Source: Verrucomicrobiia bacterium
GTDB lineage: Bacteria > Verrucomicrobiota > Verrucomicrobiia > Limisphaerales > UBA1319
Assembly (NCBI GenBank): GCA_963664225.1
Contig: OY760937.1
Coordinates: 3,744,001 to 3,808,000 of the forward strand
Reading direction: 5' to 3'
DNA length: 64,000 nucleotides
Part shown: in pieces, positions 1 through 64,000 of the stretch
Layout of the letters: each line of letters opens with the position of its first letter
Numbering within the stretch: position 1 is the stretch's first letter
The notes under the pieces: model-generated
Told to the model about the DNA's origin: nothing
Database searches by the model: none
Seen by the model: only the letters and a program-made list of their open reading frames with translations
Position numbers and translations under genes: made by a program

Positions 1-346
1 CACTCAGGTATTCGAGCACGCGGCTGCGCGCCCAGTAGGGATCCGTGCCGTCCTCAAAAATGACATACACGAATGAGAAGCCGTAGAACGAATAGCCGCG
101 CACCACTTTTGCCTTGGGCACCGAGAGCATCTTGGTGGTGAGCGGATAGGTGACCTGATCCTGGACGATCTGCGGCGCCTGACCGGGCCACTCGGTATAG
201 ACGATGACCTGCACGTCGGACTGGTCAGGGATGGCATCCAGCGGGATGTTCTTGAGCGCATAAAGCCCCCCCATCACCAGCAGGATCGTTCCCAGCAGGA
301 CGATGAACTTGTTCTTAAGCGAAAAATCGATGATGCCTTTAAGCAT
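1..346 (-). CDS. cusA: CusA/CzcA family heavy-metal RND efflux transporter, N-terminal part (runs off left edge)
   Basis: Manual translation from ATG at 346: [18 protein letters not shown]...[44 protein letters not shown]...[15 protein letters not shown], a typical CusA N-terminus. Lies downstream of cusB. Confidence 0.93.
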
Positions 347-363
347 AAGTGGCGGGCTTCGTG

Positions 364-2349
364 TTAATGTTGCTGAGGCATCGTGTCAGCGATTGGCGGA
401 GCGCTCGAATGTTGTTTGCGCCAGGTCTCCTCAGCGACTTTCCCATGGGCCACTGTGCTGGTGGCGACCAATTCCATCTCGCATTTGGGGCATTTGCCGG
501 GTTTGTCCGAAACCACGTCCGCGTGGGACGCCATCGGGCAGGTGTAAAGCGTGACGGGGATGGACGACGTGGGTTGAACTTTCTCAACAACCGGCTGGTT
601 TGTGGCGGTGTTTAAAATGGGCGCCGCCTGCATCACGGGAATCAACGTCATGTCGCACCGGGGGCACTTGCCCGGTTTGTCCATGTGAACATCGTTGTGT
701 TCGGGCATGGGGCAGGTGTAATAGAGCAATTGGCCGCCGGGTTGAAGATTCTTCAAGGTGGCAGCGGTTATAGGCACGAGTGTCATTCCGCAGATGGAGC
801 ACTTGCCTGAATGATCGTACTGGATTGAAACGTGCTCCGGCATTGGGCAGATGTACTTCACAGAAACATCAGAACGGGCGGCGTTGGTAACATTGAGTGC
901 GGTTGACATCCCATCGTGGGCCGCCTGCGTCAGAGGTTCATTTTCGCCGGGCAAATTGGGATTGGGGCGAAGCATTTTCTGGATCGCCTCCCGAAGCTGG
1001 CTTTCCGAATCGAGCATGAACTGGCCGGAAGTGACGATCCGTTCGCCTTCCTTGAGTCCGCTGATCACCTGGTACATGTCGTTCTCGGCCTGGGGGCCCA
1101 GGATGAGGGTGCGGGGTTCAAACTTCCCGGCGTCGAGGGCCACAAAGACCGTGTTCTTCTCACCACTGCGCAGGATGGCCATATCGGGAACCAACAGCAC
1201 GGAAGGGTCCAATTCAGAGGAGACCTGGACTGTCGCAAACATGCCCGGTTTTAGATAATAGCCCGGGTTGTGAAATTCCATCCGCACGCGCGCTGTCCGG
1301 GTCTTTTCATCCACGTTGGGATAGATGTAGGTGACCCTTCCGCGGAACTCTCGGTCGGAGAGATAGGACAGCGTGACAGTGGCTTCCTGTCCCAGCTTCA
1401 CATAGGAGAGGTCCTGTTCATAAACCTGGGCCTGCACCCAGACCAGACCCAAATCCGCCAGCCGATAGATCTTCATGCCGGGTTCCACCATCTGGCCTTG
1501 AACCACCATTTTTTCCACTATAAAACCATCCATTGGAGCGAGGATGCGCAGGGTTTTGCTGGGCTGGCCGGTGCGGTCCAGGTCGGCAATTTGAGCGTCG
1601 GAGATGTCATAAAACTTCAGCTTGGTCAACGCGCTGATTTTGAGGGCCGTGGCGCCAGGCGCATTTGTTCCCTGCTCCCTGGCGAGCAAGTATTCCCGCT
1701 GAGCGCTGTAAAGTTCCGGGGAATAAATCTCGAACAACGGATCGCCGCGATGGACCTGCTGGCCGGTGGCGTCCACGTAAAGTTTCTCGATCCAACCTTT
1801 AAACTTGGTGGTCACATCCTCCTGTGAGGTTTCGTTGTAATCGATGGCGCCCACAGTGCGAATGACCCGGCGCAATGGACCGCGGGTGACCTTTGCCGTG
1901 CGGATGCCCATGTTTTGGATGGTGACGGAGTCGATCTCGATGGTTTGCGACTGGGCGGCAGAGGCCTCGTCGTCATAGACCGGGACCATCTCCATGCCCA
2001 TCGCGTCCTTGCCGGGTGTCTGCCGCACTTCGCCCGGTGTCATCGTGGACTTGTAGTATTTAATCTTGCGCTCGCCGGTGTTTGTTGCGGGCGCGTTGGT
2101 GGTTCCAGAGGTTCCGGCCTGCTTGCGGATCGGCGTGAGTTTCATTCCGCAGATCGGGCAATTACCCGGTTTATCCTGGATGACCTGGGGATGCATGCCG
2201 CAGGTGTAAAGGGTTTTGGCCGCCTCAGCGTTTGCGACAGGCCCCTGCGCACGCCCACAACCCGTAACTAAGAGACCAGCGCCGACAGTCATCAACAAAG
2301 CCAGCGTGCATAGAACCGGCCATTTCCAATTCAGGGTCTTGCATTTCAT
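364..2349 (-). CDS. cusB: CusB-type RND periplasmic adaptor with several heavy-metal-binding domains
   Basis: MFP core ([35 protein letters not shown]) plus four YxC(P/G)M...PGxCPxCxMxL-type motifs. Confidence 0.9.
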
Positions 2350-2375
2350 AAATAGTGATTGGTTTGCCGGTAAAA

Positions 2376-3785
2376 TTACATCCCTCCGGTCTGTTTCTTT
2401 GGTGTTGCGGGATTGCCGCCAGACATACCGGGAGACTTTGAATCTGTGGCAGAATTGGATGGTGGCATGCCCACGATGATCAGCGAGAGTTCAGCCAGGG
2501 TGATCTCGCGCTGCATGGTCGCTTCGACCTGGTCCAACTCAAAATTTAGCAAGGTTCGTTCCGCATCGGTCAGATTGAAAAAATCGATTTGACCGCCAAG
2601 ATAACCTGAGCGAGCCACCTCCAGGGAAAGACGGGCTTTGGGCAACAATTGGTCAATGAGCAGGGCCAGGTTTCGCGTGGCCTCCCGATACTGGAAACTT
2701 CTGTCTGCAAAATTCACAGCCAGCGCAATTTGCTCGTCAGAAAGGCGCGCTTCAGCAGAACGTTTATTGGCTTGAGCCTCCGCGATTTGCGCCGCGATCT
2801 TGTCCCGCCAGATTGGCAGCGTCATCGTGCCCAGGGGACGATAGAGCGTCGGGTCCATCTGCGCGTCGGCCATGAGCCCCAGACTGAAATCAGGCCTGCG
2901 CGCGTTGCGAGCCAGCATTACCGAAACATCCGCCGCGCGCACCTCGGCCTCCAGGGCTTTGAGCCGGGTATTTTGAGCCATTGCGGTCTCAAGAAGCTTG
3001 TCGGAAGTCAAATCCAGGGGTGTGGATTCGAAGTTTCTTGGGATTGGAGGGGTTGAATCATGAGCTTTCAGCCCCAACGCCGCCTTGAATTGCGCCAGGA
3101 ATGAGTTGCGCGAATCCTCAAGATTGTTGATCTCCGTCGCGAGACGGGCCTGCTCGATTTGCGCGCGGAGCACATCCTGCAAAGTCACCTTGCCCACTTC
3201 GTTTTGCGCGCGGGCAAGCTTTTCCAGTCCTGCCAGCAGATTGAAGTTCTCGCGATTGACGTGGATTTTCTCCTCGAGAAAGAAAAGCTGGTAATAGGTC
3301 TTCTTCACATCGAAGGCACTCTTCAGGACCGCCGACTGAAACGCGTAATATTTGGCCTGGCTTTCAGCCGACGCCACCCCGGCTCCAGCGCGGAGCTTGC
3401 CCAGCCACGGAAAATTGGCCATCAGCCCCGGCATGATGGAAGTGACGACATTCTGGATATCCATCTGAAACGTCAACTGCGGGTCGGGAAGCGAACGGGC
3501 CGTGGTGATGCGTTCCACCGAAGCCGCCCAGTCGTAATAGGCCGCCTCGACACCCGGCTGATTCAGAAGGGCGAATGTTAAATAATCGCCCAGGCTGGAA
3601 TTGGTCGTTAGAACCGGAAGAGCGGGTTTTTGGTTATTTGGACGATAATTATTACCAGCTTCCTGAATTTGCCGCCGCGCATCCTTTTCTGCCCGGGTCG
3701 GGACTCCTTTGCAACCGGCAAGGGCAAAAAGCGCCACCCCCAGGAAGCCAGCCGTCGTTAAATAAAGTGCCCTCGTGAACCTCAT
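2376..3785 (-). CDS. TolC/CusC family outer-membrane efflux lipoprotein
   Basis: Lipobox LAGC, OEP-like helical repeats (ARSLPDPQL, DVLRAQIE), first gene of the efflux operon. Confidence 0.88.
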   Translation of the reverse strand: MRFTRALYLTTAGFLGVALFALAGCKGVPTRAEKDARRQIQEAGNNYRPNNQKPALPVLTTNSSLGDYLTFALLNQPGVEAAYYDWAASVERITTARSLPDPQLTFQMDIQNVVTSIMPGLMANFPWLGKLRAGAGVASAESQAKYYAFQSAVLKSAFDVKKTYYQLFFLEEKIHVNRENFNLLAGLEKLARAQNEVGKVTLQDVLRAQIEQARLATEINNLEDSRNSFLAQFKAALGLKAHDSTPPIPRNFESTPLDLTSDKLLETAMAQNTRLKALEAEVRAADVSVMLARNARRPDFSLGLMADAQMDPTLYRPLGTMTLPIWRDKIAAQIAEAQANKRSAEARLSDEQIALAVNFADRSFQYREATRNLALLIDQLLPKARLSLEVARSGYLGGQIDFFNLTDAERTLLNFELDQVEATMQREITLAELSLIIVGMPPSNSATDSKSPGMSGGNPATPKKQTGGM

Positions 3786-4706
3786 GGAAAATATTATATT
3801 TAGTATATGTGAATAAGAAAGCTAACATTAAGGCGAGAATGGTGGGCATCCATCGCTTGTGGTTGTTTCAGTCCCAAAAGATCGATCACGGCTTCTTGCA
3901 CAAAAATATTCATCGAAAGATGAACCGGCCTTTAATGGTGGTCCTGGGGGGGCGTCGCAGCGCTGCCCTGATCAGATGATCCGCAATCGACGGTAAGAAT
4001 CATCATGCCCGTCAAAAGCACGCCGAAAAGGAGGAATTTTGGATCTTCCAACATAATTGTGTTATTTTAGCGATTTCAACCGATATGCCGATCAACAGGG
4101 CCTCGACAAAAATCCAAGCTTCGCCTGGATGCCTGAGAAAGCTTTCCAAATTGTGTCGCTGACTGGCACGCTCTTTATACGCGGCCCCATGGAATATCCC
4201 TCAAAGTATTTGTAATGGAAATTAATTCTATCGATTGTTGTCACAACAAGGATCGAGTTTTAATGGCATGGAATGCCGCAAATCATGACAACATGATCAG
4301 CGAGCACGCCGTCAGGATTGCAGAAAGCAGGGCTTTTTTCCAGATTGCCAATTGCAATATAGAAAATTCGGCAGTCGTAAGCGGGAATGTCCGGACTTCA
4401 TCTGCCGCTTTAAATTCAAATTGCGGCCCTGTTTGCCACGCCAAGAGCATCGACAAAGCATCGATTGTTCACATGCCGACTCTCTCCATTAGGGACGCGA
4501 TTGTGGTCTGCGGACTGCGAGTTTATTCCCGGTGGACGTTTCCGTTGTTCACTGAGCAAGAACATCCCACTGTGGTTGTCTTGGGTTTGTTAATCTGGGA
4601 GCGGCCGCGAATAAAGGTCCAGTTTGCGATGTTTCAGATATGCAGTTGAATCACTGCGGCGAGACTTGGCAACCGAGGACAGCATCCAGTAACTTGTCAG
4701 ACGATA

Positions 4707-6206
4707 ATGGAACGCAACGATATTGACCGGCAGGCCCTGTTCGGGAAGCGCCTGGACGAGAAGGCCCAGCACTCGCCGATCGCCGGCGATGAAGGTCCGG
4801 GCTCCGCTGCGTTCGCGTCCCAGACTCCGGGCCAGCCGTGCAAAGGCCGCGCCTCCAGTGTTTTTGTATTCAACCCCTTTTCCGAGGGGCATATCGCGCA
4901 CGGACAGTCCTTCACTCCCGTAAAGCACCAGGCGAAGCTCGCCGAAGATCTGGCCAACCTGCCGCAATTCCTCTGTCAGTCGGGCGATATTGTGCTCTTG
5001 GCGAAGCGACCATCGGCGGGCTTTCTAAACGACCTCAAGCAAGCCGGATTTCCGTTGCCGGAGTTCGTCGAGCTTCGAGAAGGGCGCATCGATCCTGCCG
5101 ATAATCTCAGTCAGCGAAAGTTAAGCCGTTTGCGGCCTTGGGCTTGGGGGCCGGACAGTGTCAAATTGTTCGAGCCGCTCCTTGCACGGGTGGCCTGCGA
5201 AACGCGAGTCGCAAACCAATATTTCAATGACGACATCGCCCGTCTTTATTCCAAGGCCTGGAGCGCGGATTTTCTAAGGAAGGTCTTGGATCGTCGCCGC
5301 CTTGGCGCTGGGATCGCCGAATCCTGGCTTTGCTCTAAGCAGGAGGCTGGCATCGCGGTGGACAACTTTGAGGATGCGCTTGGGGCCATCGCCACCATTC
5401 GTCGCCGTGGTCATCATCGCGTGGTGGTCAAAGAAGCGCTCGGCCTGGCGGGACACAATGCCATCCGACTATGGGAGCCGGAGCTGTTGGCGGCGCAGCG
5501 GCAGTGGCTGATTCATGCCCTGGAGGCCGGACGTCAACTGGTCGTTGAACCCTGGCTGGAACGCGAGTTGGACTTCTCTGTACAGTTGGAAATGGGGTCG
5601 CGCGACCTCAGGCTCTGCGGCTATACCGGCCTGGTCAACGATCGCAAGGGGCAATTCCTGGCCAACTGGGCGGAGGCCGGTTATAGCCGGTGCCTGCCTG
5701 CAAAAGTGGTCGCCTTATCCCATGCGCAGACCGATATTTCGGAACAACTTCAACGCCTCTACGGCGAAATCATTTCCGTGCTCGAAGCGGAATTGCAACG
5801 CGCCGGCTTTATCGGACCGATCAGTATCGATGCCTTCGTTTATCGCACGCCACTGGGGGACTGTCGGCTCAAGCCCGTAGTGGAAATTAATCCCCGTTAC
5901 ACGATGGGGCGTCTGACGTTGGAGCTGATGAAGCACACCTGTCCCGGAAGCAGTGGCCTCTTCCGCCTGGTCACTCACACCCAGGCGCGCACTGAAGGAT
6001 TTGCCGATCTTTCCAGCTACGCCCGTTCCTTGGGCGAGAGCCATCCGCTGCGTCTCGAGGGTGAACCATTGCCAAAAATCCGCCGTGGAGCCCTTTGCTT
6101 GAACGATCCCGTCGCGGCACAGGTTTGCCTCGCAACGCTCACGGTCAGTCCCACATTGAACTGGCCCGGTTCACTCAGCGGCATTGAACCCCAGCCCACC
6201 CATTAA
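4707..6206 (+). CDS. ATP-grasp fold protein of unknown substrate
   Basis: Motifs VVVKEALGLAG, VVEPWL, GPISIDAF, VEINPRYTMG; stop is 2 nt before miaA. Confidence 0.7.
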   Translation: MERNDIDRQALFGKRLDEKAQHSPIAGDEGPGSAAFASQTPGQPCKGRASSVFVFNPFSEGHIAHGQSFTPVKHQAKLAEDLANLPQFLCQSGDIVLLAKRPSAGFLNDLKQAGFPLPEFVELREGRIDPADNLSQRKLSRLRPWAWGPDSVKLFEPLLARVACETRVANQYFNDDIARLYSKAWSADFLRKVLDRRRLGAGIAESWLCSKQEAGIAVDNFEDALGAIATIRRRGHHRVVVKEALGLAGHNAIRLWEPELLAAQRQWLIHALEAGRQLVVEPWLERELDFSVQLEMGSRDLRLCGYTGLVNDRKGQFLANWAEAGYSRCLPAKVVALSHAQTDISEQLQRLYGEIISVLEAELQRAGFIGPISIDAFVYRTPLGDCRLKPVVEINPRYTMGRLTLELMKHTCPGSSGLFRLVTHTQARTEGFADLSSYARSLGESHPLRLEGEPLPKIRRGALCLNDPVAAQVCLATLTVSPTLNWPGSLSGIEPQPTH

Positions 6207-6208
6207 CC

Positions 6209-7123
6209 ATGCAGAAACTTATCATCATACTCGGGACAAATGCTTCCGGAAAGAGCGATCTCGGGATTCGCCTGGCCGGGCATTTCGGTGGCGAAATTAT
6301 CTCCGCCGATTCCCGTCAGGTCTATCGCGGCCTCGACTTGGGCAGCGGCAAGATAACACCGGCTCAAGCCGCCACGGTCAAACACCACCTCATCGATGTC
6401 GCCGATCTCTCCGAATATTACTCGCTGGCGCAATATCAACGGGATGCTTACAGCGCCATCGACTCCATTTCCGGTGCCGGGAAAATGCCCCTGCTCGTTG
6501 GTGGAACCGGCCTATACATCAGTGCCATCGTCGAAGGTTATCAACTGGTGGATGTCCCGCCAAACGACTCGTTGCGTGCCGAGCTCGAGTCTCTTGCCCT
6601 CCCTCAATTGGTCGAGCGTCTTGAAAAATCGGATCCGGACGCGGCCAGCCGCATCGACAAAAGCAATGGACGCCGGCTCATACGGGCCATCGAAATCGCT
6701 TCCGCCGGTTACACAGGCTCTGAGGCCCGGGAGAAATCGCCCCGATACAATTGCCTTCAACTCGGGTTGACCTGGCCACGCAACATCCTCGAGGAAAGAA
6801 TCGGAAAACGCCTCCATGAGCGCATGGCCAATGGAATGATCGACGAGGTCGCCGCACTCCGTGCCAGCGGCGTGTCCGACATCAGGCTCGACAAACTCGG
6901 CCTGGAGTACCGTTACATCACGAGGTACCTTCGAGGAGAGTTGCGCACCGTGGACGAGCTTTTCGCCCAGCTCGAAATTGCCATACGCCAGTTCGCCAAA
7001 GGCCAATTCACCTGGTTTAAGCGGGACAGCAGAATCATTTGGCTGGACCCCTTCAAAGACTATTTCCAGGAAGCCTGCCACCGCATCGGAGAATGGGAGC
7101 AAAAACTCCCATCGGCACCATAA
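6209..7123 (+). CDS. miaA: tRNA (adenosine(37)-N6)-dimethylallyltransferase
   Basis: GTNASGKS P-loop, ISADSRQVYRGLDLGSGK, HHLID, VGGTGLY, RRLIRAIEI, RQFAKGQFTWF. Confidence 0.93.
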   Translation: MQKLIIILGTNASGKSDLGIRLAGHFGGEIISADSRQVYRGLDLGSGKITPAQAATVKHHLIDVADLSEYYSLAQYQRDAYSAIDSISGAGKMPLLVGGTGLYISAIVEGYQLVDVPPNDSLRAELESLALPQLVERLEKSDPDAASRIDKSNGRRLIRAIEIASAGYTGSEAREKSPRYNCLQLGLTWPRNILEERIGKRLHERMANGMIDEVAALRASGVSDIRLDKLGLEYRYITRYLRGELRTVDELFAQLEIAIRQFAKGQFTWFKRDSRIIWLDPFKDYFQEACHRIGEWEQKLPSAP

Positions 7124-7142
7124 GATCAGTAGGTGGACGTCC

Positions 7143-7757
7143 TCACTGAAATGCTTTTCCACCCAGGAGCCTGGTTATGGCTGCCGTGTATGCCGAGAAC
7201 TCCTTTGTCACATGCGGGCTGCCATTCGGTTTGCCAGACCGGCCAGGATAACTGTTGCAGCCGTGTGTCTCCAAGGTGCGGTCATGATACTGGATTGAAA
7301 GCGACCAGTTTGTGCCATCACAGATGTGAGGATCTGTATAATCGGCACGCCACTGCCAAATATTGGCGTCATCCAGCGCGCGACGAAATTCCCGCCATTG
7401 CTGGGCCGTCGGAGTGATCTTCACGGCTTTGGACTTCCGGGACTCAGAAGACACCGAATAAAACAGGCTGCCCTTCCGCAGTCTAACGCCGTAGGAATTT
7501 CCAAAGTAGCCGCCAATGTATGCTGTGAAACTCGCTGGAATATCGTTCGTTTCTGCGGCAACGGACGAGTCCCGGATGACAGCACCCAGACAGGCGATCG
7601 CCGAAGCCACAGGGATCAGGATTTCTATAATCATATCATGCATCCGTTTGTTCCACGGCAGCGCTGCTGAACGTGTGCGGTCCAATCGGCCAAATGCAGA
7701 AAGATGAGCCACCGCCGATTCGCGACGTGAACCGCGACACCGGAACGAGATGGCCAA
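7143..7757 (-). CDS. Hypothetical protein, probably secreted (true start may be downstream of 7757)
   Basis: Hydrophobic segment IIEILIPVASAIACLGAV followed by a globular region (WQWRADY, DGTNWSL, GCNSYP). Confidence 0.55.
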   Translation of the reverse strand: MAISFRCRGSRRESAVAHLSAFGRLDRTRSAALPWNKRMHDMIIEILIPVASAIACLGAVIRDSSVAAETNDIPASFTAYIGGYFGNSYGVRLRKGSLFYSVSSESRKSKAVKITPTAQQWREFRRALDDANIWQWRADYTDPHICDGTNWSLSIQYHDRTLETHGCNSYPGRSGKPNGSPHVTKEFSAYTAAITRLLGGKAFQ

Positions 7758-8151
7758 CGGCGGCAGGCTTCTGAGACACTTTTTCTGGCATCATAGTCCC
7801 GATTTCGATGTGTAGTTCCATAATAAATCCATGTCTCTACTCAATCTCAAAGCAATTAGAATCGAGTGATCGCTGGGTGTCAGATTTCACAACCTTTCTT
7901 TTGGACGTCGTCACCAATATCGGTTTACGGGGCCAGAAAGGACGCATAATATGCTCCCCGAGGCCTATCTGCGCTCTCTTATCGATTTGAACAATAGACG
8001 TCTAAATGTGGATATTATCGATCCGCAGGTCACTTTGGCATGACCTAATCTTCACATAAAAATCTGCCAAATGCGTCTCCATCCAACCCTAAAAGTTGCA
8101 AATTCTGATGCGAACTTAGGAGTGTTTTCTCACTCGATGACATGCATGAGG

Positions 8152-8227
8152 TGGTGGGCCCAGCCGGATTTGAACCAGCGACCAAGCGATTATGAGTCGC
8201 CTGCTCTAACCGCTGAGCTATGGGCCC
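8152..8227 (-). tRNA. tRNA with CAT anticodon, probably tRNA-Ile2 (lysidine type); tRNA-Met not excluded
   Basis: GGGCCCATAGCTCAGCGGTTAGAGCAGGCGACTCATAATCGCTTGGTCGCTGGTTCAAATCCGGCTGGGCCCACCA: 76-nt cloverleaf with TTC loop and encoded CCA. Confidence 0.95.
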
Positions 8228-8277
8228 AACTAATTGAATTGCAATGACTTAAGCGTGGTCAAAAATAGCCAATTTGA

Positions 8278-8303
8278 CAATCTGATACTGCAATCTGATA
8301 CTG
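8278..8303. repeat. 13-bp tandem direct repeat, possible integrase arm-type or regulatory site
   Basis: caatctgatactg twice, between the tRNA and the integrase ATG at 8309. Confidence 0.6.
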
Positions 8304-8308
8304 CTTGG

Positions 8309-9415
8309 ATGAAAAAGCGCTCCAATCAGCCAGTAACAGTAGCTGAAAGCCAAAGTGACTGGGTAAAGACCCCGACGGCAAATTTGATCCGCTATAAACC
8401 ATCTGGTGTGTATTTCGCCAGAGTTCGGATTCGAGGCAAGCTTTTTCGCCAGACTCTTAAGACTTCGGTCATTAGCGTGGCCAAGCTGCGGCTGGCGGAT
8501 TTCATCAACGAGAAAACGGAAGAGTTGGGGGATGTCTCGCGGGTGGACGCAGGGAGGATGACGGTTGCCGATGCGGTCGCTCTTTTCCATGAGCGCCTCA
8601 ACGGCCAGCAAAACATAAAAGAGGGGGCAAAGGTTTATCGTCGTAAATGCTTGGAGGCCCTTCTTAAATCCTGGCCTGATCTGGAAAGCACGTTGGTTTG
8701 GAAAGTGACCAAGGACGATTGCCTGGCGTGGGCCAAGAAATTTGCCGAAAAATACAGTGCGACGGTTTACAACAACACCGTTGGGACACTCCGCATGATC
8801 TTGGACCTGGCGGTTGAAAAGGGCGCAAGGTCGCAAAACCCCGCCTACGCGATTACAAAAAAGCGGGTGATCCTGAGGGAATTGGTCCTGCCATCGCACG
8901 AGCAATTCGAGAAATTCGTTACGAACATCGAAAAGGCAGGGGCGTGGTGTAGCCAGGAATGCAGTGATCTGGTTCGATTCCTTGCCTTCGGTGGGTTTCG
9001 TAAGACGGAAGCCGCGAATATTCTTTGGGGGGATTGCGATTTTGAGACCGGCCAAATGCGTGTGAGGGTGACAAAGAATGGCAAACCTCGAACCGTGCCC
9101 ATGATCCCCGACATGAAGAATTTGCTTTTGCGTCTCAAGTCCAGCCGAACGGAAGCGTTACCCAGCGAACCGGTCATGCAATTACAGGAATGCCAAAAGG
9201 CCATGGATCGCGCCTTGGAAAAGCTCGGCATGCAACGCATGACGCACCACGATTTGCGGCATCTCTTCGCGACACGTTGCATTGAAAGCGGCGTGGATAT
9301 TCCCACGGTCAGCCGGTGGCTGGGCCATCAGGATGGCGGGGCGCTGGCAATGAAGGTTTACGGCCACTTGCGCAGCGAACATAGCCAGCAAATGGCCCAG
9401 AAGGTCCACTTCTGA
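8309..9415 (+). CDS. Tyrosine recombinase/integrase
   Basis: GFRKTEA, TKNGK, HDLRHLFAT, LGHQDGG, VYGH catalytic motifs; adjacent to the tRNA. ORF track starts at 8234, ATG 8309 preferred. Confidence 0.93.
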   Translation: MKKRSNQPVTVAESQSDWVKTPTANLIRYKPSGVYFARVRIRGKLFRQTLKTSVISVAKLRLADFINEKTEELGDVSRVDAGRMTVADAVALFHERLNGQQNIKEGAKVYRRKCLEALLKSWPDLESTLVWKVTKDDCLAWAKKFAEKYSATVYNNTVGTLRMILDLAVEKGARSQNPAYAITKKRVILRELVLPSHEQFEKFVTNIEKAGAWCSQECSDLVRFLAFGGFRKTEAANILWGDCDFETGQMRVRVTKNGKPRTVPMIPDMKNLLLRLKSSRTEALPSEPVMQLQECQKAMDRALEKLGMQRMTHHDLRHLFATRCIESGVDIPTVSRWLGHQDGGALAMKVYGHLRSEHSQQMAQKVHF

Positions 9416-9582
9416 GTTTTGGAAATTGGTTTGTCTGTGGCCCTGTCTTTATAGGGTCGTTGTGCATCATCCTCAGCCGCACCCCTTCAAACCTGTGGCA
9501 ATCGACTGTAAAATACCCTCAGATTGCCTCTTAAATTCCCCGTATATAGGCCGTTAAAATGAGGCAGAAAGATTAGAAACCT

Positions 9583-10788
9583 ATGCAGCGAAGCGGTCGC
9601 CCCAGTTTAACCTTTTGTCGGTCCAATAGCCCCTTGTTGCACCGTGGTTTTACGATGCTTGAGCTGATCGTAAGCCTTTGTATTGTTGCGGCGCTGGCAG
9701 CAATGATGGTACCCGCGATTATCGGGGCGGTCAATGGTGCCAAGCAGGCTGCCGATAGTCATACGCTGGCGATTCTCAATGACGCACTCACGCGCTACAA
9801 GGTTGAGGGCGGTGGCGTAGCGGCGTTAACGGCCAGTACACCGATTTCCCACGTGATTGCGGCGTTGGGGCAAACGGTAGACTGGGGTGGCTTGAAACAT
9901 CAGTTCCTAGGCAGGGGAGTAACCTACAGAGGCAAGTCCATTGATGCCAAGGGTGTGGCGGCACAGTATCGGTTTACAAGGTATAATACTTACACGGCGG
10001 AAACGGGGGGCACCAGCCCAGTGACGCCTAGTGGGCCCTATGTTTACGTGGCAGATAATATCCATAAGCTCGTATGCAAGTTTGATAGTAGTGAAACCTT
10101 TGTCATGTCTTTCGGAAGTGGCTACCTTAATCAACCCAGTAGTCTCACAATCGATGGCAGCGGGAATATTCTGGTCACAGATATGACCAACCACTGCGTG
10201 GTGAAATTCGATAGTAACGGAGGTTATCTCTCATCCTTCGGTAGCTCAAATCTCAGTTGGCCTCAAGGTATAACCGTCGATAGTAGCGGGAATATCTTAG
10301 TGGTAGATGCTTCCCCCCACTGTGTAAAAAAGTTCAATAGCGGCGGAGGTTATCTCTCATCCTTCGGTAGCTCAAATCTCAGTTGGCCAATCAGCATTGT
10401 CATCGACACTGGAGGTAATATCCTGGTGACAGATTGGACCAGCCATAAAGTTGCCAAATTCGATAGCAGTGGAGGTTATCTCTCATCCTTTGGCAGTGCC
10501 AATCTCACTCGAGCCGACGGCATCGCAATTGATGGCAGCGGAAATATTCTGGTGACTGATGATTCTAGTCATAAAGTCGCAAAATTCGATAGCAGTGGAG
10601 GTTATCTCTCATCCTTTGGCAGCGCCAATCTCACTGGCCCCACTGGAATTGCAGTCGTTAACAGCGGCAATATATTGGTGGCAGATTCTAGCGGCCATTG
10701 TATGGTAAATTTCGACAGCGGCGGAAACTATCTCTCATCCTTTGGGGGCACGAATCTCTCTTGTGCTCAGTATTTTATCGTTCGATAG
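9583..10788 (+). CDS. Prepilin-type N-terminal methylation domain protein fused to an NHL-repeat beta-propeller
   Basis: GFTMLELIVSLCIVAALAAMMVP cleavage motif; about five 42-aa repeats (GGYLSSFGSxNLxxPxGIxxDxxGNILVxD). Confidence 0.85.
   Translation: MQRSGRPSLTFCRSNSPLLHRGFTMLELIVSLCIVAALAAMMVPAIIGAVNGAKQAADSHTLAILNDALTRYKVEGGGVAALTASTPISHVIAALGQTVDWGGLKHQFLGRGVTYRGKSIDAKGVAAQYRFTRYNTYTAETGGTSPVTPSGPYVYVADNIHKLVCKFDSSETFVMSFGSGYLNQPSSLTIDGSGNILVTDMTNHCVVKFDSNGGYLSSFGSSNLSWPQGITVDSSGNILVVDASPHCVKKFNSGGGYLSSFGSSNLSWPISIVIDTGGNILVTDWTSHKVAKFDSSGGYLSSFGSANLTRADGIAIDGSGNILVTDDSSHKVAKFDSSGGYLSSFGSANLTGPTGIAVVNSGNILVADSSGHCMVNFDSGGNYLSSFGGTNLSCAQYFIVR
10219..10760 (+). repeat. 126-bp coding tandem repeats (NHL units)
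   Basis: ggaggttatctctcatcctt at 10219, 10345, 10471 and 10597, with a degenerate fifth copy near 10723. Confidence 0.9.
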
Positions 10789-10913
10789 GGAGTGTTCGCA
10801 AAGTCTTAACGGCATATGGGCGATAGGTATAATGGCTTTATAGCAAAGAGAATAATAAGTGACAAGGTATGGAAGGCATAGGGGCCTAAGGTAATAGAAG
10901 CGAGCGGCAATAT

Positions 10914-11129
10914 GTGAGCACCACCGCAGCCTACAGCGTCACCAACGGTGATACATGGGCTGCAAGCACGGTTCCTAGTGTTGCGTGGAATTCAGTAGTT
11001 TATGGAGCTAGAAAATATGTGGCGACATCTAGTGCTACGCAAGCCGCCTATAGCACCGATGCCGGTGTGACATGGATTCCCATAACACTTCCCGCCCCCG
11101 GCAACTGGTATGTGACCGCCAGCCAATAA
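10914..11129 (+). pseudogene. Fragment of a BNR/beta-propeller-like surface protein
   Basis: AAYSxxxGxTW occurs twice; no good start context. Confidence 0.45.
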
Positions 11130-11431
11130 ACAGTCCCCGACGAAGTTTGCTTGGGCGGGGATTGTAAGATAAACTTGAGCTGGGATTACGCGTTACTCTC
11201 CGCAGGAGCCGGAGGCGTGGACTTCTCCCCGCGTTCCAACATCGCCGCGCGGCATGGGAGCTTGACGCGCCCCATGTCGTCCGCGAAAATGTGCACAAGG
11301 CCGCATTGTGAAGCTATAAGAGCTGAAGGGAACCGGGTGGTCGTCTGGACGGTGAACACAAACTAAAACAAAAAACTGTAAGAGTTTGTTTCAAGAAGTG
11401 TGTGTTAAATTAAATCGCATAGGAATATTGA

Positions 11432-11454
11432 CTGGGGCTTTTCATGAGCCCCAG
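11432..11454 (-). terminator. Hairpin, possible terminator
   Basis: ctggggct-tttcatg-agccccag just downstream of the 11465-11725 gene. Confidence 0.5.
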
Positions 11455-11464
11455 CCGTGGTGGA

Positions 11465-11725
11465 TTACGCCTCTGGGATATCGGGCTGGCTGCCGATCCA
11501 TTCAAACGCTCGGGTTGCCAGCAGGCTGAGAACCAGAAGATTCTGATGGCCGAAACTACCTGATGACTTCCAAGCATCTCCCTCTTTGTAGGAACGCTGG
11601 AAGGTGACGTTGAACACGGGTCCTTTATCGGATTCCTGACGCCAGATGCTGGCGCTGACAGCCCCGTAGCGGATTTTATGCGCGGGCGGATTGTTGGTTT
11701 TCGTTGGCTTGGTTTGATTTTTCAT
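11465..11725 (-). CDS. Small hypothetical protein of mobile elements, possibly ssDNA-binding
   Basis: PAHKIRYGAVSASIW...FNVTFQRSYKEGDAWKSSGSF, a compact beta-rich pattern; ATG start and downstream hairpin. Confidence 0.65.
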   Translation of the reverse strand: MKNQTKPTKTNNPPAHKIRYGAVSASIWRQESDKGPVFNVTFQRSYKEGDAWKSSGSFGHQNLLVLSLLATRAFEWIGSQPDIPEA

Positions 11726-11946
11726 AGGGATACTGAGGTGAAATCATTTGTGAAGCAAGGAGGCGGTCCTTGAACGGGGGAGTGTCGATTAAGAAAAAAA
11801 TAAACGGTAAGACTTGGTATCATTCCTACCCCTTGCACAAGAAGTCCAAAGATATCGGAGGTGTATGGCAAGTCCAAAAAACGCCTTCAAACCGATTCAA
11901 AATGGATGAAGAAACTCCGCACTTAACGGGCTTTCTTCAAGGGATT

Positions 11947-13047
11947 TTAAATCCTGATCCGCTCAATTTCATCGAGGGTGATTTCGTCTTTTGTGCGGTC
12001 GTAAAGCTTGGTGGTGCGAGGGGATTCGTGGGCGGCGATGGCCTGGGCGTTTTCCAGGGTTCCGCCCGCTTCGATATAGGCGGTGATGCCCGTGGCTCGA
12101 AAGGTGTGGCAGCATACGCGGTCTGGCAGCCCTGCTTCCCGAGCCCGGCGCTTGATCATTCTCAAGGCATCGGTACGGCTCATGGCATGGTCTGAAAGGG
12201 TATTAGTGCGGCTGATCGCCGAGCGGAAGAGGGGAGTTTTCTTTGCGTGTTGGAGTCCGGCGGCGGTGATGTAGGCATCCAGATACGCCTCGGCGTTATG
12301 GTGAACGGGGACCTCATGGAATTTGCCGCCTTTTTCATGCAATCGAATCCAAAAGCGCTTTCCGCTGGCGTAATAATCCGAGACCTCCATGCCGACCATC
12401 GCACTGATGCGGGCGAAGGAAAAAACCATGAGCGCAATGAGCGCCCGGTCGCGCAGGCCCGCCAAATCAGGGACGGCGATGCTCTGGCAGTTTTCAATGA
12501 CCGTCCGTAGCAGTGGAATGGAATTGAGCAGTTTACGAGTGTCCTTGGCGGTTAGGACGGGGGTCTTGCCTTTCTTGACCACATGCTTTGGACCGCGCAC
12601 GGAGGCCGCCGGATTGTGGGGCACGATCTGGCCTGTGACGAGCCAGTCAAAGAGCATCCGAATGGCGGCCAGGTGTTGTTTGACCGAGGGGGCCTCGAGG
12701 GCGGTGGTGGCGGTGCGGGATTGAAACCGCTTTCCAGTTTGACTGTCCCGGAAAAACCAACGTTTCCGCGTTAACCGCTCCGGCAATTGCTCCACATAAG
12801 CGGCCACATGAAATGGCCGGAGACTTTTCAAATCCAACTGATGCTTTTCGCTCCAATCGAGGAATTGCACCACGGCTCGGGCGTAGGCTTTGCGGGTATT
12901 GGGATTACGGATGTTGGCGGTAAAGAATTCAATGAAGCGTTGGGTGGCCTCGGGTCCGGCAGCGGCGATGAGTTTAGGAAATGGTCCGCCTGCAAAAGCC
13001 AAAGGAAGGCTGGGTTGAGGGGTGTGCGGGATGAGTTCGTCGGCCAT
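11947..13047 (-). CDS. Tyrosine recombinase (resolvase-like)
   Basis: RDRALI..FARIS, HEKGGK, CHTFRATGIT, AHESPRTTKLYDR. Confidence 0.92.
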   Translation of the reverse strand: MADELIPHTPQPSLPLAFAGGPFPKLIAAAGPEATQRFIEFFTANIRNPNTRKAYARAVVQFLDWSEKHQLDLKSLRPFHVAAYVEQLPERLTRKRWFFRDSQTGKRFQSRTATTALEAPSVKQHLAAIRMLFDWLVTGQIVPHNPAASVRGPKHVVKKGKTPVLTAKDTRKLLNSIPLLRTVIENCQSIAVPDLAGLRDRALIALMVFSFARISAMVGMEVSDYYASGKRFWIRLHEKGGKFHEVPVHHNAEAYLDAYITAAGLQHAKKTPLFRSAISRTNTLSDHAMSRTDALRMIKRRAREAGLPDRVCCHTFRATGITAYIEAGGTLENAQAIAAHESPRTTKLYDRTKDEITLDEIERIRI

Positions 13048-14099
13048 GGAGAATCCTCAGAGAAAGCTTAGGAATGCTTCGAGCCCGCAGGAGGTTGTTG
13101 TTGGACCATCCTTTCGAGCATACCTGACAGTTTGCGGATGGAATCGAAAACTGCAAGGCTTATATGTAAGGCGACATAATACAGTCTATTATATGCGTGT
13201 TGGATGGTCGCCTCGGTTTTTCACTCGATTGATTCATATGATGCCGGAAAGAAAATGATATTTATCAAGGCTCCTTCAATTTTCGGTAGGTGGCAAAATA
13301 GAATTTTGCAAAGCGTGCGCAGAGCGCGGGAAAGTCAGGAGTCGGCCAATGCTGGCGTGCCATGCCTGCCCAAGCAATGGCTTGCTTGCGATAGAAATAC
13401 GACGTTCGGCGTTGGCCAATATTCCCTGAATAGGCCGGAATGATGGAGTGAAATAGCGCAAACTGACGTTCAATCCACGGTCGGGGAGGGGAGGGATTAT
13501 TGCCCTCAACGCAAGCCGAGGAATCAGGTAATTGGCCAAATAAGGACTGGGTATGGATCGAAGGCATGAAGAATTCCCCCTCTTCGTCGGATTCCAAAAC
13601 AACCGAGTGCCGGATGGCAACACAAAAGAAACCAGCAGAATGATCCGTTTGCTGGCTAAACGCTGCGACAGGTGTTCAAATTTGAAAAGCGCCAATCCCC
13701 TTCAAATCTAAATGACGCAAATTGCACTGTTCGAAAAACTGGGACTCGACACTTGCGTAAGCCATGCTCGTGCCAGGGATGCAGATATTGGCAGGACTGA
13801 ATTCGATGAAGCGATAAGTGGCGGAAACGCAATTCGTTAAATCCTTCTTGGAGAGAGCATTCCTGCGAACGTGAGGGCCAAATTGGAAATGGAAAAACTT
13901 GGAACAATGTGCTGATCCAGCGCTAAAAAGTCTCCAAAACGGAGGCCGCCCATTATGATTCATAAAGGACGTTATGAGTCATAAAATAGCTCCTCGACTT
14001 TAAATTGTAGCCGACGCGCGCTGCGCGACATTTTACTGTCAATTTCCAATCACGACAGGTAAAATCCCATCCATTAAGAACGACGCGCATGCGCATTAC

Positions 14100-14535
14100 G
14101 TGATGATCGATCAACTCAAACCGAACCAAGTACAGCGCAGGCTGAATTTCCCTGAGTCGGTCGAAGTCATCGTCATTCTTCCAAGCGATGCCCTGGCAGC
14201 CAAACCAGCCATAAGATGTGTGTCGACGCTCAGCCGCACGGACATCACCGCACCAAGCGTCAGTCTTCAATGCGTATTTGAAATGGCCCTATCCGATAAA
14301 GACACCGACATCCCTAGCCTGTCCCGCGCCGCGCTGCTCCAGAAAATCGAAATACAAAGCTGGTCGCTCAACCCCGACCGCTATGTGGACGTGGCCCATC
14401 GACGAAGCCATGCGCGACGAGGACCGCAAGGAACAGTTCGAAACGCTGAGCGAGGAACTCGAAACCCTCAACTCCACAGCACGGGAGTTGGAAGCTACGA
14501 TTGCCAACAACGTCATGGAGATCCTCGAAGCATGA
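14100..14535 (+). pseudogene. Remnant of a type I restriction-modification M-subunit C-terminus, preceded by a possible helicase N-terminal fragment
   Basis: KIEIQSWSLNPDRYVDVA, then a frameshift to EDRKEQFETLSEELETLNSTARELEATIANNVMEILE (HsdM-like tail). DQLKPNQV..FPESVEVIV resembles SNF2-helicase N-termini (weak). Confidence 0.55.
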
Positions 14536-14705
14536 TGAACCAACCCGTGCGCGTGCGGTTCTGTTCCCTTCTCCATTTGGGAGGGCCTGGGATGGCCGAA
14601 CAAATTCACCCACACTACCGCAAAATCCAAAACCTCCGCTGGACGCGCGACGAACTTCTGCGGCGTCTTCTGTCGGTGTAGATCAATCTTGAAATCGATT
14701 GAACC

Positions 14706-16307
14706 ATGCGCGACGAGTTTCTCCAAAAAACAAAAGACACCTTGGCTAAACGTGTCGGGACACACTGCTCAAATCCACAATGTTGGAAGCTAACGAGTGG
14801 TCCACGGGATGACCCTGAAAAAACGGTCAATATCGGAGTGGCAGCACACATCACTGCTGCGGAAGTTGGTGGCCCACGCTTTGATTCGTCATTAAGCGTT
14901 CGCCAACGTTCTTCCATCAGCAACGCGATTTGGCTCTGCCAGAACTGCTCGAAACTCATCGACAATGATGAATGCCGATACACGGTGGATTTGCTGCGTC
15001 AGTGGAAAACCTTGGCCGAAGAAACCGCGCGCCTCGGCGTGGAAACCACTGGCGCTACGATCCCGTTACAGCCAATATCCGACGTTGAAGTGGTCCAGGC
15101 ATACGCCCAATGCTTTGAACGACAGGCATTTCAGGACCATTTAAGGCAAGAAGGTTCTATGGAGGCTTTCGACAAAGCGATTGAGGACACGATTGTCGGC
15201 ATCAGCACAGGAAGCATCTGCACTCTGGATGGCAATGTCCTCATGCATGCGCGAGGGAAGGTGTTCTTAAAGGACCGAAGACTTCGCGAGCGAATGGATG
15301 TCATCGTAGATTTACTCCGGTGGATTCGCTTTCGCTACGCCGATGCAGTTAAACGGAAGGCAATCACCTTTCATGAGGATTCCGGCGGTACAACCTCCTA
15401 TTGCATCCACGAGCAGGAATTGGCTCAATGGATGGATACCACTCGCACTCAAGTGCTGGAGTTGTTCAGCGAAGTCTGCCAACAAGTCGGCATTCATCCT
15501 CCCTTGCTTAGTCGCGGCCAAAGGCAAGAATTCTCTAGCGCCTCAGTTCCCACTCCGGCGTTTTCGAGCGTAGCGCCGACTAACACTCCAGCAGAGACAT
15601 ATCAGAAGCAAATATCACGATTTGTTCATGAGCTTAAAACACCCCTTGGCGCGATTAGAGGCGCTGTAGAGTTCCTCCAACAGACCGACGATCCGAACCA
15701 GAAGAACGAGTTGGCCAGAGACGTCGTTTCTTGGTGCATGTTAATCCATCGGTTGCTCCAAACCATCTCATTTCTCGGAACGTCGAATTGCAGTTATTTC
15801 TTTCAAAAAACACTACTGCTGCGAGACATCATCACCCCAGCAGCGAATTCGATTGAGATGCTCCTCAGGGAGCGTGGATTCGACAGGTCACAGATACATA
15901 TAACCGACCTGTCAGTCATTTCCCCCTTGTTTTTGGATCGTTCGTGCTTCCAACAAGTGTTTTTCATTCTTTTGTCCAACGCAATTAAATATGCCCTGCC
16001 AAAAGGGCCCCTTCGTGTCCTCGTCAGGGCAAATCGAACCCAGAGCGCGCACCAGATTTCAATCTGCGACTGGGGGATCGGCATCGAGGAAGGCGAAAAG
16101 AATTCGTTGTTTCTTCCGGGTTTTCGCGGCCAGAAGTCTATAGCCATGAATGCTCACGGAGATGGGCTTGGGCTTACGCTGGCAAGAACTATTGTGGAGG
16201 TGCACGGGGGCACAATTGGTGTTCAATCGCTCCGCTCGCCTACCGAATTTCTGATTAGCTTACCGCGGACTTTGGAGTCCATTCTTCCCGGCCAATGGCA
16301 CCCATGA
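14706..16307 (+). CDS. HNH-endonuclease-like domain fused to a cytoplasmic histidine kinase (HisKA + HATPase)
   Basis: N-term CSNPQC..AAHITAA..GGPRF..NAIWLCQNC; C-term H-box HELKTPL, N-box LSNAIKY, G1 DWGIGI, G2 GDGLGL; no TM segment seen. Confidence 0.85.
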   Translation: MRDEFLQKTKDTLAKRVGTHCSNPQCWKLTSGPRDDPEKTVNIGVAAHITAAEVGGPRFDSSLSVRQRSSISNAIWLCQNCSKLIDNDECRYTVDLLRQWKTLAEETARLGVETTGATIPLQPISDVEVVQAYAQCFERQAFQDHLRQEGSMEAFDKAIEDTIVGISTGSICTLDGNVLMHARGKVFLKDRRLRERMDVIVDLLRWIRFRYADAVKRKAITFHEDSGGTTSYCIHEQELAQWMDTTRTQVLELFSEVCQQVGIHPPLLSRGQRQEFSSASVPTPAFSSVAPTNTPAETYQKQISRFVHELKTPLGAIRGAVEFLQQTDDPNQKNELARDVVSWCMLIHRLLQTISFLGTSNCSYFFQKTLLLRDIITPAANSIEMLLRERGFDRSQIHITDLSVISPLFLDRSCFQQVFFILLSNAIKYALPKGPLRVLVRANRTQSAHQISICDWGIGIEEGEKNSLFLPGFRGQKSIAMNAHGDGLGLTLARTIVEVHGGTIGVQSLRSPTEFLISLPRTLESILPGQWHP

Positions 16308-16759
16308 AAACAAAACCGATCTTACTGATTGTTGACGACGACCATAAAGCAATGAGCTACTTCGTGATGGCTCTTGAGAACTCCGGCTACCGCGTGACGC
16401 AAAAATGCACGGCCTCCGATGCTATAGATTTTCTGAGCGCGTATTCGCAGACCGTGGACGGCGTTATACTCGATATGATGCTACCGCTGGGCCATGTGTC
16501 TCCCACTTGGAACGCTGATGACGAAATGTTCGGCGGGAAAGAAGTTTATAGGTATCTCCAGTCTACGCATCCAGGAATCCCCATTCTTGTTTTGTCGAAT
16601 ATTTCCAGTGGGAGATTGCTGAACGAGTTCCCTTCCAGCGACACCGTCCAAGTGGCCGTTAAGTGCGAGCATTCCCCTTTCATGATCGTTGACTTAATAA
16701 ACCGCTTGGTTGGCTCGACAAGCTCGGGTGGGGACGAAGAACACACCCGAAACCCCTGA
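16304..16759 (+). CDS. Stand-alone response regulator receiver domain
   Basis: LIVDDD, ILDMMLP, ILVLS, conserved K; ATGA overlap with the kinase stop. Confidence 0.88.
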   Translation: MKTKPILLIVDDDHKAMSYFVMALENSGYRVTQKCTASDAIDFLSAYSQTVDGVILDMMLPLGHVSPTWNADDEMFGGKEVYRYLQSTHPGIPILVLSNISSGRLLNEFPSSDTVQVAVKCEHSPFMIVDLINRLVGSTSSGGDEEHTRNP

Positions 16760-16768
16760 ACTGCCATC

Positions 16769-18730
16769 ATGATGAGCTGGAACACAAACCTAGCAGGAGA
16801 GCACCTCGCCATCGCCGCATCTACAGCCCAGCGTCTCCGGGTAATGGCAGGGCCAGGGACAGGAAAGAGTTTTGCAATGAAACGCCGCATCGCTCGGCTA
16901 ATCGAAATCGATGGCGTTGACCCAAAGCGCATACTTGCCGTCACGTTCACACGCACGGCAGCTCGAGACCTGGAAAAAGAACTTCAAGACATGGGCGTGC
17001 CGGGCTGCGAAAACATTGTGGCAGGAACAGTTCATTCGTATTGCTTCCAACTCTTGCTCCGAAACGACGTATTTGAACTGCTGAGCCGTGTCCCGCGCGG
17101 TTTGATTACATTCAACAACCGGGGGATCTACGGCTACGAAGTCGAACCGTTGCTTGCTGACCTCCAACCGCTAGGTCACTTTGGAGCAAAGCGAGACATG
17201 ACGAAGCGAATGCGCGCGTTCGAAGCAGACTGGGCGCGTTTGCAACATGAGCAGCCGGGCTGGCCGATTGATCGTCTCGATGTTCAATTTCATCATTTGC
17301 TCACTGCTTGGCTGCGTTTCCATCGCGGGATGCTGATAGGCGAGCTTGTCCCAGAGGCGTTGCGTTACCTTCGAGACAATCCTGCATGCTCCGCTCTCCA
17401 AGTATTCGACCACATCGTGGTGGATGAGTATCAAGACTTAAACCGCGCGGAGCAGGAACTCATTGATGTTCTTTCAGCCGGGAAGAAGGTTGCCATTGTC
17501 GGGGACGTGGACCAGTCCATCTACCGTTTCAGATACGCTCACCCGGAAGGCATTGAAGATTTCAGCAATCGCCACCCAAATGTTGAGGATCATGAACTCG
17601 ACGAATGCCTCCGCTGCCGTGCATTGATTGTCACGGTGTCAGACAACCTTATTCGAGGCAATTACCCAGCAGGGGCGGACCACCGGCTCGTCACACTGCA
17701 ACCACAGCCCGGTCCTGCCACGGTTCGTGTGGTTCAATGGCCAACGTTGGATTCGGAGGCGGATGGCATTGCGGCATTCATCCAGCATTTGGTAACGCAG
17801 CGCGGATTTACAGCGAAGGATATTCTGGTTCTTTCCCCGCGTCGGTTAATAGCCAACGAAATCAAACGCCGCTTGGCAGCTCCCGGATTCGGAATTGCCG
17901 CGCATAGTTTTTACAACGACAAACTGCTTGAACCCGATGCGGCTCAAGTAGCCATGACGAAGCTGCAACTCCTGTGTAATCCTGATGATCGGGTCGCTCT
18001 CCGGTACTGGCTCGGATCAGACAGCCCTACTTGGCGTCGAGGCCAGTATGTGACCTTGCGCGACTATTGCGAGGGGCACGACAGTTCACCAGCCGATGTA
18101 TTGGCTCAAGTGGCGGCAGGACAGCTTCAGTTGGCCGGCTTGGACAGACTGACCACTCGTTACCAAGAGCTGCAGGCCGAAGTGAACCGACTGAAACAAC
18201 TGAGCTTTGCTGACCTGTTTAGTGATCTCTTTCCCGCTGGCACTGTGTGGTCTGATCCGATTCGCGAATTGGTGACCGGGAAGGTTGACGCCGTTGAGGA
18301 TGCTCAAGGATTGCTTGATTTACTTCGGACAGAAATCACTCAACCAGAAATGCCAGCCGAAGGTGATTTCGTGAGGATAATGAGCCTTCACAAATCGAAG
18401 GGCTTGACTAGCCGAGTCACAATCATTGTCGGCTGCATTCACGGGCTGATTCCTTTTGTGGATAATGACCTTCCGCCAGCCGAGCGAGCTGCTCACCTTC
18501 AGGAGCAACGGCGCGTTTTCTACGTCGCACTCACTCGAGCAAAGGAAGTGTTGTTGGTGTCTTCCGTCGCAAGTATTCCCCGCGCTATGTCCCACCAGAT
18601 TGGAGCGGTGCTTCGAGGTGGTAATGCGCAACAAGGCAATACGGTCGCTTGCCAGTTTCTCCATGAACTAGGGCCGCAAGCGCCCGCGGCACTTCACGGA
18701 GCGAGTTGGAGAGCGGCAGGTTACCAATAG
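16769..18730 (+). CDS. UvrD/REP-family SF1 helicase
   Basis: AGPGTGKS, VTFTRTAA, VDEYQD, VGDVDQSIY, SLHKSKGL, FYVALTRAK. Confidence 0.93.
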   Translation: MMSWNTNLAGEHLAIAASTAQRLRVMAGPGTGKSFAMKRRIARLIEIDGVDPKRILAVTFTRTAARDLEKELQDMGVPGCENIVAGTVHSYCFQLLLRNDVFELLSRVPRGLITFNNRGIYGYEVEPLLADLQPLGHFGAKRDMTKRMRAFEADWARLQHEQPGWPIDRLDVQFHHLLTAWLRFHRGMLIGELVPEALRYLRDNPACSALQVFDHIVVDEYQDLNRAEQELIDVLSAGKKVAIVGDVDQSIYRFRYAHPEGIEDFSNRHPNVEDHELDECLRCRALIVTVSDNLIRGNYPAGADHRLVTLQPQPGPATVRVVQWPTLDSEADGIAAFIQHLVTQRGFTAKDILVLSPRRLIANEIKRRLAAPGFGIAAHSFYNDKLLEPDAAQVAMTKLQLLCNPDDRVALRYWLGSDSPTWRRGQYVTLRDYCEGHDSSPADVLAQVAAGQLQLAGLDRLTTRYQELQAEVNRLKQLSFADLFSDLFPAGTVWSDPIRELVTGKVDAVEDAQGLLDLLRTEITQPEMPAEGDFVRIMSLHKSKGLTSRVTIIVGCIHGLIPFVDNDLPPAERAAHLQEQRRVFYVALTRAKEVLLVSSVASIPRAMSHQIGAVLRGGNAQQGNTVACQFLHELGPQAPAALHGASWRAAGYQ

Positions 18731-18796
18731 TCACAGCGCTTGTCTCCTTGTCGGCAGGCTAGAAATAACTTTTTGCCCGGTTTCCGTAGAGGGAGG

Positions 18797-20008
18797 CTAG
18801 TGTAGTTTTTCACATATAACTGGTGTTATATGTTCTGCGGGTTATTTTACCTGCATGCCGCGACACGCAATGACTGTCAACCTAACCGAAACTGATCGCC
18901 AAGAGCTGGAACGATGGGTGGCAGCACATCACACCCCCCAGCAAGTTTCGCAACGATGCCGTATCGTTTTGGCTGCAGCTCAAGGCCAGCAAGACAAGTT
19001 GATCGCCGACGACCTGAGCCTCAATTTCAAGACGGTGGCTTTGTGGCGGAAGCGTTTTGCGAGCGAAGGCCCTGAGAGCCTGTGGGATGTGGCCGAGGGG
19101 CGCGGACGCAAGCCCGCCTTAACTGCCGAAGATGTCGAGCAAGTGATCGCGGCGACACTCCAAACCAAGCCTGCGGGAGCCACGCACTGGAGTTGTCGCG
19201 CGATGGCCAAAGCCCGAGGCGTGAGCAAGGCTACCGTGAACCGGATCTGGCAAAGCCATCAGATCAAGCCGCATCGGACCAAAGGCTTCAAACTTTCGCG
19301 GGATCCGGAATTTCTGAGGAAGCTCACCGATGTTGTTGGCTTGTATCTGAACCCTCCCGAGAAGGCATTGGTGCTCTGTGTCGATGAAAAGAGCCAAATT
19401 CAGGCCTTGGATCGCACGCAGCCAGGATTGCCACTCAAGAAAGGTCGTTGTGGAACAATGACCCATGACTACAAGCGCAACGGCACGACGACGTTATTCG
19501 CCGCCCTGGAACTGGCGCAAGGCAAGGTCGTTGGTCAATGTTACGCACGCCATCGCCACCATGAGTTTTTGAAGTTTATGCAACGGTTGGATGCGGAGTT
19601 TCCCGGTGAGATCAAGTTGCATGTGGTCATGGATAATTATGGCACGCATAAGCACCCGCGAGTGCAGCGTTGGTTCAAACGGCATGACCGTTTCATAGCT
19701 CATTTCGTCCCAACCAGCTCGAGTTGGCTAAACCTGGTGGAACGGTGGTTTGGTGAGTTGACCGGCAAACGCATTCGCCGTGGAGTCTTTGTCAGCGTGG
19801 CGGATTTGCAGTCGGCCATCGCGGAATTCCTCGCTGCCTGGAACGACGCCCCCCAACCATTCGTGTGGACGGCGACGGTCGAGTCGATTGTCGATAAACT
19901 AAGCCGGTGCAAACATACGCTCGAGCGGATTAAACCCGGATGCACCCGTTTCAGAATGCGAAAAACAAAGGAATAATAACTCCAGTCGTTTGTGAGACAC
20001 TACACTAG
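18797..20008 (+). mobile_element. IS630-family insertion sequence
   Basis: Imperfect terminal IRs ctagtgtagtttttcaca / tgtgagacactacactag with CTAG at both ends. Confidence 0.92.
18855..19976 (+). CDS. IS630 family transposase
   Basis: HTH plus VDEKSQIQAL, DYKRNGTTTLF, MDNYGTHK, SSWLNLVERWF. Confidence 0.96.
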   Translation: MPRHAMTVNLTETDRQELERWVAAHHTPQQVSQRCRIVLAAAQGQQDKLIADDLSLNFKTVALWRKRFASEGPESLWDVAEGRGRKPALTAEDVEQVIAATLQTKPAGATHWSCRAMAKARGVSKATVNRIWQSHQIKPHRTKGFKLSRDPEFLRKLTDVVGLYLNPPEKALVLCVDEKSQIQALDRTQPGLPLKKGRCGTMTHDYKRNGTTTLFAALELAQGKVVGQCYARHRHHEFLKFMQRLDAEFPGEIKLHVVMDNYGTHKHPRVQRWFKRHDRFIAHFVPTSSSWLNLVERWFGELTGKRIRRGVFVSVADLQSAIAEFLAAWNDAPQPFVWTATVESIVDKLSRCKHTLERIKPGCTRFRMRKTKE

Positions 20009-20427
20009 GAAGAGGTTCTCGTAGTCCTGAACGGTATCGTTCTTCTTCTGTGGATCGAAATGATCCACTTCCATGCAAGTTAAGCCGCCGGCGTAGCGCA
20101 AGTGCTGCATCGAGTAAGCACAGCGGTCCTGGAAATCGCGTCGTAGCGCGGGCAGGGCTTTTTCCCGGTAATTCCGAGGCGTCAGAACGCAATCAGGCGC
20201 CGGGCCTCGGGGAATTCGTGGAGGTGAAACCTTTGACATAGTCTTCTAAAGCGCCGAGGACTTTCCTTAAAGAGGCGAGCCGCTGGTCTTGTAGGGCGGC
20301 TTCATCGACTGGCATCGGCGATAAGGTCTTCCGACGCGAGTCGGCCAACTGGTCGAGCTCATCGCGTCCCGAGCGAGAAATTCTGCCGGTCGCTTCCAGT
20401 CGCACCAACTCACGGAAACGCTGCTCC
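20007..20427. repeat. 421-bp direct duplication of 21580-22000 (3' end of the hypothetical gene and 5' half of the HNH gene)
   Basis: Identical by eye at offset 1573; the ORF track shows the same peptides in both places. Confidence 0.93.
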
Positions 20428-21200
20428 TCCAACATCGCCAGCTTGGCGGTCAACAATTTGTGATCCGCCTCCAGAGATGCCATGCGGTTCCAATTGGCCT
20501 CCGCATTGGCGCGGGCTTCTTTGGGCAGATACTGGAACCAGTCAGGCTTCATCGTTATACGTTATATAAAAACAACAACACGTAAAAAGGTCAATAAGAA
20601 AAAACGTTCATGATTATTTTGTCATTCTTTTCTATCCCCGGCAGGTTCCCTGCGCCACCTGTCCTTGCGCTAGGTCTAGGTCAGATCAATTCCACCACCC
20701 AAAAGCAATGCCAACTCTTGGCTCCTCAGGATCACATCCCGTGAACCCCTGGCACAGGTTTGTGGCGCCCGTAGCCAGATAAATCAGGGTTGCGGCCCTA
20801 TGGTTGAACATGGGGGAAGGAGGGACAGGTGTTGACGGACTTTCGCCGGATCAAAGCCATGAGCCAGTTCCAGGCACAAAGCGCCCAGCTAGCACAGTTG
20901 GTAAGGCGGGGATCCGAACGGGAGTGGCGTCCGCAAGGGCACAAACTCCACGTTCGGTGGAGAGGAATTAGGCGGGGAAATATGCCGCGCCCTCCGCAGC
21001 CACAAGGTGAAGGTTGAAAAACACAGGCCCATCCGTTGGGCATACTGGCGCTGCGTTAAGCCGCTACGCTGATATTCATCGAATCGCACCAGCTCATCCG
21101 GCGCATAACCGCGAAGTCTTCGCGAAGAAAGTAATCTTTTACGCCCCCACCAAGCTCCGTGAATCCAATGATGCGGTTCTTTGGTTTTGATGTGTTTCAC
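20428..21200 (-). mobile_element. Degenerate IS66 remnant (tnpA-like, internally deleted tnpB, tnpC N-terminus)
   Basis: EYQRSGLTQRQYAQRMGLCFSTFTLWL (TnpA-like); MFNHRAATLIYLATGATNLCQGFTG...QELALLLGGGIDL with stops (TnpB-like); coiled-coil TnpC-like start at 20552. Confidence 0.7.
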
Positions 21201-21221
21201 GGCAACAAGGAGGCGCGCCGC

Positions 21222-21812
21222 CTAAGGAGGAGGAATGGGTGGAATCATGAAATCTGTCGCCTTGGCAAAAATTGCAAACAACTCGGCAGGAAGACTGACA
21301 TTCGTGGACCTCGCTATGCTTTTCAGCTCGGCCAAGTATGCCAGAATGGCAGCCCGGAGCTTTCGCTCTTCTACGAGGTGTGGTGCGTTCAGGTCACAGA
21401 TTCGAATCTGGGTCCTGCCAGGCGGCGTCGCTCCAACCAATTCGGCTGTCGAGGCATCTTCAAAAATGTGTTCGCCATAGTCCGCCTCTTCGCAGAGGTT
21501 GAGTAACCGCATGTCTTGGCTGGCCTCCTCATCCGTTGACCAGAACATTCCTTTGGCCCGGTTGCAGTGGCGGGAGGCCAGGAAGAGGTTCTCGTAGTCC
21601 TGAACGGTATCGTTCTTCTTCTGTGGATCGAAATGATCCACTTCCATGCAAGTTAAGCCGCCGGCGTAGCGCAAGTGCTGCATCGAGTAAGCACAGCGGT
21701 CCTGGAAATCGCGTCGTAGCGCGGGCAGGGCTTTTTCCCGGTAATTCCGAGGCGTCAGAACGCAATCAGGCGCCGGGCCTCGGGGAATTCGTGGAGGTGA
21801 AACCTTTGACAT
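21222..21812 (-). CDS. HNH endonuclease (PtuB/retron-associated-like pattern)
   Basis: LRRDFQDRCAYS, EVDHFDP, YENLFLASRHCNRAKG, RLLNLC. Confidence 0.82.
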   Translation of the reverse strand: MSKVSPPRIPRGPAPDCVLTPRNYREKALPALRRDFQDRCAYSMQHLRYAGGLTCMEVDHFDPQKKNDTVQDYENLFLASRHCNRAKGMFWSTDEEASQDMRLLNLCEEADYGEHIFEDASTAELVGATPPGRTQIRICDLNAPHLVEERKLRAAILAYLAELKSIARSTNVSLPAELFAIFAKATDFMIPPIPPP

Positions 21813-22482
21813 AGTCTTCTAAAGCGCCGAGGACTTTCCTTAAAGAGGCGAGCCGCTGGTCTTGTAGGGCGGCTTCATCGACTGGCATCGGCGATAAGGT
21901 CTTCCGACGCGAGTCGGCCAACTGGTCGAGCTCATCGCGTCCCGAGCGAGAAATTCTGCCGGTCGCTTCCAGTCGCACCAACTCACGGAAACGCTGCTCC
22001 GAAATTTCATCCCATGCCACAGCCGGTGCAGTAGACAGGATGGTGGGGGCATTAGCTCTTTCCGTTTCCTCGCAAAGAGCAAGCCAATCAGCGGGTGGCC
22101 GACTATGCAAATAATCGAAGGCGGCATCTGCAGCATTGGCAATGTCAGGGTCGCAATAGCCGAGAAATGGGACCAGAGCAATACAGTGACCACGCCCCGC
22201 CAGACGGTGAGCCTTCAGTGCATGAATCTGAGTGATTATCGTTCCCTTAACTTGTGGGTCTACGCTCGGCTGAGGCGAAACGCGATCACCGACCTGACAA
22301 TGAGTTTGGATCAAATTCAACTCAAGATATTCAACGTAATCCTCGATCACAGCCGAGTGGCTCTGTTTGCGGTTTCTTGGCATCTGCTGCCAGAGTGCGC
22401 CCGCGGCTACGTTAACGGTATCGACGAGCCGTCGTATGGTTTCCCAGAAATCTGGAGCCAGAGCTATCTGTGTAGTGGGCAT
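21766..22482 (-). CDS. Hypothetical protein between the receiver and HNH genes
   Basis: Open frame in an operon context, overlaps the HNH start; ATG at 22482 preferred. Confidence 0.7.
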   Translation of the reverse strand: MPTTQIALAPDFWETIRRLVDTVNVAAGALWQQMPRNRKQSHSAVIEDYVEYLELNLIQTHCQVGDRVSPQPSVDPQVKGTIITQIHALKAHRLAGRGHCIALVPFLGYCDPDIANAADAAFDYLHSRPPADWLALCEETERANAPTILSTAPAVAWDEISEQRFRELVRLEATGRISRSGRDELDQLADSRRKTLSPMPVDEAALQDQRLASLRKVLGALEDYVKGFTSTNSPRPGA

Positions 22483-22495
22483 AGAATGGTCCTCG

Positions 22496-22903
22496 CTATG
22501 CCCCGAGCATCTTCTTAACAAAATCCGCAAAAGCAAAAGGTGAAACCTCAAACTTCGCCTTACACAGGGTTCCCTGAGGCAACACCTGAACCACTTCGGG
22601 GTCGTTGTAGTTCGTCAAAGCCACTAATGGCACACCAGGGAATTTCTTGCGGATAGCTTGGCTGATGAACACACCAGAGCGAAGCCCGCCGTCGGTTTCT
22701 TCCAGCGTTAGACGAGAGCCCGGCGGCATCATCATGTCCAGAACGATGATGTTTGGAGGTTGTGATGTGGCATCGTCAAGCCACTTGAAGGTTTCGTCCG
22801 TGGAATCAATCTGTCTGACCTCCAAGCCGCGAATTTGTAAGGCCTCAATGTAATAATCCATCGGACCGTGGTCGTCATCGATGAGAATAGCGGTGAACTT
22901 CAT
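22496..22903 (-). CDS. Stand-alone response regulator receiver domain
   Basis: ILIDDD, VLDMMMP, VALT, conserved K; ATGA overlap with the kinase stop at 22900. Confidence 0.88.
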   Translation of the reverse strand: MKFTAILIDDDHGPMDYYIEALQIRGLEVRQIDSTDETFKWLDDATSQPPNIIVLDMMMPPGSRLTLEETDGGLRSGVFISQAIRKKFPGVPLVALTNYNDPEVVQVLPQGTLCKAKFEVSPFAFADFVKKMLGA

Positions 22904-25542
22904 AATTGTTGCAAACGATTCATTTTCGGAGACATATGACGTAACGCGCCGGGCAGGCGTATCGTCACCCGGGTAGGCTCTCGCGGGGATGAGAATTCGA
23001 CGGTCCCGCAATGCACACTGATAACCGCCTTGACGATTGCCAGCCCGATTCCCATACCGGCGACGTCGCGGTGCTGAGAACTAAGCTTCCCGCGAACACC
23101 TGCGAGGAACATGGTTTCGCCCTTTTCATCGCCTTTGTCCAAGCCGATGCCCCAATCCTCGACTTCGATGACATAGGAAGTCGGGTTCTTGGGCTCGCCT
23201 TCCACACCCACTCTGACATCCACTCGGAAGGAGTCCGCGCCGTCGTTGTATTTGATCGCGTTGACGAGGAGGTTGAAGAAGACCTGTTGGAACATCAGAC
23301 GGTCCACTTCAAGCCAGGGAATCACCCCCTGAAACTGGGCAATGTGGATTCGGTCATCGGGCAGGCGATGCTTCTTTAGCAAGGCCTTAAGCTGATTCCG
23401 CACTGGAATCAAAACCCTGGTTGCCAGATCGGTGCGCTCGAACTTCGGCTTCAACTCGTCTATGATGGCCCCAAAGAGGTTCACGTTGTCCACAAGGCGA
23501 CTCATCAACGCCTGATATGAAAAGATGTCGTCAATGTAGTCGGCACCGAACTCGCTTTTGAGATCCGTAATGCGGCGCTCTTTCAGACGTTCCCGGAGGA
23601 AGTCAGCCGCTCCCGTGATTCCAACGAGCGGATTCTGCAATTCGTGGGCGAGGCGAGTCAAAGCGAATGACTGCCGTCGTTGGTTGATGAGCAGGTCCAA
23701 ATGAGGAAGCGCTGTCTGAATGATCGCATCGAGTCTTGCTGCGTCGTCATCCGTAAACGCGGTCGAGGTATGCCCCACTCCTCTTGAAATCCTGTTGTGA
23801 AGCCGAACAACGCCAATGAGATTACCGCCTCGTCGAGCCAGCGGAGCCGCAAGGCACTCTCGCCGATCGAGCGTCGTCAATTCAAATGACCTTCCCTTGT
23901 GCGCCTCGTTAGAAAACTGCATTTCACGCTCCTTCCAAGTGCGACCCGTCATACCTTCCCCTTCAAGATAGTAGTGCTCGCTTTCAGGAACGTCCTTGTC
24001 CCATTCGATTCGGCTTCTGGCTTCGCCTACGGGTTCGAGTCGGGTCTGGGATTCATCCACGAGCCAGATTGTCGCCTTTTCACAATGGAATAGTCGCTCG
24101 AGGTGGTGCATGAGGGCATTCACGAAAGGGACGACCCCGTTTCTGACTTCTCCACACAGATGGGCCGTGGCCCCTGCCGACGCAGAGCACATCTCGTCAG
24201 TCAGGTAATCTGCCCAAACCGAGATCAGATCGGCATAATGTTCAGCCCAGCGACATTCGTCCTCCGCCATCTCGCCATGCCGCACTGGAAGCTCCCTCTC
24301 GACGAAGACATTCAGAATATAGCGGATGTGATGAGCGTTGGAAGAATTGAAGACGGGTACGGTTATCATCCAGCGCGACTTGAGTTTCCTGAGCAGCTCC
24401 TGGTCGTCAAATTGGGATTGGATACCCTTATCGGATAGGTCGTGACACAACACCCTAGAGCTCTCGACGACACTTCCGGTAAGAGAATTCTTCCGATCGT
24501 ATCTTACCTTGAATGCTTGCGGGAGGTACTCAGCGAGCGAGGCAGCGAGCATGTAGAGCTCATCGGTAAAAGGGTTGTAGCTCCACAGCATGACCGCTTC
24601 CGCTTCGAAAGCACTTCGGAGTAGACGGACGGCCAAGGGGTAAAACACATCAGGACCACGAACGGGTGCTGAGGCAAACTGGCGGGCCATTTGGACCTCT
24701 TGTAGCATTTGGCCGGCAGAGGCTTGGAACAGACTACGGTGGCGTTTCTTCTCCAACTCGGCAACTTGCTCGGCCTTCGGGGAGAAAGCTCGAAAATACT
24801 TCCCAGCCCACTTGGTCGCCCAAAATGCGCAGGTGAATGCAGCATGTTCTCTAGAAACTTCAAAGTGATCTTGTTCCAAAATCACCCAGCCATTGAAACC
24901 GATCTTGTGGAGTGTTTCCATCACCTTCTCAACGGGTACGATCCCCTCGCCGGGTGGGCAAAATCCGTGCGCGTAGCGGTGGGACCATCGCCCATAATCC
25001 GGTTTCCAGTCTTTGATATGTACGGCGGCCAGGAGGCCGAGAGCCTGATATTTTTTGACGGCTGCCACAGGATCATCTTCGGCCACGATGGCGTGGGCTG
25101 TGTCGATGATCACCTTTAAATTATGAGAGGACACCTTTTCCAGACGAGCGTCGACGTGTTTCAACTTGCGCACTGGCATAAACCAGTGCGGATGGAGAGC
25201 GAGTGTGAACGGGTTCGGAGGCTCCAATGCTTGGTCACACGCGTCCGTCCAAGAATCAATGTAAAGGTACGCGGAGCGGTCATTTCCGCAAAACGCCATC
25301 CGTTCCTCCAATGTCCCGCCAACTAGGCCTATCAATTCGAGACCATGTGCGTGAAGGCGCTCCTTGAGGCTTTGTAGGGTGCCGACGGGCCGGGCAGTCC
25401 CGTTCTCCCGCACGTAGATGTCACGGTGGTTCTGACCGAACTCCACGCCCTCATACCCGCAGGCCGCGACGACCGCCAGTAGGCCGTCGAGATCGTCGAT
25501 CCGACGTCCCCAGACTACGGTTTGGAAACCAAGTCGCATCAT
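22900..25542 (-). CDS. Sugar phosphate isomerase/AP-endonuclease-2-like TIM barrel + probable 2x GAF + histidine kinase
   Basis: GYEGVE, ALHPH, DTAH, HIKD, PGEG, GWVILEQD (IolE/xylose-isomerase-like barrel); GAF-like EGMTG..LAAPL..IGVVRLHN..FTDDD; HELQNPL, NAIKY, DWGIG, GMGIGL. Confidence 0.87.
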   Translation of the reverse strand: MMRLGFQTVVWGRRIDDLDGLLAVVAACGYEGVEFGQNHRDIYVRENGTARPVGTLQSLKERLHAHGLELIGLVGGTLEERMAFCGNDRSAYLYIDSWTDACDQALEPPNPFTLALHPHWFMPVRKLKHVDARLEKVSSHNLKVIIDTAHAIVAEDDPVAAVKKYQALGLLAAVHIKDWKPDYGRWSHRYAHGFCPPGEGIVPVEKVMETLHKIGFNGWVILEQDHFEVSREHAAFTCAFWATKWAGKYFRAFSPKAEQVAELEKKRHRSLFQASAGQMLQEVQMARQFASAPVRGPDVFYPLAVRLLRSAFEAEAVMLWSYNPFTDELYMLAASLAEYLPQAFKVRYDRKNSLTGSVVESSRVLCHDLSDKGIQSQFDDQELLRKLKSRWMITVPVFNSSNAHHIRYILNVFVERELPVRHGEMAEDECRWAEHYADLISVWADYLTDEMCSASAGATAHLCGEVRNGVVPFVNALMHHLERLFHCEKATIWLVDESQTRLEPVGEARSRIEWDKDVPESEHYYLEGEGMTGRTWKEREMQFSNEAHKGRSFELTTLDRRECLAAPLARRGGNLIGVVRLHNRISRGVGHTSTAFTDDDAARLDAIIQTALPHLDLLINQRRQSFALTRLAHELQNPLVGITGAADFLRERLKERRITDLKSEFGADYIDDIFSYQALMSRLVDNVNLFGAIIDELKPKFERTDLATRVLIPVRNQLKALLKKHRLPDDRIHIAQFQGVIPWLEVDRLMFQQVFFNLLVNAIKYNDGADSFRVDVRVGVEGEPKNPTSYVIEVEDWGIGLDKGDEKGETMFLAGVRGKLSSQHRDVAGMGIGLAIVKAVISVHCGTVEFSSPREPTRVTIRLPGALRHMSPKMNRLQQL

Positions 25543-26556
25543 AAAGTAAGAGGCATTACCTTTTGTAACGCTCGTTCTAAGCCGAGATGGTGCCCCATGG
25601 GAAACCGGAATTTACCTTCCAATTCGGGTTGAATTGTGGTGTGACGGCTAGAGGCATTCGTGATTCGCATTTCGGAGTTCGTAATTTGTTCGCGTTTCGC
25701 GGTGTGGTTAGGCAGCGCGTCCTGGTTGCGGTTCATGCGTCTACCCACGCGGTATTTCACCGTCATGGCACCGAAATCAGCAGCCAACGAACTGATGGTC
25801 GTATTTGCTGCGGCACTGGAGTCGGTAGCTGCCGCCAAAGACATCCGGCGTTTGAGTTGCATTCGCACTGGGCTAATAGAATGCATGTGTGGCAGCTTTT
25901 AGGCAAGTCTTTTTAGCAACTTTGTTTGCAGCCTTTTCAAGTGCTTTTACAATAAATCCATTATTTCAGGCTTCTCGCTGCTTTACTCGCCTTGGCGGAT
26001 TTGAGGCGAATGGAAATGGTAGGCACATTGATTCTGGATGCCGTTGTCTATAGATTTGCAGCAATTCATGAAAGGGGCATCTGTTTAACGCAAGCGTCCC
26101 CTATATGTTGATTCATTTCGCGAAGGCCAGTCCCTTTGAACGCTGCAGGTTGTCGTCATCCGCATAAGGCCTGCTGAATATCGTCAGGGTATGCCCCATT
26201 TGCGTTTCAGCCAAACCCTCCTCGTCGAAACACCCCATACGATTTGCAATCCCCAGATGGCGTGTTTTCGCCAACGACTTAGATGCAAGGCTCCATTCCT
26301 GCCGCGAAGCGAGCCAACGCCGTAAAGCCTGGATCACAATCCCCATATCATCGGCTAGCCCACCTCAGCCGCCGTAGCTGGCCTCTATGCCATAGCAGTC
26401 TTGAACCTCTTGATGGCCGATCGCTAGTCTCTGGAATTTGAGCGCGAAACCTGCTATTTTAATTTTACTGGGTAACATTGTTCCGAGCGGCAACGAGGAT
26501 TTACGGCGTGCGGTTGGTGGGATTCTAACTGGAGAGTGAAACGTTCCGGTTGAAAA

Positions 26557-26955
26557 TCAAGCCTCGGATTTGCGTTTTTCTTTGACCAGAAGGATGGATA
26601 AGCCGACCCAGGCATCGATGAGTTTTCGCAGGCGCTTGTGATTGGCCAGTTGGGCGCGGACTTCCTTGACCTTTTCAGGGGGTACGAACCGGGAGGTGGG
26701 GTGTCCCAGATGGACGTAGCTCACCTTGTAATAGGGACCGTGACGCCGTGGTTTGACGGGATCCTTGCAGCGGCAGCCGATTTTTCCGCAAACATTGTAT
26801 TGCCGGGAGAGGCTGCCCGGATGCAGGGGGCCTAAATCCAGGAGCTCTTTTTTGATCGCGGCGATCTTCTGTTCGATTTTTTGAATACGCAGTGTGTCGT
26901 TCATGTCCGATACTCTAAATATGGTATCGGATATTGCAAGCGCGTTTTTCAACAA
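26557..26955 (-). CDS. IS-associated zinc-ribbon accessory protein (DUF6788-like)
   Basis: GSLSRQYNVCGKIGCRCK..HGPYY; lies inside the IS IRs. Confidence 0.75.
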   Translation of the reverse strand: MLKNALAISDTIFRVSDMNDTLRIQKIEQKIAAIKKELLDLGPLHPGSLSRQYNVCGKIGCRCKDPVKPRRHGPYYKVSYVHLGHPTSRFVPPEKVKEVRAQLANHKRLRKLIDAWVGLSILLVKEKRKSEA

Positions 26956-28390
26956 TTATCCAAAAAGATCCCAGGTCCTCTGGCGGGCCTGGATGCGGGC
27001 GGTCGAACCTCTGCGGCCCGCCTGCGCCCGAAGCTCCACCTTCCTGTGGCTGACCGTGGTGCTGGCCGGGTTGTGCATTCGTCCGGACCTGGCCGGGGTC
27101 ACCAGTCTGGTCCGCGGGCTGGGGCTCTCCGGGGCCAGTTACCATTGCCTGCTTCATTTCTTTCATTCCAACGCGCTGCGGTTGGACACGCTGACCCTGC
27201 TGTGGAGCCGGACGCTGGAACGGATTCTGGCCCGGAGGCTGGTGCGGGTCAAAGGACGGCCCATTCTCCTGGTCGACGGGCTCAAACGGGGCAAGGAGGG
27301 CCGCAAGATGCCCGCCGTCAAAAGCCTCCACCAGGAGTCGGGCTCCAACTCCAAGGCGAGCTTTATTATGGGACACTCGATTCAGGCTGTCGCCCTGCTG
27401 GCGCAGGCCGCAGGGGTGTGCATGGCGGTGCCCGTCACCGCCCGGATTCATGAGGGTCTGCGATGGTCAAACCGCGACCGGCGCACCTTGCTCGACAAAT
27501 TGGGGTCCCTCATTTTGGGACTCCACTGGAGTGAACCGGTCCTCGTCGTGGCCGATGCCTATTACGCGGCCGCCAAATTCGCCCGGGCTCTTCTGGGTCA
27601 GGGTCATCATCTGGTCACCCGCCTCAGAACCACCGCCGTCGCCTATTTCCCCGAGCCATCCCCAGGGACCAAAGGGCGTGGACGGCCCAAAACCTATGAA
27701 AACAAGACCAAACTCAAGACGTGGTTTCGCCATGCCAAGCAATTCACCAAGGCCCCCAGTCCGGTCTATGGCGCGAAAGACGTGACTTTGCGCTTCCTGA
27801 GCGCCGATCTGCTCTGGCGTCAATTGGGGCGGGTGGTACGCTTTGTCTGGGTGGATCATCCCACGCGCGGTCGAATGGTCCTCCTTTGCACGGATGTGAC
27901 CCTCGAACCGATGGAGATTCTCCGGCTTTATGGTTGGCGTTTCAAAATTGAGGTGGGGTTCAAAGCCGCCATTCACACCGCTGGCGCCTATGCCTACCAT
28001 TTCTGGATGCAGGACATGACGCCCATTGAGCGGGGCAGCGGCAAACAGCATGTCCATCACAAGTCAGAAGCCTATCGCCAAGACATCCGGCGCAAGCTTG
28101 GGGCTTATGAGCGCCACATCCAACTCGGACTCATTGCCCAGGGATTGATGCAATACCTGGCGCTCCACTTCCGGCGCGTTGCCTGGTTCAATTTCCACAC
28201 CTATATTCGCACCGCAGTCCCCCAGAAACCCCCTTCCGAATGGGTCGTTTCCCAGGCCCTGTGCCATACGTGGCCGGAATTTCTCCGCAGTTCAGCCCAA
28301 AGTCTTTCCCTCAAGAAATTCCTGTCCTCCAAAACAGACCCGCGATTCTGTAGATATTCAGACGCCTTCAACCTCGACAAGGCTGCCTGA
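26894..28390 (+). CDS. DDE transposase
   Basis: LVDG..KEGRKMPAV, VADAYY, GRGRPKTY, YGWRFKIEVGFK. Confidence 0.9.
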   Translation: MSFMSDTLNMVSDIASAFFNNYPKRSQVLWRAWMRAVEPLRPACARSSTFLWLTVVLAGLCIRPDLAGVTSLVRGLGLSGASYHCLLHFFHSNALRLDTLTLLWSRTLERILARRLVRVKGRPILLVDGLKRGKEGRKMPAVKSLHQESGSNSKASFIMGHSIQAVALLAQAAGVCMAVPVTARIHEGLRWSNRDRRTLLDKLGSLILGLHWSEPVLVVADAYYAAAKFARALLGQGHHLVTRLRTTAVAYFPEPSPGTKGRGRPKTYENKTKLKTWFRHAKQFTKAPSPVYGAKDVTLRFLSADLLWRQLGRVVRFVWVDHPTRGRMVLLCTDVTLEPMEILRLYGWRFKIEVGFKAAIHTAGAYAYHFWMQDMTPIERGSGKQHVHHKSEAYRQDIRRKLGAYERHIQLGLIAQGLMQYLALHFRRVAWFNFHTYIRTAVPQKPPSEWVVSQALCHTWPEFLRSSAQSLSLKKFLSSKTDPRFCRYSDAFNLDKAA

Positions 28391-28512
28391 ACGTTTCACT
28401 GTCCAGATTCTAATAATAACAACTCCTAAGAAATTCTCAACAAAAAGGGATTAGACGTGAAGAGGGCTTCATTTTTTGAATGGAATGTGCATTTGTATGA
28501 ACAATCCACTTT

Positions 28513-29139
28513 TCAACTGTGCCTGTAATCTCGTAACGAGGAACATCCATCGAGTTTAGCGGAGATGATGGCGTTATTGGAGGCATCAAGAATCTGAAGT
28601 GCCGACATTCCGGTGAGATCGAGGCGTGTCAAACGGTTCGACTCGCAATTGAGCACCCGTAGCGACGTCAGATGGCGCACCTCAAGCTCTGTTAGCAAAT
28701 TGTGGCCCACGTCGAGCGCCTGTAATTCCGTTATTCCATCAAGATTCAGATCGGCCAGTTTGTTGAAGCAACAATCAAGGAATTTCAGGGAAATGAAACC
28801 CCTTATGTCCAATTGGGTCAATCCGTTCCCGTGGCAATCAAGTGAAGTAATGTCACCCAGCGGCGTGGTGTCCTTAAATCCGGCGCAGGACCAAAAATGA
28901 ATGAATCTGCTGCAAGCGAGCGAGACCTGGGCGGCATTGCTGACCAGAATGGTGCCGTCCTCCATTTTCCATGCGACAAACCCCGTAGTTGATTCAGCTT
29001 CAATGAGATAACGTTGTTTTCCGCCATTTGAAGCATATCCAATGTGCTCGGCTGGTGAGATCAATGACTCGGGAAGATTGGGTTGAGAGTCCATGGTGGT
29101 GAAACCGAGTGAATGGAAGGCTGGTCCTTGCGTCCCCAA
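28513..29139 (-). CDS. Leucine-rich repeat protein
   Basis: Five to six LxxLDCxxNxLxxL units. Confidence 0.85.
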   Translation of the reverse strand: MGTQGPAFHSLGFTTMDSQPNLPESLISPAEHIGYASNGGKQRYLIEAESTTGFVAWKMEDGTILVSNAAQVSLACSRFIHFWSCAGFKDTTPLGDITSLDCHGNGLTQLDIRGFISLKFLDCCFNKLADLNLDGITELQALDVGHNLLTELEVRHLTSLRVLNCESNRLTRLDLTGMSALQILDASNNAIISAKLDGCSSLRDYRHS

Positions 29140-29190
29140 TCATAAATCGAATGATATTTAAGGTGTCAACATCTAAAGCTACGAGGCCGT

Positions 29191-29526
29191 TCAATCATTG
29201 TTTTTGCCGTGCGATGCGGCTAGTCGGAGCAATTCTGAGCCGGTAATTTCCAAACTGGCTGCGAGCAACAAAACCTCAAAATCTGAAACCCAACGAATAC
29301 GTGATTCGATCTTGGCGAGGGTTTCACGGCTTATGTCCCACCCTGCGAGGTTAAGCTTTGCGGCTAAGTCCGCTTGTGTGAGTCCCTTTTTTTCGCGCAG
29401 ATGGCGTACCACCGGGCCAACAATGTTTCGGGGCTTTTTCATATGTTCCAAAAACGGAACTTGACCGTAACGGAAAAAGTGCGATGGTATGTTCCGAATA
29501 CAGAACAGAAGACTATTTATGTTCAA
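29191..29526 (-). CDS. XRE-family HTH transcriptional regulator
   Basis: NIVGPVVRHLREKKGLTQADLAAKL..ISRETLAKIE. Confidence 0.88.
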   Translation of the reverse strand: MNINSLLFCIRNIPSHFFRYGQVPFLEHMKKPRNIVGPVVRHLREKKGLTQADLAAKLNLAGWDISRETLAKIESRIRWVSDFEVLLLAASLEITGSELLRLAASHGKNND

Positions 29527-29808
29527 ACGAAGGCTCGGTCAGAGTGTGAATGCAACCCAGTGTTCGGGTGGCTATTATTGCCCCCAGATTCTTGAAATGA
29601 GTTGCGGAGATTTTGCCGCAATCGGACCTGACATAACCAGCGAAGCGGCTGGATCACTCCCGCCCGGCCCTGGGGTGGGGCCAACGGAGCGCATCATACG
29701 AATTCCTCGCGATGTAATGGTGGCCGCACGACCCGATATTCCCCGGTCGATCTAGCGGCAAAAACTGTTGGCTTGCCATGCCTGTGCCGGTTCCTTTAGT
29801 AAGGAATT

Positions 29809-30257
29809 GTGGCAGAGTCTATTGCATGGATTAAAATAAACTGGTTCCAGGTCGTGCAAACGGTCGGAATCATGTGCGGTCTTTGGTTTACCGCAGCTTC
29901 TTTCCGTCAGGCCGCAAAAGCAAGGAAGCGAAAAATATCCTCGCGCTGTCAGAACAACACCGCGCCCTATGGAATGAAGCGCGCCATCGCGAAGAACTCC
30001 TACGCGTATTCCAAGCTGACAATTCGTTATCAACAAAACCGATTACAACCTCCGAAGAGGTTTTCTTAAATGAAGTCATTGTCTACTACGAGACCGGTTG
30101 GCAAATGGCGAAAGCGGGAACCGTTTTGACTTTGAAAAGTTTGGCGGCCGACATCCAAGGTTTTTTCAATCTTCCCCTTCCAAGAGCAATCTGGGAAAAG
30201 ACCAAGAAATATCGCAATCCCAAGTTTGTCCGGTTTGTCGAGGATGCGATGGGATAG
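29809..30257 (+). pseudogene. Frameshifted small membrane-anchored hypothetical protein
   Basis: TM N-terminus (WFQVVQTVGIMCGLWFTA) in one frame continues as EAKNILALSEQHRALW in another; 1-nt slip near 29925. Confidence 0.6.
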
Positions 30258-30334
30258 GAAAATGCTTCATCTCCATTCAGGATGCTTACGGCTTTGGCGG
30301 TCTATTGCCGTTGAGCGGTTCACTGAATCACATG

Positions 30335-31192
30335 TCATTTCTTTGGGGAAATCTTTGAGGAGACTCCGGGCTTTTGAGAGTTTGCTAAAACCTGTTTTGG
30401 TCTCGGTCTGGGTCGATATGCCGCCGATCTCGTTTGCCGTTCCTCGACGTTCACAACAGAATTCCCGGCGGCAGCCGCAACGTTGACGCGTAAATCCAAC
30501 GGCATATCTTTGTCCAAAGGCTTATACAGGTATGTGTTTTCCAATGGTGTGTTGCCCAACAAGGCGGTTTCCAACTGTTCCGCCTCAATCTTGGAATCAA
30601 TGGCATCCAGATATCGGGAGTAAATGGCTTCATCCTGTTTAATGATAAGCAAACGACAAAAGCAGAGTGAAAGGACAAGGACACATCCCAGCGGCATGGC
30701 AAAGGCGAGCAAAACGACAGAGGCCGCAATCTTCGTCAGAATTTCAGTCCCGGGGTCTTTAATTCGTGATTCGCCCCGGGTCATTGAGTGGCGCGGAATT
30801 GGTGAATTACGCCGACGGCTTGCCTTGGATTTCTCGCTTATTGCCAGGCCAATGAATGCAGTGATAACAAGAAGCCCTAAAAAAACGGAAAACAGATTTC
30901 CGTGATCAAGTATTTTCGCGAGCGGCCCGAGCCCAATGACCCCCAATATCTTTGCGCCCAACACCCCGCAAAAGGAACTCAGGAGCGTCGCGAAAAACCA
31001 AAGAAAAACGCCCACGCCCACTGAGTTGCTGTCAAAATATCGCTCGCCCATGTTCTTGCGAAAGAAGACTTCACTGGCAGAGGCGATCCCCTTAAGAAAA
31101 CGCGGGGCGACGGCACCAACAGCGCGTTGGGAAAAGCCATAAAGCGTATCCTCAAAGGCACGGCCAGGATCATTCAAATAATCGGGTCTCAT
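30335..31192 (-). CDS. Multi-pass membrane protein coupled to the T4CP gene
   Basis: Three to four hydrophobic segments; its start overlaps the T4CP 3' end. Confidence 0.75.
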   Translation of the reverse strand: MRPDYLNDPGRAFEDTLYGFSQRAVGAVAPRFLKGIASASEVFFRKNMGERYFDSNSVGVGVFLWFFATLLSSFCGVLGAKILGVIGLGPLAKILDHGNLFSVFLGLLVITAFIGLAISEKSKASRRRNSPIPRHSMTRGESRIKDPGTEILTKIAASVVLLAFAMPLGCVLVLSLCFCRLLIIKQDEAIYSRYLDAIDSKIEAEQLETALLGNTPLENTYLYKPLDKDMPLDLRVNVAAAAGNSVVNVEERQTRSAAYRPRPRPKQVLANSQKPGVSSKISPKK

Positions 31193-33801
31193 AATTTATT
31201 TTGATTGAACGTTAATTTCATAAATGGCCGACCTCCATTGGCCGCAAATTGATGCGATACCCACAACAAAATCGCCTCGCAGGTGCCATCACCTCCTTTT
31301 TTGAGTTTCGAGAATTCCTCGGGGCGAACAATTTCCTCTAAAACACGGGTGGTTGAGGTGCTGGTTTTTGTTTGGGTGAGTTTGAGTAAGTCCCAAAACC
31401 CCGGTTGCGGTTCTGGTGATGTGGAAAAGTTAAAGTGCGTCTTCGTTTCCTTGCCAATCTTGGCGGATGCCCACTGGTTGGTGTCATGATCACCGTTGGC
31501 GTGGAATACTTGGGTGTTCATGAGGCTGAAGACCCCCTCCACAGCATGGTGATTGTGGCCGAGCTGGAAGAAATTGTGAAGGTTCTGGGAGATGACGACA
31601 TGGGCGACGCGGGATTCTCGCGCGGTGGCTTGGAAGTTGATATCGTGTGGAGAGAAGAAAAACTGACCTTCATCCTCCCATAGAAAAACCGGTCGGCGAC
31701 GGTCTCCACTGCCAGGCATAGGCCTATGCTCAACAGGGCCCTCGATCTTATGATCCCACTGGAACATAGGATAGCGATGGGCGTCGGTGTCGGCGACAGC
31801 CCGACGCTCAACCATTGTTTGGAATAAATGCTTCCACGCCGCTTGAACGAGCAAACCACCCTGGCAAAAATCCTTGATGGGTAAATCGACGATGACGATA
31901 TTTCCGTCCAAAATGGCCTCGGGAGTTAGGGTTGTTTCCGAACAAACCAACTCATGAATGCCCCTTCCGCCGAGGATATCCGCCATGCCGCTAAACCCAA
32001 GAATAATGGAACTGCGTGCTCGGTCGGGAAACCGGGGAAAATCCCTTGTCCAGTAACCTAAAACGCGTTCATAGACACGTTCCTCCTTTGGTGTATTAGT
32101 CTGGCTGGCGCGAGAGAGGATTGAGCCAAAAACTGGCATTTGCAGCCAATCCTGCTCGGGATTCGCCAAGGGTTTTTGTGGGGCGTAATTAAGAAACTGC
32201 TGAAGGCCATCAAGCGTCAAAGTTTCCCCTGCTAAAATAAACACCTCAAATAGCGAGCGCATGAGTTGATCGGTGGCATTTTTCCAAAACTCATCATTAG
32301 TTGATTGAGACGAACTGCGGGAAACGGTCTCGATGAGAATACGAAATAAACCCACAAGATTGTTGGCCAAACCCAGACCTACGCTCGGGCGCTGGCTCTC
32401 ATAAGCCAAGATATTCAGTGAGGGACCATCGGCATTGATGACAATTGCGTCCCCTCCCCGACCGCATCGCTCGCATAAATCTAACCAACGCTGTGCCTCG
32501 CCGGGCTTGGCGGTCAAAACCAAGCCGCCAAAACCCGCGCCTACAAAGTTTTCTGCAAAAAGATTCCCGCTGCCGCTGGTTTTACCACTTCCGGGTGCGC
32601 CCAGGATTAGCACCCCTTCGTAGGAGTCCTTGATCTTCCACTGGTCTGCTTCGTCACTTCCAAAACGAATTAGACCTTCCTCGCCGCTCCAAGTCTTACC
32701 GTTTGTAAAAACAAAAAACTGTTCCGGTTGGATAGGAGGAATCCTTGGACTCAATGCAACCTTGGGAGACTGGGGAGTTGGGGGTGTGGCATCGGCGACA
32801 GGGGGGTGTAGTGGTGGTGCGGGATCAGTTGTGAGGGGTTCGGGAGTTTTGGCTTTAGCGGGCCTCGGGACGCGTTTCGTCTTGGGGGTGGGGACCAAGG
32901 CCTGGCAAAACTTCTGCACCCGGGCCACGGTGGTGATGACATCCTTGGCTTTGAGCAAGAGACAGATTTCCTCGCTTGTCTTGCCCCCCTTCCAAGCCGT
33001 TAAAATCGCCCCTTGTTCCGCCAGCAATTCAGGGAAATTCGGCAGGTGATCTGGGCAAGCTGGTTTGACCGTTGGAAGTGCGATTCCCATTGAGTGGCGC
33101 ACCTGTTCAGCCAGGAATTGGATGTCATCCAGATTGATCAAGGGGCCCTCCCCTATTTCATCCCAATAGACCTCAATACAGTCGGGCGGTAAATAATCTG
33201 ATCTTATGGTGATGCGCCGGTCGCCAGCCTCCTTCCCATGTACATTTTTCCCGCCGAAAACCTGTCTGGTCCGGCTGACGACTTCTCCCGAGGTAAGGCG
33301 CTCACTCAGCAAAGCATGTAAGCTGTGCTCTGGCTGATAGATGGCATCGCCGAGGGAAGCCGCCAAGCTCCCTCTTGCTCCAGAAAAGAAAACGGGGAAT
33401 TTGGTTCCGCTTCCTGATGCGCCAAGATAATCCAAGAATATCACGGCAAGGGCCCGAGGCACTTTGGTCCAAGTGAAATTGTGCTGATTGTCGCCCTGCT
33501 GCCAAAAAACAACCGGATTGGATTTAAGGCATTGAAATTCGATCCGATCCAATTCCGGGCTGTCCTTGCCTCGGAATTTCAAGACAAGCACGCGTCCTGA
33601 TTTGAACGGTTCAGAGGGGGTTTTGAGCAATAAAGGAGGGCCCCCTTCAATTTGCGAGGTTTTCGCCGACATGGATTTTGAGCTGATGTTGTTCATCGTG
33701 CCAACCCGTGACGGCTGGCGAAGGTGCCACGATCCCAACGGTTTGTCACGTATTTCTGAACGTTCTGAGAATATTTCTGATCCTTCTGAAGGTTCCTCCA
33801 A
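31189..33801 (-). CDS. Type IV coupling protein (TraD/VirD4-like) with a long N-terminal extension
   Basis: Walker A GAPGSGKTS, LVLTAKP, EFWKN, Walker B FLWEDEGQ, ARESRVAHVVISQN; divergent from the relaxase. Start uncertain. Confidence 0.8.
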   Translation of the reverse strand: MEEPSEGSEIFSERSEIRDKPLGSWHLRQPSRVGTMNNISSKSMSAKTSQIEGGPPLLLKTPSEPFKSGRVLVLKFRGKDSPELDRIEFQCLKSNPVVFWQQGDNQHNFTWTKVPRALAVIFLDYLGASGSGTKFPVFFSGARGSLAASLGDAIYQPEHSLHALLSERLTSGEVVSRTRQVFGGKNVHGKEAGDRRITIRSDYLPPDCIEVYWDEIGEGPLINLDDIQFLAEQVRHSMGIALPTVKPACPDHLPNFPELLAEQGAILTAWKGGKTSEEICLLLKAKDVITTVARVQKFCQALVPTPKTKRVPRPAKAKTPEPLTTDPAPPLHPPVADATPPTPQSPKVALSPRIPPIQPEQFFVFTNGKTWSGEEGLIRFGSDEADQWKIKDSYEGVLILGAPGSGKTSGSGNLFAENFVGAGFGGLVLTAKPGEAQRWLDLCERCGRGGDAIVINADGPSLNILAYESQRPSVGLGLANNLVGLFRILIETVSRSSSQSTNDEFWKNATDQLMRSLFEVFILAGETLTLDGLQQFLNYAPQKPLANPEQDWLQMPVFGSILSRASQTNTPKEERVYERVLGYWTRDFPRFPDRARSSIILGFSGMADILGGRGIHELVCSETTLTPEAILDGNIVIVDLPIKDFCQGGLLVQAAWKHLFQTMVERRAVADTDAHRYPMFQWDHKIEGPVEHRPMPGSGDRRRPVFLWEDEGQFFFSPHDINFQATARESRVAHVVISQNLHNFFQLGHNHHAVEGVFSLMNTQVFHANGDHDTNQWASAKIGKETKTHFNFSTSPEPQPGFWDLLKLTQTKTSTSTTRVLEEIVRPEEFSKLKKGGDGTCEAILLWVSHQFAANGGRPFMKLTFNQNKL

Positions 33802-33883
33802 TGGTGAATCCGCGTGGACGTGGGAAAATCATCACGTCGCCCGAGATGGCGCTGTGCGTAGCAACCTTAAACCATAAAACATT

Positions 33884-34180
33884 ATGATAGGCTCCAATAA
33901 CCCGACGGTGCGGCTTGAAAACAATCCCCATAAGGATTTGGAATCGGCCACGGTGAGAAATCTTTCGAACGATAATGTAAACGCATCATTACCAAGACCC
34001 TTGGTGTTTACGGTGGAAGAATCGGCTGCGGCGCTTCATGTGAGTACCAAGACGATTCGACGGCTCCTCTACCGTGGCGTGCTCACCAGTTCCAGGGCGC
34101 TGCGAAAAAAACTCATCCCACGGCAGCAGATTGAGGAGTTTCTTAAGGCAACCTGTGATGTTCCCAAGCGCTTAATATAA
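33884..34180 (+). CDS. Excisionase-like HTH DNA-binding protein
   Basis: FTVEESAAALHVSTKTIRRLLYRG..LIPRQQIEEFL. Confidence 0.82.
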   Translation: MIGSNNPTVRLENNPHKDLESATVRNLSNDNVNASLPRPLVFTVEESAAALHVSTKTIRRLLYRGVLTSSRALRKKLIPRQQIEEFLKATCDVPKRLI

Positions 34181-34230
34181 CCACCTTAACGGCTAATTGT
34201 TATGACGAATTATTTTGGGTTTGTGTCCCT

Positions 34231-34249
34231 CCCTAAGCTGTGCTTAGGG
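34231..34249. other. Inverted repeat upstream of the relaxase, candidate oriT element or terminator
   Basis: ccctaagc-tgt-gcttaggg. Confidence 0.35.
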
Positions 34250-34313
34250 GAGATGTCTGACGAAGTTTTTCAAAGTTTTAGGAGGAAATATTTCTTCAAT
34301 TTTCAAGGGGATC

Positions 34314-37124
34314 ATGAACAAGACTGCAAGTGGGGAAACTGGAGACCCTGAATTTATGTTACGCATCATCACCTCTGCATCCATAAACCAAGCCAAGAAA
34401 TATTACAGTGAAGGACTCACTCGCGAAGGCTATTACTCCGAAGGCCAGGAGATGGCCGGGGAGTGGGGTGGTCTTTGCGCCGACCGTCTCGGTCTCAAGG
34501 GGACGGTTGATAAGGACGTATTCACACGTCTGTGCGACAACATCCATCCGGTGACGGGTCAGCCCCTGACCCCGCGCATGAAGGAAAACCGACGGGTGGG
34601 GTATGACTTTAATTTTAACGCGCCCAAGTCGGTTTCGCTGGCATACGAATGGAGTAAAGATGAGCGCATCTTATCCATCTTTCGTAAAGCTGTTCGCGAA
34701 ACCATGGAGGAATTGGAGCACGACGTTGGGACGCGCGTCCGTGTCGATGGGCGAAACGAGGACCGGGTGACAGGCAACCTATTGTGGGCGGAATTCATCC
34801 ACTTTACGGCCAGGCCCGTGGATGGGATTCCCGATCCACACCTGCACGCGCATTGCTTTGCCTTTAACGCCACGTTTGATCAGACGGAGTCCCGATGGAA
34901 GGCGGCGCAATTTGGGGATATCAAATATGACGCGAATTACTACCAGGCGGCTTTTCACGCGCGTCTTTCCAATGGCCTGAGGGAATTGGGCTATGAGATT
35001 GAACCGGTGGGCGGGGCATTTGAATTGGGGGGAATTTCGCGCTCCCTGATCGAGAAATTCAGCCGTCGTTCGGAAGTGGTGAAAACCAAGGAAAAGGAAC
35101 TGGGGGACCTCACCGCGAAGGAAAGGGATGGACTGGCGGCCCTGACCCGGGAAAAAAAGGCCAAAGACCTGTCGAAAACCGAGCTTCACGCCCTGTGGTG
35201 GGAGAGATTATCGCCGGAAGATACTAACGAATTAAACGCACTTGGGGCGCATTTGGAACGGCGGCGTTACCAGGAGTTGGTAAAACCAGAACCCAAGCAG
35301 AATAAAGAAGCGGTTGCTTTCGCGCTGGAGCATATCTTCGAGCGGGCGAGCGTGGTCTCTGAGCGTGAATTGATCACGGAAGCCCTTAAATGGGGATACG
35401 GGCGGGCAACCCTGGCGGGCGTCAGGGCGGAGGTAAACTCCCTGCCATTGATTCGCGTGGAGCATAACGGACAAAAGCTCCTGACAACCCCAGAAGTCTT
35501 AAAAGAGGAAAAACGGATTGTGGAGCGTTGCCAGCGCGGAAAGGGAAAGTACCCTACCCTTCACTCCTACTGGCATATTCAGGATAAAGCGCTCAATGCA
35601 CAACAGAAGGAAGCGGTCTTCCATGTTTTACGTTCTCGGGATTTTATTACCGGCATTGCTGGGAAAGCGGGCACCGGCAAGACGACTCTTTTGCATGAGG
35701 CGAAACGCGGCATCGAGGCCGGTGGAAATAAATTGATGGTGTTTGCACCAACGGCTGAAGCGGCCCGTGGGGTGCTCCGCAAGCAAGGTTTTGCGCAGGC
35801 GGAAACGGTGGCGCAATTGCTCTCGAGTGCGACGCTTCAGGAACAGGCCATGGGGGCGGTCTGGTGGGTGGATGAAGCGGGACTGATGTCCGCGCGATCC
35901 ATGGACCGGCTTATGGGGCTGGCGGAAAAGCTCGATGCTCGTTTGGTGCTGGTGGGGGACACGGGCCAGCATCATTCCGTTGAACGCGGCAGTCCTTTTG
36001 ATTTGATGGAGCGCTATGGGAAAATGGAGGTGGCCGGCGTTGAGATAATTCAACGGCAAAAGGGGGCCTATAAGCGGGCGGTTGAACAGATTGCAGAACG
36101 GAATTTCGCGGCGGCCTTCGATATTTTGGAAAAGATGGGGGCTTTTCGTGAATTGCCGATCCTCGACCGGGAAAACACGCTGGCGCGGGATTATCAACGG
36201 GCCTTTGCAAAAGGCAAAAGCGTCCTGGTGGTTTCGCCCACGCACGCGGAATGTGAAAGCGCCACGCAGGCAATCCGTCGCGAACTCAAGGAAAGGGAGA
36301 TTATTGGGGAAGGAGTCAAATGGCGTATTCTATACAACCAATCATGGACGGCGGCGGAAAAGCGGGATTCCCGGAGCTATACGCTTGGTCTGGTCGCTCA
36401 AATTACCAGACAGGTAAAAGGCTTTGCCTTGGGCGAACAGCTTGAGGTCATGGAGATCAGTCATCGGCACGTGGTGGCCCAGAATTGCCGTGGGGAGAGC
36501 AAAAAGCTCCCCTTGAATACCCCGGAGGTGTTCAGCGTGTATAAGCGGGACGCCATCGAGGTTAGTGCGGGAGACAGAATCCGGATCACAGCCAATGGAC
36601 GGAGTGAGGACCGTCACCGGCTCAATAATGGCGATTTGCACACGGTCAAAGCCTTTACGCGTGCTGGGGACATTGTTTTGGATAATGGCTGGCATTTGGG
36701 GCGCGACTTCGGGCATTTGGATTACGGCTATGCGACCACGTCGCACAGCTCCCAGGGTAAGACCGTGGATTGGGTCTTTGTGGCGCAATCAGGGCTGTGC
36801 ACCTCGGGGGCCAGTGACGCAAATCAGTTCTATGTTTCGGTCTCACGCGGCAGGAAAGGTGTCACGATCTACACGGATGATACTGAAGCCCTGCGGGAAA
36901 ATGTGGCGCGGGTGCGTGAGCGAATGAATGCCATGGAAATCATGCCTAAAGAAAAATCAAAGGAGGATCTTTCGCGAGCTGCCGAGGCGAAAATTGAGAC
37001 TCAAGAGCCTCTATTGGAAATCACAAAAGCTGCGGAATTGGAAATGAGGACGCCCTTGGTTGAATCGCGTGAAATTTCAATGCCTGAGGTGGAGCGAGAA
37101 GATGCGCTGGAATTGGAGCGGTGA
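34314..37124 (+). CDS. MOBF (TrwC/TraI-type) relaxase-helicase
   Basis: AKKYY..EGYY, YDFNFNAPKSVS, HFTARP..PDPHLHAH, FSRRS, GKAGTGKT, VDEAG, YATTSHSSQGKTVD, YVSVSRGR. Confidence 0.95.
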   Translation: MNKTASGETGDPEFMLRIITSASINQAKKYYSEGLTREGYYSEGQEMAGEWGGLCADRLGLKGTVDKDVFTRLCDNIHPVTGQPLTPRMKENRRVGYDFNFNAPKSVSLAYEWSKDERILSIFRKAVRETMEELEHDVGTRVRVDGRNEDRVTGNLLWAEFIHFTARPVDGIPDPHLHAHCFAFNATFDQTESRWKAAQFGDIKYDANYYQAAFHARLSNGLRELGYEIEPVGGAFELGGISRSLIEKFSRRSEVVKTKEKELGDLTAKERDGLAALTREKKAKDLSKTELHALWWERLSPEDTNELNALGAHLERRRYQELVKPEPKQNKEAVAFALEHIFERASVVSERELITEALKWGYGRATLAGVRAEVNSLPLIRVEHNGQKLLTTPEVLKEEKRIVERCQRGKGKYPTLHSYWHIQDKALNAQQKEAVFHVLRSRDFITGIAGKAGTGKTTLLHEAKRGIEAGGNKLMVFAPTAEAARGVLRKQGFAQAETVAQLLSSATLQEQAMGAVWWVDEAGLMSARSMDRLMGLAEKLDARLVLVGDTGQHHSVERGSPFDLMERYGKMEVAGVEIIQRQKGAYKRAVEQIAERNFAAAFDILEKMGAFRELPILDRENTLARDYQRAFAKGKSVLVVSPTHAECESATQAIRRELKEREIIGEGVKWRILYNQSWTAAEKRDSRSYTLGLVAQITRQVKGFALGEQLEVMEISHRHVVAQNCRGESKKLPLNTPEVFSVYKRDAIEVSAGDRIRITANGRSEDRHRLNNGDLHTVKAFTRAGDIVLDNGWHLGRDFGHLDYGYATTSHSSQGKTVDWVFVAQSGLCTSGASDANQFYVSVSRGRKGVTIYTDDTEALRENVARVRERMNAMEIMPKEKSKEDLSRAAEAKIETQEPLLEITKAAELEMRTPLVESREISMPEVEREDALELER

Positions 37125-37243
37125 GAGAATGGAGTAATTCGAGTCATAGCCTAATTCCCGAGCTTATGCGCAAGAATGACCAAAATATGATGTATCACCG
37201 AATTATATTGACTAAACGGTGATGTATCATATTCTAATACATC

Positions 37244-38454
37244 ATGGATGACCGTCCCCGCCTCTATGAAAATCTCCTCAAAAACCATTTTCTAAAGAAC
37301 GAAAAAATGGCATTTGTGAGTGGTCCACGCCAAGTGGGAAAAACCACGGTATGCCGGTCATTGGCCGAAAATATTTCAATTGGGACAATTCCGACGACCG
37401 CCGGGTTATATTAAGTGGTCCGACTAATCTTGCGCGGGCCAGTGATATTGGAGGAATTAACCCGAAACCGCCCACGGTGGTGTTCGATGAGCTTCACAAG
37501 CATGTAAAATGGAAATCATTGATCAAGGGATTTTTTGACACCTATCAAAAGCAGGTTCGAATCATTGTTACGGGCAGCTCGCGCATGGATGTTTTTCGAC
37601 GCGGTGGGGATAGCCTGATGGGGCGTTATTTTCTCTATCGAATGCATCCTTAGTCGGTAGCGGAGGCGATTACCACAGATATTCCGAAAGAAATAACACG
37701 TGCGCCGAGCGTTATAAGGGAAGACGATTGGGCTGCTTTATGGGAGCACGGCGGTTTTCCTGAACCATTCATTAAACGCGACATTCAAGTGACGCGCCGT
37801 TGGCGCTCGTTGCGGAATGAAGTGCTATCAAGGGAAGATTTGCGTGAAATCACGCGAGTGCAGGAAATCGGGACGATTGAAGTCCTTATGCAACTGTTGT
37901 CTGAAAACTCCTCGCAACAAGTGATCTATGCCAATTACGCGCAACACCTCGGGGTGACGGCTCAAACCATCAAACGCTGGGTAGATTTGCTTAATCGGTT
38001 GCATTTCGGATTTAGTCTTTCACCATGGTTTACGAGTATTTCAAGGGCTTTGCGCAAGGAGCCCAAGTGGTTCCTGCGAGATTGGTCTGGAATTAGTGAT
38101 CCGGGAGCGAAAGCGGAAACCTTCATCGCCTGCCATTTGCTTAAGGCGGTTGAAGGTTGGACAGACATGGGTTTTGGGGATTTTGAGCTTCACTATATTC
38201 GCACGGCAATGAAACAGGAGGTGGATTTTCTCGTGGTGCGGGATAAAAAGCCATGGATGCTGGTTGAGGCGAAATATGCGGACTCAAGCGTTTCCCCGCA
38301 TTTGTGGAGTTTTCAAAAACAGCTCCATGCCGAATACGCCTTTCAAGTTGTCATCGACCGGCCATATATCCAGGCGGATTGCTTTAGCCATCACGATCCG
38401 GTGGTTGTGCCCGCGCGAACATTCCTTAGTCAATTATTGTTATTTTCAGAATAG
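37244..38454 (+). pseudogene. AAA_14/DUF4143 ATP-binding protein, disrupted
   Basis: GPRQVGKTT in the frame from ATG 37244, frameshift near 37368, VFDELHK, TGSS, in-frame TAG at 37651, then GGFPE and EVDFLV. Confidence 0.85.
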
Positions 38455-39008
38455 AGCATCAAAATCGCTTTAAACGGATTTTGGAGATAAGCAGACGGAT
38501 AAAAGGAATTTGTTGCTCATCTTTGGATAGTTTATGAGATCGGGGTTGGAATTCACACGAGAAAGCGGGGAACAATTACCATAATTAATCCAATATCGCA
38601 TTGACAACGTGAACATGATCTGTGATTATCTCGTCCAATAAATAGTCACTGCGGTAGGAATTGTTGATGGTGGACGTGTTGCTTCCTGTCGCTTCGAAAT
38701 TGTTGCGCGGTAAAATATTTGCCATATGCATCATCACCTAATTGGTGTCCTAATCCTTCCTGCGTTAACGCACACATTTCATGATTACACGATGACCTCC
38801 GCAACTTCAGCCCGCGCGTCGCATTCACAGGCTGGTGTGCCATCCATTCGGCTGAATTTTGCCAGACGTGAACGGTTTTGTTGAGTTGGGATAGATAAGA
38901 GGAACCACCAAAACTATCCTGAGGTACTAGCAAATTAAGATGCGGAATATTTCATAGAAACATTGACCTCGCGTTACGGAAGTCGCGGCAGAATCCGTAA
39001 GAAATAAT

Positions 39009-39995
39009 ATGGGGTCTAATTTAACGAAAGTGATTACCGTGAATTCGATCAAAATTCTAAAACTCGCTAGTGTTTTGCAGTTGTTATTTTGCACACTCTT
39101 CAGAATGTATGGCCAAAGCATGCCGCCTGTACCAACGGACGATGGCGGATGCACAAATTGTCCCCCTTATACGAATTCGCCAACAACTTTATCGCCAGAC
39201 CGTTCAATAATTGATTTGAACATCGGCTATGTTGGCACATTACGGTTAGCGCTCTATGATCGTGATAAACCCGCCACGGTTAGCGCATTTCTCAATTACG
39301 TCATCAGCGGTGCCTACTCAAATAACATTATTCACTACGATGCGACAAATTTTGTCGCTCAAGGTGGCAGTCTGCGAATCATTGATTATGGAAATGGCGG
39401 GCAAGCTGTGGTTCCCGTTGCAGAGAACGCCCCAGTAACGAATGAATTGGGGAGCGGTCAATTGTTCAGCAATCTGCGTGGAACAATTGCAATGGTCCAT
39501 TATCCAGGCGAAACCAATAATGCCACCTGCCACTGGTTTATTAATTTGGCCGACAATACATCATTCGATTCGCCAGACCCAAATCATTCCTATGTTGTGT
39601 TTGGACATGTGATATCGGGGATAACAAATTTAGATAAGCTCAACCCATCGGCAACGAACACGACGATAAAAATAATGAATCTAGGAGGATGGTTGAACTC
39701 ATGCCCTGTGAATTACTCGGCCTCACCGTCAACGGTCACATACTCAAATCTGCTTACCGTAACCTACAATCTCATTACAATGGATGTTGGATTGAAGGCG
39801 CAAAAACAAACAAACAATTCCATGTTACTGTCTTGGCAGAGTGTTAGCAATAAACAACAAACATTATCATTCAAGCCAGAGATCGGCGGGGCAAATGGGT
39901 GGACGGCCATGTGGACAACCAACGGCAATGGCGCTATCCAAAGTTTTCAACATTCAACCAATGTGGTGAATGGTTTCTATCGGCTGTCATTTTAA
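39009..39995 (+). CDS. Secreted cyclophilin-type peptidyl-prolyl isomerase-like protein
   Basis: PATVSAFLNYV, FVAQGG, NLRGTIAM, WFINLADN, YVVFGHVISG; C-terminal GFYRL tail. Confidence 0.8.
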   Translation: MGSNLTKVITVNSIKILKLASVLQLLFCTLFRMYGQSMPPVPTDDGGCTNCPPYTNSPTTLSPDRSIIDLNIGYVGTLRLALYDRDKPATVSAFLNYVISGAYSNNIIHYDATNFVAQGGSLRIIDYGNGGQAVVPVAENAPVTNELGSGQLFSNLRGTIAMVHYPGETNNATCHWFINLADNTSFDSPDPNHSYVVFGHVISGITNLDKLNPSATNTTIKIMNLGGWLNSCPVNYSASPSTVTYSNLLTVTYNLITMDVGLKAQKQTNNSMLLSWQSVSNKQQTLSFKPEIGGANGWTAMWTTNGNGAIQSFQHSTNVVNGFYRLSF

Positions 39996-40007
39996 CCCTG
40001 AGATTTC

Positions 40008-42890
40008 ATGAAACGATATCTTCTCTTGTTCATATTGTGCGTGTTAAATGCAAATGCGGATACATTTACGGATGACTTGGCAACCAAGCGCAATGTTTTA
40101 GTATGGTATATGCGCGACCTTGGCCCGCTGCCGCCTGACAACTGGCTCGCCGGGCCCATGATATATGCGGTCAACAGCGAACTCTGTTCGGGGGATACCG
40201 AATACCACTCGATGGGTAATTTTGCTTTTAGAGAGCGCATTGGCACCGAGTATATATTTAGCTATGCTAACGTTGGTTTATGGAGTCCTACCTACCCAGC
40301 AAAGTATGCTTACAATTTAACCTTTGGAAGTTTTGGATTGCACGAAGCAGAAGTTCAACCTTATCCATACTTATATCACTTCGCAATGGATGCAGTTGGT
40401 TATAATATTGTCGGTCTAAAATATGAGGGGTTATTTATCACCACCGGCATCGATGGGGGATATTTGCTCGGTTACCCAATCACTCCTGGAGCATATTATT
40501 TTACAACAGACGGTTATAATGCCAACAAAACATTTGATATAAGGCAGAAAGTCGAAACTCCAACATTCCAGATTGCTGATTACTATTTCGGCAATTATTT
40601 AAATTATCCGGTGGATTCCAAAATGCCGAGTCCGCAAAAGACCCAGTCGCAAAGCTCTGGTGCGCTACTCGCCAATGGTGTGGGCACGACTAATTTGCTT
40701 ATGGCATGGGTGAAAGAAGGGGTTTACCGTCCGGGTTACGCATTGCAGCCAGGGTATTCAAGTCCGCGTCTTTACACTTACATGCAGCAATATTTTGATG
40801 GGCCATGGGAAACAGAACCAGCGGCGGGAACGTTGCCGCGTCTTTCAACGGCCAATTGGAATGGTATTGGAAAAATAAACACAGCTTCTGCCGTTCGCAC
40901 TGGAACAATGACGCCTTTGGGCTATTTTATTCCGAACGATTTTGGCAAACAGATAATTGTGACGCGACCCATGGAGAATGGTTTTTATGGCGAGTTGCCA
41001 TTCTATGCTTTTCAAGTATATGTGGATAAGAATCGCGATGGAGCATTAAATACGACTGATGTAACGACTGCTGCCGATCCTCATGTGTTTTGGGTCAATA
41101 ATGATTGTGATAGGAGCGTGTACACCGACGATGATCTTTGGGATGAAGATGAAGCTCCGATAACGGGCTCGCGCACCAGTGATGCAGATTTTGTCATCTC
41201 GAAGTTCCGCATCCCTTCGATGCGTGATCTCGAGGATTACGACCGTCTTCACGTTCGTGGCCTAAAAGAGCTTTGCCGCGATTTACCCACAGGACAGGGG
41301 TATTCAGTCGTTTTTCGCTGGAAGACAATTCTTTCGGGAAATCCGGGTATTTTCGTTTTTAAATCCGCTGATTTGAATGGAGGGGCTGGTTATCTTACGA
41401 ATGCAACGAGCGCTGCTGAGCAAATACTTCCTACGTTGTATCCAACAAACTATGTGGAACCAGGAGTCAGCACGCTGGCTGTTGGACGAGTTCAGTCTGG
41501 AGTAAGTCCTGTGTTGCACAATGATTCAGCACGAGGAACAACTGACTATTTCATTTATTGCGGCACGAGCCGTGGTTCGGGTGAACTTGCAGTGAGCATA
41601 TATAAGGGAACTGATCTTATCGGTGAATCAAGCGTCTTTCTCGATTTGCGCGACGTTAAGGAATTATATGAACGTTGGACCTTGGGTGATTCTAATGGCG
41701 GCACGCCTGCAACTAATCCTTCATTGGTAAGCGAAGGATTGCCTGCAGGTCTACCGGCTACGCAATTTAATGATGGCACATCCAGTGGTCAGCGTTACAT
41801 TCTGTTTGTTCACGGATGGAACATGGCTCCGTTGGACAAGGACAACTTTGCAGAAACTTCGTTCAAAAGACTTTATTGGCAGGGTTATACTAATCACTTC
41901 GGCTCGCTACGATGGCCAACCACATATGGATTTACTGGATCGGGAATGGATATTCTTACGGATTCCGAGAATTATGATAATGGTGAATATACCGCCTGGC
42001 GCAGTGCGGAGGGTTTGCGTTTGCATTTGTTAAATTTGAACCAACGTTATCCAAGTAAAACATATATTGTCGCACATAGCATGGGTAATGTAGTTACTGG
42101 TGAAGCCCTTGCTCTGAACGCTGAAAAATATAATGGAGGTCGAATAGTTAATATTTATATTGCAAGTCAGGCTGCGGTACCGTTGCATTGTTATAGTGAA
42201 ACCGCAGCTTCTGCGTATAACTTGGATTTTTCATATACTCCTACAATATTTCGGGTCCAGTATCCTTACGCCAACTGGGATTCTAAAACAGCCAATGTTT
42301 ATCCAGGTTGGATGTCGACGAATATTGCCTCATGTGGGGCTAGGATTAACTTTTATAATGCTCATGATTATGCCTTATCAAAAGACCTATGGCAGTTTAA
42401 CCAGACGGTGAAACCAGACCAAAGATTAACGTTCGGCTATCAATACATATCTTTTTATAATCTTCAGATCCCTTCCATATTCGGAAGTAGCATTGGAATT
42501 ACTCCCACGCACATTATTCCATCACCAGCGCGGAAGGGGCAGTCACAACCATTGCTTCAGCAAGTGCCGGGTGTATTTATGTATTTCAGTCTAACAGGTA
42601 TACGCTATCTCGATGCGGAGCGTAATCTTAGCAATATGTATGAAGTAATGGCTTATGCATCCGAGGCAAGAACCATGCCGCTCGGCGTTGTGGGGGAAAG
42701 TACGGTTATGGAAGGGCAATTCAATCTTTGGTCTGCCTGGCCCGTGGATACCGATCCAAATAATGGAAATGGGAATTATGCTCGAAGAAAATGGCATAGT
42801 GCCGAATTCAGATCGAACAATATGATTCAAAATCTTTATTGGGCGAATATAGTTGGAAGGAACGGTTTCTCGATATTTCAAAATCGTTAA
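40008..42890 (+). CDS. Large secreted protein with a C-terminal alpha/beta hydrolase domain (DUF900-like)
   Basis: Signal peptide, VDKNRDG, FWVNND, ILFVHGWN, VAHSMGN nucleophile elbow, WHS. Confidence 0.8.
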   Translation: MKRYLLLFILCVLNANADTFTDDLATKRNVLVWYMRDLGPLPPDNWLAGPMIYAVNSELCSGDTEYHSMGNFAFRERIGTEYIFSYANVGLWSPTYPAKYAYNLTFGSFGLHEAEVQPYPYLYHFAMDAVGYNIVGLKYEGLFITTGIDGGYLLGYPITPGAYYFTTDGYNANKTFDIRQKVETPTFQIADYYFGNYLNYPVDSKMPSPQKTQSQSSGALLANGVGTTNLLMAWVKEGVYRPGYALQPGYSSPRLYTYMQQYFDGPWETEPAAGTLPRLSTANWNGIGKINTASAVRTGTMTPLGYFIPNDFGKQIIVTRPMENGFYGELPFYAFQVYVDKNRDGALNTTDVTTAADPHVFWVNNDCDRSVYTDDDLWDEDEAPITGSRTSDADFVISKFRIPSMRDLEDYDRLHVRGLKELCRDLPTGQGYSVVFRWKTILSGNPGIFVFKSADLNGGAGYLTNATSAAEQILPTLYPTNYVEPGVSTLAVGRVQSGVSPVLHNDSARGTTDYFIYCGTSRGSGELAVSIYKGTDLIGESSVFLDLRDVKELYERWTLGDSNGGTPATNPSLVSEGLPAGLPATQFNDGTSSGQRYILFVHGWNMAPLDKDNFAETSFKRLYWQGYTNHFGSLRWPTTYGFTGSGMDILTDSENYDNGEYTAWRSAEGLRLHLLNLNQRYPSKTYIVAHSMGNVVTGEALALNAEKYNGGRIVNIYIASQAAVPLHCYSETAASAYNLDFSYTPTIFRVQYPYANWDSKTANVYPGWMSTNIASCGARINFYNAHDYALSKDLWQFNQTVKPDQRLTFGYQYISFYNLQIPSIFGSSIGITPTHIIPSPARKGQSQPLLQQVPGVFMYFSLTGIRYLDAERNLSNMYEVMAYASEARTMPLGVVGESTVMEGQFNLWSAWPVDTDPNNGNGNYARRKWHSAEFRSNNMIQNLYWANIVGRNGFSIFQNR

Positions 42891-44047
42891 TGAAAACAAC
42901 ACGTTTCTATATTTATATGATTCTTGCAATGATTGCATTGCTATCTGTCTATTGTTTGATGAAATACCAAAAGACGGTGGTAAAAAGCGATCACATTGAA
43001 GACACTTCTATCAATGTAGAAACAAATTCAAAACAGTTGATAAAGCAAAGCAATGGCCTAAGTCCATTTGGAACAATTATCAGTGACAACATAACCTCCT
43101 CGAATCGTATTGTGGTAGCGGAAAAGAATGGGGTTCAGAAAACCGCCCAAATACCTTTGACTCTTGCCAATTCTTTGACGGACGACCAGATACTAGGTAG
43201 TTTATTTTACACAAATACCATGCCCAAAGACACTGGGGCGGGCCTGAATCAGTATTTGTCTTTCTATGGCCTTACTGTTGATGATAAAACAAATGTGTTG
43301 GCTGGAGTAGATATCGTCGGAAGCGTTTTGGTTGTCGACGGCCAAAATGCACCCAGGGAAGTTATTATGAAAACAGAATCTGACGGCGAAGGACGCTTCC
43401 AATTCAATATGGATTACGGTCAATTGATTGTGATTACAGTCAATAAAGGAACGAATTTCATTTCCCCACCATCTCAATCGTTTCGATATGGCGTGGGAGG
43501 TTATGGGGCGAACGATAGCCCACAAATAACCAACCCCAACGCCCTTGATCCAGTAACGTTTGTTTTGACAAAAAAGATCAAACCGGAAGAGTTGGTCGAG
43601 CTGCGTAAAGGTTTGGCTGCTCCAAATACAGGCGAACCAGTTAGGATTGATTTAACAACGGGCGAGATTGTTCCGACGGGTGGAGATTTAATTGTCTCAA
43701 TCACCTGTCTTGAGCCTTATAAAGCGGGCGTGCATATCCCGTGGAAGCTTATGCTGCAAGCGACAGATGGTGGATTTGTCATGGTAAAAGCGACGCGCCT
43801 AGGCGATATGTTAGGAGCGCCAGAATATGGATATGATAAGATTATAATAGAACACACCAAGGACGACATAAACTGGAGTCCGCAATTTAATGGCATTATG
43901 TATTTAATGTCACGTAACGGTGGGATTTATGGGAAGATGACGTTTGATATGCAAACGCGTTGGGACGAACGAGGTGTTCTTTTTGGTTTTCATTCTTTCG
44001 TGAATACTAATGGTTCCCGAAATCTCCAAATGTCGACTCCTTGGTAA
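42890..44047 (+). CDS. Membrane-anchored carboxypeptidase-regulatory-like domain protein, putative partner or immunity protein
   Basis: TAATG overlap with the hydrolase; N-terminal TM; FYGLTVD..LAGV, TESDGEGRF, C-terminal NTNGSRNL. Confidence 0.7.
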   Translation: MKTTRFYIYMILAMIALLSVYCLMKYQKTVVKSDHIEDTSINVETNSKQLIKQSNGLSPFGTIISDNITSSNRIVVAEKNGVQKTAQIPLTLANSLTDDQILGSLFYTNTMPKDTGAGLNQYLSFYGLTVDDKTNVLAGVDIVGSVLVVDGQNAPREVIMKTESDGEGRFQFNMDYGQLIVITVNKGTNFISPPSQSFRYGVGGYGANDSPQITNPNALDPVTFVLTKKIKPEELVELRKGLAAPNTGEPVRIDLTTGEIVPTGGDLIVSITCLEPYKAGVHIPWKLMLQATDGGFVMVKATRLGDMLGAPEYGYDKIIIEHTKDDINWSPQFNGIMYLMSRNGGIYGKMTFDMQTRWDERGVLFGFHSFVNTNGSRNLQMSTPW

Positions 44048-44048
44048 A

Positions 44049-44168
44049 GTATATGCTAAAGCAAGAATTAACATGACGAGTGGTTGGGATGATCGTGGGG
44101 TATTTTTTGGTTTAAAGGCCTTTGTAAACACTAATTGTTCACCACGTTTGCAGGATCATTCTGAATAG
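44049..44168 (+). pseudogene. Orphan C-terminal fragment paralogous to the preceding gene
   Basis: VYAKARINMTSGWDDRGVFFGLKAFVNTNCSPRLQ versus IYGKMTFDMQTRWDERGVLFGFHSFVNTNGSRNLQ. Confidence 0.8.
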
Positions 44169-44306
44169 TAATGGTAATTTGCATCTCAATGGTCTGCACC
44201 ATTTCTGAGGCATTTCGTTGCGTGCAACGCGGCGAATTCCTAGGATGTGATTGCAATTTGCTCGCACCCGGCTTTGCACTGGCACTCATTTTCCACGACT
44301 GACATT

Positions 44307-45755
44307 TTAGTTTTGGGGAAAATTCTCGGTCTTCAGGCTGCCGAGCCAGAAGCACGCAAGAGGTGCTGGAATCTTTGCAATCATGACGTTCCCCGTATCA
44401 GTCGGGATGGTTAGGCACTTGAAATCAAAAATATCCTTGGTGATCACATAACCACGCCCGACGCCGCGTTGTTCGCAGAAATGGCGAATTCCTTTGAACG
44501 CCTCGGTATCGGTTGGTTGGGCGCGGTATTTTACCTCGAAAGGCACGAAGCGACCTTCGATTGAGGCGATTATATCAACCTCCTCGTCTTTCTGCCCGCG
44601 CCAGTAGGAAAACCCAATGCTCTGCTGGTAATAGTGAGAGTATAGATGATTAAAGAACGCCGTTTCGGCAGCTATTCCAAGTCCGGCGCTATCCTCCAAA
44701 AGTGATTTTCCTTTTAAAAGAACGCTGGGAGCAATCGCCGCATCCGCCAGATAAACCTTATGGCGGGCACGGAGGACTTCTTTCCCGTAACCAAAAGGCG
44801 ACAAGCGGTGGATAAGGTGGGCCGATTCCAGAAGCGCGATAAAATTATTGGCGGTTGGCTTTTTGACCTCAAGGTTTTTGCACAGTTCTGTTACGTCAAG
44901 GATTCCGCCGTCGTGCATACAGAGGTAAAGAAATGTTTGTTCCAACTCAAGGACCCGGCGCACTCCAAATAGCGCGGTCATGTCGCGCTTTAAAATCTTG
45001 TCGAGAATATCTTCGCGTAATAGCCGCTGAGCCTGGGGAATGTTTTCGATAAGCGCGGTTTGGGGATAGCCGCCTCTCAAAAGATACTCGTGGAAGTGAC
45101 CCACCAATGGTCGGGCATCCGAGGCTACAGCGACAAAGCGTTCCTGAGGCCAATCAAAAACCTCTGACAATGAATGCAGGAGCGGAATCGTTGGCGGAAT
45201 CTCAACCTTCTTAATTTTGAGGTATTCATAGAAAGAGAGCGTCGAAAGGGCGATGGTGTGCCAGCGCCCGACGCCGGATTCTTGGGCTTCAGAGACGAGG
45301 GGTGTGGCGGAACCTGTGGCCGCAATGCGTCGATCCTTTTGAAAATCAACCTGGTGTTTAAGCCAGACCTGCCAGTCTTTGGCGTATTGAATTTCGTCCA
45401 AGAACACATATTCAATCCCACCTTTGGAGGGTTCCACCTCGCGCCATAATTGCATGAGGCCATCCAAGCCGATGGGTTTTAAAAGTGGGTGGTCAAAAGT
45501 TGCGTATAAAATCTTTGAGGGTGAAACGCCCCGGTCCAGTAACCCTTGAATCGTTTGAAGCAATAAAGTGGTTTTCCCGACTTGTCGTGCGCCGGTCAAA
45601 AGGAGCGCGCGATGGGTGGGGGGATTTGATACCCACAAAAAGACTTCGCCAAAAGCGGTTCGATGCCACAGGGGTAAGTTTTGAGCGCGGCCATCGCGCC
45701 ACCAGGGGTTGAATTGCCGTAAAACGGCCAGAAGCTCGGAAGAAGAAGCTGCCAT
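44307..45755 (-). CDS. AAA_14/DUF4143 ATP-binding protein
   Basis: GARQVGKTT, FLDEIQY, ATGS, GGYP, KVYLAD, EVDII..PFEVKY. Confidence 0.9.
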   Translation of the reverse strand: MAASSSELLAVLRQFNPWWRDGRAQNLPLWHRTAFGEVFLWVSNPPTHRALLLTGARQVGKTTLLLQTIQGLLDRGVSPSKILYATFDHPLLKPIGLDGLMQLWREVEPSKGGIEYVFLDEIQYAKDWQVWLKHQVDFQKDRRIAATGSATPLVSEAQESGVGRWHTIALSTLSFYEYLKIKKVEIPPTIPLLHSLSEVFDWPQERFVAVASDARPLVGHFHEYLLRGGYPQTALIENIPQAQRLLREDILDKILKRDMTALFGVRRVLELEQTFLYLCMHDGGILDVTELCKNLEVKKPTANNFIALLESAHLIHRLSPFGYGKEVLRARHKVYLADAAIAPSVLLKGKSLLEDSAGLGIAAETAFFNHLYSHYYQQSIGFSYWRGQKDEEVDIIASIEGRFVPFEVKYRAQPTDTEAFKGIRHFCEQRGVGRGYVITKDIFDFKCLTIPTDTGNVMIAKIPAPLACFWLGSLKTENFPQN

Positions 45756-45947
45756 GTTGTGAATATGTCAGCAGAATCTATATAAGTAAAGTATATATTA
45801 CTTAAAATGGCAATTTAAGACATTTCTAATGATTTTGGGGCGGTTTTCTAATGCCACAATCGCGCGTCCCATGAATAGGAAATTAACCAACCTTATTTGA
45901 TTTTTTGAAAATCGGACCCGTTCACAAGGCACATCCTAAAGGTCAGA

Positions 45948-46376
45948 TTAACCTTCGATCAACTTGGTCCTGTTTCTCCGGGCATCGGTCGCACGCAGGG
46001 CGGCGATTTCCTCGGGAGTGATAGGAGCTTTTCTCCCTACCCTTCTGAGACCGATCCTGAGCACATCACTGGTGGTGATGGGCTTTCCCGTCCGTTGGTG
46101 TGTTTCCAGAATGATGTCGTTCACGCGAGCCACTTCGGTCATTAACAACCGTGTCGTGCACCTCTCGGCGGTCTTGGCCATCGACGGATTCACTATGGGT
46201 TTGGATTGAGGCGTTACGCTGGCGCTTGAAACGGCCACTTTTACGGAAGTGGGCGCTGCGATCGGCGGCGGCAGTGTTTCCGTCACGGTGGTGCTCGCGC
46301 CTAACGTGGCGGTGTGGCGTTGCATGATTTCACGCAACTGGTTATGCGTGTCGTTGGATTTGGTGGTCTTATTCAT
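45948..46376 (-). CDS. Small basic ParA partner, putative centromere-binding protein
   Basis: Directly downstream of parA; disordered N-terminus plus C-terminal ITTSDVLRIGLRR helix. Confidence 0.6.
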   Translation of the reverse strand: MNKTTKSNDTHNQLREIMQRHTATLGASTTVTETLPPPIAAPTSVKVAVSSASVTPQSKPIVNPSMAKTAERCTTRLLMTEVARVNDIILETHQRTGKPITTSDVLRIGLRRVGRKAPITPEEIAALRATDARRNRTKLIEG

Positions 46377-46414
46377 AATGTCTTAAAGTCCGATTGTCTG
46401 ACAGTAGGACAACC

Positions 46415-46975
46415 CTATTTGGGGAGTGCCCGCGCCAGCTCTGTGGTCACGCGGATGACTTCTTCGCGAAAAACAGATGGAATTGAGCGCCAGCCCTGGA
46501 GCTGGGCGACCTGATAGGCGGTGCGGCGAACGAGATAGTTGTTCAGGGTTGGGAATGGGATTTCCTTCGCAATACCGGCCATTTCATCAAAGAAGCGGTT
46601 ATTGGTCTGCACCAGATTAAAAAGCACCCGAGTGGGACCTTGCCGCAACGCCTGAATCTGGGCGGCGGTAGCCGCCGTGGTGGCAAGGTCCAGGGGGCTC
46701 GGAGTTGTCACCAAAACCAACAAGTCCGCCGAACGGATGGCCTCTAAAGTCTCGGGAGCGTGGATGTTGGGGGCGGTATCGACAACAAGAACGGAATCCC
46801 CTCCCCCTATGGACAGGCCGAAAATGCTGGCCGCCGTGGTGGCACTTTGTTGGGGATCGCGATCCTCGATGGATACGGATTGCCCCACCTCCTTAAAGGC
46901 GGCGGCCACGAGGGTGGCGCACGTGGTCTTCCCTACCCCTCCTTTTCCATTAACAAAAGCAATGCGTATTGGCAT
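46415..46975 (-). CDS. parA: Short (type Ib-like) ParA ATPase
   Basis: NGKGGVGKTT, DRDPQ, VVDTAP, PSPLDL. Confidence 0.88.
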   Translation of the reverse strand: MPIRIAFVNGKGGVGKTTCATLVAAAFKEVGQSVSIEDRDPQQSATTAASIFGLSIGGGDSVLVVDTAPNIHAPETLEAIRSADLLVLVTTPSPLDLATTAATAAQIQALRQGPTRVLFNLVQTNNRFFDEMAGIAKEIPFPTLNNYLVRRTAYQVAQLQGWRSIPSVFREEVIRVTTELARALPK

Positions 46976-46979
46976 AAAG

Positions 46980-47510
46980 TATGATTGTCCTACTATAGGT
47001 CAATCAGGTTATCGGTCGGTTGTCAACCTATAGTCGCACAATCGGATGGTCAGACTTTCAGAATATCCAACAATCGGACGGTCTGACAAAAGGCCTTATG
47101 GGTCGCATCTCGCAAATGAAGTTTCTGAATAATCCCAGATAAGCTGGCTGATTGTCTGATGAGAGATCGCCCGATAGTCAGACAGTCGGACAATATAACA
47201 GATGCAGACAATCGGACATTCTGAGTATCCGATTGTCAGGCAGTCTGACAAATAGCCGTGCCGAACTCGTTTTATAAATCGGCTATCCCAAATGATGCCA
47301 GGCAGGTGTGGTGATTGTTTGCGAAGGGGGATTGTCACAATGTCGAACAGTTGGACAATATGACGAATTCGAGGCGCGGTAGGTTTATGTAGGGATCGAT
47401 CCAATAGGGTGGGCGGGTGGGGCCTGGCAAATAAGCCCGCCTCCTTGAAAGAGGCGGGGGTGTAATTTGTCTGATAATCCGACAATCCGACAAACAGACG
47501 TTCGGACATT
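46980..47510. repeat. Degenerate ~8-bp periodic repeats (caatcgga / tagtcaga type), putative parS
   Basis: Runs such as caatcgga-tggtcaga-ctttcaga-atatccaa-caatcgga-cggtctga at ~47039-47086; more at 47150-47250, 47467-47508 and 46388-46412. Confidence 0.65.
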
Positions 47511-48258
47511 GCGCTTGGAAATTCCGCAAGCGCTCGGCGGCGGCGCGGTAATATTCGGCGTCTTTTTCAATAAGCATAAAACGTCGGCCCATCTGTCGTG
47601 CGGCGATGCCGGTGGTGCCTGAACCGCTAAACGGGTCCAGAACGATGTCGCGAGGTTGTGAAAAGGGCCCAATTAACGGCGTTAAGCTTTCCACAGGTTT
47701 TTGTGTGGGATGCAAACGATTGCCTGTGTATTTCCACGGCAAAACATCGGCGGGCGGGCAAGCGGGTAGGGGAGGATTGCCTTTGGCCAGGAGGTAAGCT
47801 TGTTCGTGTTTCATCTGAACGAGCCGAACACTGGAGGCGTAGCGCTTGACCCAGACGAAATGCCCGACCGGGCGAAAACCGCACTCGCGCCATGCTGACA
47901 AAAAGCGGTCGGCCTTGCTCCAGCCGTAAAAGCTGATGCAAAAGCGATTCGGTTTAAGCACCCGATAAAGTTCGGAAAAAGCGGGATACATCCAGCGGGA
48001 ATTGTCGTCGTTGGCAATACGGCGGCCGCTCGTGTCCTGATACCGCACGAGATATGGCGGGTCTGTGAGAACCAAGTCTGCGCAGTCGTCGGGCAATTGG
48101 CGCAAAACCTGAAGGCAGTCACCATGGGTAATTTGGTTAACCATTGTGTCTAATGGGTTGCCGTGCTCGTGGATTTGCTGGGGGTTGGTGTCAGTGCTCA
48201 ATTGCTCGGGATGGCTCGGAGCCCTGAACGGGTTATCGGGTTTTGGATCTGTATTCAT
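47335..48258 (-). CDS. Orphan N4/N6 DNA methyltransferase (beta class, leading-region type)
   Basis: LTDPPY, HPTQKPV, LDPFSGSGTT; the C-terminal tail reads through repeats and is uncertain. Confidence 0.9.
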   Translation of the reverse strand: MNTDPKPDNPFRAPSHPEQLSTDTNPQQIHEHGNPLDTMVNQITHGDCLQVLRQLPDDCADLVLTDPPYLVRYQDTSGRRIANDDNSRWMYPAFSELYRVLKPNRFCISFYGWSKADRFLSAWRECGFRPVGHFVWVKRYASSVRLVQMKHEQAYLLAKGNPPLPACPPADVLPWKYTGNRLHPTQKPVESLTPLIGPFSQPRDIVLDPFSGSGTTGIAARQMGRRFMLIEKDAEYYRAAAERLRNFQAQCPNVCLSDCRIIRQITPPPLSRRRAYLPGPTRPPYWIDPYINLPRLEFVILSNCSTL

Positions 48259-48482
48259 ATTTGTTTTCTGCAGCGGGTGCTGCTCGGTCTGGTCTATCGC
48301 CCTTCACACCTAAGGCCCGCGAATCAGGGCGGCCCGTGGGAGTAGTCTTCAGAGGGCACCGCGAAGGCCCCGTGATGAAAGCAAGACCGTGAAGGGCGAT
48401 AGACCAGAACTGGAAGCCACGGCAAAAGGCATGAATGACAGGCCAAAACCGCCAAGGAGGAGGATTTCTTATCCGCCTCACA
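48196..48482 (-). repeat. Repeated leader with a long hairpin, copy A (upstream of the methylase)
   Basis: Near-identical to 49625-49918; perfect 20-bp IR at 48288-48307 / 48389-48408. Confidence 0.88.
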
Positions 48483-48694
48483 TAATGACTGGGCTCGCAT
48501 GTGAGGTTTCAAAGCCGTGAACGCTCACATGGGAGCATAAAAAGGGATTGAGCCATGGCTTTCCGTGTTTCGGGGTGGCATTCCAGGAGGGGAAGCGAAA
48601 CCGGATAAGTCCTGGCGATAGGGGAAAAACCAGAGGAGTCCAGAGGGTACACCCTTTGGCGCGGGTCTGGGACGGCGTGAGTCCCAGCCGAGGA

Positions 48695-48733
48695 AACGAA
48701 AAACCCCGGTCTTTTCTTCCGGGGTTTTTCGTT
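48695..48733. terminator. Rho-independent terminator (bidirectional) after ardC
   Basis: aacgaaaaaccccgg-tcttttctt-ccggggtttttcgtt. Confidence 0.85.
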
Positions 48734-48739
48734 GGGCGG

Positions 48740-49687
48740 TTAATTCTCGGCAGGGGTTTGAACCTCGGCAAAGGTGGTCCCTAAAATATAATCTGCCGCT
48801 TTCTGGGCCTGTGCCGCCGCGTGGACAATCAAGGCCTTGTCATTGCGCAACTGCTCCAGCCAGGATTTCACGTAGGCAGCGGAATTATCCAAGGTCCGCT
48901 CGACGATGTCCGCTTGTCCGCAAAGGAAAGCCGCGCCCAGTTCGGCGATGAGCTCCTCTTTGGAATAGGGATTGGAGCCAAAGCCCGCTTTGGCGGTAAG
49001 CGTTGAACGATTCAACCGCGAGTCATGGCCGGTCGAGTGGATGAGTTCATGAAAGAGCGTTGAATAATATTCCGCCTCGTGGTCAAACCGTGCCCGATCC
49101 GGCATCCCGACATAATCCTCTGAGGGGTCATAAAAGGCCTTGGTTCTGCCGTGCTTGATGGTGGGGCGTTTTGGCATTTTCTCGACAATGTCCTCCGGTT
49201 TGGCTGGCAAAATTGCCGCCGGGGTCGGGGTTTCGGGAATATTCCGCAATCCCTCGCATTGGGTGACATTGAAAACGTGATAAAGCCGTAAAAGCGGGAT
49301 GGTCCGTTTCTCGTCGGATTCCTCATCCTCAAGGGTCATTTGTTTCCAGAAAACCACCGGACAGGATTTTTCGCCTTTGCGCACGTTGCCGCCGAGTTCC
49401 TGAGCCTGCCTGAAGGTCAGCCAATAGGGGGCTTCGTAACTCATAGCCAGCAATAGAAAAACGTTAACGCCCCGATAAGGCCTCTTGGTGATGAAATTAC
49501 GAGGCAAGCCGGTTTGCGCCTTCCATGGTTTGTGCCAGGGAACGGTGCCTTGCTCCAGCAGTGAAACAATGCGCTCGGTGATATGGTCATAAGCATAACC
49601 GCGTGAGGTTGTCTGGGTGTTCCCGCTCAATTGCTCGGGATGGCTCGGAGCCCTGAACGTATTTTTGTTTTTTGGATTGGTATTCAT
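48740..49687 (-). CDS. ardC: ArdC-family antirestriction ssDNA-binding/zincin protein
   Basis: VPWHKPW, PYRGVN, WLTFRQA..GGNVRKGEK, VFNVTQ, HELIHSTGH, YSKEELIAELGAAFL. Confidence 0.92.
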   Translation of the reverse strand: MNTNPKNKNTFRAPSHPEQLSGNTQTTSRGYAYDHITERIVSLLEQGTVPWHKPWKAQTGLPRNFITKRPYRGVNVFLLLAMSYEAPYWLTFRQAQELGGNVRKGEKSCPVVFWKQMTLEDEESDEKRTIPLLRLYHVFNVTQCEGLRNIPETPTPAAILPAKPEDIVEKMPKRPTIKHGRTKAFYDPSEDYVGMPDRARFDHEAEYYSTLFHELIHSTGHDSRLNRSTLTAKAGFGSNPYSKEELIAELGAAFLCGQADIVERTLDNSAAYVKSWLEQLRNDKALIVHAAAQAQKAADYILGTTFAEVQTPAEN

Positions 49688-49918
49688 GGTCTTTTTTTTT
49701 ACAGCTCGTGCTGCTCGGTCTGGTCTATCGCCCTTCACACCCATGGCCCGCGAATCAGGGCGGCCCGTGGGAGTAGTCTTCAGAGGGCACCACGAAGGCC
49801 CCGTGATGGAAGCGGGACCGTGAGGGCGATGGAACAGGACCGGAGAGCCGATGCGAAAAAGACCTGAAGACCATGACAACAAAGGGAGGGGAAGGGGATT
49901 TGAAGAATCCGCCTCACA
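49625..49918 (-). repeat. Repeated leader, copy B (upstream of ardC)
   Basis: Shares gtgctgctcggtctggtctatcgcccttcacacc...ggcccgcgaatcagggcggcccgtgggagtagtcttcagagggcacc with copy A. Confidence 0.88.
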
Positions 49919-50446
49919 CTATTTGGGTGGAGTGGATCATCGGCGATGCCTTGAAGCCATAAATCAGAAATCATCGAAAGATCGCCGACGAACACGACGG
50001 GGTTGGGTCCCGGCTCGCTTGTGAGTTTCCAAAGCCAGAAACGCAACGGAGCGGTTGGGAATTCCGCCCGCGCGGGGTTTCCTTGGGTCGCGGATCAGCG
50101 GAAGGCCCAATCAGCGAAGTGGAGTGGTGGCGCAGGAAAGCTCGCAAGGGAGCCCCTGGGGGGAAGCCAAGTCTGCAATGCTTTGAAGGGGAAAGGGCAA
50201 ACGCTCGCAGTGTTGGCGATGGGGGATAAATACGAGAGATGTCCAGAGGGCTTGCCCTTTGGTGCGGGGTGTGGGGATGGCATGAAGGCCCCACGCGGCT
50301 GGATGCAATTGTTATCCAAAACAAATTAATACCGATAACATGGAACATCGCTGGCAAATCACCCCGTTCTCTGCCTGGATGAGGTTTAATTTAACGTATC
50401 CGTCAGGCGAAGTGGCTATAGGCAATGGCCGGGCTGAAGTGGTTAA

Positions 50447-50794
50447 ATGGGGGGCGTGAAGCACCGAACTGCATCCTCAAATCGATTTCCGCAAACCACA
50501 TGTGAACAACGTGCCCAATGGATCCTTCGCTATCACCAGAGTGGATTGACGCGGCGCGCCTTTGCTTCTGAGTATGGCATCGGATTGTCCACATTGGGGA
50601 GGTGGCTCAGAGACCCGGTGCCCACCGCCGTGGAACCACCCGCACTGCCACGCCTGCAGGAAGTCCCTCTGGCTTCCCTGCTGGGAAATTCGCCTTGGGC
50701 TGCGGAAATCACCTTTGCCGACGGGACCGCGGTGCGCCTGACTGGGGACCTGGCCGACCGACTTTTGCAACCCTGGCTTGGGGCGCGTTCATGA
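50447..50794 (+). CDS. tnpA: IS66 accessory protein TnpA
   Basis: YHQSGLTRRAFASEYGIGLSTLGRWL HTH. Confidence 0.85.
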   Translation: MGGVKHRTASSNRFPQTTCEQRAQWILRYHQSGLTRRAFASEYGIGLSTLGRWLRDPVPTAVEPPALPRLQEVPLASLLGNSPWAAEITFADGTAVRLTGDLADRLLQPWLGARS

Positions 50795-51126
50795 TCACGC
50801 CCACTGCCGCCACACGTATCTTCGTTGCCCTGGCTCCGATGGACTTGCGCCAGTCCTTTAACGGGCTGTGTGCCTGGGTCCAGGAGTCCTTGCGTCAGGA
50901 TCCTCTCTCGGGCCATCTTTTTTTGTTCACCAACAAACACCGGAACCGTCTCAAGGCCCTTTACTGGGACGGCAGCGGACTTTGGGTCAGCACAAAACGT
51001 TTGGAGCGGGGTCGATTTACCTGGCCACAAGGGGAGGGATTGCAGGCAAACTTGCGCGCCGAGGAACTCAGCGCGTTAGTCAACGGATTGGAGATCCGCG
51101 CACGCAAAGACTGGCGGCGAAACTGA
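50791..51126 (+). CDS. tnpB: IS66 accessory protein TnpB
   Basis: DLRQSFNGL, LFLFTNK, LYWDGSG..KRLERGRF; ATGA overlap with tnpA. Confidence 0.92.
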   Translation: MITPTAATRIFVALAPMDLRQSFNGLCAWVQESLRQDPLSGHLFLFTNKHRNRLKALYWDGSGLWVSTKRLERGRFTWPQGEGLQANLRAEELSALVNGLEIRARKDWRRN

Positions 51127-51192
51127 AAGATTCTTAAAATAAATTGCGTATAACTATTGACATAATAATTTATATTGTTATGAGTAATAACA

Positions 51193-52842
51193 ATGAATCC
51201 AGCACCGTCACTGACTCCCGAACTTCTGGCTCAGATGCCCGAGTCCTTCCGCGGTGTCGTCCTCCAGGCCGTTGGTCAGCTCGAAAGTCAGGTGCAGTCT
51301 CTGTCCAGCGAGAACAAGCTCCTGCGCCAGAAAATCGATGCCCTGATCCGCCAGTATTTTGGTTCACCCAAAAACGAGACCCTCGATCCCAACCAACTGC
51401 TTCTGCTCTTGAGCGGACTGGCAGGAACCTCCGCCCCGGTTGCGGCCACCCCGGTCCAATCCGCCCCGGCTTCCAAAGCCACGACAAATCGCAAACCGGC
51501 CCGTTCGGGGATTCCGGAGAATCTGCCCATTGAAAAGGTGGTGCTGCTGCCCGACGAGGTGAAAGCCAACCCGGACCAGTTCCGCCAGATTGACCAGCTG
51601 ATCACACGGGAATTGGACTATGAGCCGGGCCGGTTTTTCTGGAGGGAAATTACGCGGCCAAAGTTTGTGCGTCGGACTGCGGCGGCCCCGGCCCCCGAAA
51701 TTTCGCTCACGACACCGGAAGGCAAGCTGCCGCCGCTGGCGTTGGCCCTGGCAATGACCTCGTTGCCCGAGGTCAGGGAGGTTCTGATCGCGGAGCTGCC
51801 CAACCGGCTGATCGAAAAAGGACTGCCGGGAGTGGGCTTGCTGGTCCACTTGATTTTGAGCCGCTTTGAAGATCATCTGCCCTTTTACCGGCTGGAAAAG
51901 ATCTTCCGGGAACGACACAGGGTGCCCATCGCCCGGCAGACAATGGTCGATTGGACCGAACGCCTGGCCGATTGGTTCCTGCCGGTCTATCGCGAGATGG
52001 CCGCTGGACTGCGCGCCGCCAAATATCTTCAAGCCGACGAGACCCCCATTCAATATCTGGACCGGGAAGTGCCCGGGCGCAGTTGCACGGGATACTTCTG
52101 GGTGTATGGCCAGCCAGGCGGAGATGTGATTTTCGAGTGGAAGACCAGCCGGGGCCGGGAAGGACCCAAGGCGTTTCTGGAGACTTTCAAGGGCAAGCTC
52201 CAATGCGATGGCTATGGCGTCTATCAATCTTTGGCTAGGGAACGGGAGGATTGGACCCTGATCGGTTGCTGGGCCCATTGCCGGCGATATTTCCATAAGG
52301 CCAAGGATCATGACCGGCACGCGGCCTGGTTTTTGAAGCAAATCAGCCTGCTCTATGAGATTGAACGACGTCTGAGCCAGCAGAAGGCCGGGCCCAACCT
52401 GCGGGAAGCCGTGCGGGCTGCGGAGGCCAAGCCCGTGCTCGCGCGCATTGGAAGGGCGCTGGAGAAAATCGAGCCCAAGATTTTGCCCCAAAGCCTTCTG
52501 GGCAAGGCCATCCATTATGCCAGGGGTTTGTGGACAGAGTTGAATCAATATGCCCAGTTCGGGGAGGTGGCGATTGATAATAATCCGATCGAGAACATAA
52601 TTCGGCCCACGGCCATTGGGAAAAAGAACTTCCTGTTCATTGGCCATCCCGAGGCGGGCTGGCGAAGCGCCGTGATCTACTCGATCCTGGGCAGTTGTCA
52701 TCGCCATAAAATCAATCCGGCCCTCTATTTGCGTGATGTGCTCAGCCGCCTCCCCAACATGCAGCAAAGTGAGGTGCCAACCATTACCCCAAAAGCCTGG
52801 GCCAAGGCACATCCCGAAGCGCTCGCACAGTTGCCCAAGTAA
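51193..52842 (+). CDS. tnpC: IS66 transposase TnpC
   Basis: HLPFYR, ADETP, CDGY, CWAHCRR, IDNNPIENIIR. Confidence 0.95.
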   Translation: MNPAPSLTPELLAQMPESFRGVVLQAVGQLESQVQSLSSENKLLRQKIDALIRQYFGSPKNETLDPNQLLLLLSGLAGTSAPVAATPVQSAPASKATTNRKPARSGIPENLPIEKVVLLPDEVKANPDQFRQIDQLITRELDYEPGRFFWREITRPKFVRRTAAAPAPEISLTTPEGKLPPLALALAMTSLPEVREVLIAELPNRLIEKGLPGVGLLVHLILSRFEDHLPFYRLEKIFRERHRVPIARQTMVDWTERLADWFLPVYREMAAGLRAAKYLQADETPIQYLDREVPGRSCTGYFWVYGQPGGDVIFEWKTSRGREGPKAFLETFKGKLQCDGYGVYQSLAREREDWTLIGCWAHCRRYFHKAKDHDRHAAWFLKQISLLYEIERRLSQQKAGPNLREAVRAAEAKPVLARIGRALEKIEPKILPQSLLGKAIHYARGLWTELNQYAQFGEVAIDNNPIENIIRPTAIGKKNFLFIGHPEAGWRSAVIYSILGSCHRHKINPALYLRDVLSRLPNMQQSEVPTITPKAWAKAHPEALAQLPK

Positions 52843-53374
52843 CCGATGCCTTGTTGCGGGTGACTTCTGAAAGTTGCCATATTCGCCTTTCACGCCGCCA
52901 ATCTAATCAGGCCAGCCCCACATTGCCTATTGCCACTTCGCCTGACGGATACAATTTAACCGAGTTACGCTCGGGTGAACTAGGCAGCGGGGGTGCAGAA
53001 GGTAAGGGACATCTTGGCCGCAAATCTAACTTCGGCCCAATCAAAAAGTCATCAAATTCCGGAAGACAAGGCGATCCGGGAAGGCTCGGCGTCCCCGGAT
53101 CGCCTGGGAGTCGCGGTTTCCAGGTTCTCGACCTAATCGCGAAGCCGGTAGAGGAGCTTCCACTTGACGCAAGGTGAAGGAATAGCATCCGTTGTAATCT
53201 ATACTCACCCATAACCCGCGCCGTAATCATGGCTTACTGGCCACATCTACGTAGCGGGTGCCCACCAACAGATAGAATGTCAGACCCTGCAGAGGGTGTT
53301 GATGGCGGCGTGGAGTAGAAACTTGCCCAGCCATCTGGAGGTATGGCACCTTTTCGTTTGTGCCAAGCGGATAA

Positions 53375-53566
53375 GTGGATCGCCATAGCGCTGTGGCGTT
53401 TAGTCCGGATAGCCGTTGGGTGGTCACAGGCAGCTACGACGATACCGCGCGCCTATGGGATTTGTGGGGCCACCGATCCAACCTATCCACCAACGAATGG
53501 AAGAATAATCTTCCCGGCCAGCCTTACTTCGAAGTGTTTCCCGGTCTGCCGATTCCAAGTAACTGA
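53375..53566 (+). pseudogene. C-terminal fragment of a WD40-repeat protein
   Basis: AVAFSPDSRWVVTGSYDDTARLWDL followed by NLSTNEW...LPGQPY. Confidence 0.7.
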
Positions 53567-53978
53567 GCCAACAGGAATCCGAAATCTCCAGCTTTGAATA
53601 TAGGAGTAACGGATCCACCTCTAATTTCGAAATCCAAAAGGGGTACATGCAGGATCGGATTAAGGCCATTGAGAAGGCCAGGGAGATCACTAGTCAATCC
53701 GGAGACCTGGACATCTGGATCCTTCGGGGCCATGCCCCAATCTCCTACGCTGCTCAATCTTAAGATTAGCGGCCTGGGAGTCGACGACTTGCGACTTCGA
53801 TTCCTTTTTCAAAGGGTCGGCGTCATCGGCTTTTACTGTTTTTTTCAGAGTTTTTTGAGGCCCTGGGTCCTGGGTGGTGCGGTCGACTCCGGTAGCGATG
53901 GGGCCGTGGGGTATCGGCTGAAATCGGGGCGGCAGCAGGAAATAAGCAACTCCTGACCTCGGAATTGAACGAATTCGC

Positions 53979-55367
53979 ATGTCGCATGTCGAATTACTGA
54001 CCAGGCGAAGTGTCGGGTCGTTCGGTCAAATCAGCCTCAATCAGAAAAAACATATGCTTAATCTTAATTACTGGAACCTCACTTACCGAGAACATACTAT
54101 CAATCTCCAACCAGGGAAAGCTGTTCAGGTGCTGCCTGGAGACGGATACATCGTGGATGACGCTCTGTTTCCCCAAGAAGCGCCAAGAGGGCCGTTTCGT
54201 CCGTCTCGTCCGGGAACAGCGAGTCTCGTTCCCTCGACCGAGGTTCCCAAACGGAATGATCTTCTGAGCTCCCAAATGGCCGTGTTTCAATCAACAACCG
54301 TAGAAGAAGAGGCCACAAATCTTTCTATAGCATTTTCGGCCAGATTTGGCATAGCGAGCGCCAAGGCTGCTTACGAAAGGGCCAGACTGGAGACGAGCTC
54401 AAAAATCATCTTTTATCTGCGAGCAGAGTCAACAAGTCCAGGAGATCAAATAGCTTCTGAGCAGATTCGTTGGAACACTCCACCCGAGGCCGAGGATATC
54501 TCAGATCCCGACCAGCGCATGAGGCAGTTTCTAGATGACTACGGTTCGCACTACGCAGTTCAGGTGTTTTACGGTCAATCCCTATACATTCGGGTTGCCT
54601 GCAACAGCCATATGCAGCAGGCACACGAGAAAATTTCTGCTGCAATAAACGCCGTTGGCTTGTTCTGGAGGGTTGGAGGCGAGTTTAGCAGAGAAGCGAG
54701 GGAGTTCTTTTCGAGTCAAGATTGCTCCATCGAAACCTCCCTCCTCGGCGGTGCTGTGAACCCATCGGGGGCGCTTTACGTCACGGGCATTGACCAGGTT
54801 CTGGACCTAGTCGATAAATTACGCAAAGGACAAGTGACTATTGACTCAGGCCCCTTACAGTGCAGAGTATGGTCCTACTGGCATACCTTAAAGGCTTTTC
54901 CGAAGTGTCGTGAACTATTTGATCGCTACACTCAACCGACGCCAGTCCCCACTCCATTCGGTGTGCCCAAGGGCACTGTTCTGATGTGGGCTCCAGATGA
55001 AGGTAACCTTCGTCGTGATAGTGCCTCGGGCGAAATCGTCGAGGTCATACCACCGGAGGGTTGGGTAAACCTAGATGGCAGCAAGGGCGGCAAGGATCTT
55101 ACGGATCGAGTCCCCATGGCAGTGGGCAAGTGGTCACGTTTATGGGAACAGGGGGGGCGGAAGGACATTCCTGACGATGGTGCTCATACTCCTTCCGGTT
55201 CGCTTCCTTGGGGAAAGGGAGCCCGAGATGGATATGGTTTCCAAGGGGAAGGCGATGAATGTATGTTGCTCAACATTTCATTCAACGGAAATCCCATCCC
55301 TGGACACAATCACGGCGGTGAGAACCGCCCACCTTATTTCGGATTGTTTTTCATAATGAAGTTGTAG
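53979..55367 (+). CDS. MACPF-like domain fused to a phage tail collar/microcystin-dependent-like C-terminal domain
   Basis: FLDDYGSHYAVQVFYG resembles the MACPF signature; VPKGTVLMW..PEGW..DG..DLTDR..ENRPPYFGLFFIMKL is tail-collar-like. Confidence 0.7.
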   Translation: MSHVELLTRRSVGSFGQISLNQKKHMLNLNYWNLTYREHTINLQPGKAVQVLPGDGYIVDDALFPQEAPRGPFRPSRPGTASLVPSTEVPKRNDLLSSQMAVFQSTTVEEEATNLSIAFSARFGIASAKAAYERARLETSSKIIFYLRAESTSPGDQIASEQIRWNTPPEAEDISDPDQRMRQFLDDYGSHYAVQVFYGQSLYIRVACNSHMQQAHEKISAAINAVGLFWRVGGEFSREAREFFSSQDCSIETSLLGGAVNPSGALYVTGIDQVLDLVDKLRKGQVTIDSGPLQCRVWSYWHTLKAFPKCRELFDRYTQPTPVPTPFGVPKGTVLMWAPDEGNLRRDSASGEIVEVIPPEGWVNLDGSKGGKDLTDRVPMAVGKWSRLWEQGGRKDIPDDGAHTPSGSLPWGKGARDGYGFQGEGDECMLLNISFNGNPIPGHNHGGENRPPYFGLFFIMKL

Positions 55368-55459
55368 GAAACACCAAACCCTCTCAACCGAAGTGACCAA
55401 CAACAGGGTACAGGGAAGTTGATGCTGTTGACCACCAAACACCATCCGAAACGGCCAGA

Positions 55460-55566
55460 CCTCCCAAGAAGTCAGTCTGGCTGGCCTATAATCGTCCCAT
55501 TTTGGTTTGCGGAAACAGCCGGGGAGGTGCCTCCCAAGAAGTCAGTCTGGCTGGCCTATAATCGTC
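55460..55566. repeat. Two 37-bp direct repeats separated by 33 bp
   Basis: cctcccaagaagtcagtctggctggcctataatcgtc at 55460 and 55530. Confidence 0.9.
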
Positions 55567-55961
55567 TGGTATGGTCCGCAAGAAACAGAGGATTGAAGGG
55601 CAGGGAAAAAGAATTCCTGCGGCAGCTTGGTGAATCTCGGGTGGCTCGGGTCTGGATGAATGAAGATTATCGGACAGATATATTTCAAGCTATAGCGTCG
55701 GCACAGACCTTTATCGAATCAGTGTTAACCTAATTAGGCTTTCGATGCCGATGGTTTATTATCGTTACGAGCATCGCTCGCAAGTTCATTCGACTTCCGG
55801 AGGTGGCCAAGCGCAACGGTGTGCTTAAGCATCGCATCTGATGTGACCCAGAGTTTTCTCGATTGATTGCTTAGTAATGGGCAGAAAGTCGCCGCCAGCC
55901 GTCCGAAACGTCCCCTACAACGAAGTGCGGGATGCTTTCGACTGGCTGGAGATCAAAATAA

Positions 55962-57446
55962 TCACGGCGTGACGTTCATACATCCGCCAATTTTGCAGTG
56001 ACGGCCACCCAGCGGAGATGGTTTCTTGGGGGGATCATCATCTGCTTTATCGATTGCTGCCCATAGGGAAAACCGGTCGGGGAACCGTCGTTGGTTGTGC
56101 CTGCCACGGAAGAAAGTTAGGCCGCGATTTGGGTCCCGAGTAGTCCAAAGCGGCGCAGAATTCATGTCGAGGTCGAATGACATACGGGCGGCACTACTGC
56201 CGATATCGGGCGTGATGAAGGGGGAGGCTCCTGTCACCTTGACGCGCTCGAAGCCTGCAAGGAAGTCCGTAAATGCGAGCAAGGCGGCGAGTGGATTGCG
56301 CTCGAAGTTCGACCAAAGCGCATCCCAGTCCAAGCTGTCGGCGGATAGGTGCACTTGCTCGTGGTGCTCCGCGATTGCAGCGGCGATATGCTTGACGTCC
56401 GGACGCTGCCTTTCAGACGGGGCCATGCAATTAAGAAACTCGTGGGCAGAGAATAGTGCGTGGAGTCTCCCCCAAGAACGGGTGCGGGGGTCCTGGTCAT
56501 TGCACCCTTCAAGATGCCAAAGAACCTCATAAGGGCTTTTCTGGGCCAGGAAGTCCTGCTGTGCCCTTATCATGGCCTGTTGTAGGTCTGATGGGAGGAG
56601 TATTCCGATTTCCGTAACTAGGTATCCCAGAATCTCAGCAAATTGTTCCCAGAATGCCGGCATAATTCGGTCAACCGCTTGACAGTGTCGAAATTCCCTT
56701 GCGGTCAGCAGGTACCATGTGGCTGTGTCATAACCGGCGTCATGCCAAAGCGCTATCGCAATCCATGCTCGCCTGAGCCAGACTTCCGGCTCGGTATCAA
56801 GCATTGGGCTGTCAAACCAGTCCGAATGCTGCGCCCGATACATTTCAGCCAGAGCCCCAAAGAGGGTGATCGGACGGCAAGAGCCCCGAGTCGCGCGGCT
56901 TCCGCAGACGGCGTCTCGTAGCCTTTTTTCGATTGGCATACCAAGGGCGACCTCTCCTATGAACAGGCAAATCAGGGTGTGAACCAAGTGGTCTCTATTC
57001 TCGTATGGGAAGAATTTTCGTCCGGCGAGGGCTTTTTCGAATTCCTTGCGCTCGTAGAAGGCACCGAGAAAATGCCGGATCCACTCGGGTGAAAGGCTGT
57101 GCCGAACGACAATCGGTCCGCACGGCTCCGCGTTGCTATCCATGTTCAGGCGAACAGCAGGGAGTGGGTAGTTGTGCTCAATGCAGAGACCTACAAGTTC
57201 CCTGAGCGGTGGTGAAAGTCTACCCCCGAGTATGGAAATAGTGCTATTTGAGAGATCTTTGAGGGGCTCGAGGTAGTTACCCCCTCTGCTTAGTGGCAGC
57301 GTAGAGATATGCCTCGCGAGGAGGTCTAATTTATCCTGCAGCCATAAATCGCCCATTGGTTTGCCGAAAGCGTTGGACCAAGACGTTTCATGGTTCCACG
57401 CCTCGTATGAAAAGTGGCTTAGGGTTCGTTCGATTTGAGTGCTCAT
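55962..57446 (-). CDS. HD-superfamily phosphohydrolase-like protein
   Basis: RDHLVH, ALWHDAGYD, LHALFSA, AIAEHH, NPLAALLAFTD. Confidence 0.7.
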   Translation of the reverse strand: MSTQIERTLSHFSYEAWNHETSWSNAFGKPMGDLWLQDKLDLLARHISTLPLSRGGNYLEPLKDLSNSTISILGGRLSPPLRELVGLCIEHNYPLPAVRLNMDSNAEPCGPIVVRHSLSPEWIRHFLGAFYERKEFEKALAGRKFFPYENRDHLVHTLICLFIGEVALGMPIEKRLRDAVCGSRATRGSCRPITLFGALAEMYRAQHSDWFDSPMLDTEPEVWLRRAWIAIALWHDAGYDTATWYLLTAREFRHCQAVDRIMPAFWEQFAEILGYLVTEIGILLPSDLQQAMIRAQQDFLAQKSPYEVLWHLEGCNDQDPRTRSWGRLHALFSAHEFLNCMAPSERQRPDVKHIAAAIAEHHEQVHLSADSLDWDALWSNFERNPLAALLAFTDFLAGFERVKVTGASPFITPDIGSSAARMSFDLDMNSAPLWTTRDPNRGLTFFRGRHNQRRFPDRFSLWAAIDKADDDPPKKPSPLGGRHCKIGGCMNVTP

Positions 57447-57450
57447 GAGC

Positions 57451-59010
57451 CTAGTCGTTCGCGAACATGCGTATAATTCTCATTAGCGCCTCGGACATTC
57501 CTGTGGAATGTTGGTCGGCAGCGATGATCTGGGCGAGGGTGCTCGACGATGTTGCATTTGGAGCAATGTCGGCGGCATGCACAAGGGTCTCTCGGTGGGG
57601 AAGGAAACAAACTCTATTCTTCAGCCGATTCCAATTTTGTCTAAAGAGGGCAGCGATTCTCGCGGGTGTCAATTCCGGAGAACGATCCATATAAGCAGCA
57701 ATTATTGGCGTATTTTCAAGGGCAGGAATCAGGAGCTCGGTGTTTTTTAGCAATGCCGCAGTGGTTGCCTCGCAAAAGTCCACCACCACGGCCAGACGAT
57801 CGCTGAGGCAAGCTTGGGTAAGCCAGGCTTCTTCAGTCGCTAAGGCGATGATATCGGGTGCCCGAGGCCTTAACACTACTGTCATGCAGCCGTTGAGTCT
57901 TATTGTGCTTAGAAAGATGTCGAGTGCAAGGTGAGCCATGCCAGGGGCGGTATCGAAAATCACGTGCGAGAATTTCTTCTCCGTAATGAGGTGCTTGGCA
58001 AGCGAACAAATCCGGCGCTGGTTTAACTCGCTCCGTTCCGCTCCCTGGGCTTGATCCAATTTCTGAATATCAGAGGAAATGATGGAACCTGGCACGAGGG
58101 TAAGGCGATCTTTCCAGGCGGGGTCTCCGTCGGAGATGGGCAGAAGCATTTCATCTGGGAACCATTTATAAGCTGAAGGAGACGTAAACCAGTTTACGAA
58201 TCGAACGGCCTTGCTCCTGCCAGGGCGGGTTGTGGGCAGGTAGAACTCCAGTGCGGGGCCTTCGTCGTCAGCGTCAACCAGGCAGACCTTATTATCGGGG
58301 CAGCGAGCCAAGTTAATAGCAAGCGCGATGGCAACGGTGGACTTTCCAACGCCGCCCTTACTTGAGTGAATGCTGATGACCCTCCCGTGCTGGATGCTTT
58401 CGTCGCTCAACCTGAAGGCCTCGTCAAGGGACGTCAGTTGGGCTAAATAGGCTGACGTACTTTTTACAATGGTCGTTAAGTTAGGTGTGAGATCATTTAG
58501 CTCAAGTCGGGCCTTGATGGCAGCATTGAGTGGGCGGCGCTGTTTGCTTGAGAGTTTTTCGAGGACAAAACCGAATACGGAGACACACTGTTCAACGATG
58601 CGCGGCGATGGCGATTGCACGCCTGATAAAAGTGATTCAAACGCGCGATCAACTAAGTCCCTCTCCTCAGCCGTCATTGGCCGTAGACACAGCGCGGCAT
58701 AAAGAAATTCACCGGCCTCTTTCACATATTTGCCTGCTGCGAAAAGCAGTCGACACTTTTCGGCGGACTCGGTTAAAAGGTCGGTATGCAGATTGTAGTT
58801 GGTAGCCAATCGGGCGAGCATGAAGTATTCCTCGCAACGGAGGTGCTGAGCTTTGAGGAACTTAGCAGATGGTTTGGATAATGAGGAGAAGCTAGAAAGA
58901 ACGCCAGCCCGATAGTGGTCTTTCAGGCGCTGTGAGATGGCGGATGGATCCTGCAGGGGCGTGCTGGTGTCCGGGTTGGGGTTGTTAGATGGAACATCTT
59001 TCGCTTTCAT
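57451..59010 (-). CDS. MinD/ParA-like P-loop ATPase with a helical N-terminal domain
   Basis: SIHSSKGGVGKST, LVDAD, IFDTAPG; ATG at 59010 overlaps the radical SAM stop (ATGA). Confidence 0.8.
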   Translation of the reverse strand: MKAKDVPSNNPNPDTSTPLQDPSAISQRLKDHYRAGVLSSFSSLSKPSAKFLKAQHLRCEEYFMLARLATNYNLHTDLLTESAEKCRLLFAAGKYVKEAGEFLYAALCLRPMTAEERDLVDRAFESLLSGVQSPSPRIVEQCVSVFGFVLEKLSSKQRRPLNAAIKARLELNDLTPNLTTIVKSTSAYLAQLTSLDEAFRLSDESIQHGRVISIHSSKGGVGKSTVAIALAINLARCPDNKVCLVDADDEGPALEFYLPTTRPGRSKAVRFVNWFTSPSAYKWFPDEMLLPISDGDPAWKDRLTLVPGSIISSDIQKLDQAQGAERSELNQRRICSLAKHLITEKKFSHVIFDTAPGMAHLALDIFLSTIRLNGCMTVVLRPRAPDIIALATEEAWLTQACLSDRLAVVVDFCEATTAALLKNTELLIPALENTPIIAAYMDRSPELTPARIAALFRQNWNRLKNRVCFLPHRETLVHAADIAPNATSSSTLAQIIAADQHSTGMSEALMRIIRMFAND

Positions 59011-60398
59011 CGGGCATATTCCTTTATTGGGAGTTGGCAGGAAGCGAGGATTTCCTCGCAGGCTTGTTGAAGGATGTGCCGGCCGCCGGGGAGTTTGGTG
59101 GCCTCGGAGATGTAAAGGTCTCGGGCCGCTTCTAGGTCGTAGTCGAGAGCCCTGGTGATGAACGACGGCCACTGGCGGTCCTCAGGGAAAGTGGATTTCC
59201 ATAGCCAACTTCCCATAAGGGGCATGATAATGTTGCCGTAGCAGAGGACGTCGGGCTTTGCGTGCAGTTCGCACGTTAGGGAGACGGTTTCGTCCAAGGA
59301 TGCCTCATCTTCGTCCAAGAGGCCCAGGACGAAGGAACATGAGACTTTGATGCCCGCAAGTACGAGGTCGTCAACAGCCTGAATTATCGCCCGGCGAGAA
59401 ATGAACTTGCCGTTGCAGCGGAGGATACGTTCGCTTCCCGATTCGATGCCGAGGAGGACGCTGTCCACGCCACAAGAAGCGAGCGCAAATGCGATTTCAT
59501 GTGTGATGTCCCTGGCGTCGGCGAAGACCATCATTTTGATGTCGTCGATGAGTCTCTCTTTGCGCTGATGACAGAACGCGTCCATCCAGGGACCGTCCAC
59601 CCATGTGTCACTAGTGTCGAGGATGTAATCCACGCCGAAGTTGTCCAGAAGGTAGCGGATTTCCTGCGCAACCGTTACGGGATCGCGGCTGCGGAAGCCC
59701 TTGTCCTGACGGGCGCAGAATGAGCAGCGCCGCTTGCAGCCGCGTTTTGAGAAAAGGTTGGCAGCCCGCTGGCCGGTCATGTTGATGAGGGTGTTGGTGC
59801 CGCGGTACTCCGCCAAGTATTGTTGAGGATCGATGCCGCCGAAATCGCGCGGGGGCATCTTCTGTTCCCAGACGTTTTCGAGGACCGTTTCCGTTCGAGC
59901 CAGGCCATGATTTGTCTTCAGGAGGAGATTTGGAACTTGGTGGAGGTCTATGGTTCCGTCAGCGAGCTGGCGCGACAGGGCCTGGAGGGTTGGTTGGCCA
60001 TCGCCGATGCACACCGCGTCAATAATGGGTTCCATCGCGAGCGAGGGGCCAGCCGCTGTGGCCGGTTGGCCGCCGACAATGACCAGCGTTCCTTGTTTTT
60101 TTGCTTGGGCCGCGATGGCAGCGAGCGATTTGGAGGAGAGCGCTGTGTAGGTAAGACCGAGAACATCTGCACCCGCTGCCGAAAGACGGTCGAGGAGTCG
60201 CGGCCCTAGGATGGTGCCATCCAGAATTTCGACGTCGCAGCGGGAGTCCACGGAGTCGGCGAGGAGGAGGAGATCGAGAGGCATGTTCCATTGGTCAGCG
60301 GCGATGCGGGCATCGTCAATGGGGCAGCGCGCGAGCACAATCTTCGGTTTCATAAACATGTCGTGGGCAAGGTTAACTACTAGGCGCTTTGCTTGCAA
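59007..60398 (-). CDS. B12-binding-domain radical SAM protein
   Basis: VIVGGQPAT, CIGDG, RGCKRRCSFC (CxxxCxxC), GIESGSERIL, SFVLGL. Confidence 0.9.
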   Translation of the reverse strand: MQAKRLVVNLAHDMFMKPKIVLARCPIDDARIAADQWNMPLDLLLLADSVDSRCDVEILDGTILGPRLLDRLSAAGADVLGLTYTALSSKSLAAIAAQAKKQGTLVIVGGQPATAAGPSLAMEPIIDAVCIGDGQPTLQALSRQLADGTIDLHQVPNLLLKTNHGLARTETVLENVWEQKMPPRDFGGIDPQQYLAEYRGTNTLINMTGQRAANLFSKRGCKRRCSFCARQDKGFRSRDPVTVAQEIRYLLDNFGVDYILDTSDTWVDGPWMDAFCHQRKERLIDDIKMMVFADARDITHEIAFALASCGVDSVLLGIESGSERILRCNGKFISRRAIIQAVDDLVLAGIKVSCSFVLGLLDEDEASLDETVSLTCELHAKPDVLCYGNIIMPLMGSWLWKSTFPEDRQWPSFITRALDYDLEAARDLYISEATKLPGGRHILQQACEEILASCQLPIKEYAR

Positions 60399-61720
60399 GA
60401 CTTAAGACGGACCCAGAGGGAGCCGGCGAGAAGAGTGAGGAGAACAACCGGCAGCGAAATCACAGAGATGCTAGGCTCGGCTTTGGCCAAAATCGTCACA
60501 AGAATAACTGACACGAGTCCAAGGACGAGACTCCAAAGGACGACTTTTGGATGGAGACGCCAGAGCAATCCGCCGAGCAGGATTGGGAAAAGGCCGACGC
60601 TCATTCCAGCGAGCGCAAAGGCGACTTTAAGGACATCTTTAAACAGCCACCCCGAGATAGCGGCAAGTGTGACTGACGCGATGACGATGCTTGCTGATAT
60701 ACGCCTTGTCGTGCGTTCATTCCTGATTTCGAGAATGTTGAGGACCACCGTTGGCGCGATGACGAACAGCGCTGTATCCGCCGTGGAGAGGATTGCAGAA
60801 AGGAGGAGAAGCATTCCAAGGCCCTGACAGGCTCTCGGTAAGAGGCTTTGGAATACTTTGACTAGAGCGTCCTCTGGGTTGAGGCCGGGGAAGTGGGCAT
60901 AGGCGGCGAATCCGATCCCTGCGAGGATTACGCCAACGAAAGGCAGCGTTATGCCGGCGACGAGTAGGCCGCCGCGGACCGCACGCGTGTCTCTGGCAGC
61001 AAAGCAACGTTGCCAAAGTTCCGGGGCGGAGAAAATGCCCATGCTGCCGATAATCAGGAATCCAACGACATCGGCGCCGGATTTGGAGAGATCCGAGTGC
61101 GCAAGGACGGTCTTCGCGTTAGCCGGGGATATCAGTTTAGGCAGTAGGAAGACGAGGATGAAGAGGATTAGGACCCACTGAAAGATGTCGGTCGTAATCG
61201 AGGCGCGGAAGCCACCCGTGATGGTATATGACAGGAGGAAGAAAGCGATTATGAAGATGCAGGTGATGTAGGAAAGTCCGCTTAATCCCTGGAGGATGGT
61301 GGCACCCAAAATGAATTGGATGAGCAGCAGGGAGACATAAAAGATGACGTTGTAGAACGAGACGAGTTTGGCGGCTGGCTTGCCGTAGTGACGCTCAAAG
61401 TAATCGGACATGCCAAAGTAGCCATTGTCTCTGGCCTCGCGCTGTAAGCGGGCGGTGAAGACGGAGAAGAGGATGAACCCCAGAACAATTCCGATAAACA
61501 GCGAGATTGCAGGCCAACCGTATTTGTAAACGAAGCCGGTGTAGGTTACGAGAATGAAACCATCAAAGAAGCCGGCCGCGATAGAACAGCCTAGGCCCAA
61601 TGGGCCGACCTTCCGGTCAGCAATCAGATACCAATTGAACCCCTTACCCTTGGAGGCGAGGTACCCGAGGATAACCAAGAATATGGCGTAAGGTATTAGG
61701 AGTGCGAAGTTAGTGTCCAT
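60380..61720 (-). CDS. Sodium:solute symporter family protein
   Basis: About 12-13 TMs, YLIADR, YTITGGFRASITTD, WQRCFAAR, SAILSTADT. Confidence 0.9.
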   Translation of the reverse strand: MDTNFALLIPYAIFLVILGYLASKGKGFNWYLIADRKVGPLGLGCSIAAGFFDGFILVTYTGFVYKYGWPAISLFIGIVLGFILFSVFTARLQREARDNGYFGMSDYFERHYGKPAAKLVSFYNVIFYVSLLLIQFILGATILQGLSGLSYITCIFIIAFFLLSYTITGGFRASITTDIFQWVLILFILVFLLPKLISPANAKTVLAHSDLSKSGADVVGFLIIGSMGIFSAPELWQRCFAARDTRAVRGGLLVAGITLPFVGVILAGIGFAAYAHFPGLNPEDALVKVFQSLLPRACQGLGMLLLLSAILSTADTALFVIAPTVVLNILEIRNERTTRRISASIVIASVTLAAISGWLFKDVLKVAFALAGMSVGLFPILLGGLLWRLHPKVVLWSLVLGLVSVILVTILAKAEPSISVISLPVVLLTLLAGSLWVRLKSCKQSA

Positions 61721-61945
61721 GGGAGTATCCTTAATTTGTAAACGAAGCCGGTTTAGGTTACGAGAATGAAACCATCAAAGAAGCCGACCGCGATAGAACA
61801 GCCTAGGCCCAATGGGCCGACCTTTCGGTCAGCAATCAGATACCAATTGAACCCCTTACCCTTGGAGGCGAGGTACCCGAGGATAACCAAAAATATGGCG
61901 TAAGGTATTAGGAGTGCGAAGTTAGTGTCCATGGGAGTATCCTTA
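61522..61945. repeat. 212-bp tandem duplication of the symporter 5' end; the upstream copy is truncated
   Basis: 61522-61733 versus 61734-61945, four substitutions seen, one changing TAC to TAA. Confidence 0.93.
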
Positions 61946-61953
61946 GAGTGCTA

Positions 61954-64000
61954 TCAAACGTACTTAAGGCGATCGGCGATTTCGGCCATGTTGTAGGGGC
62001 GCTTGTCGGGGTTGTTATCGAGACATTGCTCGATGAGGTTCTTCATCGGGTTGCTGGTGACGTACTTGATGAGGTCGGGATCCGGTTTGCCTTCGAGCAT
62101 GAAGAGGCAGAGCTTTCCAAAGGAGAAGATGTCAGCGGCAGGAGCGGCCTGGACGCCAGCAACTTGCTCTGGGGATGAGTAATGGGGGGTGTGGGCACCC
62201 TGGAGGGTTACTGCGGTGATGGGGCGGCCAAGGTATTTAGAGATTCCGAAATCGCCGATTTTCCACACTTTGTTCACTCGGAGTATGTTCTGAGGTTTGA
62301 GGTCACGGTGAACGATTTGGGCTTCGTGGATGCTTTGAAGGGTCTTGGCGAGGCCAATGGTGATGGCTTTGGTCTCGAGGATGTCGAGTTTGCCGGAGGC
62401 TTGCTTAGTGACGAAGTCGTGGAGGTTTCCGCCATCAGCGTACTCCAAGACGAGGTACTGCTTGTCGCCCTCGCGGACGAAATCACAGACGGCCAGGACA
62501 TTGTCCTTGTAAGCCAGTTTCTGGAGGATTTCCAGCTCACGCCGAAACTGGGCTTCGAGCTGTGGGCTGCCGGTGGAAACGAGCACCTTGACGGCGTAAG
62601 TCTTGCCGTCTTCGAGGCTCACTGCCCGGTAAACGGTGCCGGATGCGCCATCACCGAGCTTTTCTTCGAGACGGTACTTGCCGTCGAATGATTGGACAGC
62701 AGGCTTGGGTACCGGTTTGGCCGCGACGGCCTTGTCTCCGGCCTTCTCGTAGAAAGGGGTGATTCTCGCCTGGATGTAAGGTTCGAAGTGGTTGCTGCGT
62801 ACCAGGGCGGTGTGTGGGGCCTGGTTGAGGATCATCTGGCGGGCGATGTCGCGCTCCGATTTGTCCACCAGGCCGAGGTTCTCGGACATTACTTTGGCGT
62901 CCTCGCCTTCGAGTTGGAGGGCGATCTTAGTCCCGACCATGTCGAAGACCACTCGGTCGAAGTCCTTGACGCTTTGGGAGGCGAGAAGAATGCCGACGCC
63001 GTATTTACGTGCTTCCCGGATGAGCTCCGTGAGCGTCTCTTCGTAAGAAAGCTTGTGGGCTTCGTCCACAACGGCGAAAACGCGCATGGCCTGCGTGGGA
63101 CCTTTGGCGAGCATGTCAGCGTAGATCTTCTGGAGGACGAAGCGGCTGACTGCGACCATTAGCTCGGGCGTGGCCAAGTTAGAAAGGCGTAGAACGTGGG
63201 TCTCTTTCAGTATCGCTTCGAATCCATGGGGATCGGGGCCATCGAGGAAGATGCCGGTTTCAAAAAGGGGCTGAACACGGAGGTTGAGATTGCGGACATT
63301 ACCGCCGACTGTGGCCTCCATCTGCTTGAGGATGTTCCATACTGACGAGAAGCTCGGAGGCGGCAGTTGCCAGGTTTCCGGCTTGTTGGGTGCGAAGCCG
63401 GCGACGGCGAACGCCTGGCTGATGGCATCGCGTAGAATGGCGTGCTGAATGTCGCCGAGCCCGAAGATCTTTGCGAGGCTATTGGCAACCTGGTAAACAA
63501 CCTTTAGGTAGGTCTGCTTCTTGCCAGTGTGCGGGTCAACGGGGAGTTCAAGCGGATTAACGTGGATGCCGTTGGCGGCGTCGAGTTCTTTGGCGTTGGC
63601 GCAATCGAGGAAGGACTTTCCGTCGGCGTTTGCAAGCTTGCCGGAAATGTACTCGCCTTGGAAGTCGAAGATGATGGAAGGCACTTTGGCCTTGGCGAGC
63701 TCCCAGAGAAAAGAGCTGGTGGTCTGGGTTTTGCCGGCGCCGCTCTTGCCAACGATTAAGATGTGCTGATTCGTAAGCTTCTTGGGTGCTATGGCTGTGG
63801 GATCCCAGAAGATGGGCTTGCCGGTTTCCGAGTTGATGCCGATGCGCAGGCGGAGTTGGCCCGATTCCGGCGGCGGTTGCGGCGTAGTCCTAGACTTGGC
63901 TTCCGGCTTTAGTGGGGTCGGGTACACAAATGGCGAAGGGGCCGGTTCGGCGATTTGAGCGGGCGGCTCATTCTTCGACGACTCCGCAATGGTGCCCAGG
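61954..64000 (-). CDS. HerA/FtsK-type ATPase (DptH/DndH-like) fused to a C-terminal Ser/Thr kinase; 5' end beyond the window
   Basis: NQHILIVGKSGAGKTQ, IFDFQG, VVDEAH, REARKYG, LASQ; kinase GDGASG, AVK, HRDLKPQN, DFG; frame stays open to 64000. Confidence 0.85.
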   Translation of the reverse strand, partial: LGTIAESSKNEPPAQIAEPAPSPFVYPTPLKPEAKSRTTPQPPPESGQLRLRIGINSETGKPIFWDPTAIAPKKLTNQHILIVGKSGAGKTQTTSSFLWELAKAKVPSIIFDFQGEYISGKLANADGKSFLDCANAKELDAANGIHVNPLELPVDPHTGKKQTYLKVVYQVANSLAKIFGLGDIQHAILRDAISQAFAVAGFAPNKPETWQLPPPSFSSVWNILKQMEATVGGNVRNLNLRVQPLFETGIFLDGPDPHGFEAILKETHVLRLSNLATPELMVAVSRFVLQKIYADMLAKGPTQAMRVFAVVDEAHKLSYEETLTELIREARKYGVGILLASQSVKDFDRVVFDMVGTKIALQLEGEDAKVMSENLGLVDKSERDIARQMILNQAPHTALVRSNHFEPYIQARITPFYEKAGDKAVAAKPVPKPAVQSFDGKYRLEEKLGDGASGTVYRAVSLEDGKTYAVKVLVSTGSPQLEAQFRRELEILQKLAYKDNVLAVCDFVREGDKQYLVLEYADGGNLHDFVTKQASGKLDILETKAITIGLAKTLQSIHEAQIVHRDLKPQNILRVNKVWKIGDFGISKYLGRPITAVTLQGAHTPHYSSPEQVAGVQAAPAADIFSFGKLCLFMLEGKPDPDLIKYVTSNPMKNLIEQCLDNNPDKRPYNMAEIADRLKYV

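Follow-up and report, generated by a model that had tools for sequence, protein, structure and literature searches.

The window (the whole stretch of 64,000 nucleotides that was analysed) encodes a protein in which an HNH domain and an unnamed helical domain are joined to a histidine kinase, and the gene is followed by one for a receiver without an output domain (Table 1). The HNH-kinase fusion is real, and comparison with its relatives indicates that it is old and that it is rare. The conserved wiring is apparently undescribed. We read the two genes as a mobile, likely defensive two-component cassette, in which the kinase would carry the effector and the receiver would act as a switch or buffer; the probability of this reading is estimated at about 0.4.

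Table 1. Position of the fusion gene, its domains and its neighbours in the window.
Feature	Positions	Strand	Basis
Remnant, 3' end of a type I methyltransferase gene (hsdM)	14218..14535	+	PADLOC MTase_I, E 1e-4
Remnant reading like the 3' end of hsdS, ends 3 bases before the fusion start	14620..14703	+	77% nucleotide match to the sequence immediately preceding uvrD in L220
HNH - helical domain - linker - histidine kinase gene, 533 aa	14706..16307	+	Single open ORF
Cap5/SPARHA-clade HNH, residues 1-115	14706..15050	+	Sequence profiles, predicted fold
Unnamed helical domain, residues 121-265	15066..15500	+	Predicted structure, relatives
Pro/Ser-rich linker, residues 266-297	15501..15596	+	Alignment, model
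HisKA-HATPase, residues 298-522	15597..16271	+	Pfam
Stand-alone receiver (REC), no output domain	16304..16759	+	Pfam, alignment
UvrD/GajB-like helicase, neighbouring cargo	16769..18730	+	Pfam, PADLOC
Sister cassette: TIM-GAF-GAF kinase, receiver, 261-aa ORF without assigned family, PtuB-like HNH	21222..25542	-	Pfam, PADLOC

Architecture and age of the fusion

The preliminary description of the gene had placed HNH motifs, a helical domain, a linker and a complete HisKA-HATPase in a single ORF. The motifs quoted there are present, and Pfam confirmed the kinase (HisKA at residues 303-336, E 1e-6; HATPase_c at residues 414-521, E 8e-16). The N half of the protein, comprising the HNH and helical domains, yielded no Pfam domain, and neither a transmembrane nor a GAF/PAS domain was found by Pfam for the kinase. 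Residues 1-271 were modelled with AlphaFold from a 119-row alignment at a pLDDT of 87; the full-length model was weaker (pLDDT 68), and its C half matched HK853-type kinases. Positions 13500-18861 were covered without differences by one short-read contig each in two of four sequencing runs (X1 and X3, from two studies), one of which may be the source sample itself. Because these contigs span the region identically, the junction of kinase and HNH is not an assembly artefact. No RNA data set was listed among the sequencing runs that contain the region.

A search with the N half gave nine full fusion clusters, including the present one, among the 120 best of 399 matches; they were 58-82% identical over the N half. 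An exhaustive search added a tenth (P0121, 39% identity). Two proteins were left out of this count and of the trees, namely P0126, which has a peptidase M41 tail and looks chimeric, and P0123, which is a fragment. The ten fusions formed one clade (0.964) in a FastTree phylogeny of 61 sequences, nested among kinase-free HNH-helical proteins, and IQ-TREE with 36 of those sequences gave 95.9/99 for the split between fusions and non-fusions, as read from the unrooted tree. In the kinase tree, rooted on two distant kinases, the fusions were not one clade; the subgroups agreed with those of the N-half tree. A recent chance fusion, as had been considered at the outset, is not supported, given the single clade and the retention of key residues of both halves in all ten proteins, and the occurrence in ten clusters means that the fusion is not unique to this genome.

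Among 116 loci from metagenomes and genomes, 77 carried both N-half domains and only one of these (L081) continued into a kinase, with some contigs of the other 76 ending too early to tell. Since proteins without the kinase greatly outnumber the fusions, the N half has no need of a kinase. Searches of 400 other genomes of the class and of 60 relatives brought up no second fusion. The solo form was present in records of Acidobacteriota, Bacillota genera, a cyanobacterium, Planctomycetota and an archaeon; six of 45 viral loci carried the HNH and helical domains, and none of the 45 contained a kinase or receiver. Two further candidates were rejected: a 532-codon frame in G110 encodes an HNH followed by a repeat-like helical tail instead of a kinase, and L104 holds a solo gene.

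The predominance of the kinase-free form counts against an effector under control of the kinase, as does the fact that DNA context was available for two of the ten fusions (the window and L081). It would suit a reading without regulatory coupling, in which the HNH-helical part functions in the same way as its solo relatives, and the kinase either provides a dimer scaffold or, after an old read-through fusion, rides along with the receiver. The linker is flexible, and other tails were found behind the same module: in P0017, a separate fusion, the tail is a degenerate HATPase-like one that lacks the phospho-His region, and P0124 and P0126 carry tails of their own, so that the HNH-helical module appears to accept C-terminal passengers. 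A passenger or scaffold is nevertheless distinctly improbable. The kinase part of the fusions drifts to 32% identity yet keeps its phospho-His, N-box and G-boxes in all ten proteins, the subgroups of the two trees agree, and the receiver, coupled through an ATGA overlap, is kept in both loci.

The HNH domain and its active site

Residues 4-115 matched the SAVED-HNH/Cap5 effectors (E 2e-15) and PDC-M68A (E 5e-22) in PADLOC. A sequence search of the PDB with the fusion protein gave Cap5 7rwk (E 3e-4) and 9om4 (E 1e-9), which the SPARHA paper (PMC12738770) cites, and with the profile of 119 rows these values improved to 2e-17 and 1e-27, respectively. The modelled N half matched Cap5 in Foldseek (E 1.4e-5) and in VIA (Z 14.3, rmsd 2.1 A over 105 residues); in the predicted model the beta-beta-alpha-metal fold and the zinc finger are superimposable on those of Cap5. 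PADLOC, PDB profile, Foldseek and VIA thus agree with the earlier assignment as a Cap5-like HNH, and the N-terminus, on which that assignment depended, models as an HNH fold. PDC-M68A was the best-scoring PADLOC profile for this HNH subfamily (118/119 members); it is an untested PADLOC candidate whose match spans the HNH only and not the helical domain, and no paper on it was found in the literature searched. An Atlas search with the homologue P0122 gave unnamed HNH clusters and HNH-CTD10/11 clusters, which is a lead only.

The zinc ligands of the domain are C21, C26, C78 and C81, the general base is H48, and N73 and D86 are present as well. In Cap5 of Pseudomonas syringae (P. syringae), His56 acts as the general base, and the catalytic Mg is bound by His91 and Asp95 (PMC12141522). 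These residues align to H48, S82 and D86 of the fusion in the profile alignment, i.e. a serine occupies the position of the Mg ligand His91. Counted over ungapped rows of the 119-row alignment, H48 was present in 114/114, N73 in 118/118, D86 in 118/118 and D88 in 110/118. The helix pattern was matched by 234 of 256 proteins compared, and the equivalent of His91 was missing in 233 of these 234; Cys was followed by Ala, Gly or Ser in 222, and His by Ala or Gly in nine. A His at position 82 was seen in eight rows of the 119-row alignment, to which seven distant HNH loci had been added.

The preliminary description had remarked on the His that is missing after the Cys pair. Compared with Cap5 the motif is odd indeed, but it is not peculiar to this copy: given its absence from 233 of 234 relatives, the loss of the Mg-binding His is a trait of the whole HNH subfamily and not decay of this gene. 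The invariant general-base His speaks for an enzyme that cuts with an altered metal site, and the missing metal ligand for one that is dead or weak. The HNH domain may not cut DNA, since the Mg-ligand His is absent almost throughout and no tested member with such a site was found; the caution already voiced about its activity was justified, and the loss of the ligand counts against an effector role. The sequences point to a common HNH subfamily that lacks the Mg-binding His of Cap5 and keeps the rest of the site. Distant HNH relatives in L235 (3492-4280) and L236 (2992-3780) are also without the Mg-binding His; their genes sit on enterobacterial plasmids of about 110 kb with phage-like genes and are possible tractable test cases.

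The helical domain, the kinase and the receiver

The helical domain is predicted by AlphaFold to form a four-helix bundle with two beta-hairpins. No credible Pfam match was found in 38 members and no Foldseek match was found for the domain, modelled as part of the N half and not folded alone. A match to CTD7, a C-terminal domain of Lamassu/ABC-3C nuclease effectors, appeared in 4/119 members at E 0.024; it was not reproduced with the helical domain alone and was not among the VIA neighbours listed. A reading as HPt was dropped, His being absent from the conserved columns. The domain also follows an Mrr-like domain in L121 (1480-2502, minus strand; Mrr_cat E 6e-4) and, between hsdS- and hsdR-like genes in L228 (1387-2307, minus strand), a domain that looks like PD-(D/E)xK by motif reading. 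Because of its position behind PD-(D/E)xK-type domains, it is a module common to nuclease-type proteins, which speaks for the effector reading. The two loci also represent a single-gene nuclease-plus-helical family. The domain recurs behind different nucleases, in candidate single-gene defence proteins from many phyla and from viral contigs.

Mean identity among the ten fusions was 71% for the HNH, 68% for the helical domain, 48% for the kinase and 23% (mean pairwise) for the linker, although the first two figures may be inflated because nine of the ten were collected with the N half as query. The higher conservation of the HNH and helical domains compared with the kinase would likewise favour an effector. 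Residues 269-292 of the linker had a pLDDT below 50 in the full-length model and are predicted to be disordered. Sensors of kinases usually couple through rigid helices; a disordered and unconserved linker fits a tether better than rigid sensor coupling. A complex prediction for a homodimer of the N half scored 0.22 against a mark of 0.42 and was counted neither for nor against a dimer.

H308, N425, D455 and the G-box glycines are intact in all ten fusions, and D11, D12, D57, S98 and K120 are intact in the receiver. The sequence hallmarks of an orthodox class I histidine kinase with a cognate receiver are thus present on both sides. The ATG of the receiver gene overlaps the stop codon of the kinase (ATGA), with an in-frame ATG also upstream at 16295; the receivers, 152-154 aa long, consist of a single REC domain. 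Promoter-like sites were no more frequent than chance would give (3 seen, 4.5 expected). In the kinase tree the fusion kinase falls within a distinct subfamily, with support of 100/100 against two outgroups. The N-termini of most other members are TIM-GAF-GAF, GAF or PocR; this picture rests on about a dozen matches of the exhaustive search, and a protein search with the kinase region gave only four fusion proteins. P0159 joins an Mrr-like domain (weak, E 0.005) to a kinase of the same subfamily.

The best paralogues in the genome of both the fusion kinase and its receiver are the pair of the sister cassette, 6-9 kb away on the opposite strand. The TIM-GAF-kinase architecture recurs in P0140, P0190 and P0241, and a second TIM-GAF-GAF kinase at E 1e-60 was not found in 400 other genomes of the phylum searched. 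Two other members of this kinase subfamily would again favour an effector: that of P0159 is fused to an Mrr-like domain, and that of the sister cassette lies upstream of an HNH gene. Beside an IS630-type element, positions 19997-20552 (minus strand) hold a cut-off partial duplicate of the 3' end of the 261-aa ORF and the 5' end of the HNH gene.

An effector and a sensor had been proposed beforehand as the two alternatives for the HNH, and these are indeed the ones to be weighed. The N-terminal position, which holds sensors in most sister kinases, counts against an effector. The HNH-helical part could be the input: a weak or dead nuclease fold would bind DNA or a phage product in place of the GAF or PocR sensors, and the receiver would act on a host protein or on the defence genes that follow. 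The loss of the Mg-binding His throughout the family and the intact residues of kinase and receiver are in line with this. So are the VIA neighbours of the helical domain after Cap5, generic four-helix bundles that include the sensor domains McpS (Z 10.5) and LytS (Z 9.4), but these values lie in the range that VIA calls a common helical arrangement. The disordered linker and the invariant general-base His are difficult to reconcile with a sensor, a fixed downstream target is absent in both loci, UvrD is also found apart from the cassette, and no conserved partner that could receive a signal accompanies the solo protein. Overall, we consider a sensor rather doubtful, if a serious contender.

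A two-gene unit and its possible working

In the window the hsdM remnant and the hsdS-like end are followed by the fusion, the receiver, UvrD and an IS630-type transposase. In L081 an hsdM-like remnant precedes the fusion and receiver, after which come Sir2, HerA and hsdR fragments; the fusion and receiver and a complete Sir2-HerA pair (PADLOC E 7e-105 and 6e-142) occupy positions 8160-13317, within type I R-M remnants. The hsdS label in the window and the hsdM-like label in L081 are our presumption from motifs. Both fusion loci with DNA context thus sit inside type I restriction remnants, which supports an effector role, and a receiver without output domain follows the kinase in each. In L220 a UvrD 90% identical to that of the window directly follows the same hsdS-like end, without a kinase. 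Neither kinase nor receiver was found near five UvrD relatives in the DNA examined; the relatives lie in R-M or Hma-type loci, one of them in an Hma-like locus. The conserved unit consists of two genes, because the third gene differs (UvrD or Sir2-HerA) and UvrD occurs without the kinase. The helicase, which had been suggested as a partner, is not a fixed one; the conserved partner of the fusion is the receiver. With a receiver that lacks an output domain and a next gene that varies between the two loci, the HNH is the only conserved candidate output.

The flanks of solo HNH-helical genes were scanned for 87 of 221 ORFs (35 loci), among which neither a conserved partner nor a conserved ATPase neighbour, such as the SMC-like ATPase that goes with Lamassu/ABC-3C effectors, was found. 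Some neighbours are of defence type (TIR, AbiEii, GmrSD, Schlafen, AAA_13, AAA_21, DUF4011 helicase); many are unannotated or housekeeping genes.

In the effector reading, a pre-existing HNH-plus-helical protein would have been tethered to an intact soluble histidine kinase. Histidine kinases are dimers. The HNH domains of Cap5 and SPARHA are switched on by tetramerisation (PMC12738770), and a kinase dimer would hold two HNH domains, i.e. half of the tetramer that these enzymes need. In uninfected cells the receiver would hold the nuclease inactive, either by binding the kinase or by draining its phosphate, a role like that proposed for DtcB of Detocs. On infection, a cue that the helical domain may bind would shift the phosphorylation or binding state, whereupon dimers would pair, DNA would be cut and abortive infection would result. 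For cutting, the subfamily would use D86, and possibly D88, at an altered metal site where Cap5 has its His-plus-Asp pair. Architecture, fold, residues, clade, location and the lack of a fixed third gene are observed; we infer every regulatory step. The cassette is directly testable, as it comprises two genes in 2 kb.

In the defensive two-component systems considered here, a sensor kinase passes phosphate to a receiver, which either bears the effector itself or drives transcription of the effector (bioRxiv 10.1101/2023.01.24.525353 and 10.1101/2025.09.30.679545 describe such systems). The wiring would be reversed here, because the only conserved candidate output sits on the kinase. A more far-reaching form of this idea, which we hold to be unlikely, is an inverted two-component immunity: the bare receiver would be an antitoxin-like brake on the killing nuclease of the kinase, and a loss or rewiring of phosphotransfer in infection would allow kinase dimers to pair into an HNH tetramer that cuts with a His-less metal site. 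If true, that metal site would be common to a large HNH subfamily.

Detocs consists of the kinase DtcA, the stand-alone receiver DtcB, which is proposed to be a phosphate buffer, and the receiver-effector DtcC; some of its effectors are endonucleases (bioRxiv 10.1101/2023.01.24.525353). Compared by domain content, the present cassette shares a soluble histidine kinase and a bare receiver of DtcB-type architecture in a defence setting. Unlike Detocs, it has no receiver-effector gene (neither the next gene, UvrD, nor Sir2 in L081 has a REC domain), a TPR sensor was not found, the N half being HNH plus helical bundle, and its candidate effector is on the kinase, in two genes instead of three. Without a receiver-effector and a TPR sensor the cassette is not a member of Detocs; by analogy, its proposed working would be most like that of Detocs, with the logic rearranged.

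The HNH shares its clade, fold, general-base His and helix Asp with CBASS Cap5, which is HNH-SAVED (PMC12141522), and with SPARHA, in which the HNH accompanies a short Argonaute (PMC12738770). Unlike in these systems, there is no SAVED, cyclase or Argonaute and the control module is a kinase; the Mg ligand His91 is replaced by Ser, Ala or Gly, and the fourth zinc ligand is usually Cys. A C-terminal SAVED domain is absent, in that PADLOC and PDB matches were essentially to the HNH only and residues 298-522 are kinase. Ambrosia (AbrR-A-B-C-D; bioRxiv 10.1101/2025.09.30.679545) also combines a kinase, a receiver and an HNH nuclease in one anti-phage unit. As the preprint describes it, control of transcription is proposed for its receiver, which bears a wHTH, its HNH is encoded by a type IV-like gene of its own and a methylase forms an integral part; here the receiver is without wHTH and only the hsdM remnant lies upstream, with no intact N6 methylase. 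The OLD-family nuclease GajA of Gabija was not matched by PADLOC in genes flanking the helicase of the window. The cassette is not Ambrosia, CBASS or Gabija. A precedent for a nuclease N-terminal to a kinase-type domain in defence loci is found beside BREX, where a Schlafen RNase is joined to a minimal histidine kinase with a wHTH (PMC12839542); it differs in being an RNase and not an HNH, in its minimal kinase with wHTH, and in that no cognate receiver is mentioned in the portion of that paper available. An HNH-kinase fusion was not found in the openly accessible article texts searched; the architecture may be listed in the effector table for Detocs or in the domain survey for SPARHA. The accessible parts of PMC13092281, PMC8195603, PMC11090510 and PMC12829572 contained nothing specific on it.

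The cassette region lies downstream of a tRNA-Met and an integrase (8152-9415). Positions 31189-49882 encode what we take to be a VirD4-like ATPase, a MobF-type relaxase, ParA, a DNA methylase and an ArdC-like gene, presumably an integrative mobile element. Such surroundings, with integrase, tRNA and relaxase, and the UvrD that follows in the window would accommodate an island-borne signalling pair outside defence, which senses DNA damage or the state of the island and acts through the helicase next to it or through repair proteins of the host. This we regard as very improbable: the HNH belongs to a clade of immune effectors, L081 has Sir2-HerA in place of UvrD, and several solo relatives lie beside TIR, AbiEii, GmrSD, Schlafen and AAA genes, even if many of their neighbours are unannotated or housekeeping. 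Further along the window (53979-63927), an unusual cluster was labelled by sequence reading as a MACPF-like ORF, an HD-like ORF, a ParA-like gene, a radical SAM gene, a sodium symporter and an ORF that joins a HerA-like ATPase to a Ser/Thr kinase.

Follow-up and report, generated by a model that had tools for sequence, protein, structure and literature searches.

The window analysed here, a stretch of 64,000 nucleotides from a Verrucomicrobiia bacterium, ends with five co-oriented open reading frames on the minus strand (positions 55962 to 64000). In the direction of transcription, these are the 3' part (681 codons, 61954..64000) of an ATPase-kinase gene that runs past the window end, followed by genes for a sodium:solute symporter family membrane protein of 446 aa (60380..61720), a cobalamin-binding, class B type radical SAM (rSAM) enzyme of 450 aa (59007..60359), a ParA/MinD/Mrp-type ATPase of 519 aa with a helical N-domain (57451..59010), and an orphan HD/PDE-fold protein of 494 aa (55962..57446). 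An earlier note on this DNA had given the same genes, positions, and domain calls, and all of these hold up, including the HD call that had been made by eye. The five genes nevertheless form two separate modules placed end to end, namely the tail of a defence operon and a four-gene cassette that starts with the symporter and closes with the HD-like protein.

The cassette genes are closely packed. The symporter stop and the rSAM ATG (60359) lie 20 nt apart; of the earlier description of this pair as overlapping or adjacent, only the second half is thus retained. A TTG at 60398 merely opens the longest rSAM frame (59007-60398); homologues begin with MKPK, the database gene call gives 450 aa, and a second ATG at 60353 would offer an alternative of 448 aa. 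The rSAM and ATPase genes share an ATGA at 59007-59010, as previously described, in which TGA is the rSAM stop and the ATPase ATG is at 59010 (its longest frame spans 57451-59172). The 4-nt spacer between the ATPase and HD-like genes (57447-57450) was likewise read correctly.

The ATPase-kinase is a fusion protein of 1996 aa (L001:7955-13945), combining a MAD8-like N-terminus (NCBIfam MAD8, residues 32-225, E 6.6e-32), a DndH/HerA-type ATPase (PADLOC DndH, 1348-1663, E 6.4e-44), and a Ser/Thr kinase (Pkinase, E 8e-44; PADLOC mad6, 1742-1994, E 1.1e-49). Pfam upholds the call of a HerA/TrwB-type ATPase with a Pkinase domain (E 5e-45). Directly upstream lie a DndF/SspF-like gene, a MAD7/SspG-like gene, and a fusion of MAD2 and MAD5 (methyltransferase/specificity), so that the dptF/G-like and methylation genes predicted for the next window are indeed found there. 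Judged by these profile matches, the fusion gene is the last gene of a MADS/Dpt-like, methylation-associated, restriction-type defence operon and lies outside the cassette. By the NCBIfam equivalogs the operon is a relative of MADS and not a member, as all scores stay under the curated cut-offs (in bits, MAD2 620 vs 720, MAD7 388 vs 410, MAD8 111 vs 175, MAD5 113 vs 400, and MAD6 94 vs 460). The MAD3 and MAD4 models, which cover the OLD-like ATPase-nuclease module, match none of the four operon proteins scanned (NCBIfam, PADLOC), and their place is taken by the DndF/SspF-like protein and the DndH-like ATPase. The neighbourhood also holds a type I HsdR and an antiphage HerA gene and lies on or beside a conjugative element; the cassette here is located in a defence island.

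The 233 nt that separate the ATPase-kinase stop (61954-61956) from the symporter ATG (61720) are not an ordinary spacer and represent a tandem duplicate of the symporter 5' end. The two copies of 212 nt (61522-61733 and, upstream, 61734-61945) are 98% identical. The upstream one includes the ribosome-binding region together with the first 59 symporter codons (ATG 61932) and ends at an in-frame TAA where the intact symporter has Tyr60 (tblastn gives 97% over residues 1-66); in runs X1 and X3, an 80-nt contig reads across the join of the two copies. With the duplication removed, the cassette starts only 21 nt after the defence gene stop, on the same strand. A terminator scan returned 7 sites against 6.1 expected, with no convincing one between the two modules, and promoter and terminator scans generally stayed at chance level. 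From this layout, the cassette and the defence operon are probably co-transcribed in this genome, and this co-transcription is probably an accident of insertion and not a functional tie.

The same observations could be taken to mean that all five genes work as a single system linked to the ATPase-kinase, as the earlier note proposed, with the cassette as an accessory arm of the MADS/Dpt-like operon that, for example, supplies or removes a DNA or protein mark. We consider this highly improbable. The cassette occurs without MADS/Dpt genes in two other loci (L003 and L008), as do partial versions in L004 and L005, and in contigs from two further runs, 451 nt identical to the symporter 5' end follow a different upstream sequence. 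Moreover, a scan of 185,579 species genomes did not turn up the HD-like family, although about 0.3% of genomes are reported to carry MADS (PMC13662399). Tight co-orientation beside a defence operon need not imply membership of that operon.

L003, a metagenome contig, repeats the gene order of the cassette from symporter through rSAM and ATPase to HD-like protein, flanked by glycosidase- and esterase-like genes and by no defence gene. Both the symporter-rSAM and the ATPase-HD pair thus recur together, and the refutation that the earlier note had set for itself, namely that they never co-occur elsewhere, did not materialize. L008 combines the rSAM, symporter, and ParA-like ATPase with a SAM methyltransferase; it has no HD-like protein and no defence genes nearby. 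A 498-aa ORF upstream of its rSAM gene was considered as a diverged HD protein and rejected as a spurious Arg/Pro-rich frame. In L004 the ATPase and HD-like genes face a convergent rSAM gene, and in L005, which lacks rSAM, they occur in a conjugative context together with genes for a polyprenyl synthetase and for an MFS transporter. In addition, homologues of the HD-like protein, ATPase, and rSAM appear to be present on each of three contigs of 40,267, 16,584, and 64,100 nt, going by equal longest-contig values in three family searches; since the ATPase of the 64,100-nt contig (P0014) is identical to that of L003, this contig is probably L003 again. Neither a fifth conserved cassette gene nor a conserved small ORF resembling a precursor peptide was found across the loci compared. 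Between the window and L003, identity is 69% for rSAM and 72% for the symporter but only 38% for the ATPase and 44% for the HD-like protein, which suggests a conserved rSAM/symporter sub-module and a fast-evolving ATPase/HD-like one.

The symporter clearly belongs to its family (PF00474, residues 31-398, E 1.2e-22, 80.9 bits vs a cut-off of 22.8; TIGR00813, E 3e-30). It scores far under the cut-offs of the NCBIfam equivalogs for PanF, PutP, and ActP, has no match among PDB sequences at E<=0.01, and is 31% identical to its L008 orthologue.

Cobalamin radical SAM enzymes perform some of the hardest carbon chemistry known, and most of their subfamilies have no assigned substrate. The enzyme encoded here has a radical SAM core (PF04055, E 1.8e-18, 67.7 bits), an N-terminal B12-binding domain (PF02310, E 3.2e-9, 37.1 bits), both above cut-off, and a CxxxCxxC motif (C208-x3-C212-x2-C215) that is invariant in 35 homologues, all of which place it in class B. 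Its orthologue group comprises about 43 clusters and is set off from other B12-rSAMs by a drop in E from 1.6e-35 to 1.7e-15. The closest solved relative is MgmA (9ccb, E 2.5e-23), and the second is OxsB, at E 7.4e-10 over short stretches; the extra N-terminal domain of OxsB-like enzymes finds no counterpart in these short matches and this shorter protein. The top NCBIfam matches, all far under cut-off, are MgmA, the RiPP C-methyltransferase TIGR03975, and HpnJ, and by its sequence the enzyme would be of a type closest to C-methyltransferases.

Since its best solved and NCBIfam relatives (MgmA, TIGR03975) are protein or peptide C-methyltransferases, the enzyme might be a protein modifier, C-methylating the symporter, ATPase, or HD protein within a cassette that would be a self-contained membrane machine and not a solute pathway. 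Such a role would fit its co-conservation with the symporter (about 70%) against the drift of the other two genes. Nonetheless, we judge it very unlikely: MgmA is the nearest relative only (TIGR04014, 59.7 bits vs a cut-off of 360), the loci share no small ORF of the precursor-peptide kind, and sister-clade enzymes lie in complete ABC importer operons, which are more easily explained by a small-molecule substrate.

The third cassette protein is a ParA/MinD/Mrp-type ATPase with a deviant Walker A motif (KGGVGKS) behind an N-terminal helical-repeat domain of about 200 aa. PF10609, PF13614, and PF01656 all score above cut-off (ParA/MinD P-loop, E 1.9e-10), and KGGVGKS, DADDEGP, and D353 are invariant in seven sequences, so that signature lysine, DxD switch, and Walker B Asp are all in place. 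The fold agrees: an AlphaFold model (pLDDT 79, nine helices in residues 22-200) retrieves ParA, FlhG, MinD, and Soj in Foldseek at E 1.6e-6 and weaker. The N-domain gave only HEAT-repeat hints in the ESM Atlas (scores <=0.80). The model for the KGGVGR variant, NF047398, was rejected (47.9 vs 90).

The last protein has no match in Pfam (HD models included), NCBIfam, or PADLOC. Its family, compared over 19 sequences, keeps D152, H153, H156, H235, D236, H329, H361, H362, E363, and D394 invariant, and the model (pLDDT 82.6) has an HD/PDE-superfamily fold with a C-terminal beta domain and a Cys-containing tail. The top VIA-align list consists mostly of HD/PDE proteins at Z 5.3-8.4, where values below 8 are modest for helical proteins. 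Foldseek retrieved nothing from the PDB at E<=1e-3, and the family profile found a single chance-level match among PDB sequences (E 0.29) and no solved HD protein. The H...HD...D ligands on an all-alpha HD fold (H153/H156, H235-D236, H329, H361-H362, D394) therefore make it a member of the HD-domain superfamily as far as the model can tell. In the ESM Atlas it falls into unnamed clusters, one of which carries PF01966 on 16% of its members.

The family is also very rare, with 23 representative clusters in 1.84 billion and 6 matches in a word search. It was confirmed in none of the 185,579 species genomes (0 of 47 candidate stretches), in none of 60 related genomes, and in no plasmid, phage, or IMG/VR collection; nor was the gene found in the five MAGs holding L007-L011, which are incomplete and do not imply its absence. 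The cassette as a whole is very rare, uncharacterised, horizontally moving, and separate from the defence operon. Full texts searched for B12 radical SAM enzymes with an HD domain, a solute symporter, or a defence island contained nothing on this combination.

A clue to function comes from the rSAM neighbours in 12 loci whose enzyme is at least 29% identical. Eight of these have an uptake-type transporter beside the rSAM gene, a proportion that draws partly on a sister clade only 29-34% identical and on a handful of inspected loci. The window, L003, and L008 have an SSS symporter there; L009, L013, L021, and L029 encode a complete Liv-type ABC importer with its binding protein, two permeases, and two ATPases; and L010 has a NitT/TauT-type ABC importer. 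In five sister-clade loci the enzyme is encoded inside an ABC importer operon. L011 and L012 have no transporter beside rSAM, and L004 and L007 lose the relevant flank at the contig end. An R-M system follows rSAM in L007, and a type IIG enzyme lies near it in L010. The link of the wider family to importers points to metabolism more than to defence.

Because rSAM so often sits beside an uptake transporter, we favour import-coupled radical modification of a small solute, a reading to which we give about an even chance. The symporter would import a small polar solute, and the MgmA-like enzyme would methylate or otherwise rearrange it at an unactivated carbon. The ATPase and the HD/PDE-fold hydrolase may then form an accessory module with one of two roles, cleavage of a phosphate ester carried by the substrate or product, or an ArsA-like action on the transporter. 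For the cassette, the analysis establishes the genes it contains, its independence as a module, its rarity, and its protein folds, and for the rSAM family the linkage to importers; transport direction, methylation chemistry, and accessory roles are proposed. Two points speak against this reading: small-molecule pathways do not usually include a ParA/MinD-type ATPase, and MgmA, the closest solved relative, modifies a protein and not a small molecule.

OxsB and OxsA make the nucleoside analogue oxetanocin, and viperins make ddhNTPs. By analogy, the cassette could be a new form of chemical defence against phages, in which the rSAM enzyme and HD hydrolase produce a modified nucleoside or nucleotide, with the ParA-like ATPase as sensor or regulator and the symporter supplying the precursor or moving the product. 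The surroundings suit this idea: the cassette adjoins the MADS/Dpt-like operon, HsdR, and HerA genes on or beside a conjugative element, its distribution is patchy and very rare, its ATPase/HD pair evolves fast, OxsB is the second-best solved match, and the HD fold is similar to those of nucleotide hydrolases, PDEs, Cas3-HD, and SAMHD1 (Z 5-8). The defence-island location, the R-M genes in L007 and L010, the conjugative context of L005, the patchiness, the mobility, and the fast ATPase/HD evolution would also fit a defence system. Yet the defence role that the earlier note saw in the cassette seems unlikely, and its OxsA/OxsB analogy weak. PADLOC, which includes prokaryotic viperin and other catalogued defence systems, has no family for rSAM, symporter, or HD-like protein, and for the ATPase only a weak P-loop match (PDC-M28B, E 5.9e-6). 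L003 and L008 have no defence genes nearby, the enzyme is far closer to MgmA than to OxsB, the HD-like protein matches no solved HD sequence, the rSAM family is linked to importers, and the phage, plasmid, and viral collections hold no relatives (in IMG/VR, only rSAMs 26-27% identical). A more specific version, in which an imported nucleoside-like precursor is turned into an antiviral nucleotide analogue under ATPase control, by an oxetanocin-like logic that evolved independently, appears quite improbable. Were the cassette defensive after all, it would add a new type to the known chemical defences.

Our analysis defines a small, sharply bounded rSAM orthologue group whose fixed partners are a transporter, a ParA-like ATPase, and a family of orphan HD-fold proteins without a Pfam model. 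The wider clade is repeatedly built into solute-uptake operons, which offers a concrete lead in the search for the substrate. It also corrects a tempting over-reading, as proximity and co-orientation to a defence operon are not proof of membership.

Several known systems resemble parts of this locus. The defence operon shares with MADS and DptFGH/SspFGH its matches to the MAD2, MAD5, MAD6, MAD7, MAD8, DndF/SspF, SspG, and DndH models, and differs from MADS in its fused genes (MAD2+MAD5; MAD8+DndH-like ATPase+kinase) and the missing MAD3/MAD4 match; the four cassette genes are not members of either system. The cassette resembles OxsB/OxsA in being a small mobile gene cluster that pairs a cobalamin rSAM enzyme with a putative metal hydrolase of the HD fold. 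Here, however, the HD-like protein has 494 aa with extra N- and C-terminal domains, the rSAM protein has 448-450 aa against 744 aa for the solved OxsB chain, and a symporter and a ParA-like ATPase are added, neither of which, to our knowledge, is part of the Oxs cluster. The pairing of an ATPase with a secondary transporter in ArsA/ArsB has a parallel here: four of the five loci carrying the deviant-Walker-A ATPase also encode such a transporter (an SSS symporter in the window, in L003, and in L008, and MFS in L005; the fifth, L004, ends right after rSAM and shows none), and the ATPase weakly matches the P-loop of ArsA_ATPase (E 1.4e-5). ArsA is duplicated, whereas the ATPase here is single-domain with a helical N-domain and lacks conserved metal-binding cysteines (C243 is the sole invariant Cys), so that an ArsA-like coupling to the transporter is pure inference by analogy. 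Finally, MgmA, the methyl-coenzyme M reductase glutamine C-methyltransferase (PDB 9CCB, TIGR04014), shares the compact build of about 450 aa, the N-terminal cobalamin-binding domain, and the radical SAM core, whereas the enzyme described here belongs to a bacterium without MCR context and has a symporter, an ATPase, and an HD-like protein as its neighbours.

The five genes at the end of the window very probably belong to two modules, and the one that concerns us most is a four-gene cassette on the minus strand. It opens with a sodium/solute symporter (SSS) family gene (60380-61720, minus strand; SSF, PF00474, E 1.2e-22), followed by a B12 radical SAM enzyme (rSAM; longest frame 59007-60398, minus strand) with Radical_SAM (E 1.8e-18) and B12-binding (E 3.2e-9) domains in Pfam/NCBIfam. 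A P-loop ATPase of the ParA/MinD/Mrp type (longest frame 57451-59172, minus strand; PF10609, E 1.9e-10, Pfam/NCBIfam) and an HD-like protein of 494 aa (55962-57446, minus strand) complete it. The second module is represented by an ATPase-kinase, running on the minus strand from 61954 to the window end, in which a HerA/TrwB-type ATPase precedes a protein kinase domain (Pkinase, E 5e-45). The earlier note had read four of these domains (symporter, B12 rSAM, MinD-like ATPase, and ATPase-kinase) just as Pfam and NCBIfam do. Its HD call concerned the 494-aa protein, which matches no family in either database; here, ligand motifs and a structural comparison point to an HD/PDE fold.

The junctions within the cassette are tight. 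The ATGA at 59007-59010 contains both the stop of the rSAM gene and the start of the ATPase gene, thus placing the true ATPase start at 59010 and giving a protein of 519 aa, which matches its database entry. Only 4 nt separate the ATPase stop from the ATG of the HD-like gene. Both junctions had been described correctly before. The symporter and rSAM genes, given there as overlapping or adjacent, most likely do not overlap: the likeliest rSAM start is ATG 60359 or 60353, 20-26 nt past the symporter stop. A TTG start would produce the overlap, but that choice of start is without support. Four plus-strand ORFs (84, 120, 462, and 104 aa; 53343-55733) converge on the cassette; none of them matches a Pfam/NCBIfam family or recurs in the related loci.

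The cassette also occurs elsewhere, albeit very rarely. A word-indexed search of 5.8 billion clusters returned six HD-like homologues and a profile search 23 matches among 1.84 billion representatives, while a scan of 185,579 species genomes gave 47 candidate stretches, none of them confirmed, and none of 60 related genomes contained the gene. Three loci came from a metagenome scan (L003, L004, and L005) and two were found via the rSAM alignment (L007 and L008). L003 carries all four genes in the same order and orientation, with glycosidase- and esterase-like neighbors. L004 has the ATPase and HD-like genes and a convergent rSAM before the contig ends. In L005, a longer ATPase (636 aa) and an HD-like gene, interrupted by an opposite-strand Mutator-family (IS256-like) transposase (L005:6282-9233), have a polyprenyl synthetase and an MFS transporter after them in place of the rSAM and symporter, with TraG-/VirB11-like genes upstream and no rSAM at the locus. 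The L007 contig begins within its rSAM gene (53% identical), after which Vsr, Dcm, and NgoFVII genes follow. The L008 rSAM (43% identical) is convergent with an operon of a SAM methyltransferase, a ParA-like ATPase, and an orthologous symporter; no HD-like gene is found at that locus. Equal longest-contig values suggest that three more contigs (40,267, 16,584, and 64,100 nt) hold HD-like, ATPase, and rSAM homologues, the 64,100-nt one probably being L003 again, as the ATPases are identical. No fifth gene is conserved across the loci. The single five-gene system of the earlier note stands as to its genes and domains, yet it very probably spans two modules, since the cassette is present without defense genes in L003 and L008. 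The symporter–rSAM and ATPase–HD pairs do recur together, both being found in L003. Identities with that locus are unequal (rSAM 69%, symporter 72%, ATPase 38%, HD-like 44%), so that the cassette itself comprises a slowly and a rapidly evolving pair.

In the complete genome the ATPase-kinase gene encodes 1996 aa, with a MAD8-like N-terminus (E 6.6e-32), a DndH-like ATPase region at residues 1348-1663 (PADLOC, E 6.4e-44), a MAD6-like kinase (PADLOC, E 1.1e-49), and about 1100 middle residues without assignment. It is the last gene of an operon extending beyond the window (L001:7955-20000 and L082:1303-3078, two stretches of the same genome). Directly upstream, on the same strand and with 3-9 nt spacers, lie three genes, in the adjoining stretch that the note had proposed to read for dptFG, dnd, or pgl genes: a MAD2 methyltransferase–MAD5 specificity fusion (903 aa, E 3.3e-186), a MAD7 homologue (542 aa, E 8.8e-116) with weak similarity to SspG, and a DndF/SspF-like protein (591 aa, E 1.1e-21). 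PMC13662399 describes MADS as an operon of eight genes (mad1-mad8) and puts its occurrence at about 0.3% of genomes. The operon proteins match its MAD2, MAD5, MAD6-like, MAD7, and MAD8 models, but every NCBIfam MADS score falls under its curated cut-off, and the four operon proteins scanned did not match the MAD3/MAD4 models; judged by sequence, it is therefore a MADS/Dpt-like hybrid and not a MADS member.

The surroundings form a defense island, located on a conjugative element or next to one. Farther upstream (L082:3640-16815) are IS4 transposase fragments, ORFs of 416, 212, and 448 aa without assignment, a type I HsdR (1056 aa) beside which neither HsdM nor HsdS was seen, and an antiphage-type HerA (588 aa) beside an unassigned 554-aa ORF. 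On the opposite side (window 30335-52842) we find a TraG/TraD-like coupling protein, a TrwC relaxase, ParA, an N6/N4 DNA methylase, the anti-restriction protein ArdC, and IS66 (TnpB plus transposase). The same region holds two DUF4143/AAA_14 ATPase genes (one truncated), a cyclophilin-like protein, and two proteins without family (960 and 402 aa).

Could the cassette then be functionally tied to the MADS/Dpt-like operon? Co-transcription appears likely in this genome, judging from the gene arrangement, but as a general rule such a tie is contradicted by L003, L008, and the rarity of the HD-like family, and we consider it very improbable. The spacer of 233 nt that runs from the ATPase-kinase stop (61954-61956) to the symporter ATG (61720) is a second copy of the symporter 5′ end: two head-to-tail copies of 212 nt (61522-61733 and 61734-61945), 98% identical, each holding the ribosome-binding region and the initial 59 codons. 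In the upstream copy, the ATG is at 61932 and a TAA replaces Tyr60 of the intact gene; the boundary between the copies (61733/61734) precedes the symporter ATG by 13 nt. With the duplication removed, the symporter would start only 21 nt after the defense gene. No further copy exists elsewhere in the genome. An 80-nt contig spans the copy junction in two runs from two studies (X1 and X3), with 30 letters on one side, one below the bridging threshold; the assembly may itself have been built from these runs. In two other runs (X4 and X5), 451 nt (window 61283-61733) are identical to the symporter 5′ end at much higher depth (contig depth 145.7 and 29), have unlike sequence on both flanks, and end exactly at the duplication boundary; this stretch may belong to a close cassette relative with other surroundings, or it may be a recombination tract.

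The strongest functional clue is the genomic context of the rSAM family. By sequence, the orthologue group is sharply bounded (43 clusters including the window's own, E 1.6e-35 or better; next match 1.7e-15 at 25% identity), and C208, C212, and C215 are invariant among 35 homologues. Every NCBIfam match is far under cut-off. A sister clade (29-34% identical) sits inside complete uptake operons, with a Liv-type binding protein, two permeases, and two ATPases in four loci (L009, L013, L021, and L029) and a NitT/TauT-type binding protein, permease, and ATPase in another (L010). Binding-protein-dependent ABC systems are importers. SSS loci included, an importer-type transporter lies beside the rSAM in 8 of the 12 loci examined; two more are cut on the relevant side (L004 and L007), and in L011 and L012 none was seen. 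Owing to these operons and the SSS pairing, we take the enzymes of this family to act on a small solute after its import. The symporter would feed that solute, making the cassette an SSS-fed version of the family, and the ATPase/HD module would be an addition to the rSAM–transporter core. Import-coupled radical modification of a small solute thus has, in our view, an even chance of being correct. The sister-clade loci, with a second radical SAM gene in L009, L010, and L029 (SPASM domain in L009 and L029), look like an uptake-coupled, uncharacterized radical pathway in their own right.

The HD-like protein keeps D152-H153-x2-H156, H235-D236, H329, H361-H362-E363, and D394 in 19 sequences. Its AlphaFold model (pLDDT 82.6, pTM 0.87) has no Foldseek match in the PDB at E<=1e-3. 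The exhaustive VIA-align list, judged by title, consists mostly of HD hydrolases, class I PDEs, SidE-type PDE domains, the HD-type domain of PPX/GppA, HD-GYP, Cas3-HD, and SAMHD1, with Z 5.3-8.4, which is modest for a helical protein. The consistency of this list and the ligand motifs assign the modeled protein to the HD/PDE fold. In the ATPase, KGGVGKS, DADDEGP, and the Walker B Asp are invariant (seven sequences), and the model (pLDDT 79) predicts nine helices in residues 22-200 before a generic ParA/FlhG/MinD/Soj fold. As C243 is the sole invariant cysteine, an Fe-S carrier or NifH-like role seems unlikely. Wherever a secondary transporter could be seen, in four loci, the ATPase gene accompanies it (an SSS symporter in the window and in L003 and L008, an MFS transporter in L005), suggesting by analogy an ArsA-like link to the transporter. 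The cassette is an uncharacterized, very rare combination of known superfamilies, one of its proteins representing an orphan HD-fold family. Its present interest is moderate, and would become high if it served either chemical defense or a new cobalamin radical chemistry whose solute can be identified.

Such oxetanocin- or viperin-type defense would fit the island location, mobility, rarity, and fast-evolving pair, but the rSAM, symporter, and HD-like protein match no PADLOC defense model, and we regard it as unlikely. OxsB/OxsA, the analogy drawn in the earlier note, also pairs a B12 rSAM with an HD hydrolase; the window rSAM, however, is closer to 9CCB (E 2.5e-23), which PMC11796369 describes as M. 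marburgensis MgmA, than to OxsB (7.4e-10), which is followed by an apramycin-pathway enzyme, TsrM, and TokK. An MgmA-like protein modification, to which this best solved relative points, seems more doubtful still.
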